In this document: piece after piece, positions 1-64,000 of the stretch
How the letters are laid out: the number at the start of each line of letters is the position of its first letter
Position numbering within the stretch: the first letter of the stretch is position 1
Source of the DNA: Candidatus Limnocylindria bacterium
GTDB lineage: Bacteria; Chloroflexota; Limnocylindria; QHBO01
DNA length: 64,000 nucleotides
Direction: 5' to 3'
Assembly (NCBI GenBank): GCA_036004845.1
Contig: DASYRA010000001.1
Coordinates: 282 to 64,281, forward strand
Program-made: the position numbers and the translations under genes
Notes under the pieces: generated by a model
Told to the model about the DNA's origin: nothing
Databases searched by the model: none
Seen by the model: the letters and a program-made list of their open reading frames with translations, nothing else

Positions 1-1
1 C

Positions 2-3316
<3,315 letters not shown>

Positions 3317-3437
3317 CCCGGGGGGCGGCGTCGTGACGGCGTCGCACCCCACCCATCGGTCCATTTCGAGCCGGGGCCCGGTCAGCCCTGGCGTACCGCG
3401 CCAGAAGCGGCGTCAGCCGCAGGAGCCGTAGCCACTC

Positions 3438-7778
<4,341 letters not shown>

Positions 7779-7784
7779 TCCGGG

Positions 7785-7812
7785 GGGCGCCTGGCGAGCT
7801 CGTCGGGCGCCC
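7785..7812 (+). terminator. GC hairpin just after rpoC stop (GGGCGCC-N14-GGCGCCC), no U-tract
   Basis: Arms 7785-7791 and 7806-7812 are complementary. The 3' arm coincides with the left target-site duplication of the island. Confidence 0.3.
7805..7812. repeat. Left copy of putative 8-bp target-site duplication GGGCGCCC
   Basis: Identical 8-mer at 10773-10780, immediately outside the two terminal inverted repeats. The 8-mer is itself palindromic. Confidence 0.6.
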
Positions 7813-7834
7813 GGTAGTGTCTCAGTTTGAGCGT
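7813..7834. repeat. Left terminal inverted repeat GGTAGTGTCTCAGTTTGAGCGT
   Basis: Exact reverse complement of 10751-10772. Confidence 0.9.
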
Positions 7835-7877
7835 CGGAATGCTTGACCCCCTCCCGCTCGGGCCTCATGCTTGAGGG

Positions 7878-8114
7878 GTGAAGAAACGCAAGATGCCACG
7901 CGATCCGAACCAGCTCGCCAAGATGATCGTAGACATGACGCTGCATGAGGACGAGCCGGAATCTCCCGAGCGGGTTAAGGACCCGGCGTCGGTGGAGCTG
8001 GGTCGTCAGGGCGGTCTCATTGGTGGACCCAGGCGGGCAGCGAAGCTCAGTCCTGAACGCCGGAGCGAGATCGCGCGGAAGGCAGCGGCTGCTCGATGGG
8101 GCAAGCAGGCGTAA
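7878..8114 (+). CDS. Small basic hypothetical protein (78 aa; cargo)
   Basis: ORF inside the island. Start is GTG 7878 or ATG 7893. C-terminal motif GGLIGGPRRAAKLSPERRSEIARKAAAARW. Family not recognised. Confidence 0.5.
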   Translation: MKKRKMPRDPNQLAKMIVDMTLHEDEPESPERVKDPASVELGRQGGLIGGPRRAAKLSPERRSEIARKAAAARWGKQA

Positions 8115-8144
8115 TCTTACTGGCCGCAAGTTTACGGATTCCGC

Positions 8145-8173
8145 TTGACACTCTCTACGCCCGGCCGTAGACT
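8145..8173 (+). promoter_or_regulatory. Sigma70-like promoter TTGACA-N17-TAGACT upstream of the 243-aa ORF
   Basis: -35 TTGACA at 8145-8150 and -10 TAGACT at 8168-8173. Followed by hairpin ACTCCTG...CAGGAGT, then AGGAG (8192-8196) 7 nt before ATG 8204. Confidence 0.4.
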
Positions 8174-8203
8174 CCTGTTCCCTTCGCTAGCAGGAGTTCG
8201 GCC

Positions 8204-8935
8204 ATGGCACCCACATATCGCTATCCGACCTACAACCTCGAATCCGCACTCGATGTAGCCCGACGCATCAACGATCGTGGAGCGGATGCCGTTCTATCAG
8301 CAGACGAACTTGCCGCTGTCCTCGGGTACAGCTCCAAGAACAATGGGGCCTTTCTCAGTCGCCTCGCAGCCGCTCGGCTTTTCGGTTTCCTGGAGGGACA
8401 GGCTGGCGCACTAACTGCGAGCGACCGCGCCGTAACGATCTTGCAGCCCGACTATCCCGAGAATGCAGATCGCGCGCGTCTGGCGGCTTTCAAGGGGGTA
8501 CCGCTGTTCGGCGCGTTCCTTGACGCATTTGGCGGGCGAGAGCTTTCTGATGATGCCGGGATGAAGAATGCGCTGATAACGCGATTCAAGATCCCTGCCA
8601 AAGAGGCTGGACCCATCCTGGCCCGCCTCATGGAATCTGCGGAACAGGCCGGTCTTTTCCGCGTCGCCGGAAACCGCACGCGGATGATTGAACCGACGAT
8701 CCGAGGCGGCACTCCTGCGCACACTAACGGGACAGGAGCCGAGCCCCCAAGCTCCCCACCGAAGGAAGAGCCGAAGCAGCTCGTGCAGGGCCTCCCCAAG
8801 ACAATCACGGGCGCGCTGGAATTGCTACCCGCTGGGCGAGAGTGGCAAGAGGATGAATACGCGGAGTGGCTGGCCTTCTTCGACATGGCCTGCCGTGTCT
8901 ACTACAAGCTCCCCCGAACAAAGGAGGCTGGATAG
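8204..8935 (+). CDS. Hypothetical protein, 243 aa, possible N-terminal winged-helix (cargo)
   Basis: ATG with AGGAG Shine-Dalgarno and balanced composition. N-terminus LSADELAAVLGYSSKNNGAFLSRLAAARLFGFLEG looks wHTH-like. Pro/Glu/Lys-rich linker, then an acidic/aromatic C-terminus. No family recognised. Confidence 0.7.
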   Translation: MAPTYRYPTYNLESALDVARRINDRGADAVLSADELAAVLGYSSKNNGAFLSRLAAARLFGFLEGQAGALTASDRAVTILQPDYPENADRARLAAFKGVPLFGAFLDAFGGRELSDDAGMKNALITRFKIPAKEAGPILARLMESAEQAGLFRVAGNRTRMIEPTIRGGTPAHTNGTGAEPPSSPPKEEPKQLVQGLPKTITGALELLPAGREWQEDEYAEWLAFFDMACRVYYKLPRTKEAG

Positions 8936-8937
8936 CG

Positions 8938-8985
8938 GGAACGGGCGGCCACGTTCGCTAGCAGGCTAACAAGGCCGCCCGTTCC
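8938..8985 (+). terminator. 13-bp-stem hairpin after the 243-aa ORF (GGAACGGGCGGCC ... GGCCGCCCGTTCC)
   Basis: Perfectly complementary arms at 8938-8950 and 8973-8985 with a 22-nt loop. No U-tract, so a terminator role is uncertain. Confidence 0.3.
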
Positions 8986-8992
8986 ACCGGAT

Positions 8993-9064
8993 GGGCCGCG
9001 CAGGTTCGCCACCAGAGGACTCTAGACCCGATGGTGACGGGTTCAACTCCCGTGCGGTCCACCA
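8993..9064 (+). ncRNA. tRNA-like / tmRNA-TLD-like element with alanine identity features (non-canonical, 72 nt)
   Basis: Acceptor stem GGGCCGC/GCGGTCC with G3-U70 wobble. Discriminator A and encoded CCA. T arm ACGGG-TTCAACT-CCCGT. No canonical D arm or anticodon stem could be folded. Confidence 0.35.
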
Positions 9065-9182
9065 CGCTCAAGCATCTTACAGCGGAGCACAAGGCTGAGT
9101 CTTGGCCCAATGGTCCCACCACCCGCGATCTCCTCAAGCATCGCGACAGACTGCTGTCACACTCCTCAAGCATTCTGTTCAC

Positions 9183-10019
9183 ATGAACAGGCTGAGCAGG
9201 ACCGAACGAGCGAAGATCATCCGTCTGCTGGTCGAAGGCAACAGCCTCCGTTCCGCGACCCGGATCACTGGCCGCTCCATCAACACGATCTCGAAGCTGC
9301 TGGTGAATCTCGGAGCGGCATGCGAGAAGTACCAGGACGAGCACCTGCGCGACCTGAGCAGTTCACGGATCGAGTGTGACGAGATATGGGCGTTCTGCCG
9401 AGCCAAGGCCCGCAACGTGCCCGACGAGCATCGGGGCGAGCCGGGCTGGGGTGACATCTGGACGTGGGTTGCCCACGATCCCGATACGAAGCTCGTCTCG
9501 ACTTGGCTGGTCGGGGACCGGGATGCGGAGTCAGCCAACGCATTCCTCGCAGACCTCGCCTCCCGGCTCCGCAACCGGGTACAGCTCACCACAGACGGCT
9601 ACCGCCCATACCTCGATGCAGTCGAGCGGGCATTCGGTCGGGACGTGGACTTCGCGCAGTTGGTGAAGTTCTACGGTACCGATCCGGCTGAGGACCGCAA
9701 GTTCAGCCCGCCGGTCGTCCTCTCCGAGGAGGTCCGCATCATTCAGGGCCAGCCGGACCCAGAGCGGATCAGCACGTCGGGCGTCGAGCGCCAGAACCTT
9801 ACGATGCGGATGGGGATGCGCCGCTTCACCCGTCTCACCAACGGCTTCTCAAAGAAGGCCGAGAATCACGCGGCAGCGATCAGCCTGCACTACATGTACG
9901 TCAACTTCGCGCGGCCCCACAAGAGCCTCGCCAACCCGTACCCCCGGACCCCAGCAATGGCGGCAGGGATCAGCGACCATATCTGGACCTGCGAGGAGAT
10001 CGCGAACCTGATCGACTGA
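9183..10019 (+). CDS. IS1-family transposase (single ORF, 278 aa)
   Basis: N-terminal HTH (RTERAKIIRLLVEGNSLRSATRITGRSINTISKLL). DDE-type blocks CDEIWAF, TTDGYRPY, VERQNLTMRMGMRRFTRLTNGFSKK parallel IS1 InsB (TDGWPLY, ERHNLNLRQ..SFSKS). ATG 9183 preferred over the track's TTG 9102. Confidence 0.9.
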   Translation: MNRLSRTERAKIIRLLVEGNSLRSATRITGRSINTISKLLVNLGAACEKYQDEHLRDLSSSRIECDEIWAFCRAKARNVPDEHRGEPGWGDIWTWVAHDPDTKLVSTWLVGDRDAESANAFLADLASRLRNRVQLTTDGYRPYLDAVERAFGRDVDFAQLVKFYGTDPAEDRKFSPPVVLSEEVRIIQGQPDPERISTSGVERQNLTMRMGMRRFTRLTNGFSKKAENHAAAISLHYMYVNFARPHKSLANPYPRTPAMAAGISDHIWTCEEIANLID

Positions 10020-10067
10020 CGTACAATGCTTGAGAGCGAGGCAACTATCGTCAAAGGAGGCAGGCTC

Positions 10068-10238
10068 GTGACTCAGGTTTCCCCTTGGCACTCCAAGCGC
10101 GTGACCGATCGCAACGTCTACCACGACAACAACAAGTGCACCGAAGGCAACAACATCGAGTCCTGGAATCGCGAGTCAGGTACCGACGGGCGTCCTAAGT
10201 GTGAGCATTGCGCTGACCTCGACGCGAAGGGCCAGTAG
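10068..10238 (+). CDS. Small Cys-containing (putative zinc-ribbon) protein, 56 aa (cargo)
   Basis: AAGGAGG (10054-10060) 7 nt before GTG 10068. Motifs VYHDNNKCTEGNNIE and GRPKCEHC. The track ORF starts earlier, at 10026. Confidence 0.55.
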   Translation: MTQVSPWHSKRVTDRNVYHDNNKCTEGNNIESWNRESGTDGRPKCEHCADLDAKGQ

Positions 10239-10530
10239 GAACGAACACCAGATCCCACCACGGCCCTGTCAACTCGCCGTCGTCCATTCGCCACACGCGG
10301 CGTAGTTGGTAAACGGGTAGGCCGTTCTGCAACGCTACGCCGAGGGCGACAATACCCTCGGCGTAGCTGCCTCTGAATCGCACGGTCGGCTCGGAGAACG
10401 CGTGGCCCTCGCCACCCTCGCACGATTCATACGTCGCAACTCCTGCCTTTTGGAGTATCACCACGGCTCGGGCTATCCCGGCATCTAGCTCCACATTGGC
10501 ACCATAGGAACAGGAGACTGAGTCATGCAT
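10195..10530 (-). CDS. Hypothetical protein, 111 aa (cargo)
   Basis: Protein-like composition with mixed A/T-ending codons (MHDSVSCSYGANVELDAGIARAVVILQKAGVATYESCEGGEGHAF...). Its 3' end overlaps the convergent ORF 10068-10238 by 44 nt. No clear SD. Confidence 0.45.
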   Translation of the reverse strand: MHDSVSCSYGANVELDAGIARAVVILQKAGVATYESCEGGEGHAFSEPTVRFRGSYAEGIVALGVALQNGLPVYQLRRVWRMDDGELTGPWWDLVFVPTGPSRRGQRNAHT

Positions 10531-10719
10531 GAATGGAAGTTCCCAGGCGTTTCAGGATTCCCCCCCGCTGATCCCGGCCCCATCATGGCGGAGATAGTGG
10601 TGGTGGCCGTTTGCAAGAAGTGCGGCACGATCCGCACCCAAAGCGTTCTAGGCACGAGCGGGGTCGGCCAAATCGATCTCAGCGGCAACTGCGACCTGCC
10701 AGCGCCCCTCGTCGGCTAA
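10525..10719 (+). CDS. Possible small ORF (64 aa, contains CKKCG); may be spurious
   Basis: The only open frame between the 111-aa ORF and the right IR. Its start overlaps the divergent ATG of 10195-10530. No SD seen. Confidence 0.2.
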   Translation: MHEWKFPGVSGFPPADPGPIMAEIVVVAVCKKCGTIRTQSVLGTSGVGQIDLSGNCDLPAPLVG

Positions 10720-10750
10720 GGCCGCTATCAATACCTGAAGCCCGTAATCC

Positions 10751-10772
10751 ACGCTCAAACTGAGACACTACC
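10751..10772. repeat. Right terminal inverted repeat ACGCTCAAACTGAGACACTACC
   Basis: Exact reverse complement of 7813-7834. Confidence 0.9.
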
Positions 10773-10780
10773 GGGCGCCC
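10773..10780. repeat. Right copy of putative 8-bp target-site duplication GGGCGCCC
   Basis: Identical to 7805-7812. Confidence 0.6.
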
Positions 10781-10787
10781 CGTTCGA

Positions 10788-10817
10788 TTGACACTCGTGC
10801 GGCGCGAACCGTATACT
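10788..10817 (+). promoter_or_regulatory. str-operon promoter candidate TTGACA-N18-TATACT
   Basis: Consensus -35 at 10788-10793 and -10 TATACT at 10812-10817. Lies 7 nt after the island's right TSD and ~150 nt upstream of rpsL. Confidence 0.5.
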
Positions 10818-10963
10818 CCGTCTTCGGTGTCCCGCTCGCGGGACGCCTTCGTGTGTGCCCTCCGGAGAGGGCGCCGTCAGCCCCTTGAGTGCCGGCCTCG
10901 GTTCGCCTCGCCATCACTCGACGCCGACGCACGATCAGCCATCGCAGTTTTGAGGTTCTTGGG

Positions 10964-11383
10964 TTGCCGACGATCAGCCAGCTGGTCCGCAAGGGCCGCA
11001 AGCCGGCCGGGCAGAAGGTGAAGGCACCGGCGCTGCGCCGTACCTTCAACACGCTCAAGCAGACCACCTCGGAGGGACGTGGCGCCCCGCAGCGCCGCGG
11101 CGTCTGCCTGCAGGTCATGACCCGCACCCCGAAGAAGCCGAACTCCGCGCTGCGCAAGGTCGCGCGCGTGCGCCTGACCAATGGGATGGAGGTGACCGCC
11201 TACATCCCCGGCGTCGGGCACAACCTGCAGGAGCACTCCGTGGTGCTGGTCCGCGGCGGGCGGGTCAAGGACCTGCCGGCGGTGAAGTACCACATCGTGC
11301 GTGGCACCCTCGACGCGGCCGGCGTCCGCGATCGGCGTCAGGGCCGCTCCAAGTACGGCGCCAAGTCGCCGGGCAAGGGCTAG
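10964..11383 (+). CDS. rpsL: 30S ribosomal protein S12
   Basis: TTG start gives (M)[12 protein letters not shown]... Conserved [20 protein letters not shown] and [21 protein letters not shown]. The upstream part of track ORF 10889.. is not S12-like. Confidence 0.95.
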
Positions 11384-11391
11384 CGCAGCCG

Positions 11392-11865
11392 ATGCCCCGC
11401 CGTCCCACCATCGCGCGCAAGACCAAGTACACCGAGCTGCTGGTCGGCACCGCGCTGACCCTCGACCAGTTCACCAACAAGCTGATGCACGGTGGCAAGC
11501 GCCAGCTCGCCGCGCGCATCCTCGAGGACGCGCTGGCCCGCTGCGAGAAGCAGGCGGGCCGCTCGGGAGTCGAGGTGATGGAGCTCGCCCTCCGCAATGC
11601 GATGCCGCTCATCGAGGTGAAGCCCAAGCGGGTCGGCGGCTCCACCTACCAGATCCCGGTCGAGGTTCGGGCGGACCGCCGCATCAGCCTCGGCATGCGC
11701 TGGCTGATCGAATCTGCCCGCAAGCGGAACGGACGCAGCATGGGGGAGAAGCTCGCGTCCGAGTTCATCGATGCCTCGAACGGCATCGGTGCAGCGGTCA
11801 AGCGCCGCGAGGATACCCACCGCATGGCGGAGGCCAACAAGGCCTTCAGCCACTTCAAGTGGTAG
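11392..11865 (+). CDS. rpsG: 30S ribosomal protein S7
   Basis: [10 protein letters not shown]..., [24 protein letters not shown]. str-operon position. Confidence 0.97.
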
Positions 11866-11869
11866 GCCG

Positions 11870-13948
<2,079 letters not shown>

Positions 13949-13969
13949 AGGAGCGACGAAGGACACACC

Positions 13970-15172
<1,203 letters not shown>

Positions 15173-15179
15173 GTCGACG

Positions 15180-15488
15180 ATGGCCAAACAGCGCATCCGC
15201 ATTCGGCTCAAGGCGTACGACCACAAGCTGCTCGACCAGTCGGCCGAGCAGATCGTGGAGACGGCGCAGCGGACCGGTGCTGCCATCGCGGGGCCGGTGC
15301 CGCTGCCGACCCGGATCGAGAAGTACACGGTCATCCGCGGTCCGTTCGTCCACAAGGACGGGCGGGAGCAGTTCGAGATCCGGACGCACAAGCGGCTGAT
15401 CGACATCATCGACCCGTCGACCAAGACGGTGGATGCGCTGATGCGGCTGAGCCTGGCGGCAGGCGTCGACATCGAAATCAAGATGTGA
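15180..15488 (+). CDS. rpsJ: 30S ribosomal protein S10
   Basis: [21 protein letters not shown]... typical S10; first gene of the S10 operon. Confidence 0.97.
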
Positions 15489-16132
15489 GTGGGGATACGA
15501 GAGAAGCAGTGGCGGCAGGATTGATCGGGCGCAAGCTCGGAATGACGCGAATCTTCGGTGACGACGGGAGCGTCGTGCCGGTCAGCGTCATCGAGGCCAC
15601 GCCCAACAGCGTCACGCGGCTCCGCACGGCGGAGCGGGACGGCTATGCCGCCCTGCAGGTCGGCGCCGGCACCGCCAAGCGCCAGAGCAAGCCGGTCGCC
15701 GGCCAGTTCAAGGAGCTCGACAAGGAGCTGCAGCAGCCGCGCCACGTCCGCGAGTTCCGGGTCGAGTCGACGGAGGGCTACGAGCTCGGCCAGCGGCTCG
15801 ACGTCAGCCTCTTCGCAGCCGGCGACCTCGTCGACGTGACGGGGGTGAGCAAGGGCCATGGCTTCACCGGCACCATCGCCCGGCACCACTTCAAGCGCGG
15901 CCCCAAGACGCACGGCTCGACGAACATCCGCCAGCCCGGGTCGATCGGCGCCGGCACGACGCCGGGCCGGGTCTTCCGCGGAACGCGGATGGGCGGCCAC
16001 ATGGGTGACGATCGGGTGACCGTCAAGAAGCTCCAGGTCGTCAAGGTCGACGCCGAGCGCAACCTGATCCTGGTCAAGGGCGCCGTCCCCGGCGCCCGCA
16101 ACGCCGTCCTGCTCGTGCAGAAGGCGAAGTGA
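15485..16132 (+). CDS. rplC: 50S ribosomal protein L3
   Basis: [26 protein letters not shown] start overlaps the rpsJ stop (GTGA). Confidence 0.95.
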
Positions 16133-16758
16133 CGATGGACCAGGCGCCGATCCTCAACGTCAGCGGCTCCGAGGCCGGCAAGGTCGACCTCGCCCCGTCG
16201 CTTTTCGCCGCCCCGGTGAACGAGGCGCTCATCCACCAGGCGGTCGTCCGCCAGCTGGCCGGTCAGCACCTCGGCACGGCCGACACGCTGACCCGCGGCC
16301 GGGTGCGCGGCGGCGGCAGGAAGCCATGGCGCCAGAAGGGGACCGGCCGCGCCCGACAGGGGACGCGCTCGGCCCCGCAATGGAAGGGCGGCGGCGTCGT
16401 CTTCGGGCCGCACCCGCGCGGCTACGAGCAGCGCATGCCGGCCAAGATGCGCCGCGCCGCGCTGCAGGGCGTCCTGAGCGGCAAGGCCGACGACGGCGCG
16501 CTGCGGGTGGTCGAGGGATTCGGCCTCGAGACGATGGGAACCAAGGCCTTCGCCGAGCGGCTGGTCGCCTGGAAGACGGAGGGCAAGGTGCTGGTGGTGC
16601 TGCCGGCGCGCGACCCGGTCGTCGAGCGCTCGTGCCGCAACCTGCGCGAGGTGCGCGTCCTGCTGGCCGACAGCCTGAACGTGGTCGACCTGCTGGAGGC
16701 GGACACGATCGTCTTCACCGCCGATGCGCTGGCGCGCGCCCAGGAGGTGTACGGATGA
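16129..16758 (+). CDS. rplD: 50S ribosomal protein L4
   Basis: [19 protein letters not shown] motif. GTGA overlap with rplC; an alternative ATG lies at 16135. Confidence 0.95.
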
Positions 16759-17051
16759 CCGCCGTCAGCATGCACGACATCCTCATCCGACCCGTGATCA
16801 GCGAGAAGAGCGTCGCCGAGACCGAGCGCAACAACTACACCTTCATGGTCGGGCGGGATGCCAACAAGTTCCAGATCAAGGACGCGGTCGAGGCCGAGTT
16901 CAAGGTGACCGTCCTCGGCGTGCGCGTGCTCTGGGTCAAGCCCAAGCAGAAGCGTCGCGGCCGTCGACAGATGGGAACCGTGCCCGGCTGGCGCAAGGCG
17001 GTGGTCACCATCGCCGCCGGGCAGAAGATCGAACTCTTCGAGGCCGTGTAA
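16755..17051 (+). CDS. rplW: 50S ribosomal protein L23
   Basis: [19 protein letters not shown]... ATGA overlap with rplD. In-frame internal start of track ORF 16326..17051. Confidence 0.95.
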
Positions 17052-17056
17052 CGCCG

Positions 17057-17887
17057 ATGCCACTTCGCAACTACCGACCCACCAGCCCCGGGCTGCGCCA
17101 GATGACGCGCTCGACCTTCGACGAGATCACGACCGATCAGCCGCACAAGCCGCTGACCGAGCGGCTCGTGCGCAAGGCCGGGCGCAACAGCCAGGGCAGG
17201 CTCACGGTGCGCCACCAGGGAGCCGGCCAGAAGCGGCTCTACCGCGTCATCGACTGGAAGCGCGACAAGTTCGGCGTGCCGGCCACCATCGCGACGGTCG
17301 AGTACGACCCGAACCGCTCGGCGCGCATCGGCCTGCTGCACTACGCCGATGGCGACAAGCGCTACATGCTCCTGCCCCACGGCCTGGGAGTCGGCGACGT
17401 GGTCGTCTCCGGCAACGACGCCGAGGCACGGGTCGGCAACGCTCTTCCGTTGGGACGGATGCCGCTCGGCACCCAGATCCACAACGTGGAGATGGTCGCC
17501 GGCCGCGGCGGCCAGATCGTGCGCAGCGCCGGCAGCAGCGCGCAGCTGCTCGCCAAGGAGGGCCAGATGGCCACCATCCGCCTCCCCTCCGGCGAGGTGC
17601 GGCGGGTGCGCGCCAACTGCATGGCCACCGTCGGCCAGGTCAGCAACCTGGAGCACGAGAACCAGAACATCGGCAAGGCGGGACGCAGCCGCCACATGGG
17701 CCGCCGGCCCGAGGTGCGTGGCGTGGTGATGAACCCGCGCGACCATCCGCACGGCGGCGGCGAGGGCAAGTCCCCGACCGGGATGCCGCCCAAGACGCCA
17801 TGGGGCAAGCCGGCGATGGGCCTGCGCACCCGCAAGAACAAGACGACCGGGAAGATGATCGTCCGTCGTCGCTATGGACGAGGGTAG
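17057..17887 (+). CDS. rplB: 50S ribosomal protein L2
   Basis: [17 protein letters not shown]..., [24 protein letters not shown]. Confidence 0.97.
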
Positions 17888-17896
17888 GAGGGCACG

Positions 17897-18181
17897 ATGA
17901 GCCGTTCCGTCAAGAAGGGACCCTTCGTCGATGCCCGCCTCCTGGGCCGCATCGACGAGATGAACAAGCGCAACGAGCGCAAGGTGCTGAAGACCTGGTC
18001 GCGCCCCAGCGTGATCTTCCCGCAGATGATCGGGCACACGATCGCCGTGCACGACGGCAAGCGCCACGTGCCGGTCTTCGTCACCGAGAACATGGTCGGG
18101 CATCGCCTCGGCGAGTTCGCGCCCACCCGCCACTACCGCGGCCACGGCAAGGCCACGGATCGCTCCACGGCACTGAAGTAG
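17897..18181 (+). CDS. rpsS: 30S ribosomal protein S19
   Basis: [12 protein letters not shown]..., [17 protein letters not shown]. Confidence 0.97.
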
Positions 18182-18183
18182 GA

Positions 18184-18534
18184 ATGCACGAGATGCGTGT
18201 CGTCGCCACCGCCAAGTACATCCGTATCAGCCCGCGCAAGGTGCGCCTGGTGACCGATCTGATCACCGGCAAGCCGGTCGAGGAGGCTGCCGCCATCCTG
18301 CGCTTCCTGCCGAACGCGGCCGCCCGCGACGTGGCCAAGGTGCTCAAGAGCGCCACCGCCAACGCCGAGAACAACTTCAACCTGTCGGCCGATGAGCTCC
18401 ACGTGCTGAGCGCGACCGCCAACGAGGGGCCGACCCTCAAGCGGTTCCGCCCGCGAGCCCAGGGGCGGACCTTCAGCATCCTGAAGCGAACCAGCCATAT
18501 CACGGTCGCCGTGGCCGATCGAGAGGAGTCCTGA
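18184..18534 (+). CDS. rplV: 50S ribosomal protein L22
   Basis: [23 protein letters not shown]... (alternative ATG at 18193). In-frame start inside track ORF 17800..18534. Confidence 0.95.
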
Positions 18535-19304
18535 TGGGACACAAGGTTCATCCCTACGGCTTCCGGATCGGGATCAACAAGCCGTGGCTGGCGAAGTGGT
18601 ACGCCGATAAGGACTACGCGACGCTGCTCCAGGAGGACATGAAGATCCGTGCCCTGGTCGGCAAGCAGCTGGCCAACGCCAGTGTCAGCCAGGTGGAGAT
18701 CGAGCGCGGCATCAACCACGTCACCGTCACGGTGCATTCGGCCAAGCCGGGGATCGTCATCGGCAAGGGCGGGCAGAACGTGGAGCTGCTGCGCACCTCC
18801 ATCGGCAAGCTGACCGACAAGAAGGTCAAGCTCGAGATCAAGGAGATCCTCCAGCCCGAGCTCGACGCGGTCCTGGTGGCACAGAACGTGGCCGGCCAGC
18901 TGGAGCGTCGCATCGCCTTCCGCAAGGCGGTCAAGCAGACGGTGCAGCGCACCATCAAGGCTGGAGCCAAGGGAGTCAAGATCCAGGTCTCCGGGCGCCT
19001 CGGCGGGGCCGAGATGAGCCGCACCGAGTGGGACAAGGAGGGCCGCATTCCGCTCGGGACGCTGCGCGCCGACATCAGCTATGGGGTCGTCCACGCTCGC
19101 ACCACCTACGGCCGCATCGGCGTCAAGGTGTGGGTCTACCGCGGCGACCAGCTCGGGGAGCGACCCGGCTCGGCGCGCACCGAGCCGCGCGAACCGCGGC
19201 AGCGACCGACCCGTGCGCGCACCCGAAGCGCAGCCCCGGCGGCCACAGCCGAAGCGACGCCCGCCGCCGAAGCGACGCCCGCCGGCGCCGGCGAGGAGGC
19301 CTGA
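18534..19304 (+). CDS. rpsC: 30S ribosomal protein S3 (with ~50-aa low-complexity C-terminal tail)
   Basis: [14 protein letters not shown]..., KH domain [17 protein letters not shown] overlap with rplV. Confidence 0.97.
19248..19283 (+). repeat. Perfect 18-bp tandem duplication (GCCGAAGCGACGCCCGCC x2) in the S3 tail
   Basis: Units 19248-19265 and 19266-19283 are identical and encode [12 protein letters not shown]. Confidence 0.9.
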
Positions 19305-19306
19305 GC

Positions 19307-19720
19307 ATGTTGATGCCCAAGCGGGTCATTCACCGCAAGGTCCAGCGCGGTCGCCGCGCCGGACTGGCGAAGGGAGGCACCACGGTCAGCTTCGGCGAGT
19401 ATGGGCTGATGGCCGAGGAGGTTTGCTGGCTGACCAGCCGACAGATCGAGGCGGCGCGTCGTGCGATGACCCACCACATCAAGCGAGGTGGCCGCATCTG
19501 GATCCGGGTCTTCCCGGACAAGCCGGTCACCAAGAAGCCGGCCGAGGTCCGGATGGGCTCCGGCAAGGGGGCCCCCGACCACTGGGTGGCGGTGGTCAAG
19601 CCGGGCCGCGTCATGTTCGAGATGTCCGGCGTGCCAGAGGAGATCGCCCGCGAGGCGATGCGACTGGCCAGCCACAAGCTACCGATCCAGACCAGGTTCG
19701 TCGCCAAGGAGGGCGCGTGA
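19307..19720 (+). CDS. rplP: 50S ribosomal protein L16
   Basis: [16 protein letters not shown]..., [24 protein letters not shown]. Confidence 0.97.
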
Positions 19721-19944
19721 TGGATATCAACGAGATCCGGGGGCTGTCGGACCTCGACCTGCAGAGCGCACTCGTGGATGCGAAGCAGGAGCTGTGGAAG
19801 ATTCGGTTCGACCTGGCCACGCGCCAGGAGAAGAACTACAGCCGGCTGCCCGCCACGCGGAAGCGGATCGCCCGCATCCTGACGGTGATGACCGAGCGTC
19901 AGCACGCCGCGGATGACGCCGCGGCCGTCGAGAAGGCCAGCTGA
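19720..19944 (+). CDS. rpmC: 50S ribosomal protein L29
   Basis: [35 protein letters not shown] overlap with rplP. Confidence 0.93.
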
Positions 19945-20219
19945 TGGCAGGCAAGCGTCGCACCAAGGTCGGCCGGGTCATCTCCGACAAGATGGACAAG
20001 ACGGTCGTGGTGAGCGTCGAGCGGCTTCGTCGCCACCCGATCTACAAGCGCGTGGTCCGGCTGTCGAGCAAGTTCAAGGCGCACGACGAGGAGAACTCGG
20101 CGCACGTCGGCGACACGGTTCGCATCGAGGAGAGCAAGCCGCTCTCCCGCGAGAAGCGCTGGCGCGTCGTCGAGGTGGTTGCCCGCGGAACGGGTGAGGA
20201 GCTGGTGGACACCGCATGA
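19944..20219 (+). CDS. rpsQ: 30S ribosomal protein S17
   Basis: [27 protein letters not shown], typical S17. Confidence 0.96.
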
Positions 20220-20584
20220 TCCGGCAGTACACCCGGCTGCGAGTGGCCGACAACACCGGCGCGCGTGAGCTGATGTGCATCACCGTCGTCGGCCGCTCGA
20301 GCAGCGATACCGCCGAGGTCGGCGACGTCATCGTCGCCAGCGTCAAGCAGGCGCTGCCCAACACCGGGGTGAAGAAGGGCGACGTGGTCCGCGCGGTCAT
20401 CGTGCGCACAGCGAAGGAGTACGGCCGCCCGGATGGCAGCCACATTCGCTTCGACGAGAACGCCGCCGTCCTCATCACGCCCCAGGGCAGCCCGCGTGGG
20501 ACCCGCATCTTTGGGCCCGTGGCTCGCGAGCTGCGCGAGCGCAACTACATGAAGATCGTGTCGCTCGCCCCGGAGGTGCTGTGA
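20216..20584 (+). CDS. rplN: 50S ribosomal protein L14
   Basis: [22 protein letters not shown]..., [12 protein letters not shown]. Confidence 0.97.
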
Positions 20585-20585
20585 G

Positions 20586-20915
20586 ATGAACGTTCGCAAG
20601 GGCGACACCGTCCTCGTCCTGGCCGGCAAGGACCGCGGCAAGCGCGGCGTGGTCGAACGGGTCGAGCGCACCAAGCGCGGCCTCGGCGTGGTGGTGCCCG
20701 GTCTCAACATGGCCAAGCGGCACCAGCGCCCGCGGTCGCGGACGCAGCAGGCCGGCATCCTCGACCTGCCCGTCCCGCTGCACCTGAGCAACGTGCAGGT
20801 CGTCTGTCCGCGCTGCGACAAGCCGACCCGCATCTCGCACCAGCTGCTGGAGGGCGGCACGAAGCGCGTGCGCGTCTGCAAGCACTGCGGCGAGCAGATG
20901 GAGGTGGCCACGTGA
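20586..20915 (+). CDS. rplX: 50S ribosomal protein L24 (with CxxC...CxxC pairs)
   Basis: KOW motif [19 protein letters not shown]. spc-operon position. Confidence 0.95.
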
Positions 20916-21556
20916 CCGACGAGCCGGCCAAGCCCAAGGCCGAGAAGCCGGCTCGCCAGTTTCGGCGCAAGCCCCCCGAGGCTCCGGAGGCCCCCGCCAT
21001 CGCCCCGGCCGCACCCGGCGGGTTGCGCCGACGGTACCTGGATGAGGTGGCGCCGGCGCTGCGCCGCGAGTTCGGCTACGCCAACCCGATGCAGATCCCG
21101 CGGCTCGAGAAGGTGGTCGTCAACATCGGCCTGGGAGAGGCGATCCAGAACGCCAAGGCGCTCGACGCCGCGGTGGGCGACCTGACCCAGGTCACCGGCC
21201 AGAAGCCGATCGTGACGCGGGCCAAGCGCTCGATCGCCCAGTTCCGCCTGCGGACCGGGATGCCGATCGGGGCCAAGGTCACGCTCCGCGGCGCGCGGAT
21301 GTACGACTTCCTGGAGCGCACGATGCGGCTGGCGCTGCCGCGCATCCGGGACTTCCGGGGGATCAGCCGCAACTCATTCGACGGACGCGGCAACTTCAGC
21401 CTCGGGTTGCGGGAGCAGCTCGTCTACCCGGAGATCGACTACGACAAGATCGATCGCCTGCGGGGGATGGAGATCAGCATCGTCACCACGGCCAGGACCG
21501 ATGAGGAGGGGCTGAAGCTCCTTCAGCTCCTGGGCATGCCGTTCCAGGCCAGTTAG
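20912..21556 (+). CDS. rplE: 50S ribosomal protein L5 (with ~35-aa N-terminal extension)
   Basis: [40 protein letters not shown]... GTGA overlap with rplX. Confidence 0.95.
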
Positions 21557-21567
21557 CGAGGATTCGA

Positions 21568-21753
21568 GTGGCCAAGAAGTCGATGATCGTGAAGTCGCAG
21601 CGCAAGCCACGCTTCGGGGTCCAGCAACACAGCCGCTGTGCCGTCTGCGGACGTCCGCGCGGCTATATGCGGCGCTTCGCCCTGTGCCGCATCTGCTTCC
21701 GGGAGCGAGCCCTCGAGGGTCAGCTGCCCGGCGTCACCAAGTCGAGCTGGTAG
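21568..21753 (+). CDS. rpsN: 30S ribosomal protein S14 type Z (zinc-binding, 61 aa)
   Basis: [43 protein letters not shown] start. Confidence 0.96.
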
Positions 21754-21854
21754 CTCGAAGACCAATCGGCCGCCCGCTGGCGGCCCCATCAGCGGCAGGC
21801 GCCGAAGCCGAATGGCACGGGGCGAACCACCGCCGAGGAGAGACAGAACCGAAC

Positions 21855-22253
21855 ATGAATGTGACTGACCCGATCGCCGACATGCTGACCAGGATTCGCA
21901 ACGCGAGCCTGGCGCGGCATCGCGAACTGACCCTGCCCTCGTCCCGCATCAAGCGCGATATCGCGCGGATCCTGGTCGAGGAGGGGTTCATCGAGTCATA
22001 CGCGACGAGCCAGGACGGGGTGCAGGAGCTCCTCACCATCCAGCTCAAGTACGTCGAGGGCAAGACCCCGGTGGTCAGCGGCCTGAAACGCATCAGCAAG
22101 CCGGGGTTGCGGGTCTACGCCCGCAAGACCGAGATCCCGCGCGTCCTGGGCGGGCTCGGCATGGCCATCCTCTCAACCTCCCACGGGATCATGACCGGGC
22201 AGAGCGCCCGGAAGCTGAACCTCGGTGGCGAGGTCCTCTGCTACGTCTGGTAA
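21855..22253 (+). CDS. rpsH: 30S ribosomal protein S8
   Basis: [17 protein letters not shown]..., [10 protein letters not shown]-terminus. In-frame ATG in track ORF 21684..22253. Confidence 0.97.
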
Positions 22254-22265
22254 GGAGCGAACGCG

Positions 22266-22817
22266 ATGTCACGCATCGGTCGGATGCCGATCCCGCTCCC
22301 GTCTGGCGTGGAGGTAACGCAGGAGGGAGCAACCCTCAGCGTGCGGGGGCCGCTCGGAACCCTGGAGCGGTCGATCCACCCGGAGATGGTGGTCGAGCGC
22401 GGAGATGGGGAGCTGCGCGTGGTGCGGCCGAGTGACGAGCCGCGTCACCGGGCGCTGCACGGATTGACCCGGACCCTCGTCAACAACATGGTGGTGGGGG
22501 TGACCACCGGATTCACCAAGGGCCTCGAGATCAGCGGGGTCGGCTATCGCGCCCAGCTGCAGGGGACCAAGCTCGTGCTGGCGCTCGGCTACTCCCATCC
22601 CGTCGAGGTCGACCCGCCGGAGGGGATCAGCTTCCAGCTGGAGACGCCGACCCGGCTGGCCGTGGTCGGTGCGGACAAGGAGCTGGTCGGCCAGACGGCG
22701 GCCTACATCCGCTCTCGTCGCAAGCCGGAGCCCTACAAGGGCAAGGGGATCAGGTACGCGGGCGAGCAGATCCTGCGCAAGGCCGGCAAGGCCGGCAAGG
22801 TTGGGACCGGCAAGTAA
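22266..22817 (+). CDS. rplF: 50S ribosomal protein L6
   Basis: [17 protein letters not shown]..., [14 protein letters not shown]. Confidence 0.97.
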
Positions 22818-23176
22818 TGATCAAGAAGACTTCGCGCGACCTCCTGCGGCGGAAGCGCCACGAACGGATCCGGCTGCACCTCACCGGCAGCCCGGCGCGT
22901 CCGCGGCTGTCGATCTTCCGCAGCGCCAAGTACATCTATGCCCAGGTGATCGACGACAGCAGCGGACGCACGTTGGCCGCCGCATCGAGTCGCGAGGCGA
23001 GCCTGGCCGGTGGTCCCGGCAAAGTCGAGTCGGCGCGCTCGGTGGGGCGCGCACTCGCCGAGCGGGCGAAGGCCGCCGGGGTCAGCGCCGTGGTCCTGGA
23101 TCGCGGTGGATATCGATATCACGGGCGGGTTCGCTCGCTCACCGAGGGCGCCCGCGAGGGCGGCCTCGACCTGTAG
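22817..23176 (+). CDS. rplR: 50S ribosomal protein L18
   Basis: [37 protein letters not shown]..., [11 protein letters not shown]. Confidence 0.96.
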
Positions 23177-23186
23177 CGGAGGAACC

Positions 23187-23771
23187 ATGGCTCGCATCGA
23201 CCCAACCAAGCTCAACCTCGAGGAGAAGGTCGTCCAGATCAACCGCGTCGCGAAGGTCGTCAAGGGCGGCCGGCGCTTCAGCTTCAGCGCGGTCGTGGTC
23301 GTGGGCGACGGAAACGGGATCGTCGGTGCCGGGCTCGGCAAAGCCGGCGAGGTGCCCGAGGCGATCCGCAAGGGCGTCGAGGACGCCAAGAAGCACCTCG
23401 TCAAGGTGCCGCTGGTGGGCACCTCGATTCCCCACGCGGTGAGCGTCGACTTCGGCGCCAGCACCGTCCTCCTCCGTCCGGCCTCGGCCGGCACCGGGGT
23501 CATCGCCGGCGGCTCGGTCCGGTCCGTCGTCGAGGCGGCCGGCATCCGCGACATCCTCTCCAAGTCGATGGGCAGCACCAACCCGGTCAACGTGGTCCGG
23601 GCGACGATCGAGGCGCTGCGCTCGCTGCGCTCGGCCGACGACATCGCGGCCAGCCGCGGGACGACCGCCGAGAAGCTGCTGGGCAAGCGAGCCGCCGAGG
23701 CTGCCCGCACCCCGCATGAATACGTCGAGCGCCCGCAGCCGGCGTTCCAGGGAGGCGGCCGTGGCAGGTAA
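23187..23771 (+). CDS. rpsE: 30S ribosomal protein S5
   Basis: [41 protein letters not shown]. In-frame ATG in track ORF 23010..23771. Confidence 0.96.
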
Positions 23772-24000
23772 GCCGAAGGGGACGCAGTCCGGGCCGATGC
23801 TGCGCGTCACCTGGGTCAAGTCGACGATCGGCCACAAGGCCGGTGCCCGGGGCACGATCCGGGCGCTCGGCCTGCATCGGCTCAACGAGAGCGTCCAGGT
23901 GGCCGATACCCCCGTGACGCGGGGGATGCTGCGCCGCGTCGCCTTTCTGGTGACCGTGGACGAGCCGTCGGGCGCCAAGCCGGCCGAGGGGGAGGGTTAG
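23761..24000 (+). CDS. rpmD: 50S ribosomal protein L30
   Basis: [54 protein letters not shown] 23761 is preceded by GGGAGG; an alternative ATG lies at 23797. Confidence 0.85.
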
Positions 24001-24672
24001 ATGAAGCTGCACGACCCGCAGCCGCGCCCCGGTTCGCACCAGGCCCCGCGCCGCCTGGGACGTGGCCACGGCTCCGGCCGAGGCAAGACCGCCGGGCGCG
24101 GCACCAAGGGCCAGAAGTCGCGTGCCGGTGGCGGAATCCCCGCCTGGTTCGAGGGCGGCCAGACGCCGCTCCACATCCGCACCCCCAAGCTGCACGGCTT
24201 CAAGAACCGCTTCCGGGTGGAGTACGCACCGCTCAACGTGGGACGCCTGGCCGACGCGGCAGCCGGGACGCTGATCACGCCCGACGTCCTGCGGCACGAC
24301 CAGCTCCTCCGCGACCAGAAGACGAGGCCGATGCCGGTCAAGATCCTCGGGGGTGGCGATGCTCCGAAGGGCGTCACGATCCATGCCCACGCCTTCACCC
24401 GATCGGCGCTCGCCAAGCTGGCCGAGGCCGGCAGCACAGCCCAGCTGATCAGCTGGCCGGATGGCGCGCCGATCGACTTCGAGACGGAGCCGAAGCCCGA
24501 GCGGAAGCCGAAGTCCCGGTCGAAGCGGGGGTCGGCACCCGCGGCTGAGGCGGCTGAGGCGACCGGGGAGGATGCGCCGCCCGCCGACGAGGCCGCAGTC
24601 GCCGGGGAGGGTTCGGCCGTCGACGAAGAGGCTGACACCGAGGTCGCGGCCGAGAGCGAAGGCGAGTCCTGA
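24001..24672 (+). CDS. rplO: 50S ribosomal protein L15 (with ~70-aa acidic/Ala-rich C-terminal tail)
   Basis: MKLHDPQPRPGSHQAPRRLGRGHGSGRGKTAGRGTKGQKSR... Core ends near residue 152. Confidence 0.95.
   Translation: MKLHDPQPRPGSHQAPRRLGRGHGSGRGKTAGRGTKGQKSRAGGGIPAWFEGGQTPLHIRTPKLHGFKNRFRVEYAPLNVGRLADAAAGTLITPDVLRHDQLLRDQKTRPMPVKILGGGDAPKGVTIHAHAFTRSALAKLAEAGSTAQLISWPDGAPIDFETEPKPERKPKSRSKRGSAPAAEAAEATGEDAPPADEAAVAGEGSAVDEEADTEVAAESEGES
24541..24558 (+). repeat. 9-bp tandem duplication (GCGGCTGAG x2) in the L15 tail
   Basis: Units 24541-24549 and 24550-24558 are identical and encode AAE-AAE. Confidence 0.8.
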
Positions 24673-24673
24673 C

Positions 24674-25957
24674 GTGATCGAATCCCTGGTACAGGCCTTC
24701 CGCGCGCCGGACATCCGCCGCAAGATCCTTTTCACGCTGGGGATCCTGCTCGTCTTCCGTGCGCTGACCAACGTTCCGGTCCCGAACGTGAACCAGGAGC
24801 AGCTCAAGACCCTCTTCGACACCAACCAGCTGCTGGGCCTGCTCGATCTCTTCTCGGGGGGTGGCCTGGCCACCGCGTCGATCATCGGGATGGGGGTGAA
24901 CCCCTACATCAACGCCAGCATCATCATGCAGCTGATGCAGGGCGTGATCCCGAGCCTGGGCGAGCTGGCGCGGGAGGGGGAGTACGGTCGCAATCGGCTC
25001 AACCAGTACACCCGCCTGCTGACCATCCCGATGGCCTTCGCCCAGGGCTACGGCTTCTCGGTGCTGCTCGCCACCAACAACGTCATCCCGTCGCATTCGC
25101 TCTTCAGCTTCGAGACCATGTCGCTGCTGATCTCGTTCACCGCCGGCACCATCCTGCTGATGTGGCTGGGTGAGCTGATCAGCGAGCGCGGCCTCGGCAA
25201 CGGCATCAGCTTCATCATCTTCGCCGGGATCGTGGGACGCCTGCCGCATCGGGCCGCGCCGATCGTGACCGGTCCGGATGGGCTGCTCCGCATCATCCCG
25301 TTCGTCCTGATCGCGATCGTGGTCATCGCCGGGGTCGTCTTCATCAACGAGGGGCAGCGGCGCATCCCGGTCCAGTACGCCAGCCGCGTCCGCGGGCGGC
25401 GGATGTACCAGGGTCAGACGCAGTACCTGCCCCTCAAGGTCACGATGGCGGGCGTCATCCCGATCATCTTCGCGATCAGCATCCTGCTCTTCCCCGCGCA
25501 GATCGCGTCCTACTTCCAGACCTCGACCATCGACTGGGTCAAGAGCGTCGCGAACTTCGTGGTTGCCAACCTCAGCCAGAGCAACCCCATCGTCTACGGC
25601 GGGCTCTACTTCGTGCTGGTCGTCTTCTTCACCTATTTCTACACCGCGTTCCAGTTCCGTCCCGACCAGACCGCGGACTACCTGCGCAAGAACGGCGGCT
25701 TCATCCCCGGCATCCGTCCGGGCAAGCCGACCGAGGAGTTCCTCGCCCGGATCACGAACCGGATCACGCTCGGCGGCGCCCTCTTCCTGGCCTCGCTGGC
25801 GGTGCTGCCGCTGGTTGTCACCGCCGCGATCCCGGGCACGCAGGGGCTGCAGCTCGGCGGCACGAGCGTCCTGATCGTGGTCAGCGTGGTGGTCGAGACG
25901 ATGAAACAGCTGGAGGCGCAGATGCTGATGCGCCACTATGAGGGCTTCATCCGGTGA
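24674..25957 (+). CDS. secY: Preprotein translocase subunit SecY
   Basis: GTG start gives VIESLVQAFRAPDIRRKILFTLGILLVFR... GGGLATASIIGMGVNPYINASIIMQL. 10-TM-type hydrophobic pattern. Confidence 0.95.
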   Translation: MIESLVQAFRAPDIRRKILFTLGILLVFRALTNVPVPNVNQEQLKTLFDTNQLLGLLDLFSGGGLATASIIGMGVNPYINASIIMQLMQGVIPSLGELAREGEYGRNRLNQYTRLLTIPMAFAQGYGFSVLLATNNVIPSHSLFSFETMSLLISFTAGTILLMWLGELISERGLGNGISFIIFAGIVGRLPHRAAPIVTGPDGLLRIIPFVLIAIVVIAGVVFINEGQRRIPVQYASRVRGRRMYQGQTQYLPLKVTMAGVIPIIFAISILLFPAQIASYFQTSTIDWVKSVANFVVANLSQSNPIVYGGLYFVLVVFFTYFYTAFQFRPDQTADYLRKNGGFIPGIRPGKPTEEFLARITNRITLGGALFLASLAVLPLVVTAAIPGTQGLQLGGTSVLIVVSVVVETMKQLEAQMLMRHYEGFIR

Positions 25958-26649
25958 CGGACCCGGGCGGCGGCCCGGCGGCCTCGCCCACGGGGCGCCG
26001 GATCCTCCTGCTGGTCGGCTCGGTTGGCGCGGGAAAGGGGACGCAGGCTGCGGCGCTCAGCAGCGAGCTGGGGCTGGCCCACCTGGCCTCGGGCAACCTC
26101 TTCCGCCAGGCGCTGCGTGATGGCAGCGATCTGGGCGAGCAGGCGCGCGCCTACATGGAGCGCGGCGACCTCGTGCCCGACGACATCACGATCGGGATGT
26201 TCATGCACGAGCTGTCGCAGCCGGCGGCCTCGCGCGGCGCAATCCTCGACGGGTTCCCGCGAACTGTCGCACAGGCGAAGGCCCTGGACGCCACCCTCGC
26301 CGAGCGCGGCGAGCAGATCGAACGGGTCATCTCGATCGAGGTCCCGGTCGAGGAGCTGGTCGCGCGCGTCGCCGGTCGTCGCGTGTGCCCGGCCTGCGGG
26401 ACGCCGTACCACGTCGTGGGAGACCCTCCTCGCGTGCCCGGCCGCTGCGACAACGATGGCGCCGAGCTGCAGCAGCGCGACGACGATCGGCCGGAGGTGG
26501 TTCGCGCTCGCCTCGCCAAGCAGGTGCAGCCCATGCTCGAGGTGCTCGAGTACTACGACCAGAAGGGGATCGTGCAGCACGTGGACGGCACGCAGCCGAT
26601 CGCCGCGGTGACCGACGAGATCCTCGAGGGGCTGCGCGCCGGATGGTGA
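25954..26649 (+). CDS. adk: Adenylate kinase (zinc-lid type)
   Basis: P-loop GSVGAGKGTQ. DGFPRTVAQA. Lid CPACGTPYH...RCDNDG. GTGA overlap with secY. Confidence 0.95.
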   Translation: MTDPGGGPAASPTGRRILLLVGSVGAGKGTQAAALSSELGLAHLASGNLFRQALRDGSDLGEQARAYMERGDLVPDDITIGMFMHELSQPAASRGAILDGFPRTVAQAKALDATLAERGEQIERVISIEVPVEELVARVAGRRVCPACGTPYHVVGDPPRVPGRCDNDGAELQQRDDDRPEVVRARLAKQVQPMLEVLEYYDQKGIVQHVDGTQPIAAVTDEILEGLRAGW

Positions 26650-27410
26650 CCCTCAAGCGTCCCGAGGAGGTGGCCCGCATGCGACATGCCGGCACGATCC
26701 TGGCCGATGTCCTGAGCGCGCTCGAGGGCGAGCTGCGCCCCGGCGTCTCGACCGCCGAGCTGGATGCCATCGCCGAGCGGATGATCCGCGGCGCCGGGGC
26801 GATCCCCTCCTTCCTGGGCTACGGCGGGTCGCGGGGCACCATCCCGTTCCCCGGCTCGATCTGCGTCTCGATCAACGACGAGGTGGTCCACGGCATCCCG
26901 TCGGGGCGGCGCCGGATCGAGGACGGTGACGTGGTGGGGCTCGACATCGGCTGCATCTGGCAGGGATGGCACGCCGACACGGCCCGCACCTTCGCGATCG
27001 GAGCCCTCCCCGAGCGGCTGACCCGCCTGATCGACGCGACGCGGCGGGGGATGGACGCTGGGATCGCCGCGGCCGTGCCGGGGAATCGGCTGGGCGACAT
27101 CGGGGCCGCGGTGGAGGGGGTTGCCAGGGAGCACGGCTACGGGGTGGTGCGCCACCTGGTGGGCCACGGCATCGGCACCGCCATGCACGAGGATCCGCAG
27201 GTGCCGAACTACGGGCGGCCAGGGACCGGGATGCGGATCGAGGCGGGCATGTGCTTCGCGATCGAGCCGATGTTCAACCTGGGCGGCGACGACGTCGCGC
27301 TGCTCGACGACGGCTGGACGGTGGTCACCGCCGACGGCAGCATCTCGGCCCATTTCGAGGACACGATCGCCGTCACGCCATCGGGCCCGGAGGTGCTCAC
27401 GCGTGCCTGA
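26643..27410 (+). CDS. map: Methionine aminopeptidase type I
   Basis: MVTLKRPEEVARMRHAGTILADVL..., VHGIP, DIGCIWQGWHADTARTF, GHGIGTAMHEDP. Overlaps the adk end. Confidence 0.95.
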   Translation: MVTLKRPEEVARMRHAGTILADVLSALEGELRPGVSTAELDAIAERMIRGAGAIPSFLGYGGSRGTIPFPGSICVSINDEVVHGIPSGRRRIEDGDVVGLDIGCIWQGWHADTARTFAIGALPERLTRLIDATRRGMDAGIAAAVPGNRLGDIGAAVEGVAREHGYGVVRHLVGHGIGTAMHEDPQVPNYGRPGTGMRIEAGMCFAIEPMFNLGGDDVALLDDGWTVVTADGSISAHFEDTIAVTPSGPEVLTRA

Positions 27411-27428
27411 TCACCGCTCTGATCGGCG

Positions 27429-27458
27429 TTGTGCTCGGGGCCCCGCCTCGTGTATACT
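27429..27458 (+). promoter_or_regulatory. Possible internal promoter TTGTGC-N18-TATACT upstream of infA
   Basis: Lies in the 136-nt map-infA spacer. Shares GTATACTCC with the rpsL promoter candidate. Followed by palindrome CAACTGATCAGCAGTTG and GGAGGG before TTG 27547. Confidence 0.3.
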
Positions 27459-27546
27459 CCTCCCTCCGTGGTCGCCCCGAGCGGCGGCCTTTCCGTGTGT
27501 TCCCAACCGATTTGCAACTGATCAGCAGTTGGAGGGTGCGTAGCGC

Positions 27547-27765
27547 TTGGCGAAGAAGGATGCGATCGAGGTCGAGGGCGAGGTTGTGCTCCCCTTGCCC
27601 AACGCGATGTTCAAGGTGCGACTGGAGAACGGTCACGAGGTTCTCGCCCACATCTCCGGCAAGCTGCGCCAGAACTTCATCCGCATCCTGCCCGGCGACA
27701 CCGTCCGCGTCGAGCTGAGTCCCTACGACCTCACCAGGGGTCGCATCACCTACAGGATGAGATGA
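27547..27765 (+). CDS. infA: Translation initiation factor IF-1
   Basis: TTG start. [50 protein letters not shown]. Confidence 0.96.
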
Positions 27766-27875
27766 AGGTTTCTGCCTCCGTGAAGCCGCGCTGTGAGCGC
27801 TGCAAGGTCATCAAGCGCTCCGGCGTGGTGATGGTCATCTGCGTCATCCCCAAGCACAAGCAGCGACAGGGCTAG
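27762..27875 (+). CDS. rpmJ: 50S ribosomal protein L36 (zinc type, 37 aa)
   Basis: Translated by hand, since it is too short for the track: [41 protein letters not shown] overlap with infA. Confidence 0.93.
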
Positions 27876-27882
27876 GGCGCCG

Positions 27883-28254
27883 ATGGCACGCATCGCCGGT
27901 GTCGATATTCCCCGCGAGAAGCGGGTCGTCGTCTCGCTGACCTATATCCACGGCATCGGCCCGAGCTCGTCGCAGCAGATCCTGACCGCGGCCAACGTGC
28001 CGCAGGCGACCCGGGTTCGCGACCTCACCGAGGAGGAGGTCAACCGCCTCCGCGAGGTGATCGACAAGCGCTTCAAGGTGGAAGGCGACCTCCGCCGCGA
28101 AGTCAGCATGAACATCAAGCGGCTGATGGAGATCGGCTCGTATCGCGGCCTGCGACACCGGCGCAACCTGCCGGTGCGCGGCCAGCGCACCAAGACGAAC
28201 GCCCGCCAGCGACGCGGTCCGCGCAAGACCGTCGGCGTCCGGCGCAAGAAGTAG
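27883..28254 (+). CDS. rpsM: 30S ribosomal protein S13
   Basis: [26 protein letters not shown]..., [22 protein letters not shown]. Confidence 0.97.
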
Positions 28255-28269
28255 CGACACAGGAGTTCC

Positions 28270-28665
28270 ATGGCTGAGCGAAAGAAGGCGACCCGCACCA
28301 AGAAGCGCGAGAAGAAGAACGTGCCGACCGGGCACGCCCACATCCAGTCGACCTTCAACAACACGATCGTGACCATCACCGACATGACCGGCAACGTCAT
28401 CAGCTGGGGGAGCGCCGGGCTGGTCGGCTTCAAGGGCTCGCGCAAGAGCACGCCATACGCCGCGGCACAGACCGCCGACGGCGCCGCGAAGCGCGCCATG
28501 GAGCACGGGATGCGCCAGATCGAGGTCTTCGTCAAGGGCCCCGGCGCCGGTCGCGAACAGGCGATCCGCTCGCTCCAGACCGCCGGCCTGGAAGTCACCG
28601 CCATCACCGACGTGACCCCCATTCCGCACAACGGCTGCCGCCCGCCCAAGCGGCGCAGGGTCTGA
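28270..28665 (+). CDS. rpsK: 30S ribosomal protein S11
   Basis: [30 protein letters not shown]..., [20 protein letters not shown]. Confidence 0.97.
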
Positions 28666-28669
28666 GCCG

Positions 28670-29296
28670 ATGGCCCGCTACACCGACCCTGTCTGCCGCA
28701 TCTGCCGTCGCGAGGGGCTCAAGCTCTTCCTGAAGGGGAGCCGCTGCTTTAGCAAGAAATGCGCCTTCGAGCGCCGCAGCACGCCGCCCGGCATGAACAC
28801 CCAGCGCCGCCGCAAGGTCAGCGAGTTCGGGATGCAGATGCGCGAGAAGCAGAAGGTCCGCCGCAGCTATTCGGTGCTCGAGAAGCAGTTCCGCAACTAC
28901 TTCGCGAAGGCCGAGCAGCGCAAGGGGATGACCGGCGAGAACTTGCTCCGTCTGCTCGAGATGCGGCTCGACAACGTCGTCTTCCGGATGGGCTTCGCCC
29001 GCTCGCGCGCCGAGGCGCGCCAGCTCGTCAACCACCGCCACTTCACGGTGAACGGGCGTCCGACGGACATTCCAAGCTTCGGGACCAAGGTCGGCGACCG
29101 GATCGAGGTCCGCGAGAGCCGACGCAGTCGCGAGATCTTCAAGACCGCCGCCGAGACGATGAAGTCGGCGTCGATCCCCGAGTGGGTGAGCATCGATGCG
29201 GCCAAGCTGGCCGGATCGGTGCTGTCCGAACCAGCCAGAGAGCAGATGCCGCTCGAATTCAACGAGCAGCTCGTCGTCGAGTACTACTCGCGATAG
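28670..29296 (+). CDS. rpsD: 30S ribosomal protein S4
   Basis: [27 protein letters not shown]4 domain [25 protein letters not shown]. Confidence 0.97.
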
Positions 29297-29317
29297 CAGC
29301 AGGAGTCATACGCCTTC

Positions 29318-30337
29318 ATGATCGAACTTGAGTCCACGCCGACCACCCGCATCGAGGAGGTCGAAACGCGCGGCGACCTTTCCATCTTCGAGGTCAACCC
29401 GCTGGCCGACGGCTACGGGGTGACGCTCGGCAACGCGCTGCGCCGCGTCCTGCTGAATTCGCTCGAGGGGGCCGCCGTCACATCGGTCCAGGTGGCCGGC
29501 GTCTTCCACGAGTTCAGCACCATCGACAACGTCAAGGAGGATGTCACCCAGATCGTCCTCAACATCAAGAAGCTGCGCCTGCGCTCGTTCGCCCGCCACG
29601 CCGTCACCCTGAAGCTGATGAAGCACGGTGCCGGACCGGTCACCGCCGCCGATATCACCGAGTCGGCCGATGTCGAGATCGTCAACCCGGAGCTTCTCCT
29701 GCTGACCCTCGACTCGGATGCCGGCTCGATCGAGATGGACCTGACCGTGGAGACGGGGGTCGGCTACCGACCCGCCGAGCACGCGGAGGACCTGCCGATC
29801 GGGATCATCCCGGTCGACGCCATCTTTACCCCGGTGCGCCGCGTGAACTTCATCGTCAGCGACACCCGCGTCGGCCAGATGACCAACTTCGACCGCCTGA
29901 CGCTCGAGATCGAGACCGATGGCACGACCACCCCGAAGGCAGCACTGTCGAGCGCCGCCGAGATCCTGGTGCAGGAGTTCAGCCGGTTCGCCGAGATCGG
30001 GCGTCGACCGCTCCCCGGCTCGGAGGACGTCCCCGCGATGGTGAGCGCCAACCTGCTCGACGCTCCGATCGAGGAGCTCGACTTGCCGATGCGGGCCTAC
30101 AACAGCCTCAAGCGCAACAACATCACCAAGATCGGCCAGCTCCTGGCGCTCGGTGACGACGAGCTGCTGCGGATGCGCAACTTCGGCAAGAAGAGCCTCG
30201 ACGAGATGAAGGAGCGCCTGGCGCTCCGCGGCTTCATCGTGCCGGAGAGCGGGGCGGGGAGCGTCGACGAGTCCGACCTGCCGGCCGCGGCCGAGCTCGA
30301 CGAGGCCGCCGCGGCCGAGCTCGACCGAGAGGGCTGA
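29318..30337 (+). CDS. rpoA: DNA-directed RNA polymerase subunit alpha
   Basis: GYGVTLGNALRRVLLNSLEGAAVT. C-terminal domain ELDLPMRAYNSLKRNNITKIGQL. Confidence 0.97.
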   Translation: MIELESTPTTRIEEVETRGDLSIFEVNPLADGYGVTLGNALRRVLLNSLEGAAVTSVQVAGVFHEFSTIDNVKEDVTQIVLNIKKLRLRSFARHAVTLKLMKHGAGPVTAADITESADVEIVNPELLLLTLDSDAGSIEMDLTVETGVGYRPAEHAEDLPIGIIPVDAIFTPVRRVNFIVSDTRVGQMTNFDRLTLEIETDGTTTPKAALSSAAEILVQEFSRFAEIGRRPLPGSEDVPAMVSANLLDAPIEELDLPMRAYNSLKRNNITKIGQLLALGDDELLRMRNFGKKSLDEMKERLALRGFIVPESGAGSVDESDLPAAAELDEAAAAELDREG

Positions 30338-30340
30338 GCG

Positions 30341-30694
30341 ATGCCCCATCGGTTGGCCGGCCGCAGGCTCGGCCGCGCGAGCGACCACCGTCTGCACATG
30401 CTGGACAACCTGGCGGTGTCGGTGCTCCGCTATGAGAGGGTCAGGACGACCGAGGCCAAGGCCAAGGAGGTCCGCGGCCGCGTCGACCACATGATCACGC
30501 TGGCGAAGCGCGGGGACCTCTCGGCACGCCGCCTCCTCATCTCTGCCATGCCGGATGAGCCCCTCATCATCGACAAGCTGATGGGCGAGCTGGCCACCAA
30601 ATACGCCGACCGAAGCTCTGGCTACACCCGGATCGTCAAGATCGGGCCGCGGCTGGGAGATGCGGCGGCCATGGTCCAGATCGAGCTGGTCTAG
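30341..30694 (+). CDS. rplQ: 50S ribosomal protein L17
   Basis: MPHRLAGRRLGRASDHRLHMLDNLAVSVLRYERVRTTEAKAKE... Confidence 0.96.
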   Translation: MPHRLAGRRLGRASDHRLHMLDNLAVSVLRYERVRTTEAKAKEVRGRVDHMITLAKRGDLSARRLLISAMPDEPLIIDKLMGELATKYADRSSGYTRIVKIGPRLGDAAAMVQIELV

Positions 30695-30720
30695 CGAGAC
30701 CGGCCGTACCTGGGCGGACA

Positions 30721-31539
30721 ATGGAAGACGGACCGATGCCACCCTCTGGACGCCGATGTGCACGGGCGGTGATCGAGTACGACGGGACCGACTTCGCCGG
30801 CTCCCAGTACCAGCCGCGGGTGCGGACGGTGCAGGGGGAGCTGGAGGAGGCGCTTAACAGACTGACCGGCGAGCGGACGCGTGTCCGATTCGCCGGGCGA
30901 ACCGATGCCGGGGTGCATGCCACCGGCCAGGTCGCGGCCTTCTGCCTCACTCGCCGCCGTCGCGGTGAGGGGGTCGGATGGCCGGAGCTGCGGCGACGGT
31001 TGAATGCCGTCCTCCCGCCGGACCTGGCATTGCGGTCGCTCCGCCCGGCGTCCGCGGGTTTCGACCCGCGGCGTGACGCTCGCGCGCGCGTCTACCGCTA
31101 CCGAATCCGGATGGCGGGGGACAAGCGGCCGGCGGACAGGCATCGGACGCTCGAGATCGGCGATCGGCTCGATGTCACGGCCATGCGGGCCGCGGCGGCG
31201 GAGCTCCCCGGAGAACGCGACTTCGCGGCCCTGGGGAGCGACGCGACGGGTCGGACCATCCGCCACCTGCGGGAGGTGTCGGTCGTGCAGCGCGGGACCT
31301 CCGTGGAGATCCGGGTCACGGCCAACGCGTTCCTGCGGCGAATGGTGCGCAGCATCGTGGCCATCCTCCTCGAGGCGGGCCGCGGCAGGCTGGCACCCGG
31401 ATCGGTCGCCGGGTTGCTCGACGCAGGTGAGCGTGCCCTCCGTGGGCGCGCCGCACCGGCGCGCGGGCTCACGCTCGAGCGGGTCATCTATTCGAAGAGG
31501 AAGCCGGCGACCACGGGATCGAGGAAGAAGGCAACGTGA
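30721..31539 (+). CDS. truA: tRNA pseudouridine(38-40) synthase
   Basis: [29 protein letters not shown]. Start is ATG 30721 or ATG 30736. Confidence 0.9.
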
Positions 31540-31964
31540 CAACGTACGCAGTCAAGGCGAGCGAGATCGAGCGCAGCTGGTGGGTGGTGGATGCCGCCGA
31601 CCAGACGCTGGGTCGCCTCGCCACGCGCATCGCCACGCTGCTGGAGGGGAAGCACAAGCCGATCTACTCGCCCCACCTCGATACCGGGGACCACGTGGTG
31701 GTCATCAACGCCGCCCGGGTCAGGGTGACCGGCAACAAGCTGACCCAGAAGGCGTACTACCGCCACTCCGGCTATCCCGGCGGGCTGAAGGAGGAGAGCC
31801 TCGGCGCCCTCATGGCCCGCAAGCCCGAGATCGTCATCGAGCGGGCGGTGAAGGGGATGCTGCCCCAGAACCGGCTCGGTCGCGCGATGTTCAAGAAGCT
31901 CCATGTCTATCGCGGGCCGGAGCACCGCCATCAGGCGCAGCAGCCGACGGCTGCAGAGCTGTAA
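31536..31964 (+). CDS. rplM: 50S ribosomal protein L13
   Basis: [49 protein letters not shown] overlap with truA. Confidence 0.96.
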
Positions 31965-31978
31965 GAGGAACGCAACCG

Positions 31979-32371
31979 GTGAGCACCACCTACGTTTACG
32001 GAACGGGCCGACGCAAGGAGGCCGTCGCCCGCGTGCGGCTGCTGCCAGGCGACGGAAGCATCGTCGTGAATGGCAAGGATGCGGCCGAGTACTTCGGCGG
32101 CACGCCCGGCCTGGCGACGCTGCGCCTCCCGTTCCGGGTGACCGAGACCGAGGGCCGCTACTCGGCCAGCGTGCTGGTCGCGGGCGGTGGCTTCTCCGGT
32201 CAGGCGGGGGCGATCCGCCACGGGATCGCCCGGGCGCTGCTCAGCGCGCACCCCGACGCCCGTGCTGCGCTGCGTTCCGCGGGGCTCCTGACCCGCGATC
32301 CGCGCGCCAAGGAGCGGAAGAAGTACGGGTTGAAGCGAGCTCGCAAGGCGCCGCAGTACACCAAGCGCTAG
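31979..32371 (+). CDS. rpsI: 30S ribosomal protein S9
   Basis: GTG start gives [21 protein letters not shown]... C-terminus [25 protein letters not shown]. In frame with the tail of track ORF 31004..32371. Confidence 0.95.
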
Positions 32372-32413
32372 CAGTCTTCACCAGGCGGCATCGTCCGGGG
32401 GCTCCGGGGCCCT

Positions 32414-33469
32414 TTGGTATCATCGGTTCCCTTGTTCGACGCCATCGCTGACTTCCTCAAGCTCTATCTGCTCGGCAGCTGGACGTCGGTCGTCGACATC
32501 CTGCTGGTCGCGATCGTCATCTACTGGGTCTTCATCCTGATCCGCGGCACGCGCGCGGTGCGGATCGTGATCGGGCTCTCGGTCCTGTACCTCGTCTACC
32601 TCGTGGCCCAGGCCGCCAACCTCCGGCTCCTCTCCACCCTGCTGCAGACGGGTGCCGTGGTCGGCCTCTTCGCGATCGTGGTCGTCTTCCAGCCGGAGCT
32701 GCGCCGCGCGCTGGAGCAGATCGGGCGCTTCGGCTCGTTCAACCGGTTCTTCGTCAGCGCCGACAACGCCGAGGCCGAACGGGTCGCGCGTGAGATCAGC
32801 CGGGCGGCCCGCCTGCTGGCCGGCTCGCGACACGGGGCCCTCATCGTCCTCGAGCGCGAAACGGGCCTGGCCGACCTCGCCGCCGAGTCCGGCGTGCTGC
32901 TCCACGCCGACCTGCGAGCCGAGCTGCTCGCGACGCTCTTCTATCACGGCACGGCGCTGCATGACGGCGCCGTCATCGTCTCCGGGGACCGGATCCTGGC
33001 GGCCGGAGTCCTCCTGCCGCTCTCGCAGAACGTGCTGGACTCGGAGCGCTACGGGACGCGCCACCGCGCGGCGATCGGGATCAGCGAGCAGTCGGATGCG
33101 ATCGTGGTGGTGGTCTCCGAGGAGACCGGCTCGATCTCCCTGGTGATGCGCGGCCGGATCGAACGCAACCTGACCGAGGAGCAGCTGCGCCGGCGGATCC
33201 TCAACCTCATCCGCCCTCAGGCTCCCCGCCGGCAGGCGCCGCTCCTGCGACGCTCCCTGGAGGGCCGTTGGGGGGTCGACAGCGCGCAGGCGGAGCCCCC
33301 CATCGATCCGGATGCCCGCGTCGTGAACGTGGGCGCGGACGAGAAGCCGATCGCACCCGCCAAGCTCGTCGGGGCGCCCGCGGCCCCGGCGCCCAAGCCC
33401 GCGGCCCCGGCGGAGCCGGCCGAGGCGCCCGAGGCCGCTGCCGCGGCTCCCGCCTCGAAGCGCCTGTAG
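32414..33469 (+). CDS. cdaA: Diadenylate cyclase CdaA (3 TM + DisA_N domain, Ala/Pro-rich tail)
   Basis: VVDILLVAIVIYWVFILIRGTRAV, FQPELRRALEQIG, HGALIVLE, ALHDGAVIV, YGTRHRAA, VVVVSEETGSISLV. Start uncertain: TTG 32414 or TTG 32432. A TGGTATCAT extended -10-like motif lies at 32415-32423. Confidence 0.9.
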   Translation: MVSSVPLFDAIADFLKLYLLGSWTSVVDILLVAIVIYWVFILIRGTRAVRIVIGLSVLYLVYLVAQAANLRLLSTLLQTGAVVGLFAIVVVFQPELRRALEQIGRFGSFNRFFVSADNAEAERVAREISRAARLLAGSRHGALIVLERETGLADLAAESGVLLHADLRAELLATLFYHGTALHDGAVIVSGDRILAAGVLLPLSQNVLDSERYGTRHRAAIGISEQSDAIVVVVSEETGSISLVMRGRIERNLTEEQLRRRILNLIRPQAPRRQAPLLRRSLEGRWGVDSAQAEPPIDPDARVVNVGADEKPIAPAKLVGAPAAPAPKPAAPAEPAEAPEAAAAAPASKRL

Positions 33470-34693
33470 ATGGCCTGGCTCTTCCGCAACTGGGCGCTCA
33501 AGCTCGGCGCCGTCGCGCTGGCCACGATCCTCTACACCGGCCTCGTCTTCTCGGGCTCCTTCAGCGACAAGACCCTCCCCGGAGTCCCCATCACGGCGCT
33601 GGCGCAACCGGAGGGGACCTACCTGCTCACCCAGCAGCTGGGCACCGTCGACATCGGCTACCGAAGTGCCACCGACCGGCCGATCACCGTGACGACCGAG
33701 TCGTTCGCCGTCACGATCGACCTTGCGAGCTACGACATGAGCCAGGCACCACAGGTCCAGTCCCTCAAGATCCACGTCCGCCCGCTGACCGATGGGCTCG
33801 AGTTCCTCAGCGTCACCCCGAACGCGATCTCGGTTGCGCTCGACCGCATCGCCGAGACGCAGGTCCGCGTGGCCGTCGATTCCGGGGACGTGCCGCCGGG
33901 CCTGGAGATCAGCACCCCGCAGCTCAGCGCGCAGCGGGTCACCGCCAGCGGCCCGCAGAGCCTCCTGGATCGGGTCGACCGCGCGCTCGCCACCGTGCGC
34001 ATCGACCCCTCAGGGATCGACTGCTGCGGGCAGGTGAACCTGGTGCCCGTCGACATCGACGGACGCCGCGTCGAGTCGGTCGAGCTGGACCCGTCGACCG
34101 TACGGGTCGAGATCGACGTCAGCACCGTCGAGACCAGCCGGACGGTGCCGATCCGCCCCCTGTTGATCGGGGCGCCGGCCCCCGGGTTCGAGGTCGGCAC
34201 CGTGACCGCCGATCCCTCGGTGGTGACGCTGCGCGGCTCGCCGGAGGTCCTGGCGGCCATCGCCGAGGTGCTGACCGAGCCGATCAGCCTCTCCGGGACG
34301 AGTGCCACCCTGCGGGCGACCGGAACATTGGTGCTGCCGGATGGTGCAAGGCTCGCCGATCCTGCGGCAGCGGAGCCGAGCATCGTGGTCCAGATCCGGG
34401 AGACGGTCGCCACGCGAACGCTGCTGCTCGGGCTGGTGTGCACCGGGGCGCCGTCGGGGAGCGCCTGCCTGCCCCAGATCGAGCAGGTGGCCGTCACCGT
34501 GAGCGGGACCGTCTCGGACCTCGATGCGCTTGACGTCGGCGACCTGACCGCCATCCTCGACGTGTCGGGGCTCGGCCCGGGGGATCACCTCGTCCAGCCC
34601 ACCGTCGCGCTCCCCGGGGGAGTGACGCTGGTCACCATGTCGCCGATCTCGGTGACGGTCACGATCGTCCCGCCGGCGACGCCGGCGCCCTGA
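33470..34693 (+). CDS. cdaR: CdaA regulatory protein CdaR (YbbR-domain protein)
   Basis: N-terminal TM (WALKLGAVALATILYTGLVF) followed by repeated beta-rich YbbR-like modules. Conserved position between cdaA and glmM. Confidence 0.8.
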   Translation: MAWLFRNWALKLGAVALATILYTGLVFSGSFSDKTLPGVPITALAQPEGTYLLTQQLGTVDIGYRSATDRPITVTTESFAVTIDLASYDMSQAPQVQSLKIHVRPLTDGLEFLSVTPNAISVALDRIAETQVRVAVDSGDVPPGLEISTPQLSAQRVTASGPQSLLDRVDRALATVRIDPSGIDCCGQVNLVPVDIDGRRVESVELDPSTVRVEIDVSTVETSRTVPIRPLLIGAPAPGFEVGTVTADPSVVTLRGSPEVLAAIAEVLTEPISLSGTSATLRATGTLVLPDGARLADPAAAEPSIVVQIRETVATRTLLLGLVCTGAPSGSACLPQIEQVAVTVSGTVSDLDALDVGDLTAILDVSGLGPGDHLVQPTVALPGGVTLVTMSPISVTVTIVPPATPAP

Positions 34694-36021
34694 TGGGTCG
34701 CCTCTTCGGAACGGACGGAATCCGCGGCGTCGCCAACGTTGACCTGACGCCGACCCTCGCGTACGACCTGGGCCGAGCCGTCGGCCACCTGCTCGAGGCG
34801 TTCGGGCGGCGCGTCGTGATCGGGCAGGACACCCGCAGGTCCGGAGACATGCTCGTCGCCGCAGTTTCGGCCGGACTGGCCTCGGTCGGGGCCGATGCCA
34901 TCCAGATCGGCGTGGTGACCACGCCCTGCCTCGCGCATGCCGCCGCGAGCGGCGAATTCGCCGCGGGGATCATGGTGTCGGCCTCACACAACCCGGCGGA
35001 GGACAACGGGCTGAAGGTCCTCTCCGGCGGACGGAAGATCGATGACGAGGTCGAGGAGGAGATCGAGCGGCTGCTCTTCCAGGCGGAGTCGCTGCCCGGC
35101 ATGCCAAACGGGCAGATCGGGCGGATCACCCAGGAGACGGCGCCGGTCGCGGCCTATCGTGGCTCGCTGCTGGCCGAGGCCGGCGACCTGCTGCGAGGGA
35201 TGCGGATCGGGATCGACTGCGCCAACGGCTCTGCCTCGGCGATCGCCCCCGAGCTGTTGCGGGAGCTGGGGGCGAGCGTCACCGTCCTCGCCGCCTCACC
35301 GGACGGGACGAACATCAACCTCGACTCCGGCTCCACGCAGCCGCAGGCGCTGGCGGCGGCGGTCGTCGCCGGCGGCCTGGAGATGGGGATGGCCTTCGAC
35401 GGCGACGCCGATCGGCTCATCGCCGTGGACGAACGTGGCTCGATCGTCGACGGCGACGGGGTGATGGGGATCTGCGCCCTCGCGCGCCTGGCGGCTGGGA
35501 CGCTGCGCAACCGGATCCTGGTCACTACCGTGCTCAGCAATGGCGGCCTCGACCGTGCCATCGTCGCCGCCGGGGGACGCGTGATCCGGACGCCGGTCGG
35601 CGACCGTCACGTCTTCGAGGCGATGGAGCGGGCGGACGCATCGCTCGGCGGCGAGCAGTCAGGACACGTCATCTTCCGCGACCTGGCCGTGACCGGCGAC
35701 GGGATCCTGAGCGCCATCCAGCTGATCAAGACGCTGCGCGGAACGGGCGCCACGCTCGCCGAGGCGGCCGGCCAGATCCAGATGCTGCCGCAGGTGATGA
35801 TAAACTCGGCCGTCCGCCACCGGGACCAGTGGGAGGTCGATCCGGAGTTCGCGGCCGCGGTGGCGGAGGCCGACGCCCGTCTCGGTGCGCGTGGACGGAT
35901 CCTGGTGCGGCCCTCGGGGACAGAGCCGAAGATCCGGATCATGGTCGAGGGCGACGACGCTGACGAGATCAATCACATTGCGCGGGAGCTGTCCGAGCTT
36001 GCCCGTGCCCGCCTGAACTAG
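34693..36021 (+). CDS. glmM: Phosphoglucosamine mutase
   Basis: MGRLFGTDGIRGVAN, active-site GIMVSASHNPAEDNGLK, FDGDADR, GEQSGH. TGATG overlap with cdaR. Confidence 0.96.
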   Translation: MGRLFGTDGIRGVANVDLTPTLAYDLGRAVGHLLEAFGRRVVIGQDTRRSGDMLVAAVSAGLASVGADAIQIGVVTTPCLAHAAASGEFAAGIMVSASHNPAEDNGLKVLSGGRKIDDEVEEEIERLLFQAESLPGMPNGQIGRITQETAPVAAYRGSLLAEAGDLLRGMRIGIDCANGSASAIAPELLRELGASVTVLAASPDGTNINLDSGSTQPQALAAAVVAGGLEMGMAFDGDADRLIAVDERGSIVDGDGVMGICALARLAAGTLRNRILVTTVLSNGGLDRAIVAAGGRVIRTPVGDRHVFEAMERADASLGGEQSGHVIFRDLAVTGDGILSAIQLIKTLRGTGATLAEAAGQIQMLPQVMINSAVRHRDQWEVDPEFAAAVAEADARLGARGRILVRPSGTEPKIRIMVEGDDADEINHIARELSELARARLN

Positions 36022-36035
36022 GAGCGCCACAGACG

Positions 36036-37865
36036 ATGTGCGGCATCGTGGGGTACGTCGGCCCGCGGGACGCGGCGCCGATCCTGCTGGAGGGGCTTCG
36101 CCGCCTGGAGTACCGGGGCTACGACTCGGCCGGCCTTGCCGTGCTCACCGACGCCGGAGAGGTCTTCGTCGAGAAGAAGGCGGGAAAGCTCGCGAACCTG
36201 ACCGAGCACCTCAACGGCGGCGCTCCCGCCGGGCACCCCGGCATCGCCCACACCCGCTGGGCGACCCACGGCCGCCCGAACGACGCCAACGCCCATCCGC
36301 ATCGCGACTGCTCCGGTCGCCTGGCCCTGATCCACAACGGGATCATCGAGAACTACGCCGAGATCAAGGAGCGCCTGCAGGCCGCCGGCCATCGGTTCAC
36401 CTCGGAGACCGACACCGAGGTCCTGGCTCACCTCATCGAGGAGCGCTACGACGGCGACCTGGTTGAGGCGGTACGGGATGCCCTCAACCAGGTGCGGGGC
36501 GCGTACGCGATCGGCGTGATGCACCTCGATCATCCCAACCGCATCGTCGGGGCGCGGATGAACGTGCCGCTGATCGTCGGCCTCGGGAACGGCGAGGGGT
36601 TCCTGGCGAGCGACGTGCCGGCGATCCTGGAGCACACCAAGAACATCGTCATCCTGCAGGAGGGCGACATCGCCGACGTGACGCCGGAGGGGGTCACCAT
36701 CATCGGCATGGATGGCGTCCAGGTCGATCGACCCGTCACCAGGATTCGCTGGAACATCGCCGCGGCCGAGAAGGGTGGCTTCCCGCACTTCACCCTGAAG
36801 GAGATCTACGAGCAGCCGCACGCCATCGGCGAGGCGCTGCGCGGGCGGGTCGACGAGGCCGGCAACCTGCGCCTCTCCGAGCTCGATGCGATCGAGGAGA
36901 AGCTTCGCGCCGTGGAGCGGGTGTACGTCGTGGGCTGCGGCACGGCACGCTACGCCGCGGAGGTCGGAGCGCACCTGATCCAGAGCTGGGCCGGCCTTCC
37001 GGCGAGCGGCCAGATCGGCTCCGAGATGCGCTATTCGCCGCCACCGATCGACGGGAAGACGCTCGTCATCAGCGTCAGCCAATCGGGCGAGACGGCCGAT
37101 ACCCTCGCACCCCAGAAGCTCGCCTCCGAGCGCGGCGCGGTGATCGTGGTGGTCACCAACGTCGTCGGCAGCGCCCTCACCCGCGAGGCCGATGCGGTCT
37201 GCTACCTGCAGGCCGGGCCCGAGGTGGCGGTCGCGTCGACGAAGGCCTTCGTCACCCAGGTGGTCGTGCTCGAGATGATCGCCCTGCACCTGGCGCAACT
37301 GCGCGGCACGCTGAGCGAACGACGCCGCCGGTCGTTCGGGCTTGCCCTGCGCGACCTCCCGGGCCAGGCGGCCGAGGTGCTCAAGCTCGCCCCCCAGGTG
37401 AAGAAGCTCGCCAGGCGCTGGGGAGGGGTCCGGGACGTGATGTTCGTCGGACGGGCGCTGGGGTTCCCAGTCGCGATGGAGGGGGCGCTGAAGCTCAAGG
37501 AGCTCTCCTACGTGCACGCGGAGGGGTACGCCGCCGGCGAGCTGAAGCACGGGCCGATCGCCCTGCTGGACCCGCACACCCCGCTGGTGGCCATCGCCAC
37601 CAGGGGTGCCACCTACGAGAAGGTGGTCAGCAACGTCGCCGAGGTGCATGCCCGGGAGGCGCCGGTGGTCGCGGTCGCCACCGTCGGCGACGAGATGATC
37701 GATCGCTACGCGCAGGACGTGCTGTACGTGCCTGAGACGCCCGAGGAGATGGCCCCGGTGATCGCGATCATCCCGCTCCAGCTGCTTGCCTACGAGGTGG
37801 CCGTGGCACGAGGCACGGACGTCGACCAGCCCCGTAACCTGGCGAAGTCGGTCACGGTCGAATAG
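36036..37865 (+). CDS. glmS: Glutamine--fructose-6-phosphate aminotransferase
   Basis: MCGIVGYVG N-terminal nucleophile. Tandem SIS domains (SQSGETADT). C-terminal KSVTVE. Confidence 0.97.
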   Translation: MCGIVGYVGPRDAAPILLEGLRRLEYRGYDSAGLAVLTDAGEVFVEKKAGKLANLTEHLNGGAPAGHPGIAHTRWATHGRPNDANAHPHRDCSGRLALIHNGIIENYAEIKERLQAAGHRFTSETDTEVLAHLIEERYDGDLVEAVRDALNQVRGAYAIGVMHLDHPNRIVGARMNVPLIVGLGNGEGFLASDVPAILEHTKNIVILQEGDIADVTPEGVTIIGMDGVQVDRPVTRIRWNIAAAEKGGFPHFTLKEIYEQPHAIGEALRGRVDEAGNLRLSELDAIEEKLRAVERVYVVGCGTARYAAEVGAHLIQSWAGLPASGQIGSEMRYSPPPIDGKTLVISVSQSGETADTLAPQKLASERGAVIVVVTNVVGSALTREADAVCYLQAGPEVAVASTKAFVTQVVVLEMIALHLAQLRGTLSERRRRSFGLALRDLPGQAAEVLKLAPQVKKLARRWGGVRDVMFVGRALGFPVAMEGALKLKELSYVHAEGYAAGELKHGPIALLDPHTPLVAIATRGATYEKVVSNVAEVHAREAPVVAVATVGDEMIDRYAQDVLYVPETPEEMAPVIAIIPLQLLAYEVAVARGTDVDQPRNLAKSVTVE

Positions 37866-37884
37866 CCACCGCCGCATTGCCGCG

Positions 37885-38265
37885 ATGAGCCGCCACGAGA
37901 TCGGCGTCGATCTGATCGACATCGACCGCATCATCGCGACCCTCGGCCGCTTTCCCGACCGATTTCGCGAGCGCGTCCTGACCGAGGGCGAAGCGCACTA
38001 CTGTGGCGTGAAGGCCGAGCGCATCGCCGGTCGCTGGGCCGCCAAGGAGGCAATTAGTAAGGTGCTGGGCCTGGGCGTCCGCGGCGTCGGCTGGCGCGAG
38101 ATCGAGATCCTCCCCAACTGGGCCGGCGCCCCGCAGGTCCGCCTGCATGCCCGGGCCGCCGCTCGGGCCGCCGCGCTCGGGCTCGAGGACGTGAGCGTGA
38201 CCATCTCGCACGAACGACACATGGCGGTGGCGGTGGCGGTGGCGCACCGGGCGGCGGACGCCTAG
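37885..38265 (+). CDS. acpS: Holo-[acyl-carrier-protein] synthase
   Basis: IGVDLIDIDRI..., RWAAKEAISKVLG, ISHERHMAVA. In-frame ATG in track ORF 37786..38265. Confidence 0.9.
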   Translation: MSRHEIGVDLIDIDRIIATLGRFPDRFRERVLTEGEAHYCGVKAERIAGRWAAKEAISKVLGLGVRGVGWREIEILPNWAGAPQVRLHARAAARAAALGLEDVSVTISHERHMAVAVAVAHRAADA

Positions 38266-38269
38266 GCCG

Positions 38270-39172
38270 ATGGCGGTCGTCGGCCTGACCCAGGGATGGG
38301 TCGCCAAGCGACTCCCGGAGCGACCGGCGAGGGCGCACAAGGGCAGCTTCGGCCGGCTGCTGATCGTCGCGGGCTCGCTGGAGTACGCGGGCGCGGCCCT
38401 CCTGACGGGGCTCGGCGCCATCCGCGCCGGGGTCGGCCTCGCGTGCCTGGCCACACCCGAGGCGGTGGGCACTCGACTGATGGGCCTCGTCCCCGAGCTG
38501 ACGTCGATGCTGCTTATCGAGGAGGCGCCCGGCCTCACCGCCCCCGCCGGCTGGCGCCAGCTTGCGACCGAGGCTGCCGGCTACCAGGCCTTTGTCATCG
38601 GTCCGGGCCTTGGCCGGCAGCCGGCAACCCTCCGTCGGGCGCGCAACTTCATCGGCGGTCTGCGCCTCCCCGCCGTCGTCGACGCGGATGGGCTCACCGC
38701 CCTGGCGGAGGTCCAGCGCTGGTGGCAGCCGCTGCGGGCGCCGCTGGTGCTCACCCCGCACGCCGGCGAGTTCGCCCGGCTCATGCGGATGGCTCCCGGC
38801 GAGTCGCTTGCCGACGACGACGCCCAGCGCGCGGAGGCGGCTCGCGACGCGGCGACCAGCTGGGGCCAGATCGTTGTGCTGAAGGGCGCTCACACCGTGA
38901 TCGCGTCTCCAACCGGCGACCTGCTCCGCTCCGACATCGCCACACCTGCCCTTGCCACGGCGGGCAGCGGAGACGTCCTGGCCGGCGCGATCGGCGCTTT
39001 CCTGGCGGCCGGGATGGACCCGTTCGAGGCAGCCGGATGCGGGGTGGCCGTGCACGGCGCGGCCGGCCTGCTGGCCGAGGATCGGATCGGCCAGACGGGC
39101 GTCGTTGCGCGCGACATCGCCAACCTGCTTCCCGCGGCAATCCAGCAGCTTCGCGGCGGGCGCCAGGGATGA
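38270..39172 (+). CDS. nnrD: ADP-dependent NAD(P)H-hydrate dehydratase (YjeF C-terminal family)
   Basis: RPARAHKGSFGRLLIVAGSLEYAGAALL, VIGPGLG, LTPHAGEF, GSGDVLAG. Confidence 0.88.
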   Translation: MAVVGLTQGWVAKRLPERPARAHKGSFGRLLIVAGSLEYAGAALLTGLGAIRAGVGLACLATPEAVGTRLMGLVPELTSMLLIEEAPGLTAPAGWRQLATEAAGYQAFVIGPGLGRQPATLRRARNFIGGLRLPAVVDADGLTALAEVQRWWQPLRAPLVLTPHAGEFARLMRMAPGESLADDDAQRAEAARDAATSWGQIVVLKGAHTVIASPTGDLLRSDIATPALATAGSGDVLAGAIGAFLAAGMDPFEAAGCGVAVHGAAGLLAEDRIGQTGVVARDIANLLPAAIQQLRGGRQG

Positions 39173-40323
39173 GCGCCGCCCCGCAGCGCAGCCCGCATCG
39201 AGCCTGGATCGAGGTCGACCACACCGCACTGGCCGGCAACCTGGCGGAGCTGCGCCGGCTTGCCGGCGGGGAGACGAGCGTGATCGCCGTGGTGAAGGCC
39301 AACGCCTACGGCCACGGCGCGATCGAGGTGTCCCGGACCCTGCTCGACCACGGCGCGGAGCGCCTCGCCGTGGCCACCCTGGGGGAGGGGCTCGAGCTGC
39401 GCGAGGCGGGGATTGCGGCACCGATCCTGGTCCTGTGGGCGCTGGGGACTCCCGAGGCGGAGCGGGCCGTGGCCGCCGACCTGGAGCCGGTCGTGTACGA
39501 CGTGGCAGGCGTCGAGCTGCTCGATCGGGCGGCGGCCGCGCTCGGTCGTCGCGCCTCGGTCCAGCTCAAGATCGACTCCGGGCTGGGGCGGCAGGGGAGC
39601 GAGCCGGGACTCGCGGTCGAGCTGGCGCTGCGCATCGCACGCAGCCGGCATCTTCGGCTCACCGGGACCTTCAGCCACCTCGCGGTCCCCGGCGAGGACG
39701 AGGCCCATACCGACGTACAGCTGCTTCGGCTCGCCCAGGCCCTCGACGCCATGCGTTCGGCGGGAGCCGATCCTGGGATGGTCCACGTCGCGGCCACCGG
39801 CGGCATCCTTGGTGGCGCCGGCACCTTCGGCGACGCGATTCGGCCCGGGCTGGGCCTGTACGGCATGGTCCCCGGCTGGGCCGCCGAGCGGGACGTGGGG
39901 CTGCGCCCGGTCCTCTCGCTGCGGGCCCTCCCGCTCCGCATCTTCAACCTGGCGGCCGGTGAGGGGATCGGGTACGGGCTTCGCTTCCGCGCAGAGCGCG
40001 CGACCCGCATCGCCACGCTGGGGATCGGCTATGGGGACGGGTGGCCGCGGGTCCACGCCAACAACGGCTGGGTCCTGGTGCGCGGCGAGCGTCGGCCGAT
40101 CGTCGGGGCCGTGAGCATGGATGGCATCACGGTCGATCTGGGCGATCTTGATGATGTAACCTACGCCGACGAGTTCGTCCTGATCGGCGAGCAGATGCGC
40201 GCCCGCATCGACGCCGATGAGGTCGCCGCCCAGCGACGCACCATCAACTACGAAGTGACGACCGCCCTTCGTGACCGCCTCCCGCGCGTGCATCTGCCGG
40301 AGGTGGCTGCGAACGCAGGGTGA
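39169..40323 (+). CDS. alr: Alanine racemase
   Basis: AWIEVDHTALAGNLAELR, PLP-lysine motif VVKANAYGHG, ATLGIGYGDGWPR. ATGA overlap with nnrD. Confidence 0.94.
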   Translation: MSAAPQRSPHRAWIEVDHTALAGNLAELRRLAGGETSVIAVVKANAYGHGAIEVSRTLLDHGAERLAVATLGEGLELREAGIAAPILVLWALGTPEAERAVAADLEPVVYDVAGVELLDRAAAALGRRASVQLKIDSGLGRQGSEPGLAVELALRIARSRHLRLTGTFSHLAVPGEDEAHTDVQLLRLAQALDAMRSAGADPGMVHVAATGGILGGAGTFGDAIRPGLGLYGMVPGWAAERDVGLRPVLSLRALPLRIFNLAAGEGIGYGLRFRAERATRIATLGIGYGDGWPRVHANNGWVLVRGERRPIVGAVSMDGITVDLGDLDDVTYADEFVLIGEQMRARIDADEVAAQRRTINYEVTTALRDRLPRVHLPEVAANAG

Positions 40324-40342
40324 GGCCGTCGAGCGAGCAGCC

Positions 40343-40615
40343 ATGCGTGTCTGGAGGGTGCAAGTGAAGCGGGCCGACGCCCTCGCCGATGAGCTCGAAC
40401 GACGGGGAGTCGGGGGGCCCGCCGCGATCCTGATGGACGCCCATCGGCCACTCCTGCCTCTGCTGCGCCAGGGCTCCATCTTCCTTGGCCCGCTCCTGAG
40501 CCCGTTGCTCGGTCCGCGCCGGTTCGGCGCCCTGCGCGGGGTCCTCGAGGACCCGACCGCCTACGACCACATCGCTGCCCGGCTGCGGGGCGAGGGTCGG
40601 GACCGCTCGCGCTAG
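40343..40615 (+). CDS. Hypothetical small protein (90 aa), first gene of the unknown operon
   Basis: ATG 40343, in frame in track ORF 40271..40615. Stop TAG abuts the next ATG. Hydrophobic LPLLRQGSIFLGPLLSPLLGP segment. No family recognised. Confidence 0.4.
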   Translation: MRVWRVQVKRADALADELERRGVGGPAAILMDAHRPLLPLLRQGSIFLGPLLSPLLGPRRFGALRGVLEDPTAYDHIAARLRGEGRDRSR

Positions 40616-41458
40616 ATGCCCAACCTCGGCGAGCTCGCCTCCTACCTTGTCAGTCTGGTGACTGATGCCGTCGGCTCGTCCTCGATGCGACTTGGTGCGG
40701 CCCCAACGGTCTCCATCCTGATCGTGTTGCTCGCACTCCTGTCGCTCGCCGCGCGACCCGGAGTGCGGTGGACCGCCTCCGACCTCGGCGGGCTGGCCCG
40801 CGTCGGCCGCATGATGGCGCTCGCCGCCGAGGCCGGCAACGACGCGACGATCCAGCTGGGCAGCGCGGGCGTCAGCCGCGCGGCATCGGCGACCGACCGC
40901 TTTCAGACCCTTGGCGCCCTGCCACTGCTGGGCCACGTGGCTGATGCCGCCGCCCGGGCGGGCGTCGCGCTGCGGGTGACGACCAACGACCCTGTTGCGG
41001 CGTTGCTCGCACAGTCGACCCTGGCCCAGGCGCATGAGCGCACCGCAACCCCCGAGCGCGCCTCCTCGGCGGCGGTCGAATACGTGGGCGAGGGCCGGCC
41101 CGCCGCCGCCGCGTTCGCCCTCGCCACGGCCCAGCCGCACGGCGTGGCGGTGGTGGCCGGCGGCCTCGCTGAGGAGGCCATCCTGGTTCTCGACGGGGTG
41201 CTCGGCGACGCGGAGTGGAGCCTCGCCGCCACGGCCAGCGGCTCCCAGCTGGCGGGACCGTTGCTGAGCGGCGATGCGAGCCTGGTTGGGCCGGCCTTCT
41301 TCCAGGCGGCCGGCGAGATCGGTGCCCGCGGTCAGGCGAGAACCGCGGTGCTCGCCGCCAATCGCCTGATCTGGGGCGCCATCGGGCTCCTCCTGGTCGG
41401 CTCGCTAATCACCTGGGCCGGCGGGCCTGAGGTCGCTGCCTTCCTGACGGGACGCTGA
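40616..41458 (+). CDS. Hypothetical membrane-anchored protein (280 aa)
   Basis: N-terminal TM (TVSILIVLLALLSLAA) and C-terminal TM (LIWGAIGLLLVGSLITWAG) flank an Ala-rich soluble region. G/C third-position bias fits this frame. Confidence 0.6.
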   Translation: MPNLGELASYLVSLVTDAVGSSSMRLGAAPTVSILIVLLALLSLAARPGVRWTASDLGGLARVGRMMALAAEAGNDATIQLGSAGVSRAASATDRFQTLGALPLLGHVADAAARAGVALRVTTNDPVAALLAQSTLAQAHERTATPERASSAAVEYVGEGRPAAAAFALATAQPHGVAVVAGGLAEEAILVLDGVLGDAEWSLAATASGSQLAGPLLSGDASLVGPAFFQAAGEIGARGQARTAVLAANRLIWGAIGLLLVGSLITWAGGPEVAAFLTGR

Positions 41459-41463
41459 CCGCG

Positions 41464-42081
41464 ATGCGTCGCTCGATCCTCGCCGGCACCGTCCTGGTGA
41501 CGGGGCTGCTGGTCCTGCTGGACCTGATGATCGTGAACCCATCCCTGGACGTCGCGGCGGGGGCCGTAAACGAGCTGCTCGTCCTCCTTGCAGCCGGGGC
41601 CGCCGTGGGCGGCGGGGCGACGCTGGTCGCCCATCACGCTCGCACCCTGGCGGCGGGCGGCGGCGATTCGACCGGGTCGATCGTGCTGCTGGTCGGGATG
41701 GCGGCGATCCTGCTGGCCGGCCTGCGACCGGGCTCGACGGGCAGCTCCGACCCGGTGGTGGTCTGGCTGGTGGCGGCGCTGCTGGCGCCGATCGCGGCCT
41801 CGGTCTTCGCCCTCCTCTTCATCTTCCTGCTCGGCGCCTTCCGCCGCGGGTTCACGCTCCGCGTGCGGGAGACATCGCTGATGGCGGGCGCCGCGGCCGT
41901 GGTGATCGCCCTGCTCCTCCCGGTCGGGGGCGCGGCCGGCGACTGGCTGGCCGCGGGCGCCGGCTGGATGCGCGACGTGCCGCTCGCCGGGGTCTTCCGC
42001 GGCCTGCTGATCGGGATCGGGATCCTGGTCGCCGTCAGCGCCGCTCGCTCCCTGATGGCCCTCGACCGCGATGACGAATAG
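41464..42081 (+). CDS. Hypothetical polytopic membrane protein (205 aa)
   Basis: About 5-6 hydrophobic helices (GTVLVTGLLVLLDLMIV, LLVLLAAGAAVGG, IVLLVGMAAILLAGL, VVVWLVAALLAPIAASVFALLFIFLLGAF...). Confidence 0.65.
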   Translation: MRRSILAGTVLVTGLLVLLDLMIVNPSLDVAAGAVNELLVLLAAGAAVGGGATLVAHHARTLAAGGGDSTGSIVLLVGMAAILLAGLRPGSTGSSDPVVVWLVAALLAPIAASVFALLFIFLLGAFRRGFTLRVRETSLMAGAAAVVIALLLPVGGAAGDWLAAGAGWMRDVPLAGVFRGLLIGIGILVAVSAARSLMALDRDDE

Positions 42082-42943
42082 CGTCGGCCCGACCCCCGCA
42101 ATTGGCGAGGGCGCGGCTCGCCTGCGCCGCGCCGTCCCGACCCTGCTCCTCGTCCTTGCGCTGGTGGTGGCTACCCTGCTCTCCGGCGGCATCGATGGCC
42201 TGCGACTGGCCAGCCCGGACCGATCGCATGTCGATCAGCTGCGCGCGGCGATCGGGGATCTTCCGGATCGCGCCGTGGTCCTGATCGCCTGCGATGCGGA
42301 CCTGGGGACCTACCCCGAGATCAGGGCGACGACGCGTGCCGCGATCGACGACCTGTCGGCCAGGGGTGCGCGTCTTGCGATCGTCAGCTTCACGCCGGAG
42401 GGGCGCGCCATCGCTGCGGCCGAGCGTGATCGGATCACGCGCATCGGGACGGAGGACCCGCCGGCTGACCTCGGCTTCGTGGCGGGTGCGGAGGCCGGGC
42501 TGGTGCGGAGCATCGCGTCGCTCGTCCCGGACGGCGCCGAGGGCGCCATCTTCGATGCGATCCGTGAGCGCGGCGGTGGCATCGGCGCCTTTGACATGGT
42601 GCTGATCGTTTCGGGAAGCGACATCTCGGCACGCAGCTGGGTCGAGCAGGTGGGCAGCCGTCTCCCGGACCTGTCGATGGTCGCCATCGCCCCCACCTTC
42701 CTGGACCCTGAGCTGGAGCCCTACCTTCGTTCCGGCCAGCTGACGGCGCTCCTCTCCACGCTGCGCGAGGGGGTGGCCTACGCCGAGGTCGTCACAGCTG
42801 GATCGACGTCCAGCCCCGGGCCGACCCCGGGCCCGCTGCCGATGCTGGTTGGCATGCTCGTCGCGCTGGCCGTGCTCGCCGAAGGCGCCTTCCGTCGGCT
42901 CGTGCGCCGCGGGCGGCGCGCTCCCGGTCGATCGCCGTCGTGA
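42071..42943 (+). CDS. Hypothetical bitopic protein (290 aa): N- and C-terminal TM anchors around an alpha/beta-like domain
   Basis: TM LLLVLALVVATLLSGG near the N-terminus and LPMLVGMLVALAVLAEGAF near the C-terminus. 11-nt overlap with the preceding ORF. Confidence 0.65.
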   Translation: MTNSVGPTPAIGEGAARLRRAVPTLLLVLALVVATLLSGGIDGLRLASPDRSHVDQLRAAIGDLPDRAVVLIACDADLGTYPEIRATTRAAIDDLSARGARLAIVSFTPEGRAIAAAERDRITRIGTEDPPADLGFVAGAEAGLVRSIASLVPDGAEGAIFDAIRERGGGIGAFDMVLIVSGSDISARSWVEQVGSRLPDLSMVAIAPTFLDPELEPYLRSGQLTALLSTLREGVAYAEVVTAGSTSSPGPTPGPLPMLVGMLVALAVLAEGAFRRLVRRGRRAPGRSPS

Positions 42944-43584
42944 ACGGCTTCGCCGGAGCCGACCTGAGCGGGACCGTGGCAACCTGGTTCGCGGCGATCG
43001 CCACAATTGCGGTGTGGTCCTACCTGGTCGGTTCGCGGCGGCTCTTCGTGCTGATGCAGCACCTGCTTGCCGGCCTCGCGACGGGGTACCTGGTGTTGCT
43101 CGCGATCCGTGACGTGCTGGTGCCACGCCTCGCCGCCCCGCTGATCGAGCATCCGCGGGACCACGTGCTGCTCCTCCCGGCGCTGGTCCTGGTGGGGATG
43201 CTGGTCGCCGGGTCGTGGCTCCCTCGACGAGCGGTGGCCCCCGCCGGCGCGATCCTGGTCGGCGGGATCGCCGCCTTCGCCCTTGGCGGCGCCGTCGTGG
43301 GAACGATCCTGCCCCAGGTCGCGGCCGCACTTCCGGCGGTCACCCCAGCCACGTCCGACCTGGTGGGTGGGGTGATCTCGCTGGCCATCACCTCGCTCGT
43401 GCTGATCGCGTTCCTGCACGGGGCTCCGCGAGGCAGGCTGACGACGCGGGCGGCGACGATGGGTCGCTGGCTCCTGGTCGGGGGCATCGGCGGATGGCTC
43501 GGCTTCCTGGTCGTCAGCCGCCTGTCGCTGCTCGTCGACCGGATCGCGTTCCTCCTCGGCGATTGGCTGACGGTGCTCCGATGA
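42940..43584 (+). CDS. Hypothetical polytopic membrane protein (214 aa)
   Basis: About 6 hydrophobic helices. GTGA overlap upstream and ATGA overlap downstream. Confidence 0.65.
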   Translation: MNGFAGADLSGTVATWFAAIATIAVWSYLVGSRRLFVLMQHLLAGLATGYLVLLAIRDVLVPRLAAPLIEHPRDHVLLLPALVLVGMLVAGSWLPRRAVAPAGAILVGGIAAFALGGAVVGTILPQVAAALPAVTPATSDLVGGVISLAITSLVLIAFLHGAPRGRLTTRAATMGRWLLVGGIGGWLGFLVVSRLSLLVDRIAFLLGDWLTVLR

Positions 43585-45248
43585 CGATCGACGCCCGTGC
43601 GCGAGAGCCCGGCCGCGCCACCGCCGAGCTGTCGCTCCTGGTGGATATCGGCTCCGCCTGGACGAAGGCGGCCGTGGTCGGCCGCGCGATGGGCCGATGG
43701 AGGATCGCGGCGCACGCTGCGCAGCCGAGCGCCTGGGACGAGGGCGAGCTGATCGCCACGCTCGCGGCACGCCTCACCGGCCGGGCCGATGCTCGCGTCT
43801 CGGGACGAATCGCGACGCTGCTGGCCGATGCTCCGCGCATCGCCGTCCACACCCCCGCCCGACCCGGACGGATCGCCCTTGCCGCCGTCTCGTCCGAGCT
43901 CTCCGGCCAGGCGGCTCGAAGCGCTGCGGAGGCGGCCGGCTGGGTCGTCGTCGAGGCGGTGATGGTCGACGACGGCCGCGCCGTGGTCGACCGGCTCTCG
44001 GCGCTGCAGTCTGCCGAGGTCGACGCCTGGCTCATCGCCGGCGGGTTCGACGAGGAGGGTGGGGAGGGTGCGCTCGAGGTGGCCGGCCTGGTCGCGGCGG
44101 CGCGCGGCGGCGGCCGATCTCCCGTGGTGTGGGCCGGCTCGGCCGGCCTCACCGAGCGGGTCGGCGCCTTCTTCGAGCCCGGCGTCCTGCGGGCGGTCGC
44201 CAACCCGCGTCCCTCGGCGGACCGCGAGAACCTCCTCCCCCTGCGGCGGTACCTCGATGGCCTGATCGAGCGCCTCGTCGAGCGCGGGACGGCGCGGCAG
44301 CTTGCGCCGATCGGGTTCGGCAGGGCAGTGGCCGAGCTCGCCCGCGCAGCGCGCCTGCGGGTGGTGGGGGTGGACCTGGGTGCCCGATACGCGACCTGGG
44401 CCAGCGCCGATGAGAACGGCATGGCTGAGAGCCGAGTCGTCGCGCTCGGTGGCCTTGCTTCACCGACCCTGACCGCTCCGGGCGGTCCGGCGCGGATCGC
44501 CCACAGCCTGCCGCTGGCGATCGACGAGCTGGCCGTGGCGGATGCGCTCCAGAACCTGCGCGCGCGGCCGGGATCGATCCCACAGACGGACGAGGAGCTG
44601 GCGGTGGTCCACGGGGCGGCTCGCGACCTGCTCGGCGATCTGGCGACGAGTGGGCCGCAGCCGGGAGGAATCGACCTGCTGATCGGCTCGGGCCGCACCA
44701 TCGCCGGCGCGCCGCTGCCCGCCCAGGCGATGCAGATGCTGCTCGACGGCATTCGACCGATCGGGATCGTGCAGGTCGCGATCGACCCCGCCGGAGCGCT
44801 CGGCCCGCTGGGGGCGCTGCGCGACGATGAGATCGTGGAGGGCCTCGGGACGCTGCGCGACGACCTGCTGACACCGCTCGGCGCCGCGGTGGTCTGTCGC
44901 GGCGGGCGACCGGGCCACTTCTCGATGCGGGTCACGGTCCATCGGGTCGGCTGGCGCTCGCTCGGTCCGATCGAGGTGCGTCCCGGACAGCTGGAGGTGG
45001 TGCCGCTCCCGCGCGGCCAGGTGGCCGAGCTGGAGATCGAGGTCGATCCGGCGGTGAGCCTCGGCGCTCCTCGCCGCACTCGCCGGCTGCGCGCCTCGGT
45101 GACCGGCGGCGCGGTCGGCGTGGTCCTGGACGCGCGCGACGCCCCGCTCATCTTGCCGCGGCGCAGCGACGATCGGCGCGCGGTGCTGGGCGGATGGCGC
45201 GATACGTTCGTGCGCGAGGTTCGGCCTCCGACCGAGGGGGTGGCATGA
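43581..45248 (+). CDS. GlmL/MutL-like (glutamate-mutase-L family) actin-fold (ASKHA) ATPase, 555 aa
   Basis: LLVDIGSAWTKAAVV resembles the DxGSTxTK phosphate-1 motif. LIAGGFDEEGGEG resembles the GGxDGG motif. Second ASKHA-like repeat VVGVDLGARYATWA and IDLLIGSGRTIAG. In-frame ATG of track ORF 43215..45248. Confidence 0.7.
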   Translation: MTIDARAREPGRATAELSLLVDIGSAWTKAAVVGRAMGRWRIAAHAAQPSAWDEGELIATLAARLTGRADARVSGRIATLLADAPRIAVHTPARPGRIALAAVSSELSGQAARSAAEAAGWVVVEAVMVDDGRAVVDRLSALQSAEVDAWLIAGGFDEEGGEGALEVAGLVAAARGGGRSPVVWAGSAGLTERVGAFFEPGVLRAVANPRPSADRENLLPLRRYLDGLIERLVERGTARQLAPIGFGRAVAELARAARLRVVGVDLGARYATWASADENGMAESRVVALGGLASPTLTAPGGPARIAHSLPLAIDELAVADALQNLRARPGSIPQTDEELAVVHGAARDLLGDLATSGPQPGGIDLLIGSGRTIAGAPLPAQAMQMLLDGIRPIGIVQVAIDPAGALGPLGALRDDEIVEGLGTLRDDLLTPLGAAVVCRGGRPGHFSMRVTVHRVGWRSLGPIEVRPGQLEVVPLPRGQVAELEIEVDPAVSLGAPRRTRRLRASVTGGAVGVVLDARDAPLILPRRSDDRRAVLGGWRDTFVREVRPPTEGVA

Positions 45249-46285
45249 TCGAGGCGTCGCTGCACCGCATCCACCTGCCGCGCGGGACGGTCGTCAGCGT
45301 GCGCGTCGGTGCCGAGATCAGGCCCGACGAGGTGATCGGCCTGCGGCGGGGAGCGCTGGCACCGGTCCGGGTGCCAGTCACGCGCGCGCTGCATCGCCAG
45401 CCCGGCGAGATCGAGCAGCTGCTCGTGGTGCGGCCCGGTGAGCGAGTCGAGGCCGAGCAGCCGCTGGCAGTGGTCGAAGGTGCGGGCGTGGTGCTTGCCC
45501 CGGTCGCCGGGCTGGTGCTGGCGGCCTCGGGACGCGACGGGACGCTCCTGCTCGCGCCGCTCGGCTCCGAGGAGACGGTGATCGGCCACGTTCGGGGTCG
45601 GGTGCGCGCCGTCGAGGAGGGTTCGCTGGTGGTCGAGGTCCCCGCGGCCAGGCTGCACGGGGTCGGGGGCAGCGGCGAGGCCGTCCACGGAGAGCTGGTG
45701 GTCGGGGTGCCGAATCCCGGTGACGAGCTCCGGGCGGCTGCGATCGATGCGGGTGCCACCGGCAAGATCCTGGTCGGTGGGTCGCGAGCCTCGGCCGAGA
45801 CGCTGACCCGAGCCCGGGCGATGGGGGTTGCCGGCATCGTGCTCGGCGGTGTCCTGGATAAGGAGCTGCGCGACTTCGAGGCGATTCAGCGACGCCGACG
45901 CGAGGCCGGGGGCATGACCGGATCGTTTGGAATCCTGCTGGTCGAAGGGTTCGGCAAGGTCGGGATCGACCCGCAGCTGTTCGCCTGGTTCCGCACTCAC
46001 GCGGGGCGGGTCGCAAGCCTCTTCGGAGCCGATGGGCTGCTCTATGTCTATGACGCTGCCCCCGTGCCGATGCGTCGTGCGCTGGCCGCGGTGGGGGATC
46101 GGGTGATCGCCCATCGACGCCCGTTCCAGGGACGGGGCGGGGTGCTGGTCGCGCTGCTCGAGGAGCTGCACAGCGCGCAATCGGGCATTCCGACGCGCAT
46201 GGCCCTCGTTCGCTTCGAGGACGGTCGCCTCGCGCCGGTGCCGCTGGCCAACGTCGAGGCCACGGTGCTGCCCGAGGGCCGCTGA
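45245..46285 (+). CDS. Hypothetical protein (346 aa): N-terminal barrel-sandwich-hybrid-like and C-terminal KOW-like segments
   Basis: GERVEAEQPLAVVEGAGVVLAPVAGLV resembles lipoyl/biotinyl-type hybrid barrels, with no Lys at the attachment position. C-terminus GDRVIAHRRPFQGRGGVLVAL. ATGA overlap upstream. Confidence 0.65.
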   Translation: MIEASLHRIHLPRGTVVSVRVGAEIRPDEVIGLRRGALAPVRVPVTRALHRQPGEIEQLLVVRPGERVEAEQPLAVVEGAGVVLAPVAGLVLAASGRDGTLLLAPLGSEETVIGHVRGRVRAVEEGSLVVEVPAARLHGVGGSGEAVHGELVVGVPNPGDELRAAAIDAGATGKILVGGSRASAETLTRARAMGVAGIVLGGVLDKELRDFEAIQRRRREAGGMTGSFGILLVEGFGKVGIDPQLFAWFRTHAGRVASLFGADGLLYVYDAAPVPMRRALAAVGDRVIAHRRPFQGRGGVLVALLEELHSAQSGIPTRMALVRFEDGRLAPVPLANVEATVLPEGR

Positions 46286-46311
46286 TCGGCCGCTCCCGTA
46301 TCCTTCGGAGC

Positions 46312-46809
46312 ATGGAAGGGCTGGGCTCGCACGCAGATGCCGCGGGAAGCCTGCGCACCGCGGCGGCACGGGAGACGAGGGCGATCGGGCAGGCGCTCGG
46401 CTCTCACGCGCGCGCCGGGGCCCTGGTTGCCCTCATCGGACCGCTGGGAGCCGGCAAGACGGAGCTGGCCAAGGGCGTCGCGGAGGGGCTGGGCATCACG
46501 AGCGTCGTCAACAGCCCCACCTTCGTGTTGATGAACGAGCACGTCGGCCGGTTGCGGCTCTTCCACATCGACGCCTACCGCCTCGACGACCCGGAGGAGG
46601 CGATCGCGGCAGGCCTCTTCGACGATCGACAGGCTGCCGGCGTGGCGGTGGTGGAGTGGGCCGACCGCCTCGGCGATCGGCTGCCCGCGGAGCGGCTGGA
46701 GCTGACGCTGCAGCCCGAGCCGGAGGGGAGCGACCGGCGCAGCATCACCTGGCGGGCGCTGGGCGCCGCCCATCTGCGCCTCGCCGGCGAGGCACTGGCG
46801 CAGCGATGA
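46312..46809 (+). CDS. tsaE: tRNA t6A37 biosynthesis ATPase TsaE
   Basis: LVALIGPLGAGKTELAKGVAEGLGI, VNSPTFVLMNEH, HIDAYRL. Confidence 0.92.
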   Translation: MEGLGSHADAAGSLRTAAARETRAIGQALGSHARAGALVALIGPLGAGKTELAKGVAEGLGITSVVNSPTFVLMNEHVGRLRLFHIDAYRLDDPEEAIAAGLFDDRQAAGVAVVEWADRLGDRLPAERLELTLQPEPEGSDRRSITWRALGAAHLRLAGEALAQR

Positions 46810-47441
46810 TCGTGGCCATCGAGAGCGCCTCGAGCGATCCGTCGCTGGCCCTCGCCTCATCCGATGGCGAGGCCTTCGCCCAGGATGGGTGGGCGGGCGA
46901 GGGGCGCCAGGCGAGCGAGCTGCTGCCCCGCCTGCTGGTGCTGCTGGCACGGGCCGGGCGTGACTTGCGCGAGGCCACCGCGCTGGCGGTCGGGGTCGGC
47001 CCCGGCTCCTTCACCGGCCTGCGCGTCTCGATGAGCCTGGCCAAGGGGATGGCGCTCGCCCTGCGCGTGCCACTGGTCGGCGTGCCGAGCCTCGTCGCCT
47101 GGCTCGAGGCAGAGCCACGCGCCGCCGCGGCGATCTCGCGTGCCGGTGCGCAGGACACGTACCTGCTCCGCCGCAGCGATCAGGAGCCGCGGATCGTCGC
47201 CGCCTCCGACCTGCCGGCCACGGTCGGCGATGCACCGCTGGCGGCCCCGTCCGAGCTTGCTTCGACCTTCGGCCTGGTCGGGACGCTGCCGCCGCACGAG
47301 GCAGCCGCGGGAGTCGCGCGACTGGCGGCGCGGCGGCTCAGCCAGGATCCGCACGGGGACGACCTGGCGAGGCTGGAGCCCTGGTACCTCCGCCCGCCGC
47401 GGGGCGTTCCATCTCCGGAGGCGGTGATCGGATGGCCGTGA
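46806..47441 (+). CDS. tsaB: tRNA t6A37 biosynthesis protein TsaB
   Basis: MIVAIESASSDPSLALA..., VGVGPGSFTGLRVSMSLAKGMALA. ATGA overlap with tsaE. Confidence 0.9.
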   Translation: MIVAIESASSDPSLALASSDGEAFAQDGWAGEGRQASELLPRLLVLLARAGRDLREATALAVGVGPGSFTGLRVSMSLAKGMALALRVPLVGVPSLVAWLEAEPRAAAAISRAGAQDTYLLRRSDQEPRIVAASDLPATVGDAPLAAPSELASTFGLVGTLPPHEAAAGVARLAARRLSQDPHGDDLARLEPWYLRPPRGVPSPEAVIGWP

Positions 47442-47956
47442 GCGCGCCGCTGGTGGTGGGGCCGATGCGCATGGCCGACGTCGAAGCCGTCCTCGAGATC
47501 GAGCGGCTCAGCTTCAGCTCGCCATGGCCCGCATTCGCGTTCGAGCAGGAGCTGACGGCGAACCGCCTCGCGCACTATCGGGTGGCGCGTCTCGGGGACC
47601 GCGTGGTCGCCTTCGGCGGCATCTGGCTGATGGTCGACGAGGCGCACATCACCACCTTCGGCGTCCATCCCGATCATCGGCGGCGGGGGATCGGGCGACG
47701 CCTCCTGCTGCAGCTGGCCGAGGTGGCCCTTGAGCTCGGCTCCGCGCGCATGACCCTCGAGGTGCGCGTCAGCAACGAGCCCGCCCAGCGGCTGTATCGG
47801 TCCTTCGGCTTCGAGGTTGCCGGACGCCGGGTGGCGTATTACAGCGATGACGGGGAGGATGCCCTCGTGATGACGACGCCCGCCCTGACGGGACCGATCA
47901 TGCGGGCAGCGCTCGCGGCGGAGCGCGCCCGCGCCATGGAGTCCGACGTCGAATGA
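47432..47956 (+). CDS. rimI: Ribosomal-protein-alanine N-acetyltransferase (GNAT)
   Basis: VLEIERLSFSSPW, TFGVHPDHRRRGIGRRLL, LEVRVSNEPAQRLYRSFGF. Sits between tsaB and tsaD. Confidence 0.88.
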   Translation: MAVSAPLVVGPMRMADVEAVLEIERLSFSSPWPAFAFEQELTANRLAHYRVARLGDRVVAFGGIWLMVDEAHITTFGVHPDHRRRGIGRRLLLQLAEVALELGSARMTLEVRVSNEPAQRLYRSFGFEVAGRRVAYYSDDGEDALVMTTPALTGPIMRAALAAERARAMESDVE

Positions 47957-48996
47957 GCGGCCCGCGGGTGCTCGCCATCGAGACGAGCTGCGACGAGACC
48001 GGGGTGGCGGTGGTGAGCGGGGGCCGCCGGATCGCCTCGAACCAGGTGGCGACCCAGATCGCCCTGCACGCGACGACCGGCGGCATCGTCCCCGAGGTGG
48101 CCGCCCGGCAGCAGCTGCGCTGGATCGTGCCGACCATCCATGCCGCGATGGCGGAGGCGAACGCCGACTGGGACGACCTCGACGCGGTGGCGGTGACCTA
48201 CGGGCCGGGATTGATCGGCTCGCTGCTGGTCGGGGTCAACGTGGCCAAGGCGCTCGCCGTGGTCCACGACCTTCCACTGCTGGGGATCAACCACATCGAG
48301 GGCCACATCTACGCCAACTGGCTGACCGATGCGCCCGCCGAGGATCCGCTCCCCGCCGAGCCGCCCTTCCCGCTGGTGTGCCTGGTCGTCAGCGGCGGGC
48401 ACACCCAACTGGTGCTGATGCAAGACCACGGCCGCTATCAGCTCCTGGGGCAGACGGTCGACGACGCCGCCGGCGAGGCCTTCGACAAGGTCGGGCGACT
48501 GCTCGGCCTGCCGTACCCCGGCGGTCCCGCCATCAGTGCGGCCGCCGAGGGGGCGACGTCGGCGACGCGCTTCCCGAGGGCACGCACGGCGGGTGCGTAT
48601 GACTTCAGCTTCTCGGGGCTGAAGACCGCCGTCCTGCGTGAGGTCGCCGGTTACCGGGATCGCGGCGCGCCGATCCCGATCGACGGGCTCGCGGCCTCCT
48701 TTGAGGAGGCGGTGGTCGACGCCCTGGCCACCAAGACGGTGGCCGCGGCCGACGAGCACGGTGCCGCCGCGGTGGCGATCGGGGGCGGGGTGGCCGCCAA
48801 TCGGCTGCTGCGCAGCGTGTTGCGCGACCGGCTCGATGCGCTCGGGATCCCGCTCCTCGTCCCGCCGCCCGCCTGGTGCACCGACAACGGGGCGATGATC
48901 GGCGCTGCCGCCGGCTTCCGCTTCACCGCCGGGGATCGTGCCGGCGCGGCACTGGAGGCGATCCCCAACTTGTCGCTCGCGTGGACCGACGCGTGA
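47953..48996 (+). CDS. tsaD: tRNA N6-adenosine threonylcarbamoyltransferase TsaD
   Basis: VLAIETSCDETGVAVV, INHIEGHI, VSGGHTQL, GEAFDKVGRLLGLPYPGGP, IGGGVAAN. Confidence 0.96.
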   Translation: MSGPRVLAIETSCDETGVAVVSGGRRIASNQVATQIALHATTGGIVPEVAARQQLRWIVPTIHAAMAEANADWDDLDAVAVTYGPGLIGSLLVGVNVAKALAVVHDLPLLGINHIEGHIYANWLTDAPAEDPLPAEPPFPLVCLVVSGGHTQLVLMQDHGRYQLLGQTVDDAAGEAFDKVGRLLGLPYPGGPAISAAAEGATSATRFPRARTAGAYDFSFSGLKTAVLREVAGYRDRGAPIPIDGLAASFEEAVVDALATKTVAAADEHGAAAVAIGGGVAANRLLRSVLRDRLDALGIPLLVPPPAWCTDNGAMIGAAAGFRFTAGDRAGAALEAIPNLSLAWTDA

Positions 48997-49883
48997 CCGG
49001 CCCGCTCGCTCCGGAGCGCCTCGTGCCACCCACTCCCGGGCAGCTCCGTCGTCTGCTGTCCGCGGAGCGGCTCCGCCCGCGCAAGGCGCTCAGCCAGAAC
49101 TTCCTGACCGACGCGGCCGCCCTGGACGCAATCGTCGCCGCGGCCGAGCTGGTGCCCGGCGACCGGGTGGTGGAGGTCGGCCCGGGACTGGGGGTGCTCA
49201 CGCGACGCCTCCTGGCGGCCGGAGCCTCGGTCATCGCGGTCGAGCTCGATCCGCGCCTGGCGGCGTACCTGCGACGGGAGCTGAGCTCGGCCCCGGGCTT
49301 CGAGCTGATCGAGGCCGATGCCCTCTCCCTTCACCCACGCGACTGCTTCCCGGGTGAGGACTTCAAGCTCGTCGCCAACATCCCGTACCACATCACCAGC
49401 CCGCTGCTCCACGCCTTTCTGGAGGGCGAGCGACCCCCGCTGGTGTCGGTGTTGCTGGTCCAGGCGGAGGTTGCCACGCGGGTCGCGGCCGCCCCGGGTC
49501 AGATGAGCTACCTGTCGGTCTTCGTCCAGAACGTGGTCGAGGCCGAGATCGTGGGGCACGTCGCCGCCTCGGCCTTCGAGCCGGAGCCGGATGTCGACTC
49601 GGCCATCCTGCGCCTGCGTCGCCGCGCGATGCCCCAGGTCCCGGTGGGTCCGGGGCGGGAGCCCTTCTATCGGCTGGTCCAGGCCGGATTTCGGCAGCGT
49701 CGGAAGCAGCTGCACAATGCGCTCGGCCGGGAGCTGCCGGTGCCGCGGGCGACTCTGGCCGGCGCCTTCGCGGCCTGCGGCATCGACTCGGAGCGCCGGG
49801 CGCAGACCCTTTCGCTTGGCGAGTGGGACTGCCTGAACGAGCACCTTGAAGGGCTCCTCGGCACGGGGGCGGAGGACGATTGA
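48993..49883 (+). CDS. rsmA: 16S rRNA (adenine1518/1519-N6)-dimethyltransferase
   Basis: LSQNFLTD, VVEVGPGLGVLT, ANIPYHITSP. GTGA overlap with tsaD. Confidence 0.93.
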   Translation: MTGPLAPERLVPPTPGQLRRLLSAERLRPRKALSQNFLTDAAALDAIVAAAELVPGDRVVEVGPGLGVLTRRLLAAGASVIAVELDPRLAAYLRRELSSAPGFELIEADALSLHPRDCFPGEDFKLVANIPYHITSPLLHAFLEGERPPLVSVLLVQAEVATRVAAAPGQMSYLSVFVQNVVEAEIVGHVAASAFEPEPDVDSAILRLRRRAMPQVPVGPGREPFYRLVQAGFRQRRKQLHNALGRELPVPRATLAGAFAACGIDSERRAQTLSLGEWDCLNEHLEGLLGTGAEDD

Positions 49884-50746
49884 CGCCGCTCAGCCTCGAG
49901 GCTCCCGCGAAGCTGAACCTGTCCCTGCGCGTGGTCGGACGGCGCCCGGACGGCTTCCACCTCCTCGAGACCGAGATGGTGATGCTCGAGCTGGCCGATC
50001 GGCTGCTCCTCCTGCCCGGCGCCAGCGGGCTGCGCGTCGAGGCGCCGCCCGATGACGACATCCCGGTCGATGAGGGCAACCTGGCCTGGCGGGGCCTCGT
50101 GGCGGGCCTTGGCGGCCCGCCCCGGCTGGCCTGCCTGACGCTCGAGAAGCGGATTCCGGCCGGCGCCGGCCTGGGCGGTGGCTCGTCGGACGCGGCCGCT
50201 GCATGGCGCCTCGGTCGACGGGCCGCGGGCCTGTCGGAGGCACCGACTCCCGGCGATGTCGCCTCACTGGCGAACCTCGGGGCCGATGTGCCGTTCTTCG
50301 CCGTCGGTGCCGCGGCGGCCACGGTGACCGGCATCGGCGAGGTCGTGACGCCCCTCGGCGGACCGACGCCGGACCACGTCATCCTGGCGCTGCCCGCCTT
50401 CCGGCTGTCGACCGCCGCCGTCTTCGGGGAGCTGCGCGCGGCCGACCTGGCGGCCGAACGCCGCGGGGGCAATGACCTGCTGGCTCCGGCGATGCGCCTG
50501 CGCCCTGAGCTCGGCGACCTGATGCGCGCGGTGTCGGCCGCGGGTGGCGAGCCGCGCCTGACGGGCTCCGGGTCGACCATCTTCGCGCTGACCGACGACG
50601 GCGAGCGGGCTGCAGCGATCGCCGCGGGACTCCGCGAGCGAGGGGTGCGGGTCAGGGAGACACGGCTGCGCCGGCAGCCCGCGCAGATCGTGGAGCTCGG
50701 CGAGGCGGCGCAGGATGCTGGCGCCTCGGCGTCGAGCATGGGATGA
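49880..50746 (+). CDS. ispE: 4-diphosphocytidyl-2-C-methyl-D-erythritol kinase
   Basis: APAKLNLSLRVVGRRPDGFHLLET, KRIPAGAGLGGGSSDAAA, LTGSGSTIFAL. TTG start overlaps the rsmA stop. Confidence 0.92.
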   Translation: MTPLSLEAPAKLNLSLRVVGRRPDGFHLLETEMVMLELADRLLLLPGASGLRVEAPPDDDIPVDEGNLAWRGLVAGLGGPPRLACLTLEKRIPAGAGLGGGSSDAAAAWRLGRRAAGLSEAPTPGDVASLANLGADVPFFAVGAAAATVTGIGEVVTPLGGPTPDHVILALPAFRLSTAAVFGELRAADLAAERRGGNDLLAPAMRLRPELGDLMRAVSAAGGEPRLTGSGSTIFALTDDGERAAAIAAGLRERGVRVRETRLRRQPAQIVELGEAAQDAGASASSMG

Positions 50747-50773
50747 TCCGAGGCCGATGGTGAAGGAGCAGGC

Positions 50774-51178
50774 ATGACCGCTCGACGCGGAGTGCACACC
50801 GACGCTGCCCCGGCCGCGATTGGACCGTACGGTCAGGCGGTCCGCACCGCCGACTTCGTGTTCACATCCGGACAGATCGGCGCGGATCCGTCCAGCGGCG
50901 AGCTGGCCGAGGGCGTCGCCGCCCAGGCCGATCAGGCCCTCCGCAACCTTGCGGCCGTCCTGCAGGCGGCGGGGACGGACCTGGAGCACGCGGTCAAGTC
51001 GACGATCTTCCTGACCGACATCAGCGACTTCACCACTGTCAACGAGGTCTATGCCCGGTACCTCTCACCGCCGTACCCGGCGCGATCGACGATCGCGGTC
51101 AAGGCCCTGCCGAAGGGCGCCCTCGTCGAAATCGAGATGGTGGCCCTGGCGGCCGAGTCGGAGCCGGCAGGATCGTGA
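50774..51178 (+). CDS. ridA: RidA/YjgF-family reactive-intermediate deaminase
   Basis: APAAIGPYGQAV..FTSGQIG, PARSTIAVKALPKGALVEIE. Confidence 0.9.
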   Translation: MTARRGVHTDAAPAAIGPYGQAVRTADFVFTSGQIGADPSSGELAEGVAAQADQALRNLAAVLQAAGTDLEHAVKSTIFLTDISDFTTVNEVYARYLSPPYPARSTIAVKALPKGALVEIEMVALAAESEPAGS

Positions 51179-52563
51179 TAGGCACCGCGGCGGTCGTCCT
51201 GGCCGCCGGACAGGGGACCCGCATGCGCTCCCGCCTGCCGAAGGTGCTCCACCCGCTGGCAGGAAGGCCGATGCTCGACCATGTGCTCGCCTCGCTCGCC
51301 GCGGCCGGCATCGAGCAGCAGGTTGTGGTCGTCGGGCATGATGCGGACCAGGTGGAGGCCGCCCTCGACGGCCGGGCGAGCACGGTGCGCCAGGAGCCAC
51401 AGAAGGGGACCGCCGATGCGGTGCGCATCGGCCTCGAGCAGGTCGGCGCCGGCGCACAGCAAGTGGTGGTCGCGATGGGAGACGCCCCGTTGGTCCCGGC
51501 CGAGCTGTTCGCGGAGCTCGTCGGCGCGCAGGCCGCGGGCGACGCGTGCATCGCACTGCTCGCCTTCCGCCCGGCCGACCCCGGCGGCTACGGTCGCATC
51601 GTCCGGGACGCGGACGGTTCCGTCCGCGCGATCGTCGAGGAGCGCGAGGCCGACGCGGGTACCCGCGAGCTGGGCGAGGTCAACGCCGGGACCTACTGCT
51701 TCGACGCCGGCTGGCTGCGGTCCAACATCGCCGCCGTGCCCGCCTCACGCTCCGGTGAGCACTACCTGACCGATCTGGTCGGGATGGCGGTCTCCGCCGG
51801 TGGCCACGTGGTTGTGGTCAGCGCCCCGCGCGCGGAGCTTGCCCTGGGGATCAACGATCGGTCCGATCTGGCTGCCGCCGAACGGATCCTGCGGAGTGAG
51901 ATCGCGGAGCGCCACATGTCCAGCGGGGTCACCATCGTGGATCCTGCCAGCACCTTCATCGATGTCGATGTCGAGATCGGGGAGGACGCGCGGATCGAGC
52001 CGTGGACCGTCCTGTCGGGCAGGACCGTGATCGGCTCGCGGGCCGTGATCGGTCCGCAGGCGCAGGTGATCGACTCGCGCATCGGCGAGCGGACGGTGGT
52101 GTGGGCCAGCGTGGTGGAGTCGTCGGTGATCGCCGAGGATGTGCAGATCGGGCCGTACAGCCACGTTCGGCCGGGATGCGAGATCGGACCGCGCTGCCGG
52201 ATCGGCAACTTCGCCGAGCTGAAGGAGACGCGGGTCGGGGCCGGCACCCAGATCCATCACTTCAGCTACCTCGGCGATGCCGAGCTGGGTGAGGGGGTCA
52301 ACATCGGTGCAGGCGCCATCACCGCCAACTTCGACGGGTCCGTCAAGCATCGGACCACCATCGGCGACGGGGCGTTCATCGGCGTCGACACGCTGCTGCG
52401 TGCACCGGTGAACGTCGGGCCGGGCGCCCGCACCGGAGCGGGCGCGGTCGTGACCCGCGACGTGCCGGCCGGTGAGACGGTGGTCGGCATGCCGGCGCGG
52501 CGCATCGAGATGCGTCGCCGGAATCCGCAACCGGGAGGTTCGTCAGCGGGCGACGATGCCTGA
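51175..52563 (+). CDS. glmU: Bifunctional UDP-N-acetylglucosamine pyrophosphorylase / GlcN-1-P acetyltransferase
   Basis: AVVLAAGQGTRMRS..PKVLHPLAGRPML. C-terminal left-handed beta-helix hexapeptide repeats. GTGA overlap with ridA. Confidence 0.95.
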   Translation: MIGTAAVVLAAGQGTRMRSRLPKVLHPLAGRPMLDHVLASLAAAGIEQQVVVVGHDADQVEAALDGRASTVRQEPQKGTADAVRIGLEQVGAGAQQVVVAMGDAPLVPAELFAELVGAQAAGDACIALLAFRPADPGGYGRIVRDADGSVRAIVEEREADAGTRELGEVNAGTYCFDAGWLRSNIAAVPASRSGEHYLTDLVGMAVSAGGHVVVVSAPRAELALGINDRSDLAAAERILRSEIAERHMSSGVTIVDPASTFIDVDVEIGEDARIEPWTVLSGRTVIGSRAVIGPQAQVIDSRIGERTVVWASVVESSVIAEDVQIGPYSHVRPGCEIGPRCRIGNFAELKETRVGAGTQIHHFSYLGDAELGEGVNIGAGAITANFDGSVKHRTTIGDGAFIGVDTLLRAPVNVGPGARTGAGAVVTRDVPAGETVVGMPARRIEMRRRNPQPGGSSAGDDA

Positions 52564-53959
52564 ACCAGCCCAGAGCGGCCCGACCGGGAACCCGATCCTC
52601 GACCTCGCCATCGTCCTGGCGCTGATCCTGGTCGGCGGCTTCTTCGCCGCGAGCGAGATCGCGCTGATCACCGTCAAGCGGCACCGCCTGAGCCAGCTGG
52701 TTGGCGAGGGGAGCCGGGCCGCGCGGGTGGCGCAGCGTCTGACCGAGGACCCGAGCCGCTTCCTGGCCACGATCCAGATCGCGATCACGTTCCTTGGCTT
52801 CCTGGCCTCGGCGGTGGGCGCCGTGGCCCTCTCCGGCTCGCTGGCCAGCCTCGTGCGGGTCATCCCGCTCGACGCAATTCGCGATGCCGCCGACGAGATC
52901 AGCTTCGTCCTCGTCACGCTGCTGATCGCCCTTGCCTCGATCATCATCGGCGAGCTGGTGCCGAAGACGCTGGCGCTCAGTTTTCCGGATCGGTTCGCGA
53001 TCTTCGTGGCTCGTCCGATCGGCTGGTTCGATCGCCTCCTGCGACCGATCGTGTGGCTGGTCTCGACGATCTCGAACGTGCTCGTCCGCGCGCTGGGTGG
53101 CCGGGATCGCCCGCAGGCCGGCTACCTCTCGACCGAGGAGCTGAAGATGCTGGTCGAGACCGGCAGCGAGCAGGGCGGGATCGAAGAGGAAGAGAAGGAG
53201 ATGATCCACGGGGTCATCGAGCTGGCGGAGACGAAGGTCCACCAGGTGATGGTGCCGCGCATCGGCATCCGCGCCGTGGAGGTCCACGACCCGATCGACG
53301 AGGTGCTCGACATGATCGTGCGTGCCGGCCACTCCCGGGTGCCGGTCTACGAGGAGAGCCTCGACAACATCGTCGGCATCCTCTACGCCAAGGACCTACT
53401 GCCGTTCCTGCGCCCCGGCGCCGCACCGTCCTCCGACATCGACATCCGGGCCCTGGTGCGGCCCGCCGCGTACGTGCCCGAGACCAAGCCGGTCGACGAG
53501 CTGCTGCACGAGATGCGCGTCGACAAGCGTCACATCGCGATCGTCGTCGACGAGTACGGAGGGACCGCCGGCCTGATCACGATGGAGGATGTCGTCGAGG
53601 AGATCGTGGGCGAGATCCAGGACGAGTACGACAGCGAGGAGTCGCTGGTCGAGGCCCTCGAGGAGGATGAGGACAAGATCGCGTTCCGGGTCGACGGACG
53701 GGTGAGCATGGACGACCTTCGCGACCTGTTCGAACTGTCCGACACCGAGGAGGAGGACGAGGACGAGTACGACACGGTGGGCGGGTTCATCGTCCACCGC
53801 GTCGGACGCATCCCCCTGCCGGGGGCGGTGGTCCCGTTCCGCGACGTGACGCTGACGGTCGAGACGGCCGAGCCGCGCCGCATCGCCAAGGTGATCGCGA
53901 CCCGCCCGCGCCACTCCGAGTCCGCGCTCGAGGAGCTGGCCGCCGCCGACGCCGACTAG
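52556..53959 (+). CDS. CNNM/DUF21-CBS-CorC_HlyC family protein (hemolysin-like / Mg-Co efflux-like)
   Basis: N-terminal 4-TM DUF21 ([12 protein letters not shown]). CBS pair ([11 protein letters not shown] ... [29 protein letters not shown]). C-terminal transporter-associated domain. In-frame ATG in track ORF 52472..53959. Confidence 0.88.
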
Positions 53960-55011
53960 GCGCTGATCATGCTCTCGACCAGCGAGCGCAGCTCGTCGAG
54001 CTTTTCGGCGGGGACGGGCAGGGATCGTGCCTCGGTGATGGCGAGGTCGCGGTAGCGGCGAGCCTCCTGCTCCGTGGCAGCGCGAGCGCCGGACCGTTCC
54101 AGGATCTCGAGCACCTCATCGGTCAGCGCCTCCGACATCGTCGTGTGGTCCGCCGGGCCGGAGCCATCGGTGGCGCGAATCACCGGCTGGTAGATCTCGA
54201 TCAGGCGTGCGACGTCGGCGGGGGCCGCGTTGCGCATGGCCCAGACCACGGGGTACGTCTTCTTGCGCTTCCGGATGTCGCCGGCCGCCGCCTTGCCCGA
54301 GTCGGCGCTGGGCCAGAAGCTGCCTTTCAGGTCATCGGCGATCTGGAAGGCCATGCCCAGGTCGCGTCCCAGCCGATGGTAGGAATCGATCAGCTCCTGG
54401 TCGTCGCTGCCCATCATGGCGCTGGTCTCGATCGAGGCGCCGATCAGTGCGGCGGTCTTCTTGGAGATCATGTCGAGGTACTCGTCGACGGTGACGTCGG
54501 TGCGGCGCTCGAAGCTGATGTCGAGGTACTGGCCCTCGCACAGGGCCAGGCAGGTCTCGTCATAGACGTGCATCACGTCGATGAGCTTCTGCGGCTCGTA
54601 CTCCTCCTCCTTCATCAGCCGGTAGAGGGCGAGCCGGGACAGCGCGAAGAGGGCGTCCCCCGCGTTGATGGCGAGCGGCACGCCCCAGAGCGCCCAGAGG
54701 GTGGGCCGATGGCGCCGCTCGCGATCGGCGTCCTCGATGTCGTCGTGGACCAGGCTGAAGTTGTGCCCGAGCTCCACGGCCGCGGCGGCGGGAAGCGCCT
54801 TCTGGTATTCGCCCCCGAGCGACTTGAAGGCGAGCAGGCCGAGCAGCGGGCGCAGCCGCTTGCCCCGCGGCCCCTCCATCTGGTCGAGCCCGAGGTGGTA
54901 GGCGAGCATCTCGTAGAGGGGACGGGCGGGCCCATCGTGCTCGCCGATGACGGACCGCATCTCCGTCTCGATCTCCACCAGGAGGTCGTTAAACTGGCTC
55001 ATGACGTCCAC
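53956..55011 (-). CDS. Polyprenyl diphosphate synthase family (trans-IPPS)
   Basis: First Asp-rich motif [18 protein letters not shown] and second motif FQIADDLKG. Chain-length specificity cannot be read from the sequence. Confidence 0.88.
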
Positions 55012-55041
55012 GCCTCAAGGGTACCCGAGGTCGGTGCGACC

Positions 55042-55827
55042 GTGAGTCGAGCACGCCTCTACAAGACCGAGGGGATCGTGCTTCGCAGCATGGACCTCGG
55101 TGAGGCCGATCGGGTCCTGACCGTCCTGACTCCCCGCCTCGGGAAGCTGCGCGTGATTGCCAAGGGGATCCGTCGCCCGCGCTCGCGGCTGGGGGGAGGA
55201 CTGGAGCCGTTCAGCGACGTGCACCTGGTGCTGGCCGTGGGACGAACCTTCGATGTCGTCACCCAGGCGGCCCTGGAGGACCCGCACCTGGGCCTGCGCG
55301 ATGACCTCCACTCGACGGCGGCGGCGTGGTATGTGGTCGAGCTTGCGGATCGCTTCTGCGAGGGATCCGCCGAATCGCACCAGGCCTTCGAGCTCCTCGC
55401 CCAGGCGCTGGCCGCGCTCGACGCCGCACCCGCGGCGGTGTCGCGCGAGATCGTGGCGCGCTGGTTCGAGCTGCATCTGCTCGAGGCGATGGGCTTCCGG
55501 CCCGAGCTCGGGCAATGCCTCGATTGCGGGGTCGAGATCGAGCCGGATGGAAACGCCTACTCGCCGGTGGCCGGTGGCGTGCTCGGCCCCGAGTGCTCGC
55601 ACCATGCCCTCGGCGCGCGGCCGATCTCGTCGGCGGCGTTGAAGGTGATGCGTCACCTGCAGCGCTCGGCGCTGACCGAGGTGCTTCGGCTCCGCGTTCC
55701 GGCAGCGACCCAGCGCGAGGTCGAGCACCTGCTGCACGCGAGCGTCTCGGCCGTGCTCGAGCGCGAGCTGCGCAGCCGCGACTTCCTCGACGAGGTGGCG
55801 CTGCGAGGGGCTGCCGCGCCGGTTTAG
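55042..55827 (+). CDS. recO: DNA repair protein RecO
   Basis: GTG start gives [49 protein letters not shown]... Zn motif CLDCG. In-frame tail of track ORF 54145..55827. Confidence 0.9.
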
Positions 55828-57185
55828 CCCTCGCCGGCCACCTGGAGCGACTCGAATCGAATCGCGGCCGGCCCGGCGTACTCGGCGAAGGCCCCCGCCT
55901 CCGACGAGAAGCGCGCGTTGGCCATCGCCTCGAACAGGTTCCCCGTCACCGAGCCGCCGCTCACCGCGCGCCTGCCTGTGCGGTCGGTTTCATACCCGAT
56001 GCGGATCTCCATCCCGAAGTCGCCGCTGAGGGGCTCGACGTTCGGAGCCGCGAAGTCGAGCACCTCCAGGATCGGCTCGTCGCCGGCCAGCAGGTCGACG
56101 CGGGCGGTGTTCCCGACGGCGATCTCGGCCACCCCCGGGCGCCCGGTCGCCGGGACGCCCAGGTACTGGGCATAGCGCAGCGTTGCCGGCCGAGCCCGGA
56201 GGACACCACCCTCGATCACCAGCAGGTCCTGGGCTGGGATGCCGTCGGAGTCCCAGCGGTAGCTGTTGACGCCGTACGGTCGTCGTGCATTGGCCCGGAG
56301 GGTGACGACGTCCCCGGCCGGCTCGAGCTGGCCATAGATCGAGGCCCCGAGTTCGAAGCGCGACAGGTGCTCGTAGGCGGTGCGTGCCATCGTCTGGAAG
56401 AGGTACGCGCCGGGAGCGCCGGTCACCTGGCCGCCCATCATCTGGTTGAGCGCCTCCCCGGAGATGACCACCGGGCCCTGCCTGGTTCTGGGAGCCGCCG
56501 CCCCCAGCTTGTCCCGGGCGAGCTGCGCCCCAACCTGGACCGTCTCGCTCAGCCGAAGGTCCGTGAGGCGACGGGCCTCCACCGTCCGAAAATATTCGGT
56601 CTCGTCCTCTGTCCCGCGCGCCAGCAGCGTCATCTCCATCAGGATCCGGGTCGACGTGGCGGACGCTTCCGCCCCCTGGCTGTTGGCCAGCTCCGCCTCG
56701 TAGTAGGTCAGGAACAGCTCCGCGCCGCTCAATCGGACCCCCGAGACGCGCTCACCCTCGGCCAGCTCGCGGATCTGGGCCGCCGCCTCGAGCCCTGCCG
56801 TCGTCGCGTCCCCCGCGTCGACCAGGCGCGGATCGGCGAGGTCGACGTCGGGCATCGGCGTGGCCCCGGCGAGCAACCAGGGCGGGTTGTTGACGAGGCT
56901 CGCCATCGTCACGGCGTCGTCGAGGATCTGGGGGAGACGATCGAGATCGGCTCGGGACAGCGGGATGGTGGCCCCGCCACGCGCCATCTCCGAGCCTCCG
57001 TCTCCCGCCGGCGCAGGGTGATCCTTGAGGACCTCGACCTCGTACGCCTCTCGCGAGACCTGGCGGACGCTCTCGATGTGCGCGCCCGCCAGGTAGATCT
57101 GCACGCCGCGTGTTCGCTCCAGGCGGAGCGTCCAGTCGTCGATCCCAGGGTGTGCGCGGAGCGCGTCGATGAGGCGCGGGTCCAT
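55824..57185 (-). CDS. pmbA: PmbA/TldE-family metalloprotease-module subunit
   Basis: [18 protein letters not shown]... start, 4 nt after the tldD stop. TldD/PmbA-fold C-terminus ([11 protein letters not shown]). No HExxxH, as expected for the PmbA partner. Confidence 0.8.
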
Positions 57186-57189
57186 CGGC

Positions 57190-58641
57190 TCAGGCGAGTC
57201 GCAGCCGGGTGCGGATGTGCGGCCCGCCGGAGCCGTTGGGGACGAGCTCCTTCCAGCCTTTGCCGCACGTGCCGGGCGTGATCTGGAAGTCGTTGGCGAC
57301 CATCGACACATCAGCCAGGACGTCTGGCACGTAGCCGGTCATGGCGACCGGCGCGAACAGGACACCGGTGGGCTTGCCCTTCTTGACCTCGCGGGCGAAG
57401 TTCGTCCAGATCTGGATGCCCCAGCCCTTCGGATCCTCCATCCCATTCAGGGCGCGACACACCAGCAGGCCATCATCCAGGCTCGCGACGAGCTCCTCCG
57501 GGGTGTGCGTCCCACGGGCGAAGAAGGTGTTCGACATCCGCGCATAGGCCTTCCGATGCACGCTCTCGCGTCGTCCGTTGGCGGAACGCGGGATCCCCAG
57601 TCGGGTCGCCGAGTAGAGGTCGGTGAGGCCGCGCTGGAAGACCCCGTCGCGAATGATCACGGTGGGCGAAGCCGGCTGTCCCTCATCGTCGATGTAGTAG
57701 CCGCCATAACCGCCCGGGGCCGTCGCGTCGTCGATGATGGTGACCAGGTCCGACCCGACCCGCTGCCCGACGTAGTCCGCGGCGCGGGCCCGTTCCTTGA
57801 GGAACATGTCCGTCTCGACGCCGTGGCCGAACGCCTCATGGGCGATCGTGCCGCTCACCGACGGGTCGGCCACGATGTCGTACACCCCCGCCGGGACGGG
57901 CCGCGCCGTCAGGAGCCCCACGGCGATCTCGGCCATCTCGGCGAGGTCCGCCGGGGGGACCTCGATCACCTCGAGGCCGCCGGTCCCGCCGCGCCCGAAG
58001 TAGTCGTAGCGCTGCTGCTGGCCGTCCGATACGAACAGGACCAGGGCAAGCGTCGTGCGGCGGACCTGCTGCGTCACCATCCCGACCCGGTTGACGAAGA
58101 CCTGCTGCTGCAGCGTCTCGCCGTAGCCTGCCGAGGCCTGCACCGCCCGACGGTCGGACGCTCGCAGCTGCTGCCGAATCGCCTCGTAGCGGGCGAGCTT
58201 GTCGGCCAGCGTCAGGCTGGCAGGGTCGATCTGCATCGGCGTGGCGTAGTCCGCATCAGCCGGCGCCTCCGGCACGATGTCGAGCGTCGGCGCTGTGCTA
58301 TTCGTCGCGCGTGAACGGACCGCCGCCACGAGCTCTGCCGCGGCGGCGCGCACCGAGTCGGGATCCGTACGGTCGGTGGCGGTCTCCTCCAGCGCGTGGC
58401 CGTTCGACGCGGTCAGCACCACGCCGGCCAGGGGATCGAGCCGATTGGCCGTCTGGCCCCCATCCCGCAGGTCCACCCGCAGGCCGTCGCTGGCGCGCAT
58501 CAGGGCGGCGGCGTAGGGGACCGAACGCTCCATCTCGGCCACGATCTCGCGCAGGAAGCCAAATCGCGAGCGCAGATCCGCCGCCGCGGCGGCATCGCGT
58601 TCGGTGAGCGCGAGCGCTCCGGCATCGGTCATGGTCGGCAT
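57190..58641 (-). CDS. tldD: TldD-family zinc metalloprotease
   Basis: HEAFGHGVE (HExxxH), GYYIDDEGQP, GMEDPKGWGIQ. Start is ATG 58641 or ATG 58632; the track's upstream extension is not TldD-like. Confidence 0.88.
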   Translation of the reverse strand: MPTMTDAGALALTERDAAAAADLRSRFGFLREIVAEMERSVPYAAALMRASDGLRVDLRDGGQTANRLDPLAGVVLTASNGHALEETATDRTDPDSVRAAAAELVAAVRSRATNSTAPTLDIVPEAPADADYATPMQIDPASLTLADKLARYEAIRQQLRASDRRAVQASAGYGETLQQQVFVNRVGMVTQQVRRTTLALVLFVSDGQQQRYDYFGRGGTGGLEVIEVPPADLAEMAEIAVGLLTARPVPAGVYDIVADPSVSGTIAHEAFGHGVETDMFLKERARAADYVGQRVGSDLVTIIDDATAPGGYGGYYIDDEGQPASPTVIIRDGVFQRGLTDLYSATRLGIPRSANGRRESVHRKAYARMSNTFFARGTHTPEELVASLDDGLLVCRALNGMEDPKGWGIQIWTNFAREVKKGKPTGVLFAPVAMTGYVPDVLADVSMVANDFQITPGTCGKGWKELVPNGSGGPHIRTRLRLA

Positions 58642-58740
58642 AGGGTAGCCGGGAACGCGCCACCGGGGAGGAATCCCCGTTGCGCTAGACTCGGCGCCCA
58701 TGGGACCTGCCCCTTGGGCTGACGTCGGACGGGTGGGGCA

Positions 58741-59145
58741 TTGATCCCGCACGCCGCCGGCGTCGTCGTCCTGGCCACCGGGCTGGCCGGATGCGCGCTC
58801 ATCGGCGACCTACCCGGCAGGGGCCTGCCTCCGGTCACCGCCGACCTGTCGGTCTACAACCGGACGGAGGAGGACATCTTCCTGGTGGCGGCCGATGGTG
58901 AGCGCCTCTCCGTTCCTGCCTGCGGCGATGCTCGCGATCCTTCCTTCAGGATCGACCAGGTGGAGGTTCGCACCGAGGCGGGCTACATCCGCGCCTTTGG
59001 GATGGGCGACTCATTCCTGGAGGGCCGCCAGCTCTTCCTGGTCGAGGTCGCCAGTACATTCGCGGACGGCATCCCGGAAGAACGTCAGGTCGCGCCCGAG
59101 CTGCCTCCCTGTGAGGGCCATCCCGCGGTACAGCCAGGGGCCTGA
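58741..59145 (+). CDS. Putative lipoprotein (134 aa)
   Basis: TTG start. Signal peptide with lipobox VVVLATGLAGC. No family recognised. Confidence 0.6.
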   Translation: MIPHAAGVVVLATGLAGCALIGDLPGRGLPPVTADLSVYNRTEEDIFLVAADGERLSVPACGDARDPSFRIDQVEVRTEAGYIRAFGMGDSFLEGRQLFLVEVASTFADGIPEERQVAPELPPCEGHPAVQPGA

Positions 59146-59245
59146 TCCGTCAGGGTCGGACTGGGCTAGACTCGATGGCCCATCCATCGGTCATCAACAC
59201 CTGTTGCCTATCGGGAGCGTCGACACCACTGTGCCTGCCCCCAAC

Positions 59246-60601
59246 ATGGAGCTCATCGTCAGTCTCGCCAAGCGCCGCGGATTCGTCTTCGGCGGGAGCG
59301 ACATCTACGGCGGCATGGCCGGCTTCTGGGACTATGGCCCGCTGGGGGTGGAGCTCAAGAACAACATCAAGGCGTCCTGGTGGCGCCAGATGGTGCAGCT
59401 GCGCGACGACATCGTCGGGCTCGACGCGGCGGTGATCATGAACCCACGGGTCTGGGAGGCGTCAGGCCACGTTGCCGGCTTCAGCGACCCGATGGTCGAC
59501 TGCCGCAGCTGCAAGCTCCGCTTCCGCGCGGAGGACCTCAAAGGACCGCCGTCGGAGATCGCCTGTCCGAACTGCGGCAACCGCGGCACCCTCACCGAGC
59601 CCCGCCAGTTCCACCTCATGTTCCGCACCCACGTTGGGCCGGTCGAGGAGTCGGCATCGGTCGCCTACCTGCGACCCGAGACCGCGCAGGGGATCTTCGT
59701 GAACTTCGCGAACGTGGCCACCACCGCGCGCAAGAAGCTGCCGTTCGGGATCGCACAGATCGGGAAGAGCTTCCGCAACGAGATCACGCCGGGCAACTTC
59801 ATCTTCCGCGACCGCGAGTTCGAGCAGATGGAGATGGAGTTCTTCGTCCATCCCTCGCAGGAGGACCAGTGGTTCGCCTACTGGGTCGAGGAGCGCCTAC
59901 GCTGGTGGACCGATGCGATGGGGATCGGCGCCGATCGGCTCCGGCTGCGCCCGCACGAGGCGGACGAGCTGTCCCACTACAGCCGCCAGACGACCGACAT
60001 CGAGTACGCCTTCCCGATGGGCTGGTCCGAGCTGGAGGGGGTCGCCGACCGGACCGACTATGACCTGAAGGCACACACCGCGGGCTCCGGCAAGGCCCTG
60101 ACCATCTTCGACGACGCCAGCGGCGAGCAGGTGACGCCCTTCGTCATCGAGCCGGCGATGGGGGTCGACCGCGCCGTCCTGACCGTCCTGCTCGACGCCT
60201 ACGAGGAGCAGCAGGTCGAGGGCGAGAAGCGAGTGGTGCTGCACATCCGCCCCTCGCTGGCGCCGATCAAGGTGGCGGTCATGCCGCTCCTCCGCAACCG
60301 GCCCGAGCTGGTTGCGCTGGGGCAGCGCCTGGCCGCTGACCTGAAGACCATGATGCCGGCCGTCTACGACGACACGGCCAGCATCGGCAAGCTGTACCGC
60401 CGGCAGGACGAGGTGGGGACGCCGTTCTGCGTGACGGTCGACGTCGACACGCTGACCGATGGCGCCGCCACGATCCGGGAACGCGACACGATGACGCAGG
60501 AGCGCGTGGCGATGTCGGCACTGCCCGAGCGGATCGCCGGGCTGGTCTCCGGATCCACCTGGGAGGGCATCCACCGTGAGCGAGCTCCGGCCGGCGAGTA
60601 G
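59246..60601 (+). CDS. glyQS: Glycine--tRNA ligase (class II, alpha2 GlyQS type)
   Basis: MELIVSLAKRRGFVFGGSDIYGGMAGFWDYGPLG, FRAEDL, RPETAQGIF, FRNEITPG, REFEQME. Alternative GTG start at 59231. Confidence 0.94.
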   Translation: MELIVSLAKRRGFVFGGSDIYGGMAGFWDYGPLGVELKNNIKASWWRQMVQLRDDIVGLDAAVIMNPRVWEASGHVAGFSDPMVDCRSCKLRFRAEDLKGPPSEIACPNCGNRGTLTEPRQFHLMFRTHVGPVEESASVAYLRPETAQGIFVNFANVATTARKKLPFGIAQIGKSFRNEITPGNFIFRDREFEQMEMEFFVHPSQEDQWFAYWVEERLRWWTDAMGIGADRLRLRPHEADELSHYSRQTTDIEYAFPMGWSELEGVADRTDYDLKAHTAGSGKALTIFDDASGEQVTPFVIEPAMGVDRAVLTVLLDAYEEQQVEGEKRVVLHIRPSLAPIKVAVMPLLRNRPELVALGQRLAADLKTMMPAVYDDTASIGKLYRRQDEVGTPFCVTVDVDTLTDGAATIRERDTMTQERVAMSALPERIAGLVSGSTWEGIHRERAPAGE

Positions 60602-61310
60602 CGTGGGCCTCGACCACCAGGAGGTCCTGCGCCGGGCCGATGCGCTGCTGGCCGAGCGGCCGGGCGACGACGCGGCGCACGAGGCACGGGCACGGGCGCT
60701 CCTGGCCCTTGATCGCCTCGAGGAAGCGGAGAGGGACGCCATGGATGCGGTCCGCCTCGACCCCGAGGAGATCCGCTACCGCGAGCTGCTGGCTGAGATC
60801 CAGTCGCGGCGCGGTGAGCACGCCGACGCGGCAGCCGAATACGCCCGCCTCTCGCGCCGCGACCCGGGCCAGGTGGCCTGGACGGTGGGGGAAGCGGCCG
60901 AGCGAATCGAGGCCGCCGACGCTGAGAAGGGGGTCGAGGCGGCCCGTCGCGCCGTCCGCCTCGATCCCGGCAGCTTCGACGCACAGCTGGCGCTGGCGCG
61001 CGGCCTCGTCCACCTCGGTGATGCGGCGGCCGCGCTCCCCGCGGCGACTCGCGCGTCGAGCCTCCGTCCGGGCGACGCGGCCGCGCGCGAGGCGCTGGCC
61101 GATGCGCTGTGGCTGGCCGCCCGCGAGCCGGCCGCCTTCGACGAGTTCGCCGCCCTGGCCAGGGAGCTGTCCGGCACCGACCGGGAGCGAGTCCGCGCCA
61201 AGGCCCGGTCGCTGTACCGGCAACGGGCCGGCTGGCTGGGCCGGCTCCTCGCTTCGTCGCGCGGGATCTTCGCGTTCGCCCTCCGCCGCGGCTGGCTGCG
61301 GGTCCGATGA
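60576..61310 (+). CDS. TPR-repeat protein (244 aa)
   Basis: Ala/Arg/Glu-rich helical repeats (ARARALLALDRLEEAERDAMDAVRLDP..., AARRAVRLDP...). Hydrophobic C-terminus. Start is GTG 60576 (overlaps glyQS) or GTG 60603. Confidence 0.6.
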   Translation: MSELRPASSVGLDHQEVLRRADALLAERPGDDAAHEARARALLALDRLEEAERDAMDAVRLDPEEIRYRELLAEIQSRRGEHADAAAEYARLSRRDPGQVAWTVGEAAERIEAADAEKGVEAARRAVRLDPGSFDAQLALARGLVHLGDAAAALPAATRASSLRPGDAAAREALADALWLAAREPAAFDEFAALARELSGTDRERVRAKARSLYRQRAGWLGRLLASSRGIFAFALRRGWLRVR

Positions 61311-61660
61311 AGGTTGGCGACCTTCGCGAGCGCCTGGCCGCGGCGATGGCGAGCGCCATGCGACGCCAGGAGCCGGAGGCGGTGGCGCTGACCGCCGATC
61401 GGGCCAAGGCGATGGCCGTGGCGATGGCCGGCATGGATGCGACGGCCGAGGTCGACCCGGAGGCGCTGGTGGTCGGCACCCGTCAGGTGGCGATCATCCT
61501 GGGCTTTCACCCCGAGCATGTGCGGCGCCTGATTCGCACCGGGCGCCTGCACGCGACCCTCGTCCGCGGCGACTACCAGGTGGCGCTGTCGGACCTGTGG
61601 CCGTTCCTCGAGGTTCGATATCGCCAGCCCGGCCGGCGCCGGATCCAGCCGCGGCGGTGA
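61307..61660 (+). CDS. Excisionase-family (MerR-like HTH_17) DNA-binding protein (117 aa)
   Basis: VGTRQVAIILGFHPEHVRRLIRTGRLHATLVRGDYQVALSDLWPFLE matches the helix-turn-helix excisionase-type pattern. ATGA overlap with the TPR ORF. Confidence 0.6.
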   Translation: MKVGDLRERLAAAMASAMRRQEPEAVALTADRAKAMAVAMAGMDATAEVDPEALVVGTRQVAIILGFHPEHVRRLIRTGRLHATLVRGDYQVALSDLWPFLEVRYRQPGRRRIQPRR

Positions 61661-61716
61661 TTTCGATCCGGCCCGCCAATCTCGGCCTGACGCCTGGGAG
61701 GACCACCACGCCCGCG

Positions 61717-62094
61717 GTGCGTCGCAAGCTGGCTGTGCTCCTGGCGCCGCTCCAGGCCGCGCTGTTAGCCGCGTGCGCCTCTGCTCCTGTGGGCCCGGTG
61801 CGGATCAACACGGGGGCGCCGAGCAACATCTGTGCCATGGCACGGGTCGGCGGCATCCTTGCGTACGACACGACCTATGGGCTCGGGTTCGAGAGCGGTG
61901 ACCGCGTTCGCGTGGTCGTGTGGCCGAACGGCTATTCCGCCCGCCGCGAGCAGGATGGCGTCGTGGTCCTCATCGACCCCTCGGGTCGGATCGTTGCCCG
62001 GGAAGGGGATACGATCGTCGCGGCTGGGGCGAACGGCGACAACGCGGTCTTTGTGGAGTGCTATCTCGAGGTGAACCCGTCTCCCGCCTCGTGA
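61717..62094 (+). CDS. Putative lipoprotein (125 aa)
   Basis: GTG start gives VRRKLAVLLAPLQAALLAACASAP (lipobox LLAAC). Beta-rich mature part. Alternative GTG 61657 overlaps the previous stop. Confidence 0.6.
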   Translation: MRRKLAVLLAPLQAALLAACASAPVGPVRINTGAPSNICAMARVGGILAYDTTYGLGFESGDRVRVVVWPNGYSARREQDGVVVLIDPSGRIVAREGDTIVAAGANGDNAVFVECYLEVNPSPAS

Positions 62095-62175
62095 CGGTGG
62101 CCACCCGGGCGCCACGGCGCTGGAAGATCGGTACAATCGCCACTCCCGAGCCTCCCAAGGAGCACCGCTAGCCGG

Positions 62176-64000
62176 ATGGCCACGACCGCCGCAAAGCTGA
62201 TCTACACCTTCCCGGAGGGGAACGCGGGCATGCGCGCGCTGCTCGGCGGCAAGGGTGCGGGCCTGGCCGAGATGACGAATGCGGGGCTGCCAGTCCCGCC
62301 CGGCTTCACCATCACCACCGAGGCGTGCAACGCCTACTACGCGGCCGGCAAGCAGGTGCCCCCAGGCCTGTGGGACGACGTGCTCGCCCACATGACCGCG
62401 CTCGAACAGGAGACCGGCAAGCAGTTCGGCGACCCGTCCAACCCGCTCCTCGTGAGCGTCCGATCGGGCGCGGCGTTCAGCATGCCGGGGATGATGGACA
62501 CGGTCCTCAACCTGGGCCTCAACCCCGACACGGTTGCCGGCCTGATCGCGCTCACCGGCAACGAGCGCTTTGGCTACGACGCCTGGCGCCGCTTCGTGGC
62601 CATGTTCGGGCGCATCGTGCTCGACATTCCGGCCACCGCCTTCGACGAGCCGTTCGACGCGCTCAAGGCCAAGCGCGGCGTGAAGCTCGACACCGAGCTC
62701 AGCGCGGACGATCTCAAGGAGGCGGCCGACGAGTATCGGGCCATCGTCCGCACCGCCACCGGCGAGGACTTCCCGACCGACCCGTACAAGCAGCTCGAGC
62801 TGGCGGTGCGAGCGGTCTTCGACAGCTGGTTCGGGAAGCGAGCGCATGACTACCGGGAGTTCAACAGGATCCCGCACGACCTGGGGACCGCCGTCAACAT
62901 CGTGACCATGGTGTTCGGCAACATGGGCGCCGATTCGGGTACCGGGGTCGCGTTCACCCGCGACCCAAACACCGGGGAGCGCGTCCTCTACGGCGAGTAC
63001 CTGACCAATGCCCAGGGCGAGGACGTGGTGGCCGGGGTGCGCACGCCCGCCAAGATCAGCCAGATGCGCGACGAGCTGCCCGAGGTGTACCAGCAGTTCA
63101 CCGAGATCGGCGAGCGGCTGGAGCGACACTACCGCGACGTCCAGGACCTGGAGTTCACGATCGAGCGCGGCAAGCTGTACATGCTCCAGACCCGATCGGC
63201 GAAGCGCACCGCACCGGCCGCGGTCAAGATCGCGGTGGACATGGTGGGGGAGGGGATCCTGACCCGCGAGGAGGCGCTCGGCCGGGTCGAGCCCGCACAG
63301 ATCGTGCAGCTGCTGCTGCCTCGCTTCGATGAGGCGGCCAAGGGCAAGGCTGGGGATCGCTTCCTTGCCAAAGGCCTGAACGCGTCACCCGGAGCCGCCA
63401 CCGGGCAGGCGGTCTTCGACCCGGATCGGGCCGAGGAGGTCAAGGCGGCGGGCCAGCCGGTGATCCTGGTCCGCATCGAGACCAGCCCAGACGACGTCCA
63501 CGGCATGCTCGCCGCCCGAGGGGTGCTCACCGCACGCGGAGGGGCGACCAGCCACGCGGCGGTGGTGGCGCGCAGCATGGGCCTCCCGTGCGTCGCCGGC
63601 GCCGAGTCGCTGCACATCGACTACGGGGCCCGCACCATGGAGGCCGGCGGCACCACCGTCCGCGAGGGGGAGATGATCAGCATCGACGGCACCACCGGCG
63701 AGATCTACGCCGGCGAGCTGCCGACCATCGAGGCGCGCTTCGAGGACGAGCACGACCTGGCCACCCTGCTTGGCTGGGCCGATGCCGTCCGCCGCCTGCA
63801 GGTATGGGCCAATGCGGACTACCCGCGTGACGCCGAGCGTGCCCGCGCCTTCGGTGCCCAGGGCATCGGCCTGTGCCGGACCGAGCACATGTTCTTCGAG
63901 GAGGAGCGGCTGCCCACCGTGCGCCGCATGATCCTCGCCGCGACCCGGGCCACCGAGGCCAAGCGGCGCCTGGGGAGCGGGCATGAGATCTCGGCCGATG
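62176..64000 (+). CDS. ppdK: Pyruvate, phosphate dikinase (3' end outside window)
   Basis: Hand translation: MATTAAKLIYTFPEGNAGMRALLGGKGAGLAEMTNAGLPVPPGFTITTEACNAYY. Phospho-His region TARGGATSHAAVVARSMGLPCVAG at ~63535-63600. Frame stays open to the window end. Confidence 0.95.
   Translation, partial: MATTAAKLIYTFPEGNAGMRALLGGKGAGLAEMTNAGLPVPPGFTITTEACNAYYAAGKQVPPGLWDDVLAHMTALEQETGKQFGDPSNPLLVSVRSGAAFSMPGMMDTVLNLGLNPDTVAGLIALTGNERFGYDAWRRFVAMFGRIVLDIPATAFDEPFDALKAKRGVKLDTELSADDLKEAADEYRAIVRTATGEDFPTDPYKQLELAVRAVFDSWFGKRAHDYREFNRIPHDLGTAVNIVTMVFGNMGADSGTGVAFTRDPNTGERVLYGEYLTNAQGEDVVAGVRTPAKISQMRDELPEVYQQFTEIGERLERHYRDVQDLEFTIERGKLYMLQTRSAKRTAPAAVKIAVDMVGEGILTREEALGRVEPAQIVQLLLPRFDEAAKGKAGDRFLAKGLNASPGAATGQAVFDPDRAEEVKAAGQPVILVRIETSPDDVHGMLAARGVLTARGGATSHAAVVARSMGLPCVAGAESLHIDYGARTMEAGGTTVREGEMISIDGTTGEIYAGELPTIEARFEDEHDLATLLGWADAVRRLQVWANADYPRDAERARAFGAQGIGLCRTEHMFFEEERLPTVRRMILAATRATEAKRRLGSGHEISAD

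Follow-up and report, generated by a model that had tools for sequence, protein, structure and literature searches.

Classical members of the IS1 family carry two overlapping ORFs joined by a programmed -1 frameshift, a layout which belongs to the classical subgroup only, as single-ORF members are recognised as well, and IS1 reportedly prefers AT-rich DNA as its target. Siguier et al. are said to have described, in 2009 and 2015, passenger-carrying insertion sequences (ISs) in the IS1 and IS1595 families, which are catalogued in ISfinder, with a large IS1-family subgroup reportedly reaching about 4.6 kb. By description, these transporter ISs are DDE elements of a few kb, in which the inverted repeats enclose genes not concerned with transposition.

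The segment at positions 7813–10772 (2,960 bp) of the 64-kb window, which is the whole stretch of DNA analysed here, is very probably an intact insertion of such an IS1-family passenger-carrying element. The element is of an ordinary, already known kind, and its clade is large and widespread. Genes without a part in transposition lie within the same terminal inverted repeats (TIRs) and duplication as the transposase and differ between copies, as in the transporter ISs, while we know of no transporter IS group for which a 78-aa partner, a tRNA-like cargo or a promoter-proximal target signature has been described. In contrast to E. coli IS1A, which is 768 bp long and contains insA and a frameshifted insB', the element has one transposase ORF of 278 aa, an additional 78-aa gene and cargo, and its transposase is read from a start located over 1.3 kb within the element, not from the left inverted repeat (IRL). 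The conserved backbone is made up of the IRL, the basic 78-aa protein and the transposase together with the control region preceding it. Two cargo slots of variable content, left and right, are accommodated between the ends.

Terminal repeats, duplication and composition

Direct reading and a repeat search both identify a perfect pair of 22-nt TIRs (GGTAGTGTCTCAGTTTGAGCGT), the IRL at 7813–7834 on the plus strand and the right inverted repeat (IRR) at 10751–10772 on the minus strand. Each carries the palindromic 8-mer GGGCGCCC on its outer side (7805–7812 and 10773–10780), and together they make up the 30-nt inverted repeat with 100% complementarity (7805–7834 and 10751–10780) returned by the search, in line with the original prediction. 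The 22-mer occurs at only two places in the window, even with three mismatches allowed, while none is expected from 100 shuffles. Both termini begin with GGTAGTG, as had been claimed, which fits the rule GGnnnTG quoted for terminal inverted repeats (PMC6807381) and shares GGTnnTG with the IS1A ends (GGTGATG). The part of the IRL conserved throughout the clade comprises the first ~18 nt, GGTAGTG[GT][GC]TCAGTTTGA.

With 7 copies in the window, where 8.1 are expected, the 8-mer is no rarity, and its interpretation as a target-site duplication therefore rests on its position and on the relatives, not on the 8-mer itself. Among 81 distinct related loci examined for ends and duplication, 61 have both ends (GGTAGTG..TCAGTTTGA), and a perfect 8-bp duplication is present in 50 of these 61 bounded elements, which range from 1,350 to 9,160 bp with a median of ~3.3 kb. 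For example, L004 and L005 contain the same TIR and related transposases at unrelated sites, with the duplications CACCGAGG and CAGAGGCG, respectively. Because GGGCGCCC is self-palindromic, a single copy is equally readable as part of a 30-bp inverted repeat, namely one palindromic feature without target duplication, such as the border of a site-specific island or a fossil, and the 8-mer is not rare in the genome. This reading is scarcely credible, as the conserved repeat in the relatives always begins at GGTAGTG, their outer 8 bp differ between sites and in most cases form direct repeats that are not palindromes, and no integrase or recombinase accompanies the DDE transposase, which is the sole mobility gene. 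The proposed target-site duplication is thus upheld by relatives bearing the same TIR beside unrelated 8-bp direct repeats, its length of 8 bp being compatible with the 8–9 bp of IS1. The left copy doubles as the 3' arm of the rpoC hairpin (7786–7792 paired with 7806–7812).

The DNA of the element is compositionally foreign, as its appearance had suggested: GC drops from ~0.69–0.72 outside to 0.60–0.64 inside, the element is the lowest-GC stretch of 2,960 nt in the window, and GC3 is 0.54–0.84 in its ORFs compared with 0.92–0.96 in rpoC, rpsL, rpsG and fusA. The junctions are identical in assemblies made independently for several samples (L001, L002, L003 and L089), which rules out an assembly artefact.

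Transposase and family assignment

Pfam, NCBIfam, BLASTP and alignment identify the ORF at 9183–10019 (plus strand) as a single-ORF IS1-family DDE transposase of 278 aa, whose N-terminal helix-turn-helix (HTH) is homologous to InsA and whose D-D-E region is homologous to InsB. In BLASTP against the E. coli K-12 IS1A proteins, residues 11–44 match the HTH of InsA (55–88; 41% identity, E 4e-5) and residues 198–241 match InsB (122–164; 36%, E 9e-6). The catalytic residues D65 (CDEIW), D137 (TTDGY) and E202 (VERQNL) are aligned with their InsB counterparts (MDEQW, MTDGW and IERHNL, respectively) and conserved throughout the clade, where DEIW, TDG and ERqNL are kept in at least 95% of the 78 members aligned, and the glutamate region ERxNLxxR...FSK is common to the transposase and InsB. 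One uninterrupted ORF spans the InsA-like HTH and the InsB-like catalytic region, and the classical two-ORF insA/insB' frameshift layout is thus absent. The InsA-type zinc finger is also missing, as the alignment begins at InsA residue 55, past the Cys-rich N-terminus, and the first 45 residues of the transposase contain no Cys.

The match to Pfam PF03400 (DDE_Tnp_IS1) spans only 39 residues and scores 32.2 bits, above the gathering score of 24.1, while the best NCBIfam model, IS1 NF033558, scores 60.8 bits, below its cut-off of 100, so the transposase represents a divergent IS1 branch. It has more than 8,000 homologs, which are called 'IS1 family transposase' wherever the source names one. 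The GGnnnTG ends and 8-bp duplications are typical of IS6/IS26 as well (PMC6807381), a group which also resembles the element in its single-ORF transposase with N-terminal HTH, and two IS6 models match weakly, namely PF13610 (DDE_Tnp_IS240; 22.2 vs 27 bits, E 1.7e-4) and NCBIfam NF033587 (29.4 vs 125 bits). Membership of IS6/IS26 or of another DDE family instead of IS1 is nevertheless very unlikely, since neither match reaches its cut-off and the IS1 models match better, direct BLASTP comparison with E. coli InsA and InsB gives significant hits in each half of the protein, the glutamate region is that of InsB, and all named homologs are assigned to IS1. The IS1-type transposase originally proposed is accordingly retained on PF03400, BLASTP and the aligned D-D-E triad, and the co-occurrence of TIR and transposase, which had been posed as a point of refutation, is found in at least 61 other loci. 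By analogy with IS1 and DDE enzymes generally, this IS1-type transposase would recognise the GGTAGTG...TCAGTTTGA sequence at either end and link the two ends to the target, in which cuts staggered by 8 bp would give rise to the GGGCGCCC duplication.

The 78-aa protein and cargo

The 78-aa ORF (7878–8114, plus strand) encodes a small basic protein whose conserved core starts from MPRDPNQ (ATG at 7894). It is matched by tblastn in 76 of 88 loci and lies within 56 of the 61 bounded elements. The protein has 1,106 homologs, some of which are called 'histone H1', but no Pfam match, and its predicted model comprises three helices (pLDDT 81, pTM 0.34). Judging from this distribution, it is a conserved partner and not cargo; the earlier view of the upstream ORFs as cargo consequently applies to the 243-aa ORF but not to the 78-aa ORF, a conserved component of the clade.

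In this element, the left slot is occupied by a winged-helix-like protein of 243 aa and a tRNA/tmRNA-like RNA of 72 nt, and the right slot by a convergent 70-aa/111-aa pair with one doubtful ORF. The 243-aa ORF (8204–8935, plus strand) is preceded by the promoter-like sequence TTGACA-17-TAGACT (8145–8173, plus strand) and is found in five elements of the clade. Its 50 homologs are all hypothetical, and no sequence match was obtained in Pfam, NCBIfam, PADLOC or PDB, while the confident model (pLDDT 88) resembles winged-helix DNA-binding domains only, and weakly (best Foldseek E = 0.058). The 70-aa ORF (10026–10238, plus strand), for which GTG at 10069 after AAAGGAGG is the likelier start, has its sole homolog in L025, where the same convergent pair is present. 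The 111-aa ORF (10195–10530, minus strand) has counterparts in four further elements of this clade (L016, L025, L038 and L061) with 49–63% identity, whereas the putative 64-aa ORF (10525–10719, plus strand) has no homolog outside copies of this same insertion. The relatives contain 146 cargo ORFs in 107 clusters, often of defence type, including a methylase-endonuclease fusion, GmrSD, Fic, an AbiEii-like ATPase and a STAND NTPase. The transposase of L192 is 93% identical, yet its cargo is different. The prediction of a cargo-carrying unit is borne out by the 243-aa, 70-aa and 111-aa ORFs and the RNA, all enclosed by the TIRs.

tRNA-like RNA

A tRNA-like RNA gene of 72 nt, encoding a real structured RNA, is located at 8993–9064 (plus strand). 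The acceptor stem has 7 bp, including G3.U70, and the RNA also possesses A73 and a CCA that is encoded in the gene. A 10-nt linker (GCAGGTTCGC) stands where a D-arm would be, a long irregular stem closed by the anticodon-like loop CUCUAGA forms the single internal hairpin, and a T-arm (ACGGG-TTCAACT-CCCGT) is present, without a variable loop. The 'tRNA-like module' recognised earlier is therefore genuine, a structured RNA without D-arm which is missed by both ARAGORN and Rfam. ARAGORN called neither tRNA nor tmRNA, and Rfam gave no call either. A 171-nt Rfam search returned no tRNA even with E <= 10 allowed, the only similarity being that of the T-arm to positions 347–363 of the tmRNA model (11 bits, the gathering score being 47). 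A canonical tRNA was considered and rejected, as the D-arm is absent and the RNA is not recognised by ARAGORN or Rfam RF00005.

The RNA resembles the tRNA-like domain of tmRNA (SsrA) in the acceptor stem with G3.U70, A73 and CCA, in the T-arm (GGGUUCAACUCCC) and in the D-loop-like GGUUCG without D-stem, which is similar to GGAUUCG/GGUUUCG of tmRNAs. It differs from tmRNA in being only 72 nt long, without the mRNA-like domain, tag reading frame and pseudoknots, and in its long stem, which is capped by a 7-nt loop of anticodon-like type (CU-NNN-RA). The comparison covered the seven distinct copies whose acceptor stems are readable (window, L005, L023, L026, L086, L189 and L192), all of which have A73, G2-C71 and G3.U70, the bacterial alanine identity elements (PMC9976931), and four of which have the fourth element, G4-C69. 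Every copy hence has three of the four alanine identity elements of the acceptor end, as in the tRNA-like domain of tmRNA. The function which this RNA, like the 78-aa protein, may have is one that we infer. Between the 243-aa ORF and the RNA, repeat search and folding reveal a strong GC-rich hairpin with a ~13-bp core stem (8938–8985, plus strand), and a comparable hairpin is situated 5' of a tRNA or tRNA-like gene in L004, L005, L019, L026 and L072.

Control regions

Immediately after the IRL and before the start of the 78-aa ORF, the 9-mer ATGCTTGA(C/G) occurs twice, at 7839–7847 and 7867–7875 (plus strand), both copies being putative promoter/operator sites. The 9-mer has five exact copies, every one within the element, against 0.24 expected, and the arrangement is repeated in L004 and L192. 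The transposase upstream region (9067–9173, plus strand) contains three copies of CTCAAGCAT (9067, 9133 and 9165) and the palindrome GACAGACTGCTGTC. A weak -10-like CATTCT stands 6 nt 5' of the transposase ATG, no -35 is recognisable in this copy, and the start has no Shine-Dalgarno sequence. The position of CATTCT and the missing Shine-Dalgarno sequence suggest that the start is probably leaderless, and the transposase would be read from this internal start, while IR-like sequence over it may allow self-regulation. By inspection, TIR position 8 tends to equal the base found 8 nt before the ATG of the transposase, GTGGGTCAGTTTGAA being paired with ATGGTCAGTATGAAC and GTGTCTCAG with ATGT(T/G)CAG.

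Recency and mobility

No second copy was found in the window or in contigs with an identical transposase, and the metagenome collection does not contain the exact empty-site junction. In the closest rpoC relatives (86% and 82%), the intergenic region has diverged too far for a junction with one copy of GGGCGCCC to be recognised. That the insertion is recent and possibly still mobile, as originally suggested from the perfect TIRs and the duplication, is therefore an inference, supported by neither a further copy nor an empty site. The element might instead be decayed or domesticated, fixed in the lineage and immobile despite its intact ends, with its genes, including the tRNA-like RNA, serving the host, as it is single-copy as far as visible, all contigs with identical RpsG (five samples) bear the insertion or break there, and the transposase is preceded by nothing stronger than CATTCT. 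Such a fate is unlikely, since neither the TIRs nor the duplication contains a mismatch, the intact 278-aa ORF keeps all clade-invariant residues, GC3 remains well away from the host level, contrary to what long residence would produce, and a 93%-identical transposase occurs in another context with other cargo.

Target site and target preference

The target DNA to the right of the element contains the rpsL promoter TTGACA-18-TATACT (10788–10817, plus strand), whose -35 begins exactly 7 bp past the right duplication. Deletion of the element and one 8-mer places the rpoC hairpin next to this strong promoter-like sequence, as foreseen, and the promoter is conserved in the element-free relative L093. 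The location between rpoC and rpsL is likewise as predicted, but the conserved intergenic region invoked for it explains less than the preference of the whole clade for a TTGAC-like motif. Unlike IS1, the clade, judged from its flanking sequences, prefers T(T/A)NAC at a distance of 7 bp beyond the duplication, a motif that is often a genuine -35 (TTGACA). T..AC at offset 7 is present in 20 of 52 flanks on the IRR side and 9 of 52 on the IRL side, compared with 0–3 at any other offset, and exact TTGAC in 10 and 4 flanks, respectively, compared with 0–1 at other offsets. Targets are thus picked partly by sequence, and the offset-7 geometry would have set this copy directly upstream of the rpsL promoter, leaving rpoC, its hairpin and the promoter core undamaged. 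Eighteen further ends have TTGAC at offset 7, and 13 of them contain a TAnnnT hexamer 16–18 nt downstream.

Termini and target-site duplication

Between rpoC and the rpsL promoter, a single-ORF element of the IS1 family that carries passenger genes has been inserted intact (2,960 bp, 7813–10772). It is an ordinary kind of object, and the overall interpretation of the original prediction was essentially right. As had been claimed, an inverted-repeat search identifies 7805–7834 and 10751–10780 as exact reverse complements over 30 nt (100%), consisting of the 22-nt terminal inverted repeat GGTAGTGTCTCAGTTTGAGCGT (TIR; IRL at 7813–7834, IRR at 10751–10772) and the palindromic 8-mer GGGCGCCC on both outer sides. 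The 22-mer has no further match in the 64-kb window with up to three mismatches, none being expected by chance, while the 8-mer is common in this GC-rich window (7 copies observed against 8.1 expected), and the window copy by itself cannot settle whether the 8-mer is a duplication or a part of the repeat.

Elements with related transposases and the same ends occupy unrelated sites in L004 (90% transposase identity; 2,290 bp; duplication CACCGAGG) and L005 (81%; 3,983 bp; duplication CAGAGGCG), and a scan of representative genomes gave 80 further loci of 56–80% identity in at least six phyla. Both GGTAGTG[GT][GC]TCAGTTTGA ends are present in 61 of 81 distinct loci, which confirms the co-occurrence of the TIR with this transposase elsewhere, and a perfect 8-bp direct repeat lies outside the ends in 50 of these 61; element sizes in the census range from 1,350 to 9,160 bp (median about 3.3 kb). 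As the conserved repeat of the relatives always begins with GGTAGTG, while the outer 8 bp differ from site to site, GGGCGCCC is a target duplication, as originally proposed.

The GC content falls from about 0.70 outside to 0.62 within the element, which is the lowest-GC 2,960-nt stretch in the window, and GC3 is 0.54–0.84 for the element ORFs against 0.92–0.96 for rpoC, rpsL, rpsG and fusA. The element junctions are identical across separate assemblies from several samples. This 3-kb foreign block in the conserved rpoC–rpsL region is a tolerated transposon insertion, with both flanking units intact.

Transposase and family assignment

The 278-aa transposase (9183–10019, forward strand) matches the Pfam model DDE_Tnp_IS1 with 32.2 bits (gathering score 24.1), only 39 residues being covered, and its best NCBIfam match is an IS1 model with a score of 60.8, which is below the cut-off of 100; IS6 models score lower than IS1 models in both collections. 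GGnnnTG ends are a recognised feature of IS1, common to IS6 as well (PMC6807381). In a direct comparison with IS1A of E. coli K-12, residues 11–44 align with the helix-turn-helix of InsA (41% identity, E 4e-5) and residues 198–241 with the C-terminus of InsB (36% identity, E 9e-6). The local alignment pairs CDEIW with MDEQW, TTDGY with MTDGW and VERQNL..FSK with IERHNL..FSK (window and IS1, respectively), and these three motifs are at least 95% conserved among 78 members of the clade of related elements. The IS1-family claim is thus borne out by the Pfam match above the gathering score and the InsA and InsB alignments, and the IS1A alignments and conserved motifs identify the transposase as a fused single-ORF relative of InsAB', from which it differs in having neither the InsA zinc finger nor a frameshift.

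Database searches return more than 8,000 homologs at E ≤ 1e-3, which span Chloroflexota, Actinomycetota, Dormibacterota, Acidobacteriota and others. The best 120 of them are 72–93% identical, and those with a source name are designated 'IS1 family transposase' and come from Limnocylindrales, Acidimicrobiales and others. The element therefore opens onto a very large IS1-type clade moving small defence-type cassettes, of which a literature search found no description.

Control region and internal repeats

The 20 nt before the transposase ATG are conserved across 80 loci (consensus cgcTcaagcatAATggtCAGTATGAAC); 48 of the loci have a CATwnT hexamer 5–8 nt ahead of the ATG, 25 have TTGAC at the -35 distance, and no Shine-Dalgarno sequence is present. 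The hexamer near the ATG and the lack of a Shine-Dalgarno sequence fit a leaderless mRNA, and the transposase transcript is probably of this type. The window copy has the -10-like hexamer CATTCT and no evident -35, so expression of the transposase may be low. The region around the transposase start (9160–9200), which in most members reads ATGGTCAGTATGAAC, is similar to the inner TIR (GTGGGTCAGTTTGAA). By inspection of 76 loci, the base at the variable position 8 of the TIR tends to recur 8 nt before the ATG. The end-binding protein may thus act on its own start as well, in parallel to the autoregulation of IS1.

All five copies of the 9-mer ATGCTTGAG are located within the element (0.24 expected), and the 9-mer ATGCTTGA(G/C), which reads CTCAAGCAT on the opposite strand, is found in five to six copies only inside the element. 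The 9-mer copies lie near IRL and before and after the transposase (7839–7847, 7867–7875, 9067–9075, 9133–9141, 9165–9173 and 10026–10034). In many relatives, CTCAAGCAT and the conserved transposase -10 region overlap, and the repeat is a possible operator. An internal fossil IRL, which would make the element composite, was considered and rejected, as no GGTAGTG-type end occurs between the tRNA-like RNA (8993–9064) and the transposase, where only the palindromic core TCA-N3-TGA recurs.

Backbone and cargo genes

The six window ORFs were searched with tblastn against 88 loci. The 78-aa ORF (7878–8114, forward strand) is matched in 76 loci, where it is nearly always the first gene inside IRL, and is present in 56 of the 61 elements bounded by both ends; it is therefore a backbone gene, and the original reading of all genes beside the transposase as cargo holds for the variable genes but not for this one. 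The 78-aa protein has 1,106 homologs, a few of which are named 'histone H1' owing to the basic C-terminus, and no Pfam domain; it contains the conserved motifs MPRDPNQxAK...KDPAxVELGRxGGxIGGxxRAxKLSPExRSEIARKAAxARW, and its structure model consists of three helices with low pTM. Its C-terminal motif also begins P63C-domain cargo proteins in relatives. The protein may be a small nucleic-acid-binding accessory or regulatory protein, positioned as InsA is in IS1.

The remaining ORFs are matched in few loci: eight for the 243-aa ORF (8204–8935, forward), seven for the 111-aa ORF (10195–10530, reverse), four for the 70-aa ORF (10026–10238, forward; only contig L025 beyond copies of the window's insertion) and three for the 64-aa ORF (10525–10719, forward; copies of the window's insertion only). 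The 243-aa protein has 50 homologs, all hypothetical, and no match in Pfam, NCBIfam, PHROG or PADLOC, and a PDB sequence search gave nothing below E 0.4; its structure model is confident (pLDDT 88), for which Foldseek returned a weak likeness to winged-helix DNA-binding domains alone (best E 0.058). The 70-aa and 111-aa ORFs (10026–10530), which converge, recur as a unit at L025:7284–7725 behind a transposase of only 67% identity, and look like a small conserved cassette.

Cargo is highly variable across the clade, with 146 ORFs of at least 90 aa falling into 107 clusters. A fusion of a DNA methylase with an Mrr-like endonuclease recurs in 8 elements, a ClpP-like SDH protease in 6, the 243-aa family and XRE-HTH with Peptidase_M78 in 5 each, P63C and DUF5343 in 4 each, and GmrSD and Fic in 2 each; an AbiEii-like ATPase and a STAND NTPase also belong to the recurrent families. 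Genes of defence or conflict type (the methylase–endonuclease fusion, GmrSD, Fic, the AbiEii-like ATPase, the STAND NTPase and XRE with Peptidase_M78) are abundant as cargo (L005, L010, L017, L032, L037, L042, L056, L064, L069, L072, L081, L082 and L085). The element in L192 has a transposase 93% identical to that of the window, yet carries different cargo (a HARE-HTH protein).

The tRNA-like RNA

The tRNA-like module noticed originally (8993–9064) is a real RNA gene, as indicated by strong folding of 8930–9075 (z = -4.9), compensatory changes in the L005 copy, which keeps the structure, and covariation. It gives no ARAGORN call and no Rfam match, and canonical tRNA or tmRNA identity is thereby rejected. 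The RNA comprises a 7-bp acceptor stem (GGGCCGC/GCGGTCC, with G3.U70), a linker (GCAGGTTCGC) occupying the place of the D-arm, a long irregular middle stem capped by CUCUAGA, a T-arm (ACGGG-UUCAACU-CCCGU) and a 3' end with A73 and an encoded CCA, while a variable loop is absent. Its nearest likeness is the tRNA-like domain of tmRNA, to whose T-arm its own T-arm is similar, although the messenger part is absent.

A covariance model confines the RNA, among the loci searched, to six IS lineages, namely the window, L005 (5826–5898), L023 (4511–4581), L026 (1622–1692), L086 (5582–5652) and L192 (1010–1080). Copies also occur in phage-like contigs without the transposase (L189:6371–6443, reverse strand, and L186:45–117), and other viral contigs contain shorter relatives of the 72-nt RNA. 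In a 22-sequence alignment, which leans towards structure because it was fitted to the covariance model, 96% of cells pair against 56% when shuffled and at most 50% with slid partners, and both sides change in 15 of 17 pairs. Most copies have the anticodon-like loop CU-NNN-RA (exceptions L023 and L192). Both the window and L026 have the amber anticodon CUA as NNN, L005 has CAC and L086 has GUA. A guide function of this loop was rejected by eye, as it has no consistent complementarity to the duplication or the transposase start. The acceptor stem can be read in seven copies; in these, positions 4–7 covary, G2-C71, G3.U70 and A73 are invariant, and G4-C69 is retained in four. The bacterial alanine identity set includes G2-C71, G3.U70 and A73, and also G4-C69 and G20 (PMC9976931).

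Other members of the clade carry ARAGORN-detectable tRNA genes in the same slot, approximately 100–190 nt upstream of the transposase (L004:5818–5891, L019:5789–5876, L033, L038, L043, L051, L064, L072, L077 and L079), with anticodons Asn GTT, Pro AGG, Ser ACT/GCT, Glu TTC, Leu TAG and CTA; some of these genes are odd, such as that of L004 with the T-loop TTGGATT. In L010–L015 and L025, the tRNA-like gene is replaced by a different conserved block about 60–260 nt upstream of the transposase, containing several GC-rich hairpins and an apparent short ORF with a Shine-Dalgarno sequence, followed by CCTAAGCATGAATCTTCAGATTCGA. A GC-rich hairpin precedes the RNA in the window and several relatives, which suggests that the RNA may be co-transcribed with the upstream gene and released by tRNA-processing enzymes. 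No IS1-type element with tRNA-like cargo, and no description of this RNA, was found in a literature search.

Insertion preference

The promoter-like site of rpsL, TTGACA-18-TATACT (10788–10817), fits 11 of 12 consensus positions and is conserved in L093, a relative without the element; its -35 begins exactly 7 bp past the right duplication. In a census of 52 independent insertions with perfect duplications (L004–L088), 20 flanks on the IRR side and 9 on the IRL side have T-N-N-A-C at offsets 7–11, against 0–3 at any other offset, and 10 and 4 flanks, respectively, have exact TTGAC at offset 7, against 0–1 elsewhere. In 13 of 18 further ends with TTGAC at offset 7 (L192 included), a -10-like hexamer is located 16–18 nt downstream. 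A second target class has the -10 hexamer TA(C/T)ACT at the same offset; in several Solirubrobacterales genomes this hexamer precedes a leaderless IscA/ErpA-like gene. The insertions there are independent events at one and the same promoter, since their duplications differ and both orientations occur. In L056, L067, L071, L072, L076 and L085 (flank motif GCTACACTTTGTGAAGTGAC), the element lies 5 nt from the -10 TACACT of this gene.

Hairpin or terminator targeting was examined because the window duplication is a hairpin arm, and was rejected as a general rule, as reconstructed empty sites barely out-fold shuffles (mean z -0.47; 6 of 52 below -2). The insertion upstream of rpsL is best explained by a clade-wide, sequence-based preference which tends to spare genes and promoter cores.

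A tentative reading, which we consider possible though somewhat unlikely, is that the clade goes beyond a passive cargo carrier through both promoter docking and an undescribed RNA class. Docking would be sequence-specific, 7 bp upstream of a -35-type TTGACA or similar T(T/A)NAC in either orientation, and would represent a 'safe-harbour at promoters' strategy, for which the IS1 family offers no described precedent. The RNA would form a class of about 72 nt without a D-arm, shared by one sub-lineage and unrelated phage contigs, in which a tmRNA-type tRNA-like domain (A73, G2-C71, G3.U70, often CCA) is joined to an anticodon-like loop. Such an RNA might accept alanine and have a role in translation or in conflicts that target tRNAs; it might, for instance, offer tRNA-directed toxins a decoy or spare substrate, or compete for SmpB or ribosome rescue. 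The two by-products of the analysis deserving notice are this D-arm-less tRNA/tmRNA-like RNA, also present in phage contigs, and the offset-7 TTGAC target signature. The latter, if confirmed, would supply a rule, open to testing, by which a simple DDE transposon spares its host from damage, and might lead to tools for insertion close to promoters, while the former, if expressed and alanine-charged, would constitute tRNA mimics of a new family on mobile elements.

Empty sites, further copies and flanking genes

The predicted empty locus reads ...CTCGTCGGGCGCCCCGTTCGATTGACA... with a single GGGCGCCC. Its junction TCGTCGGGCGCCCCGTTCGATTG has no exact match in metagenome contigs, a look-up by exact RpsL as called gave no record, and one by exact RpsG returned only filled or broken contigs and no empty site. 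The closest relatives by RpoC C-terminus are 86% and 82% identical, and their intergenic sequence is unrelated to that of the window; L093 has an additional small ORF and L094 a different downstream gene. No second copy of the element was found in the window or in contigs with an identical transposase. In some samples the assembly is interrupted at the IS ends or slightly within them (L091:1–177, L092 and L002), and the element is assembled as a separate 3.2-kb contig; this could reflect repeat copies or a filled/empty population polymorphism. The flanking rpoC (3438–7778) encodes a 1,446-aa RpoC with a long Ala/Glu/Lys-rich, coiled-coil-like insertion near the N-terminus (about residues 140–340), which is presumably a lineage-specific beta-prime insertion.

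Follow-up and report, generated by a model that had tools for sequence, protein, structure and literature searches.

A tRNA-like module in an IS1-family transposon

The window, that is, the whole 64,000-nucleotide stretch of DNA analysed, carries a 2,960-bp IS1-family transposon (7813-10772) inserted between rpoC and rpsL, and a 72-base tRNA-like module lies inside this element at 8993-9064. The left terminal inverted repeat, GGTAGTGTCTCAGTTTGAGCGT (7813-7834, plus strand), is 100% complementary to the right one (10751-10772, minus strand), and its end sequence is also found in two related loci, L017 and L056. Identical copies of the 8-mer GGGCGCCC adjoin the two repeats (7805-7812 and 10773-10780) as a target-site duplication. 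This duplication is palindromic and forms the outer 8 bp of the perfect inverted repeats at 7805-7834 and 10751-10780; in L056, an 8-bp target duplication, GCTCGACC, is present in the same position.

The features between the repeats all lie on the plus strand. ORF78 (7893-8114) encodes a small conserved protein of the transposase subgroup, which has no Pfam match; tblastn located it 5′ of the transposase in the majority of 80 related loci. It is followed by a sigma-70-like promoter predicted at 8145-8173 (TTGACA-17-TAGACT), the only good one predicted upstream of the module, and by ORF243 (8204-8935), a passenger gene with winged-helix domains and 50 homologues. The AlphaFold2 model of ORF243 has a mean pLDDT of 88, Foldseek returned weak winged-helix matches only, and no Pfam or NCBIfam family was found for the protein. 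ORF243 was considered as a partner enzyme and rejected on account of these weak matches and of the variation of passengers between elements. Its N-terminus bears a faint similarity to DUF5343 passengers. A stable hairpin with TTCGCTAGCAGG in its loop (8938-8985) stands directly 3′ of the ORF243 stop codon and ends 7 nt before the module. Downstream of the module, a single ORF (9183-10019) encodes a 278-aa DDE transposase that matches Pfam DDE_Tnp_IS1 above the cut-off (32 bits) and NCBIfam transpos_IS1 below the cut-off (60.7 bits) and has 576 relatives in genomes; in relatives, the transposase promoter is located downstream of the module.

The DDE_Tnp_IS1 transposase, the terminal inverted repeats, which start with GGT, and the 8-bp target duplication place the element in the IS1 family. 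It differs from IS1 in that its transposase is a single ORF without a frameshift and in that the transposase subgroup has a fixed layout, composed of ORF78, a variable passenger, a tRNA or tRNA-like gene and the transposase. No integrase was found in the element, and its flanks are inverted repeats with a target duplication, not an attachment-site repeat. The 10-mer CCACGCTCAA at 9062-9071 recurs, as pointed out in the earlier note, at the inner edge of the right inverted repeat (10749-10758). The two copies stand in direct rather than inverted orientation, and the recurrence is treated as chance because, by our estimate, a 10-mer would recur in this way some four times in 3 kb.

Fold of the module

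The sequence of the module matches the earlier reading base for base. As judged from the sequence and from homologues, the 5′ strand of the acceptor stem is G1 G2 G3 C4 C5 G6 C7 (8993-8999). It pairs with GCGGTCC (9054-9060) through G1-C72, G2-C71, G3·U70 (U70 at 9056) and four more Watson-Crick pairs, and the 3′ segment (9054-9064), assigned from the sequence and family counts, is completed by the discriminator A73 (9061) and an encoded CCA (9062-9064). The T arm (9037-9053), supported by sequence and covariation, consists of the 5-bp stem ACGGG/CCCGT and the 7-nt loop TTCAACT. Measured against a canonical tRNA, the 7-bp acceptor, the 5-bp T stem and the 7-nt T loop are present and the D stem-loop is absent. 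The acceptor stem with G3·U70, the T arm, A73 and the genomic CCA agree exactly with the earlier description, which had also rightly held that no normal D arm forms: its place is taken by the 10-nt connector GCAGGTTCGC (9000-9009), which has no D stem and is identical in six of 11 protein-anchored homologues. The GG of the connector (9003-9004) is presumed to be equivalent to G18/G19.

The further remark that no anticodon stem could be folded calls for correction, as a long, irregular central arm of 27 nt (9010-9036) with an anticodon-type loop is present, supported by covariation of its outer helix and by loop statistics. In this third helix, overlooked in the earlier note, CACCA (9010-9014) pairs with TGGTG (9032-9036); tandem G·A pairs and two G-C pairs (GG/CC) continue the helix, and the arm is tipped by the 7-nt loop CTCTAGA (9020-9026), the middle triplet of which is CTA (9022-9024; CUA in RNA). 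The arm contains G·A and A·C oppositions and bulges, and its helix adjoins the T arm directly, with no variable loop. An alternative fold with a 3-bp D stem (GGU/ACC), derived from a tRNA-Sec alignment, was rejected; it leaves TGGTG unpaired, yet CACCA/TGGTG covaries.

Detection of the module and its relation to tmRNA

ARAGORN and Rfam, both among the searches proposed in the earlier note, made no call at threshold in the window: ARAGORN reported neither a tRNA nor a tmRNA, and no Rfam match reached its gathering score. When Rfam was run in E-value mode, the best match at the module was tRNA-Sec (18 bits, E 0.93), with other weak matches to mascRNA (RF01684; 14.9 bits, E 5) and mir-702, and no model of the tmRNA clan scored above the tRNA-Sec match there. 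Of the family members, 3 of 72 are called by ARAGORN and 1 of 18 by Rfam. The pairing as such is not rare, since a descriptor with a 7-bp and a 5-bp stem matches dozens of sites in the GC-rich window, and the fold z-score of the module is only -1.9. A covariance model containing only sequences of other genomes (R2) gave the module as the top match in 586 kb (82.2 bits, E 5e-14), and the second-best site in the window reached 20.6 bits with model R1. A MAFFT alignment of seven modules had put the 5′ ends out of register; a covariance model was therefore seeded from three well-aligned members, and the remaining ones were aligned by Infernal. An exact 29-mer scan of the representative genomes gave no match, so the exact element is absent from that collection, whereas the JGI samples 3300036852, 3300036860 and 3300036861 do contain it; BLAST of the module against annotated plasmids gave short chance matches only.

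These searches bear on whether the module is a miniature tmRNA, with a truncated helix 2 and a role in SmpB-assisted ribosome rescue without tagging, like the reduced tmRNA of jakobid mitochondria. With tmRNA (RF00023, RF01849-51, RF02544) the module shares the alanine identity given by G3·U70, A73 and CCA, the lack of a D stem and a long helix that abuts the T arm without a variable loop, and we, like the earlier note, take its GG-containing connector to resemble the stemless D-loop analogue of tmRNA, GGAUUCGAC. However, ARAGORN and the tmRNA-clan models detect no tmRNA signal, the helix closes after about 10 layers, and the 27-nt arm has no mRNA-like domain, resume codon, tag reading frame or pseudoknot. 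The arm ends instead in an anticodon-type loop, whereas tmRNA has no such loop and its place is occupied by SmpB. Moreover, the module family is multicopy and mobile, unlike tmRNA, which is a single housekeeping gene, and the host presumably has an ssrA of its own. We therefore consider a miniature tmRNA to be very improbable.

Conservation of the module family and of the alanine identity set

Among 10 protein-anchored homologues, pairing is kept in 98.8% of cells and both bases change in 12 of the 17 pairs, compared with 42-51% pairing in slid controls. A genome-wide pattern anchored on the connector, which covers the GCAGGTTCGC subfamily only and leaves positions 1-3, 70 and 73 free, yielded 77 distinct well-formed members; for 67 distinct members found by pattern, the cells are paired in 97% of cases, and 14 of the 17 pairs differ in both bases between members. 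Compensatory changes are present in all three helices among related copies, and the module persists where the neighbouring proteins share 45-60% identity, as well as between phyla.

In the scan, which does not fix these positions, G3·U70 and G2-C71 were each found in 77 of 77 members and G1-C72 and A73 each in 75 of 77, and a G·U at 3:70 occurs in nine of the 10 protein-anchored members. The acceptor pairs 4-7 vary freely, with 3 to 6 pair types each (67 members). The T loop reads TTCRA in all pattern-found members, as imposed by the pattern, and C56 and A58 of this loop are kept in the protein-anchored members.

Two readings had been offered in the earlier note: a collapsed remnant of ssrA or tRNA-Ala, acquired at an earlier site of integration, and a minimal tRNA-like domain that is functional and travels as cargo. 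A relic of the host ssrA or tRNA-Ala, or a chance fold, would be in keeping with an alanine acceptor signature that is common to tRNA-Ala and tmRNA and with the rejection of the module by standard tRNA finders. Yet both acceptor strands are present, the carrier, with its inverted repeats and target duplication, is a DDE transposon and not an integrase island, the module lies within the inverted repeats of at least seven independent elements, and compensatory conservation extends to neighbours of 45-60% identity and across phyla, with an R2 E-value of 5e-14. Its likelihood is, in our view, close to nil. Functional cargo is strongly supported by the compensatory changes in diverged transposons, by the at least 77 members and by the invariance of G3·U70 among them.

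The anticodon-type loop shows U33 in 34 of 36 sequences, A38 in 35 and a pyrimidine at position 32 in 34, and positions 34-36 have an entropy of 1.85-1.97 bits (36 loops), with 37 different triplets among 70 sequences. Position 37 is C in 13 of the 36 loops (36%); in nearly all real tRNAs, this position is a purine. The loop triplets of the window, L015, L017, L008 and L016 were compared by eye with the loop of the upstream hairpin, with the stop codon, with the target duplication and with the ends of the transposon, and no consistent complementarity emerged. Literature searches gave no report of a D-arm-less 7/5 alanine-type family, none of a tRNA-like RNA associated with IS1 or IS1595 and nothing on DUF5343, and this widespread, D-arm-less, tRNA-like family is apparently undescribed.

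Processing signatures and the upstream hairpin

A uridine precedes the module at position -1 in 49 of 79 members, compared with about 20% at other upstream positions, and C74 is encoded in 69 of 79, the full CCA in only 29 of 79. These processing signatures, with the CCA encoded in some copies and not in others, match those of tRNA genes. In nearly all members, the 3′ end of a stable hairpin lies 0-11 nt ahead of G1, and the mean folding energy upstream is -30.3 kcal/mol versus -22.4 kcal/mol in control windows.

The same data would fit a module that serves transcript processing only, in which the tRNA shape provides an RNase P and 3′-end processing site and charging is irrelevant. The passenger mRNA would then receive a hairpin-protected 3′ end and read-through would be uncoupled from the transposase, comparable with the tRNA punctuation of mitochondrial transcripts and with MALAT1/mascRNA. 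The hairpin immediately 5′ of nearly all members agrees with this explanation, as do the lack of promoter space between hairpin and G1, the single upstream promoter predicted in the window, the separate transposase promoter 3′ of the module in relatives, and the U at -1 and C74, which fit RNase P recognition. Quite different tRNA-like genes occupy the same slot of related IS1 elements, suggesting that any tRNA shape suffices. RNase P, however, needs neither G3·U70 nor A73, and all 77 members retain the G·U though the neighbouring pairs vary and a U-to-C change would be neutral or stabilising. The conserved arm length and the fixed U33 and A38 are likewise left unexplained. We consider processing as the sole role of the module to be unlikely.

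Distribution on mobile DNA

The module lies within inverted repeats in at least seven independent elements, including those of the window, L017, L056 and L064 and the IS1595 elements L129, L180 and L187. Copies occur in IS1, IS1595 and IS5-like elements and in viral contigs, from at least ten phyla and in both isolates and metagenome-assembled genomes. Among the culturable carriers of family members are Mycolicibacterium elephantis DSM 44368 (L156), Methylocystis sp. B8 (L177), Mesorhizobium sp. YM1C-6-2 (L134), Brevundimonas poindexterae (L195) and Tepidamorphus sp. 3E244 (L145). In sister IS1 elements, the slot of the module is filled by odd tRNA-like genes of cloverleaf shape, the acceptor stems of which are not of the alanine type. 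The module is often found beside a winged-helix passenger of the ORF243-like or the DUF5343 kind; passengers differ between elements, and neither a transferase nor a nuclease gene shows a consistent link to the module.

Such surroundings raise the possibility that the alanylated RNA, or its binding by AlaRS, has a purpose outside the ribosome. The module could be the toxic or the regulatory partner in an addiction or defence system controlled by the winged-helix passenger, a decoy for tRNA nucleases or an alanine donor for a transferase. The invariant identity set, the frequent winged-helix neighbours and the C at position 37 in 36% of loops are consistent with this, and irregular tRNAs from soil metagenomes, which lie near toxin-antitoxin systems or transposable elements, offer a precedent in that some are toxic or are charged but unused in translation (PMC5389517). 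On the other hand, passengers are varied with no consistently linked transferase or nuclease gene, ORF243 has no enzyme-like fold, and the presence of exactly three free loop bases between U33 and A38 is not accounted for. Charging without decoding therefore seems to us quite unlikely.

Proposed expression, charging and use of the RNA

The module probably encodes a functional RNA of tRNA shape without a D arm, about 69 nt long up to the CCA, and is carried as cargo by an IS1-family element as one member of a large family on transposons and other mobile DNA. It would be co-transcribed with ORF243 from the promoter at 8145-8173 and through the hairpin at 8938-8985. As suggested by the sequence signatures, RNase P would cut at G1, so that the upstream mRNA would end in the hairpin, and the 3′ end would be trimmed to A73, with CCA kept or added. 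Three helices are assigned because of covariation, and the RNA is predicted to adopt an L-shaped fold with a 12-bp acceptor/T helix, an elbow between the connector GG and the T loop, and a central arm of about 10 layers. The invariance of G1-C72, G2-C71, G3·U70 and A73, read with the established rules of AlaRS, suggests charging with alanine by this enzyme. Excision in the manner of a tRNA followed by charging by AlaRS is, from the sequence data, the most likely course.

Our leading guess is that the Ala-RNA may decode a copy-specific codon on the ribosome and insert alanine there; for the present copy the codon would be UAG, making the RNA an amber suppressor. This guess is made because freedom in the loop is limited to the three middle bases, between a fixed U33 and a fixed A38, and codon-specific insertion of alanine by the charged RNA is put forward tentatively, as a possibility rather than an expectation. 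The broader proposal, namely a set of mobile D-arm-less mini-tRNAs that are always charged with alanine, have a free anticodon and place alanine at a different codon or stop codon in each copy (UAG here), is conceivable but doubtful. In E. coli, alanine was inserted by non-canonical tRNAs of soil bacteria that combine G3:U70 with a foreign anticodon and that occur near toxin-antitoxin or transposon-related genes (PMC5389517).

The C37 of 13 of 36 loops and the irregular central arm count against decoding. No bacterial D-arm-less tRNA is known to function with EF-Tu and the ribosome. In addition, near-random triplets, including stop anticodons, would cause harmful misreading if the RNAs decoded efficiently, and the cloverleaf tRNA-like genes in the same slot indicate that the transposon may need only a tRNA shape, not alanine.

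Comparison with known tRNAs and tRNA-like RNAs

The family resembles tRNA-Ala in its acceptor-end determinants (G1-C72, G2-C71, G3·U70 and A73), its 7-bp acceptor and 5-bp T stem, and C56 and A58. It differs in having no D stem, a longer and irregular central arm, a near-random triplet instead of NGC, and a location on transposons rather than in rRNA or tRNA operons. The allo-tRNAs and other irregular tRNAs are likewise non-canonical genes, some with G3:U70 and with anticodons unrelated to their identity (Mukai et al. 2017, PMC5389517). In allo-tRNAs, the acceptor and T stems are 8/4 or 9/3, and both a D arm and a long variable arm are present (PMC5389517), whereas the present family is 7/5, with no D arm, no variable region and a strictly invariant alanine set.

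In animal mitochondrial tRNA-Ser(AGY/UCU), a short connector replaces the D arm and an extended anticodon helix keeps the length of the molecule (PMC7609411). The module is similar in both its connector and its extended central helix, but the mitochondrial tRNA has serine identity, its anticodon is fixed and its T arm is weakened, whereas the family described here has a canonical T arm and elbow and a bacterial host. The mascRNA of MALAT1 and MEN-beta (RF01684) is also a tRNA-like fold placed directly 3′ of a stabilising structure at the 3′ end of an mRNA-like transcript and released by an RNase P cut, as predicted for the module, although the two have no sequence homology. In addition, mascRNA is a eukaryotic RNA for which no aminoacylation is known.

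Implications for tRNA architecture and transposon organisation

If correct, these results reveal a class of genes that is hidden from standard tRNA finders and yet present in at least ten phyla, in which a strict AlaRS identity set beside a free loop triplet provides an unusually clean signal of selection. Either bacterial translation accepts a smaller minimal tRNA architecture, or mobile elements make a new, non-ribosomal use of alanyl-RNA. Should the decoding reading be true, the family would constitute a natural mobile toolkit for misreading or suppression and the first D-arm-less tRNA demonstrated to work in bacterial translation. For transposons, the data point to a conserved cargo slot and to a likely RNase P-dependent ending of passenger transcripts, and for synthetic biology the family is predicted to offer compact, naturally varied alanine-accepting scaffolds.

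A D-arm-less tRNA-like module in an IS1-family transposon

The window carries rpoB, rpoC, rpsL, rpsG, fusA and tuf together with ribosomal protein genes, and a stretch of lower G+C between rpoC and rpsL has perfect 30-nt inverted repeats at its borders (7805-7834 and 10751-10780). The outermost 8 bp of the repeats, GGGCGCCC, are palindromic and best interpreted as an 8-bp target duplication; the end GGTAGTGTCTCAGTTTGA is common to relatives, each with other 8-bp duplications alongside. The transposon (7813-10772) encodes a transposase in a single ORF matching Pfam DDE_Tnp_IS1, the small conserved protein ORF78, the 243-aa passenger ORF243 and some small ORFs. The structure model of ORF243 is confident (pLDDT 88), and its matches, all weak, are to winged-helix domains only. 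The module occupies the space between ORF243 and the transposase, shares their strand and starts 7 nt downstream of a strong hairpin (8938-8985) located 3' of the ORF243 stop codon. The sole good promoter upstream of the module is at 8145-8173, 5' of ORF243, and no terminator-like site was found between this promoter and the module.

Several other features of the element and its surroundings were observed. The 12-mer TTCGCTAGCAGG occurs in the 5' leader of ORF243 (8183-8194), within a small hairpin over the ribosome-binding site, and a second time in the loop that caps the hairpin 3' of ORF243 (8954-8965); a loop motif (C/T)TAGCAGGAG is common to homologous elements (L008, L015 and L016, loci from other genomes). 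These motifs may take part in a regulatory pairing or be bound by the winged-helix passenger. CTCAAGCAT or its complement ATGCTTGAG is present in six copies (7840-7848, 7867-7875, 9066-9075, 9132-9141, 9164-9173 and 10027-10035), and in relatives it forms part of a near-consensus promoter, ATGCTTGACA-N17-CATAAT, before the transposase; the motif may be bound, in overlap with promoters, by the transposase or a repressor. The small ORFs located past the transposase, before the right repeat (10068-10238, 10198-10530 (-) and 10525-10719), matched no family; the first contains a Cys-rich motif (YHDNNKC...CEHC), and homologues of the first two occur in a few related elements. The neighboring rpoC (3438-7778) encodes a 1,446-aa RpoC, in which a long alanine/glutamate-rich helical insertion is visible by eye in the translation at approximately residues 140-330.

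Re-reading of 8993-9064 agreed exactly with the bases quoted in the earlier note, including the 7-bp acceptor stem (GGGCCGC with GCGGTCC, containing G3·U70), the 5-bp T stem, the T loop TTCAACT, A73 and the encoded CCA. The note had also stated that neither a D stem nor an anticodon stem could be folded; no D stem can indeed be drawn, but a CACCA/TGGTG helix had been overlooked, in which both sides change at 5/5 pairs among ten protein-anchored modules, that is, those found through neighboring protein homologues. ARAGORN reported no tRNA or tmRNA across the entire window, and Rfam gave no match to the module at gathering score, the top match in permissive mode being tRNA-Sec (18 bits, E 0.93). 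The module folds only mildly better than its shuffles (z -1.9), and a bare 7-bp plus 5-bp descriptor has dozens of matches within the GC-rich window. On the window sequence alone the module could not be told from chance, and the decision therefore depends on comparison with other genomes.

A widespread family with a conserved G3·U70 pair

Related loci were retrieved by two routes, homology to ORF243 (50 homologues, 39-62% identity, nearly all metagenomic) and to the transposase. Their common layout comprises the left inverted repeat, ORF78, a variable passenger, a tRNA-like gene, a stretch of about 100 nt that contains a sigma-70 promoter, and the transposase. Modules of like design occupy the matching position in L008, L015, L016, L017, L019, L056, L064 and L122, and lie 3' of ORF243-like genes in L006 and L039; in L017, L056 and L064 they are enclosed by inverted repeats. 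In a ten-sequence alignment, standard pairs fill 98.8% of cells, compared with 42-51% with slid partners. Across the ten protein-anchored modules, two-sided changes occur at 12 of 17 pairs; pairs 4-7 show two to four types each, and pair 3:70 is G·U in 9/10.

The connector GCAGGTTCGC, common to 6 of 11 modules, was used as the anchor of genome pattern scans, and the large samples are accordingly limited to this subfamily, with sequences mostly from metagenome-assembled genomes. The first scan, with G1-G3 and UCCA also fixed, covered bacterial and archaeal assemblies at one genome per species and returned 84 loci, with about two expected by chance by our estimate; 72 of the 80 parsed loci have a perfect 7-bp acceptor and at least 4/5 T-stem pairs. 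In the alignment of pattern-found modules, 97% of cells are paired, a percentage to be taken with the fitting of covariance-model alignments to their model in mind, and two-sided changes occur at 14/17 pairs. R2, a covariance model trained on the first-scan sequences only, all from other genomes, scored the window module at 82.2 bits (E 5e-14; model E-values are rough), its top match in 586 kb of protein-anchored loci. This score and the covariation exclude a chance fold, as well as the relic of ssrA or tRNA-Ala that the earlier note gave as one of two readings. Comparison across genomes establishes three covarying helices and an invariant alanine identity set for the family. Standard tools rarely detect the family: ARAGORN called 3 of 72 pattern-found loci, with wrong ends, and the Rfam tRNA model found 1 of 18 members at threshold.

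The family is represented in Chloroflexota, Actinomycetota, Alpha-, Beta-, Gamma- and Deltaproteobacteria, Acidobacteriota, Planctomycetota, Verrucomicrobiota, Gemmatimonadota, Bacteroidota and Patescibacteria. Isolates with family members include Mycolicibacterium, Mesorhizobium, Methylocystis, Brevundimonas and Tepidamorphus. IMG/VR viral contigs hold nine well-formed members, including those of L256, L257, L260-L263, L265 and L266.

When positions 1-3, 70 and 73 were left unconstrained in a second scan, 120 distinct sequences were obtained, about 43 of which lack acceptor pairing and represent background. Among the 77 well-formed members, 3:70 is G·U and 2:71 is G-C in all 77, while 1:72 is G-C and the discriminator is A in 75 each. 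A single U-to-C change would make 3:70 a stronger pair. The total absence of this change beside freely covarying neighbor pairs is the signature of selection acting on G·U as such, which under the established identity rules would mean recognition by alanyl-tRNA synthetase (AlaRS).

Boundaries, central arm and a proposed route to an alanylated RNA

Members measure 67-72 nt to position 73. The connector contains an invariant GG, which likely partners the T loop; C56 and A58 of this loop are retained even in the divergent protein-anchored members. Base -1 is U in 49/79, compared with about one-fifth at other upstream positions. At the 3' boundary, the frequencies drop from C74 (69/79) to C75 (52/79) and A76 (37/79), with a full CCA in 29/79, so that conservation fades right past the discriminator, as in tRNA genes with post-transcriptional CCA addition. 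The 80 nt upstream fold at -30.3 kcal/mol versus -22.4 kcal/mol in control windows, and in nearly all of 74 cases 0-11 nt separate the end of this structure from G1, leaving no space for a separate promoter. The boundary signals (at -1 and at 73/74), the hairpin upstream and the location within transposons are established features of the family.

Applying the AlaRS and RNase P rules established for model bacteria, we propose that passenger gene and module would be co-transcribed, that RNase P would cut at G1, leaving a passenger mRNA ending in the hairpin, and that the module RNA would then be trimmed at its 3' end, repaired to CCA, folded into an L shape and alanylated.

In the central arm, 7-9 pairs are predicted in addition to non-canonical layers, and the loop at its end mostly measures 7 or 9 nt. 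In 36 loops delimited by free-energy folding alone, Y32 (34/36), U33 (34/36) and A38 (35/36) are nearly fixed, and positions 34-36 approach maximum entropy. At position 37, A occurs in 18 loops, C in 13 and G in 5. Among 70 sequences, 37 distinct triplets were counted, CUA and UUA among them; the window module has the loop CUCUAGA with triplet CUA. Fixed identity, U33, A38 and arm length combined with a free triplet are what one expects of a codon-switching adaptor family, and non-canonical G3:U70 tRNAs with foreign anticodons insert alanine in E. coli (PMC5389517). Decoding is nevertheless opposed by the missing D stem, the irregular central arm, C37 in one third of loops and the likely harm of random misreading. 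A charged but non-decoding RNA, acting as a toxin, decoy or donor, is possible, as is a mini-tmRNA.

Carriers and other tRNA-like genes in the slot

The carriers of 72 pattern-found loci were surveyed, with families confirmed by Pfam. An IS1-like transposase lies within 1.5 kb in 18, mostly on the same strand and directly downstream, an IS1595 (ISXO2-like) transposase is nearby in 16, and an IS5-like one (SWIM + DDE_Tnp_1) in three; other loci contain ORF243-like or DUF5343 winged-helix proteins. In the IS1595 loci L129, L180 and L187, the module lies within 15-25-nt terminal inverted repeats alongside unrelated passengers. Given the several carrier families and differing passengers, the module is cargo of several transposon families, tied to no one passenger protein. 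The IS1-like subgroup (window 7813-10772; L049-L128) is fixed in its layout, which includes a cargo slot; the passengers observed there include ORF243-like winged-helix, DUF5343, HTH_3 + Peptidase_M78 and HARE-HTH proteins, and L063 and L081 have none.

ARAGORN placed a same-strand cloverleaf tRNA-like gene in 11 of 95 transposase loci; the gap between its end and the start of the transposase downstream is 81-115 nt in 10 and 282 nt in one. Such genes fill the slot in L110 (252-337 of the upstream segment), L117, L115, L070, L080, L101, L047, L025, L075 and L091. Oddly, a GCCCCCG acceptor stem is combined with anticodon ACU or GCU without a long variable arm; other forms have UUC, or are type-II with UAG or CUA, the last labeled 'tRNA-Pyl' by ARAGORN. 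The tRNA-like gene of L073 (approximately 2830-2945) is about 113 nt long, with a G3·U70 and A73 acceptor, a D arm, the anticodon loop CUUUUAA and an insertion of about 45 nt preceding the T arm, and may be a cloverleaf-to-reduced intermediate. The slot thus holds several kinds of tRNA-derived gene, of which the window module is the reduced, alanine-specific type. This variety, like the upstream hairpin, would also be accounted for by a processing or insulator role alone, the main rival to an alanylated RNA, but such a role leaves the invariance of G3·U70 unexplained.

Canonical tRNA, tmRNA and allo-tRNA were each rejected as a class for the module. Unlike canonical tRNA, it lacks a D arm and scores under model thresholds; unlike tmRNA, it has no mRNA-like domain, pseudoknots or model signal; and unlike allo-tRNA, it is 7/5 rather than 8/4 or 9/3 and has no variable arm. 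By analogy, it would work most like the acceptor/T half of tRNA-Ala on a D-arm-less body as in animal mitochondria. A full-text search, with most subscription journals outside its scope, found no description of the module family, of tRNA-like genes in IS1/IS1595 elements or of DUF5343. We rate the family among non-canonical tRNA-like genes on mobile DNA; its interest lies in a clean selection signal and the simple experiments it allows.

In its genomic setting the module resembles the irregular tRNAs that Mukai et al. reported close to transposable elements and toxin-antitoxin genes (PMC5389517). Four modules adjoin other odd tRNA calls. At L166 (4745-4992, module-oriented coordinates), L191, L196 and L207, members stand head to tail with irregular tRNA calls such as a 74-nt 'tRNA-Ser(GGA)' and an 84-nt 'tRNA-Gly(UCC)', recalling the polycistrons of irregular tRNAs in soil metatranscriptomes (PMC5389517). 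In addition, close transposase relatives without a tRNA-like gene (L050-L054, L059 and L062) contain, roughly 330 nt ahead of the start of the transposase, a different conserved non-coding segment (about 250 nt) that has several hairpins. It is placed between the DUF5343 passenger and the promoter of the transposase, and may be another structured RNA.

Follow-up and report, generated by a model that had tools for sequence, protein, structure and literature searches.

A divergent Limnocylindria-like copy of a multi-phylum gene cluster encoding a membrane module and a GlmL-type actin-fold protein

What do seven tightly packed genes between alr and tsaE of a Limnocylindria-like Chloroflexota genome do together, and do they belong to that lineage alone? 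A sequence-only reading of the 64,000-nucleotide stretch analysed here (the window) had described them as a lineage-specific system of four membrane proteins, an actin-fold ATPase and a barrel/KOW-like protein. In literature searches we found no paper describing the cluster or its function, and homology searches (Pfam, NCBIfam and others) assigned the genes to no characterized pathway.

Seven genes in a compact array

The ORF list of the window contains seven consecutive ORFs on the + strand at 40343-46285. Their coordinates match those described earlier, and so do their junctions, which are, in order, TAG/ATG, a 5-nt gap, an 11-nt overlap, GTGA, ATGA and ATGA. The genes are listed with their dN/dS against L084, an 84%-identical relative.

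g1, 40343..40615, + strand, 90 aa from ATG 40343: small soluble protein; dN/dS 0.29
g2, 40616..41458, + strand, 280 aa: DUF6754 protein with two TM segments; 0.22
g3, 41464..42081, + strand, 205 aa: polytopic membrane protein; 0.24
g4, 42071..42943, + strand, 290 aa: protein with two TM anchors; 0.29
g5, 42940..43584, + strand, 214 aa: polytopic membrane protein; 0.21
g6, 43581..45248, + strand, 555 aa: GlmL/MutL-family ASKHA (actin-fold) protein; 0.13
g7, 45245..46285, + strand, 346 aa: soluble three-part protein; 0.10

These are real genes under purifying selection. Their dN/dS values (0.10-0.29) are like those of the flanking alr (0.15) and tsaE (0.16) in the same comparison, and every frame shows a coding-type GC pattern, 0.85-0.94 at third positions (0.86 in g1) and 0.50-0.58 at second positions. 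Synteny of all seven is kept in the related genomes L001 and L084. The start of g1 is ambiguous, ATG 40343 or GTG 40271; its relatives are 83-105 aa long. The genes are embedded in a longer co-directional array, and sequence alone does not show where the operon begins or ends: the gaps flanking the cluster are only 19 nt (to alr) and 26 nt (to tsaE), and a search of the 38-48 kb part of the window turned up nothing resembling a terminator or promoter.

Distribution and gene order

The claim that the system is lineage-specific did not survive. Scanning genomes yielded no fewer than 592 confirmed matches, from which we kept 80 loci covering about 12 named phylum-level groups, and the g7 family comprises 816 clusters at 50% identity. 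The cluster occurs in Planctomycetota, Acidobacteriota, Fermentibacteria, Eisenbacteria, Marinimicrobia, Vulcanimicrobiota and others. When the window proteins were compared by phmmer with the ORFs of 81 loci, the best matches outside the close relative L001 had E values of 5.5e-6, 1.7e-8, 4.5e-18, 7.9e-14, 7.5e-18, 1.4e-37 and 4e-34 for g1 to g7, respectively. Homologues of all seven stand together across many phyla, which supports the earlier view of the genes as a functional unit.

The usual order elsewhere is g0-g1-g6-g7-g2-g3-g4-g5. Among the 48 loci with enough flank, g6, g7 and g2-g5 are found together in 32, and 27 of those have the order g1-g6-g7-g2-g3-g4-g5; a Vulcanimicrobiota locus (L082) has the same module order as the window. 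Two modules co-travel in either order, a cytoplasmic one, (g0)-g1-g6-g7, and a membrane one, g2-g3-g4-g5. Some loci carry g1-g6-g7 without the membrane module, a few carry only g6-g7, and g7 is alone in 9 of the 48. The parts can thus be encoded apart, and possibly work apart, which speaks against a single complex. The window, which has no g0, holds a divergent, fast-evolving, rearranged copy of this multi-phylum cluster.

Throughout Limnocylindria the cluster lies between glmM-glmS-acpS-nnr-alr and tsaE. Its neighbours vary by lineage, from alr and tsaE here to glycine cleavage genes in Fermentibacteria and plsX-fabH in Planctomycetota, so the peptidoglycan-precursor context is not conserved. 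In each lineage examined, the flanking genes are core genes.

The cytoplasmic and membrane modules

The g6 product was said to be GlmL/MutL-like with an ASKHA fold, and this holds. It matches Pfam MutL (PF13941) with 74.1 bits, has no hydrophobic segments by hydropathy, and gives an AlphaFold model (pLDDT 83.4) in which the ASKHA fold carries a Rossmann-like insert and is followed at the C-terminus by an extra beta domain. Foldseek returned N-methylhydantoinase, acetone carboxylase beta, PilM and FtsA, all at probability 1.0. The extra domain, of about 120 aa, carries an invariant motif, GGxVGxxLDARxxPLxLP, which is retained in the window copy (alignment A5) and sits in a low-confidence loop of the model. 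Canonical g6 proteins have full ATP-binding motifs, whereas the phosphate-2 and adenosine motifs are altered in the window copy: DIGGATTD has become DLGARYAT, the STSSAGGG loop is deleted and GSGG reads GSGR (alignment A5). The idea of a complex energised by an ATPase is doubtful for this copy because of these alterations, which are difficult to reconcile with a step that depends essentially on ATP. Residues D22, G24, S25, T28, K29, D265 and G267 are retained (alignment A5); nucleotide binding is still possible, since D22 and D265 are among them.

GlmL/MutL of the coenzyme-B12-dependent glutamate mutase belongs to the same Pfam family, and canonical g6 aligns with the GlmL model over the full length of that model (TIGR01319; the related Or-4 acts in ornithine degradation). 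The two have the ASKHA fold with a Rossmann-like insert in common. However, g6 scores under the NCBIfam cutoffs, has the additional C-terminal domain, and never adjoins B12 mutase genes, being linked instead to g7 and four membrane proteins. GlmL itself has, to our knowledge, no firmly assigned function. The nearest families, GlmL and hydantoinase A, with PilM/FtsA next structurally, place g6 with ASKHA proteins of the enzyme or chaperone type. Those g6 relatives whose role is known are soluble enzymes or accessory proteins of B12 enzymes, not membrane scaffolds, an observation that speaks against a complex.

The g7 product (AlphaFold pLDDT 89.9) consists of barrel-sandwich-hybrid-type beta domains (~1-155), an alpha/beta part (~170-270) and a KOW barrel (~280-341). 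Its sole hydrophobic stretch (74-92) is a beta strand in the model. Foldseek found no whole-chain analogue in the PDB, only KOW/Tudor barrels, and gave no functional clue. A profile of the family finds the KOW domain of Spt5 (1.3e-8), in line with the barrel/KOW-like label given earlier, and distant members match RnfC_N, NqrA_N or Biotin_lipoyl near the cutoffs. In two genomes (L015 and L073) g6 and g7 are fused as a single ORF, and the two have the lowest dN/dS of the seven; both observations support a g6-g7 complex. The small g1 belongs to the cytoplasmic module: in 45-47 loci, iterated profiles find a homologue of it immediately upstream of g6. It has an orthologue in L001 (phmmer E 1.4e-13) and a conserved core, rPL..gaQ..F..P...fLE, and matched nothing in Pfam or NCBIfam.

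The four remaining products were called membrane proteins, and hydropathy agrees; a membrane module and an actin-fold protein are indeed encoded here. The topologies given below come from hydropathy and the positive-inside rule only. The sequence-only reading recognized no family apart from the ATPase fold, but g2 belongs to Pfam DUF6754 (32.7 bits, cutoff 27; E 1e-120 for canonical homologues). Its conserved domain of about 200 aa lies between hydrophobic segments at ~28-46 and ~244-262 and is predicted to be cytoplasmic by the positive-inside rule. Canonical members have an N-terminal part with a signal peptide and an FN3 domain that is missing from the window g2 (alignment A8); the profile of this part matches titin/fibronectin FN3 at 1.9e-26. 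No PDB relative was found for the DUF6754 core or for the g4 profile.

In g4, a short conserved N-tail is followed by TM1 (~23-41), an alpha/beta-type domain, TM2 (~256-274) and a basic C-tail; the acidic alpha/beta-type domain is predicted to face outward and the N-tail to be cytoplasmic. D75, E83, D129, Q223 and Y237 are invariant, and D77 and the N-tail motif LDRRW nearly so (alignment A6). That near-invariant motif and the invariant C-terminal motif of g6 are candidate docking elements. Outside L001, the closest match to g4 is in L068 (phmmer 7.9e-14).

Both g3 and g5 are polytopic by hydropathy and matched no described family; their homologues in L062 match at 4.5e-18 and 7.5e-18, respectively (phmmer). 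Directly after g2 in 53-54 loci comes g3, whose canonical motif is LAFyvASAAFRAFRAkN.EA, and g5 closes the membrane module in 46-48 loci. The g5 family has conserved motifs, and the window copy has a shorter N-terminus than canonical members (median 326 aa versus 214 aa here). Paralogy between g3 and g5 was ruled out by hhalign.

A possible membrane complex and its alternatives

We consider it likely that the products assemble into one membrane-embedded complex. As a tentative mechanism, the GlmL-type g6 would bind g7, with its barrel and KOW domains, as well as the small g1, and this assembly would dock on the membrane module from the cytoplasmic side, with the g2 DUF6754 domain and the conserved g4 N-tail as candidate sites. 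There g6 would act as a nucleotide-dependent switch or chaperone rather than as a filament, gating or assembling an activity located in or beyond the membrane. That activity would involve g3 and g5 along with the acidic g4 domain predicted to face outward; in canonical copies the g2 FN3 domain would take part too. Taken as a whole, one membrane complex under cytoplasmic control by g6-g7 is our best explanation, and we regard it as an even call.

Such a mode of action would resemble that of PilM and FtsA, actin-fold proteins that bind the cytoplasmic tails of bitopic membrane proteins. In PilM-PilN-PilO (the type IV pilus alignment subcomplex) and FtsA-FtsN, as predicted here, a cytoplasmic ASKHA protein is paired with membrane partners that have outward-facing domains; PilN, like g4, has a short cytoplasmic N-tail before its TM segment (the g4 tail being nearly invariant), and in structural comparison g6 has PilM and FtsA among its best matches (E 8e-7 to 9e-6). 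However, PilN, PilO and FtsN have no sequence relation to g2-g5, no pilus or divisome genes lie near the cluster, and g6 is closer to hydantoinase/GlmL than to PilM or FtsA. Tail binding by g6 is putative.

A primary transporter, in which g3 and g5 (with g2) form the translocation path, g4 is a membrane-tethered, outward-facing substrate-binding domain and g6-g7 energises or gates from the cytoplasm, seems unlikely to us. The two conserved polytopic proteins, the predicted outward alpha/beta domain of g4 with its invariant acidic residues and the full ATP-binding motifs of canonical g6 would suit it, as would the barrel-sandwich hybrid of g7, reminiscent of the soluble NqrA and RnfC seated on membrane subunits of the Na+-NQR and Rnf complexes. 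The NqrA/RnfC domain order (barrel-sandwich hybrid, alpha/beta, small barrel) loosely parallels that of g7, and NqrA appears weakly (E 0.21) in a PDB profile search with the g7 family. But window g7 matches neither the RnfC_N nor the NqrA_N model, g3 and g5, which are not paralogues, match neither Rnf-Nqr membrane families nor any transporter family in Pfam or NCBIfam, and the cluster has no FMN or Fe-S families. The ATP motifs of window g6 are altered, yet the cluster is under purifying selection, and we know of no transporter powered by a GlmL/hydantoinase-type ASKHA protein.

Somewhat less probable still is a membrane-anchored metabolic or cofactor complex, with g6 as a GlmL/EutA/DdrA-like ATP-dependent reactivase or cofactor exchanger, or as a hydantoinase A-like kinase of a small substrate delivered or held by the membrane proteins. 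Canonical g6 matches both GlmL (5.9e-69) and Or-4 (1.8e-62) in NCBIfam across the full models, but the scores are far under the equivalog cutoff (233 versus 475; 25.5 versus 475 for the window copy). N-methylhydantoinase and acetone carboxylase beta are the best Foldseek matches of g6 (3.6e-8 and 3.5e-7, with low TM-scores of 0.25-0.30), and canonical g6 weakly matches Hydantoinase_A and Hydant_A_N in Pfam; nevertheless, none of the loci examined has a B12-dependent mutase, a hydantoinase B or a carboxylase subunit adjoining the cluster. A B12-binding-domain match in the Rossmann-like insert of one g6 homologue (E 0.093) is not significant. The FN3 domain and the outward g4 domain, and likewise the membrane partners in the hydantoinase case, would be left unexplained.

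We think it improbable that the cluster is a Chloroflexota-specific envelope or morphogenesis machine linked to its peptidoglycan-precursor neighbours and based on a polymerising actin-like ATPase. Its constant position in Limnocylindria, the actin fold of g6 and the PilM/FtsA neighbours invite the idea, but the cluster is found in many phyla among varying flanks and g6 lies in the hydantoinase/GlmL branch, not in filament-forming ones. The cluster may have an envelope role all the same, but the arguments put forward for one fail. That unrelated genes simply lie side by side because the genome is compact, or that the region is an island of mobile or defence genes, is hardly credible: tiny gaps run throughout the co-directional array and tight spacing alone is not special, but this set of genes reappears in many phyla with differing surroundings, some genomes fuse g6 to g7, the GC and codon signature resembles that of the neighbours, and no protein had a PADLOC match among defence families nor canonical g7 a plasmid match.

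The surroundings are thus housekeeping in character rather than an island, as had been proposed, and the genomic setting suggests that this chromosomal cluster has a housekeeping function. For the membrane complex that we favour, the Limnocylindria lineage has a stripped-down version, with no g0, no FN3 domain on g2, a shortened g5 and altered g6 motifs, in which g6 may serve mainly as a scaffold.

Coding evidence and chromosomal setting

Seven consecutive + strand ORFs, numbered g1 to g7 in window order, occupy positions 40343-46285. They lie inside a longer array in which the gaps are tiny or the genes overlap:

34693-50746, + strand: co-directional array of glmM, glmS, acpS, nnr, alr, the seven genes, tsaE, tsaB, rimI, tsaD, ksgA and ispE
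43581-45248, + strand: g6, GlmL/MutL-family ASKHA protein
45245-46285, + strand: g7, barrel/KOW protein

The coordinates of the seven ORFs match the sequence-only reading, as do the junctions (TAG/ATG, a 5-nt gap, an 11-nt overlap, GTGA, ATGA and ATGA), and the membrane assignments of the seven products agree with hydropathy. The GC content of the window is 66-75%. At such values long ORFs occur in every frame, so we tested the seven for coding signal. In each of the seven frames, third-position GC is 0.85-0.94 and second-position GC is 0.50-0.58. We calculated dN/dS against L084, a relative whose g6 is 84% identical to that of the window; the flanking genes give 0.15 (alr) and 0.16 (tsaE) in the same comparison. 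The start of g1 is ambiguous, with ATG at 40343 or GTG at 40271, and g1 of relatives is 83-105 aa long.

Table. Products of the seven genes, best E-value excluding the close relative L001, and dN/dS against L084.
g1: small soluble protein; 5.5e-6; 0.29
g2: DUF6754 protein; 1.7e-8; 0.22
g3: polytopic membrane protein; 4.5e-18; 0.24
g4: protein with two TM anchors; 7.9e-14; 0.29
g5: polytopic membrane protein; 7.5e-18; 0.21
g6: GlmL/MutL-family ASKHA protein; 1.4e-37; 0.13
g7: barrel/KOW protein; 4e-34; 0.10

The cluster is separated from alr by 19 nt and from tsaE by 26 nt, and a scan of 38-48 kb of the window detected neither terminator-like nor promoter-like sites. Judging from the layout, a much larger transcription unit may include all seven genes. 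No tRNA genes, and no Rfam families at gathering score, were found in the whole 64 kb. AT skew is positive at about 1-30 kb of the window and negative beyond about 32 kb, and over 38-52 kb GC increases from about 0.66-0.70 to 0.73-0.75.

Sequences closely related to g6 and g7 (60-95% identity) were found in metagenomes and in MAGs that carry the label Chloroflexota or Candidatus Limnocylindria. Two relatives, L084 and L001 (a 2.2-Mb contig; g6 65% identical), keep all seven genes together in unchanged order. Upstream in both is cdaR(YbbR)-glmM-glmS-acpS-nnr-alr, and downstream tsaE-tsaB-rimI-tsaD-ksgA-ispE. Since both relatives share these flanks, the earlier description of the neighbourhood, between peptidoglycan-precursor and t6A genes, holds. 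L001 carries a Macro-domain gene between alr and g1 (L001:6267-6791) that is in neither the window nor L084.

Distribution and gene order across phyla

An exhaustive HMMER search with g7 returned 816 clusters at 50% identity, many of the matches being full-length at 24-35% identity. We then scanned genomes with four distant g7 family members as seeds, obtaining at least 592 confirmed matches, and kept 80 loci. These belong to Planctomycetota (Planctomycetia, Phycisphaerae), Acidobacteriota, Fermentibacteria/Aegiribacteria, Eisenbacteria, WOR-3, Poribacteria, Ignavibacteria, Marinimicrobia, Zixibacteria, Hydrothermota, Myxococcota and one Nitrospira-labelled MAG; Planctomicrobium sp. SH661 and a MAG labelled Singulisphaera sp. 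GP187 are among them. All ORFs of the kept loci were translated and searched with the seven window proteins, and all seven have homologues beside g7 (table). Iterated profiles and a reciprocal search from an acidobacterial cluster gave concordant results. The 816 clusters and the spread of the loci over many phyla refute the proposal that the system is lineage-specific. Of the lineage-specific envelope machine suggested by the sequence-only reading, what survives is a possible, generic role in the envelope.

Among 48 loci with enough flank, 32 contain g6 and g7 together with g2-g5, 3 contain g6-g7 only and 9 have g7 alone. The order g1-g6-g7-g2-g3-g4-g5 is found in 27 of the 32 full sets. L082, from the Vulcanimicrobiota (Candidatus Bruticola), has instead a window-type order, with g2-g5 first and then g1-g6-g7. 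Both orders occur, so the cluster is built from two modules that travel together whichever comes first: g2-g5 for the membrane and g1-g6-g7 for the cytoplasm.

In at least 31 loci, L082 among them, g1 is immediately preceded by an eighth gene, g0. The product measures about 120-240 aa, has two TM segments and weakly matches the bacterial-PH model bPH_6. Examples, to which about 27 more loci can be added, are:

L015:304-756, g0
L016:6217-6657, g0
L043:6268-6750, g0
L082:7366-7866, g0

No ORF of the window matches the g0 profile, even at E<=10.

Outside Limnocylindria the neighbours differ by lineage, for example the glycine cleavage system or plsX-fabH. This variation rules out both a conserved neighbour that would reveal function and a tie to peptidoglycan-precursor genes beyond Limnocylindria. 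In four WOR-3 loci (L028:5819-9001, L042, L058, L077) a 1060-aa gene ends exactly at the g7 start; its product is a TMEM260-like GT-C glycosyltransferase with TPR repeats. None of g6 and g2-g5 was found within 9 kb in these four. A Fur-family regulator gene stands beside the cluster in two unrelated genomes (L082:14002-14436 and L083:7260-7775), and the L083 gene runs divergently to g1-g6-g7 and adjoins ExbB/ExbD and secretin genes. Its position beside the cluster may be a coincidence.

The cluster proteins and the reduced window copy

The window proteins are 17-30% identical to their canonical counterparts, that is, those of the cluster form usual in other phyla (g0-g1-g6-g7-g2-g3-g4-g5). Window g6 matches Pfam MutL (PF13941) with 74.1 bits (cutoff 27; 1e-20) over profile positions 2-344 of 450, whereas canonical g6 proteins match it at full length with 412-426 bits (1e-123 to 1e-127). 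Both forms fall under the curated GlmL equivalog or subfamily cutoffs of NCBIfam NF040745 and TIGR01319: window g6 scores 25.5 against 475 and 23.4 against 204, and canonical g6 of locus L023 scores 233 and 163. In the canonical proteins the ASKHA motifs read DCGSTTTK, DIGGATTD and GSGG. The window protein keeps phosphate-1 as DIGSAWTK, has DLGARYAT at phosphate-2 and GSGR at the adenosine motif, and in alignment with canonical g6 is without the STSSAGGG loop. Conservation is complete, from Limnocylindria through to Planctomycetota, at D22, at D265 and in the C-terminal motif GGxVGxxLDARxxPLxLP.

The AlphaFold model of g6 (pLDDT 83.4) shows an ASKHA fold that carries a Rossmann-like insert and, at the C-terminus, an additional beta domain. 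Foldseek matched it with probability 1.0 to hydantoinase, acetone carboxylase, PilM, FtsA, Ppx and sugar kinases; N-methylhydantoinase and acetone carboxylase beta were the best matches, with PilM and FtsA next. The model thus places g6 in the ASKHA (actin-fold) superfamily. Neither a single-sequence g6 search nor the g6 profile found a GlmL-family member among PDB sequences. The C-terminal motif, at residues ~509-526 (window 45120-45160), overlaps a low-confidence loop (residues 514-526, pLDDT <50) in an otherwise confident model. As a speculation, the motif might serve as a docking peptide, with the SH3-like KOW barrel of g7 as one conceivable partner.

In the g7 model (pLDDT 89.9), beta domains of barrel-sandwich-hybrid type at the N-terminus are followed by an alpha/beta domain and then by a barrel at the C-terminus. 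A KOW domain (PF00467, the domain of NusG, Spt5 and L24) is recognisable at the C-terminus; in a search with the family profile the KOW domain of Spt5 came up at 1.3e-8, and the single window sequence stays under the Pfam cutoff. Against the PDB, Foldseek returned local KOW/Tudor barrel matches and no whole-chain analogue, and a search of PDB sequences with the single g7 sequence gave no match. In two loci g6 and g7 are fused into a single ORF (L015:1155-4175 and L073:15-2063); the L015 product has 1006 aa, of which residues 4-599 correspond to g6 and 630-1002 to g7. This Rosetta-stone evidence argues that g6 and g7 work together, as a complex.

Window g2 matches Pfam DUF6754 (PF20539) with 32.7 bits (cutoff 27; E 6e-8), against about 400 bits (about 1e-120) for canonical g2. 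The canonical N-terminus carries a signal peptide and an FN3 domain, both missing from the window protein. The profile of this canonical FN3 domain matches titin and fibronectin FN3 at 1.9e-26, and among PDB sequences the g2 profile found FN3 domains only. Window g5 is also N-terminally shorter than canonical g5. Taken together with the absent g0, these comparisons indicate that the window copy is a derived, reduced version of the cluster.

No Pfam or NCBIfam family was found for g1, g3, g4, g5 or g7. The g4 protein consists of an N-tail predicted to be cytoplasmic, a TM segment, an alpha/beta-type domain, a second TM segment and a basic tail. LDRRW in the N-tail is nearly invariant, as is D77; D75, E83 and D129 are invariant. 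By the positive-inside rule, the alpha/beta-type domain would face outward. The g4 profile had no match among PDB sequences, and Pfam showed no informative fused domain in enlarged variants of g3, g2 and g5 or in the extra genes of L082.

Candidate mechanisms and meaning

Synteny across phyla, the co-travelling modules and the g6-g7 fusion lead us to think it very probable that the products form one membrane complex. How it works is more tentative, and we offer the following mechanism as a whole with considerable doubt. The cytoplasmic proteins g6, g7 and g1 would sit on the inner face of the membrane, docked to the DUF6754 domain of g2 or the g4 N-tail. Because the relatives of g6 are enzymes and accessory proteins with no filament formers among them, g6 itself would be a nucleotide-dependent switch or chaperone, and would control an activity carried out by g3, g5 and the g4 domain on the outer side.

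A transporter gated by the ASKHA protein would suit the two polytopic proteins, which belong to no named family, and we regard it as unlikely. A membrane-anchored enzyme or cofactor-handling complex of GlmL/hydantoinase type has the best structural matches of g6 in its favour and the missed GlmL cutoffs to explain; we consider it quite improbable. A B12-mutase accessory set is ruled out, as no B12-dependent mutase genes occur in the window flanks, L001, L082, L083, L084 or one further contig. The likeness to PilM/FtsA systems is confined to the g6 fold and the conserved g4 N-tail; g2-g5 match no PilN, PilO or FtsN family, which speaks against membership in a PilM-PilN-PilO or FtsA-type scaffold. 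Distant g7 family members touch the RnfC_N, NqrA_N and Biotin_lipoyl models. An Rnf or Na+-NQR-type complex or pump is ruled out, since g3 and g5 are not paralogues (hhalign probability 0.1) and no window or canonical cluster protein has a Pfam match to Rnf-Nqr, FMN_bind or Fer4. A defence system or mobile element is excluded by the lack of any PADLOC defence family among the seven window proteins and three canonical ones, and of any plasmid match for a canonical g7.

The sequence-only reading had proposed an undescribed membrane system with an actin-fold protein, and this is upheld: neither the databases used here nor the searchable literature showed a characterised counterpart. No paper describing the cluster was found there under DUF6754, GlmL/MutL, ASKHA or Planctomycetes topics, and a 2025 Planctomycetota review does not mention its genes. 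As far as these sources show, we therefore rate the cluster as new. Returning to the single membrane complex, we give even chances to a fuller description: an ancient eight-component machine of undescribed kind, serving core envelope or membrane housekeeping, of which the Limnocylindria-like copy would be a natural minimal version. Its cytoplasmic module would comprise g0 (two TM segments and a PH-like domain), g1, the GlmL-type ASKHA protein and the barrel/KOW protein; its membrane module would comprise the FN3-DUF6754 protein, the two polytopic ones and a fourth protein whose acidic domain would face outward. The hosts would be Planctomycetota, Acidobacteriota, many FCB-group candidate phyla, Vulcanimicrobiota and some Chloroflexota.

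The usual model organisms lack the cluster, and this would account for its having been missed. A chromosomal unit conserved among core genes in at least a dozen phyla marks a sizeable gap in bacterial cell biology, and its presence in cultured, genetically tractable Planctomycetota makes the question directly testable. With an answer, a functional context would be available for the first time for DUF6754, the new three-domain architecture of g7, four nameless membrane and small-protein families and, outside B12 metabolism, the large Pfam MutL/GlmL family. The stripped-down window copy shows which parts are dispensable (g0, FN3 and the canonical ATP motifs) and which are not.
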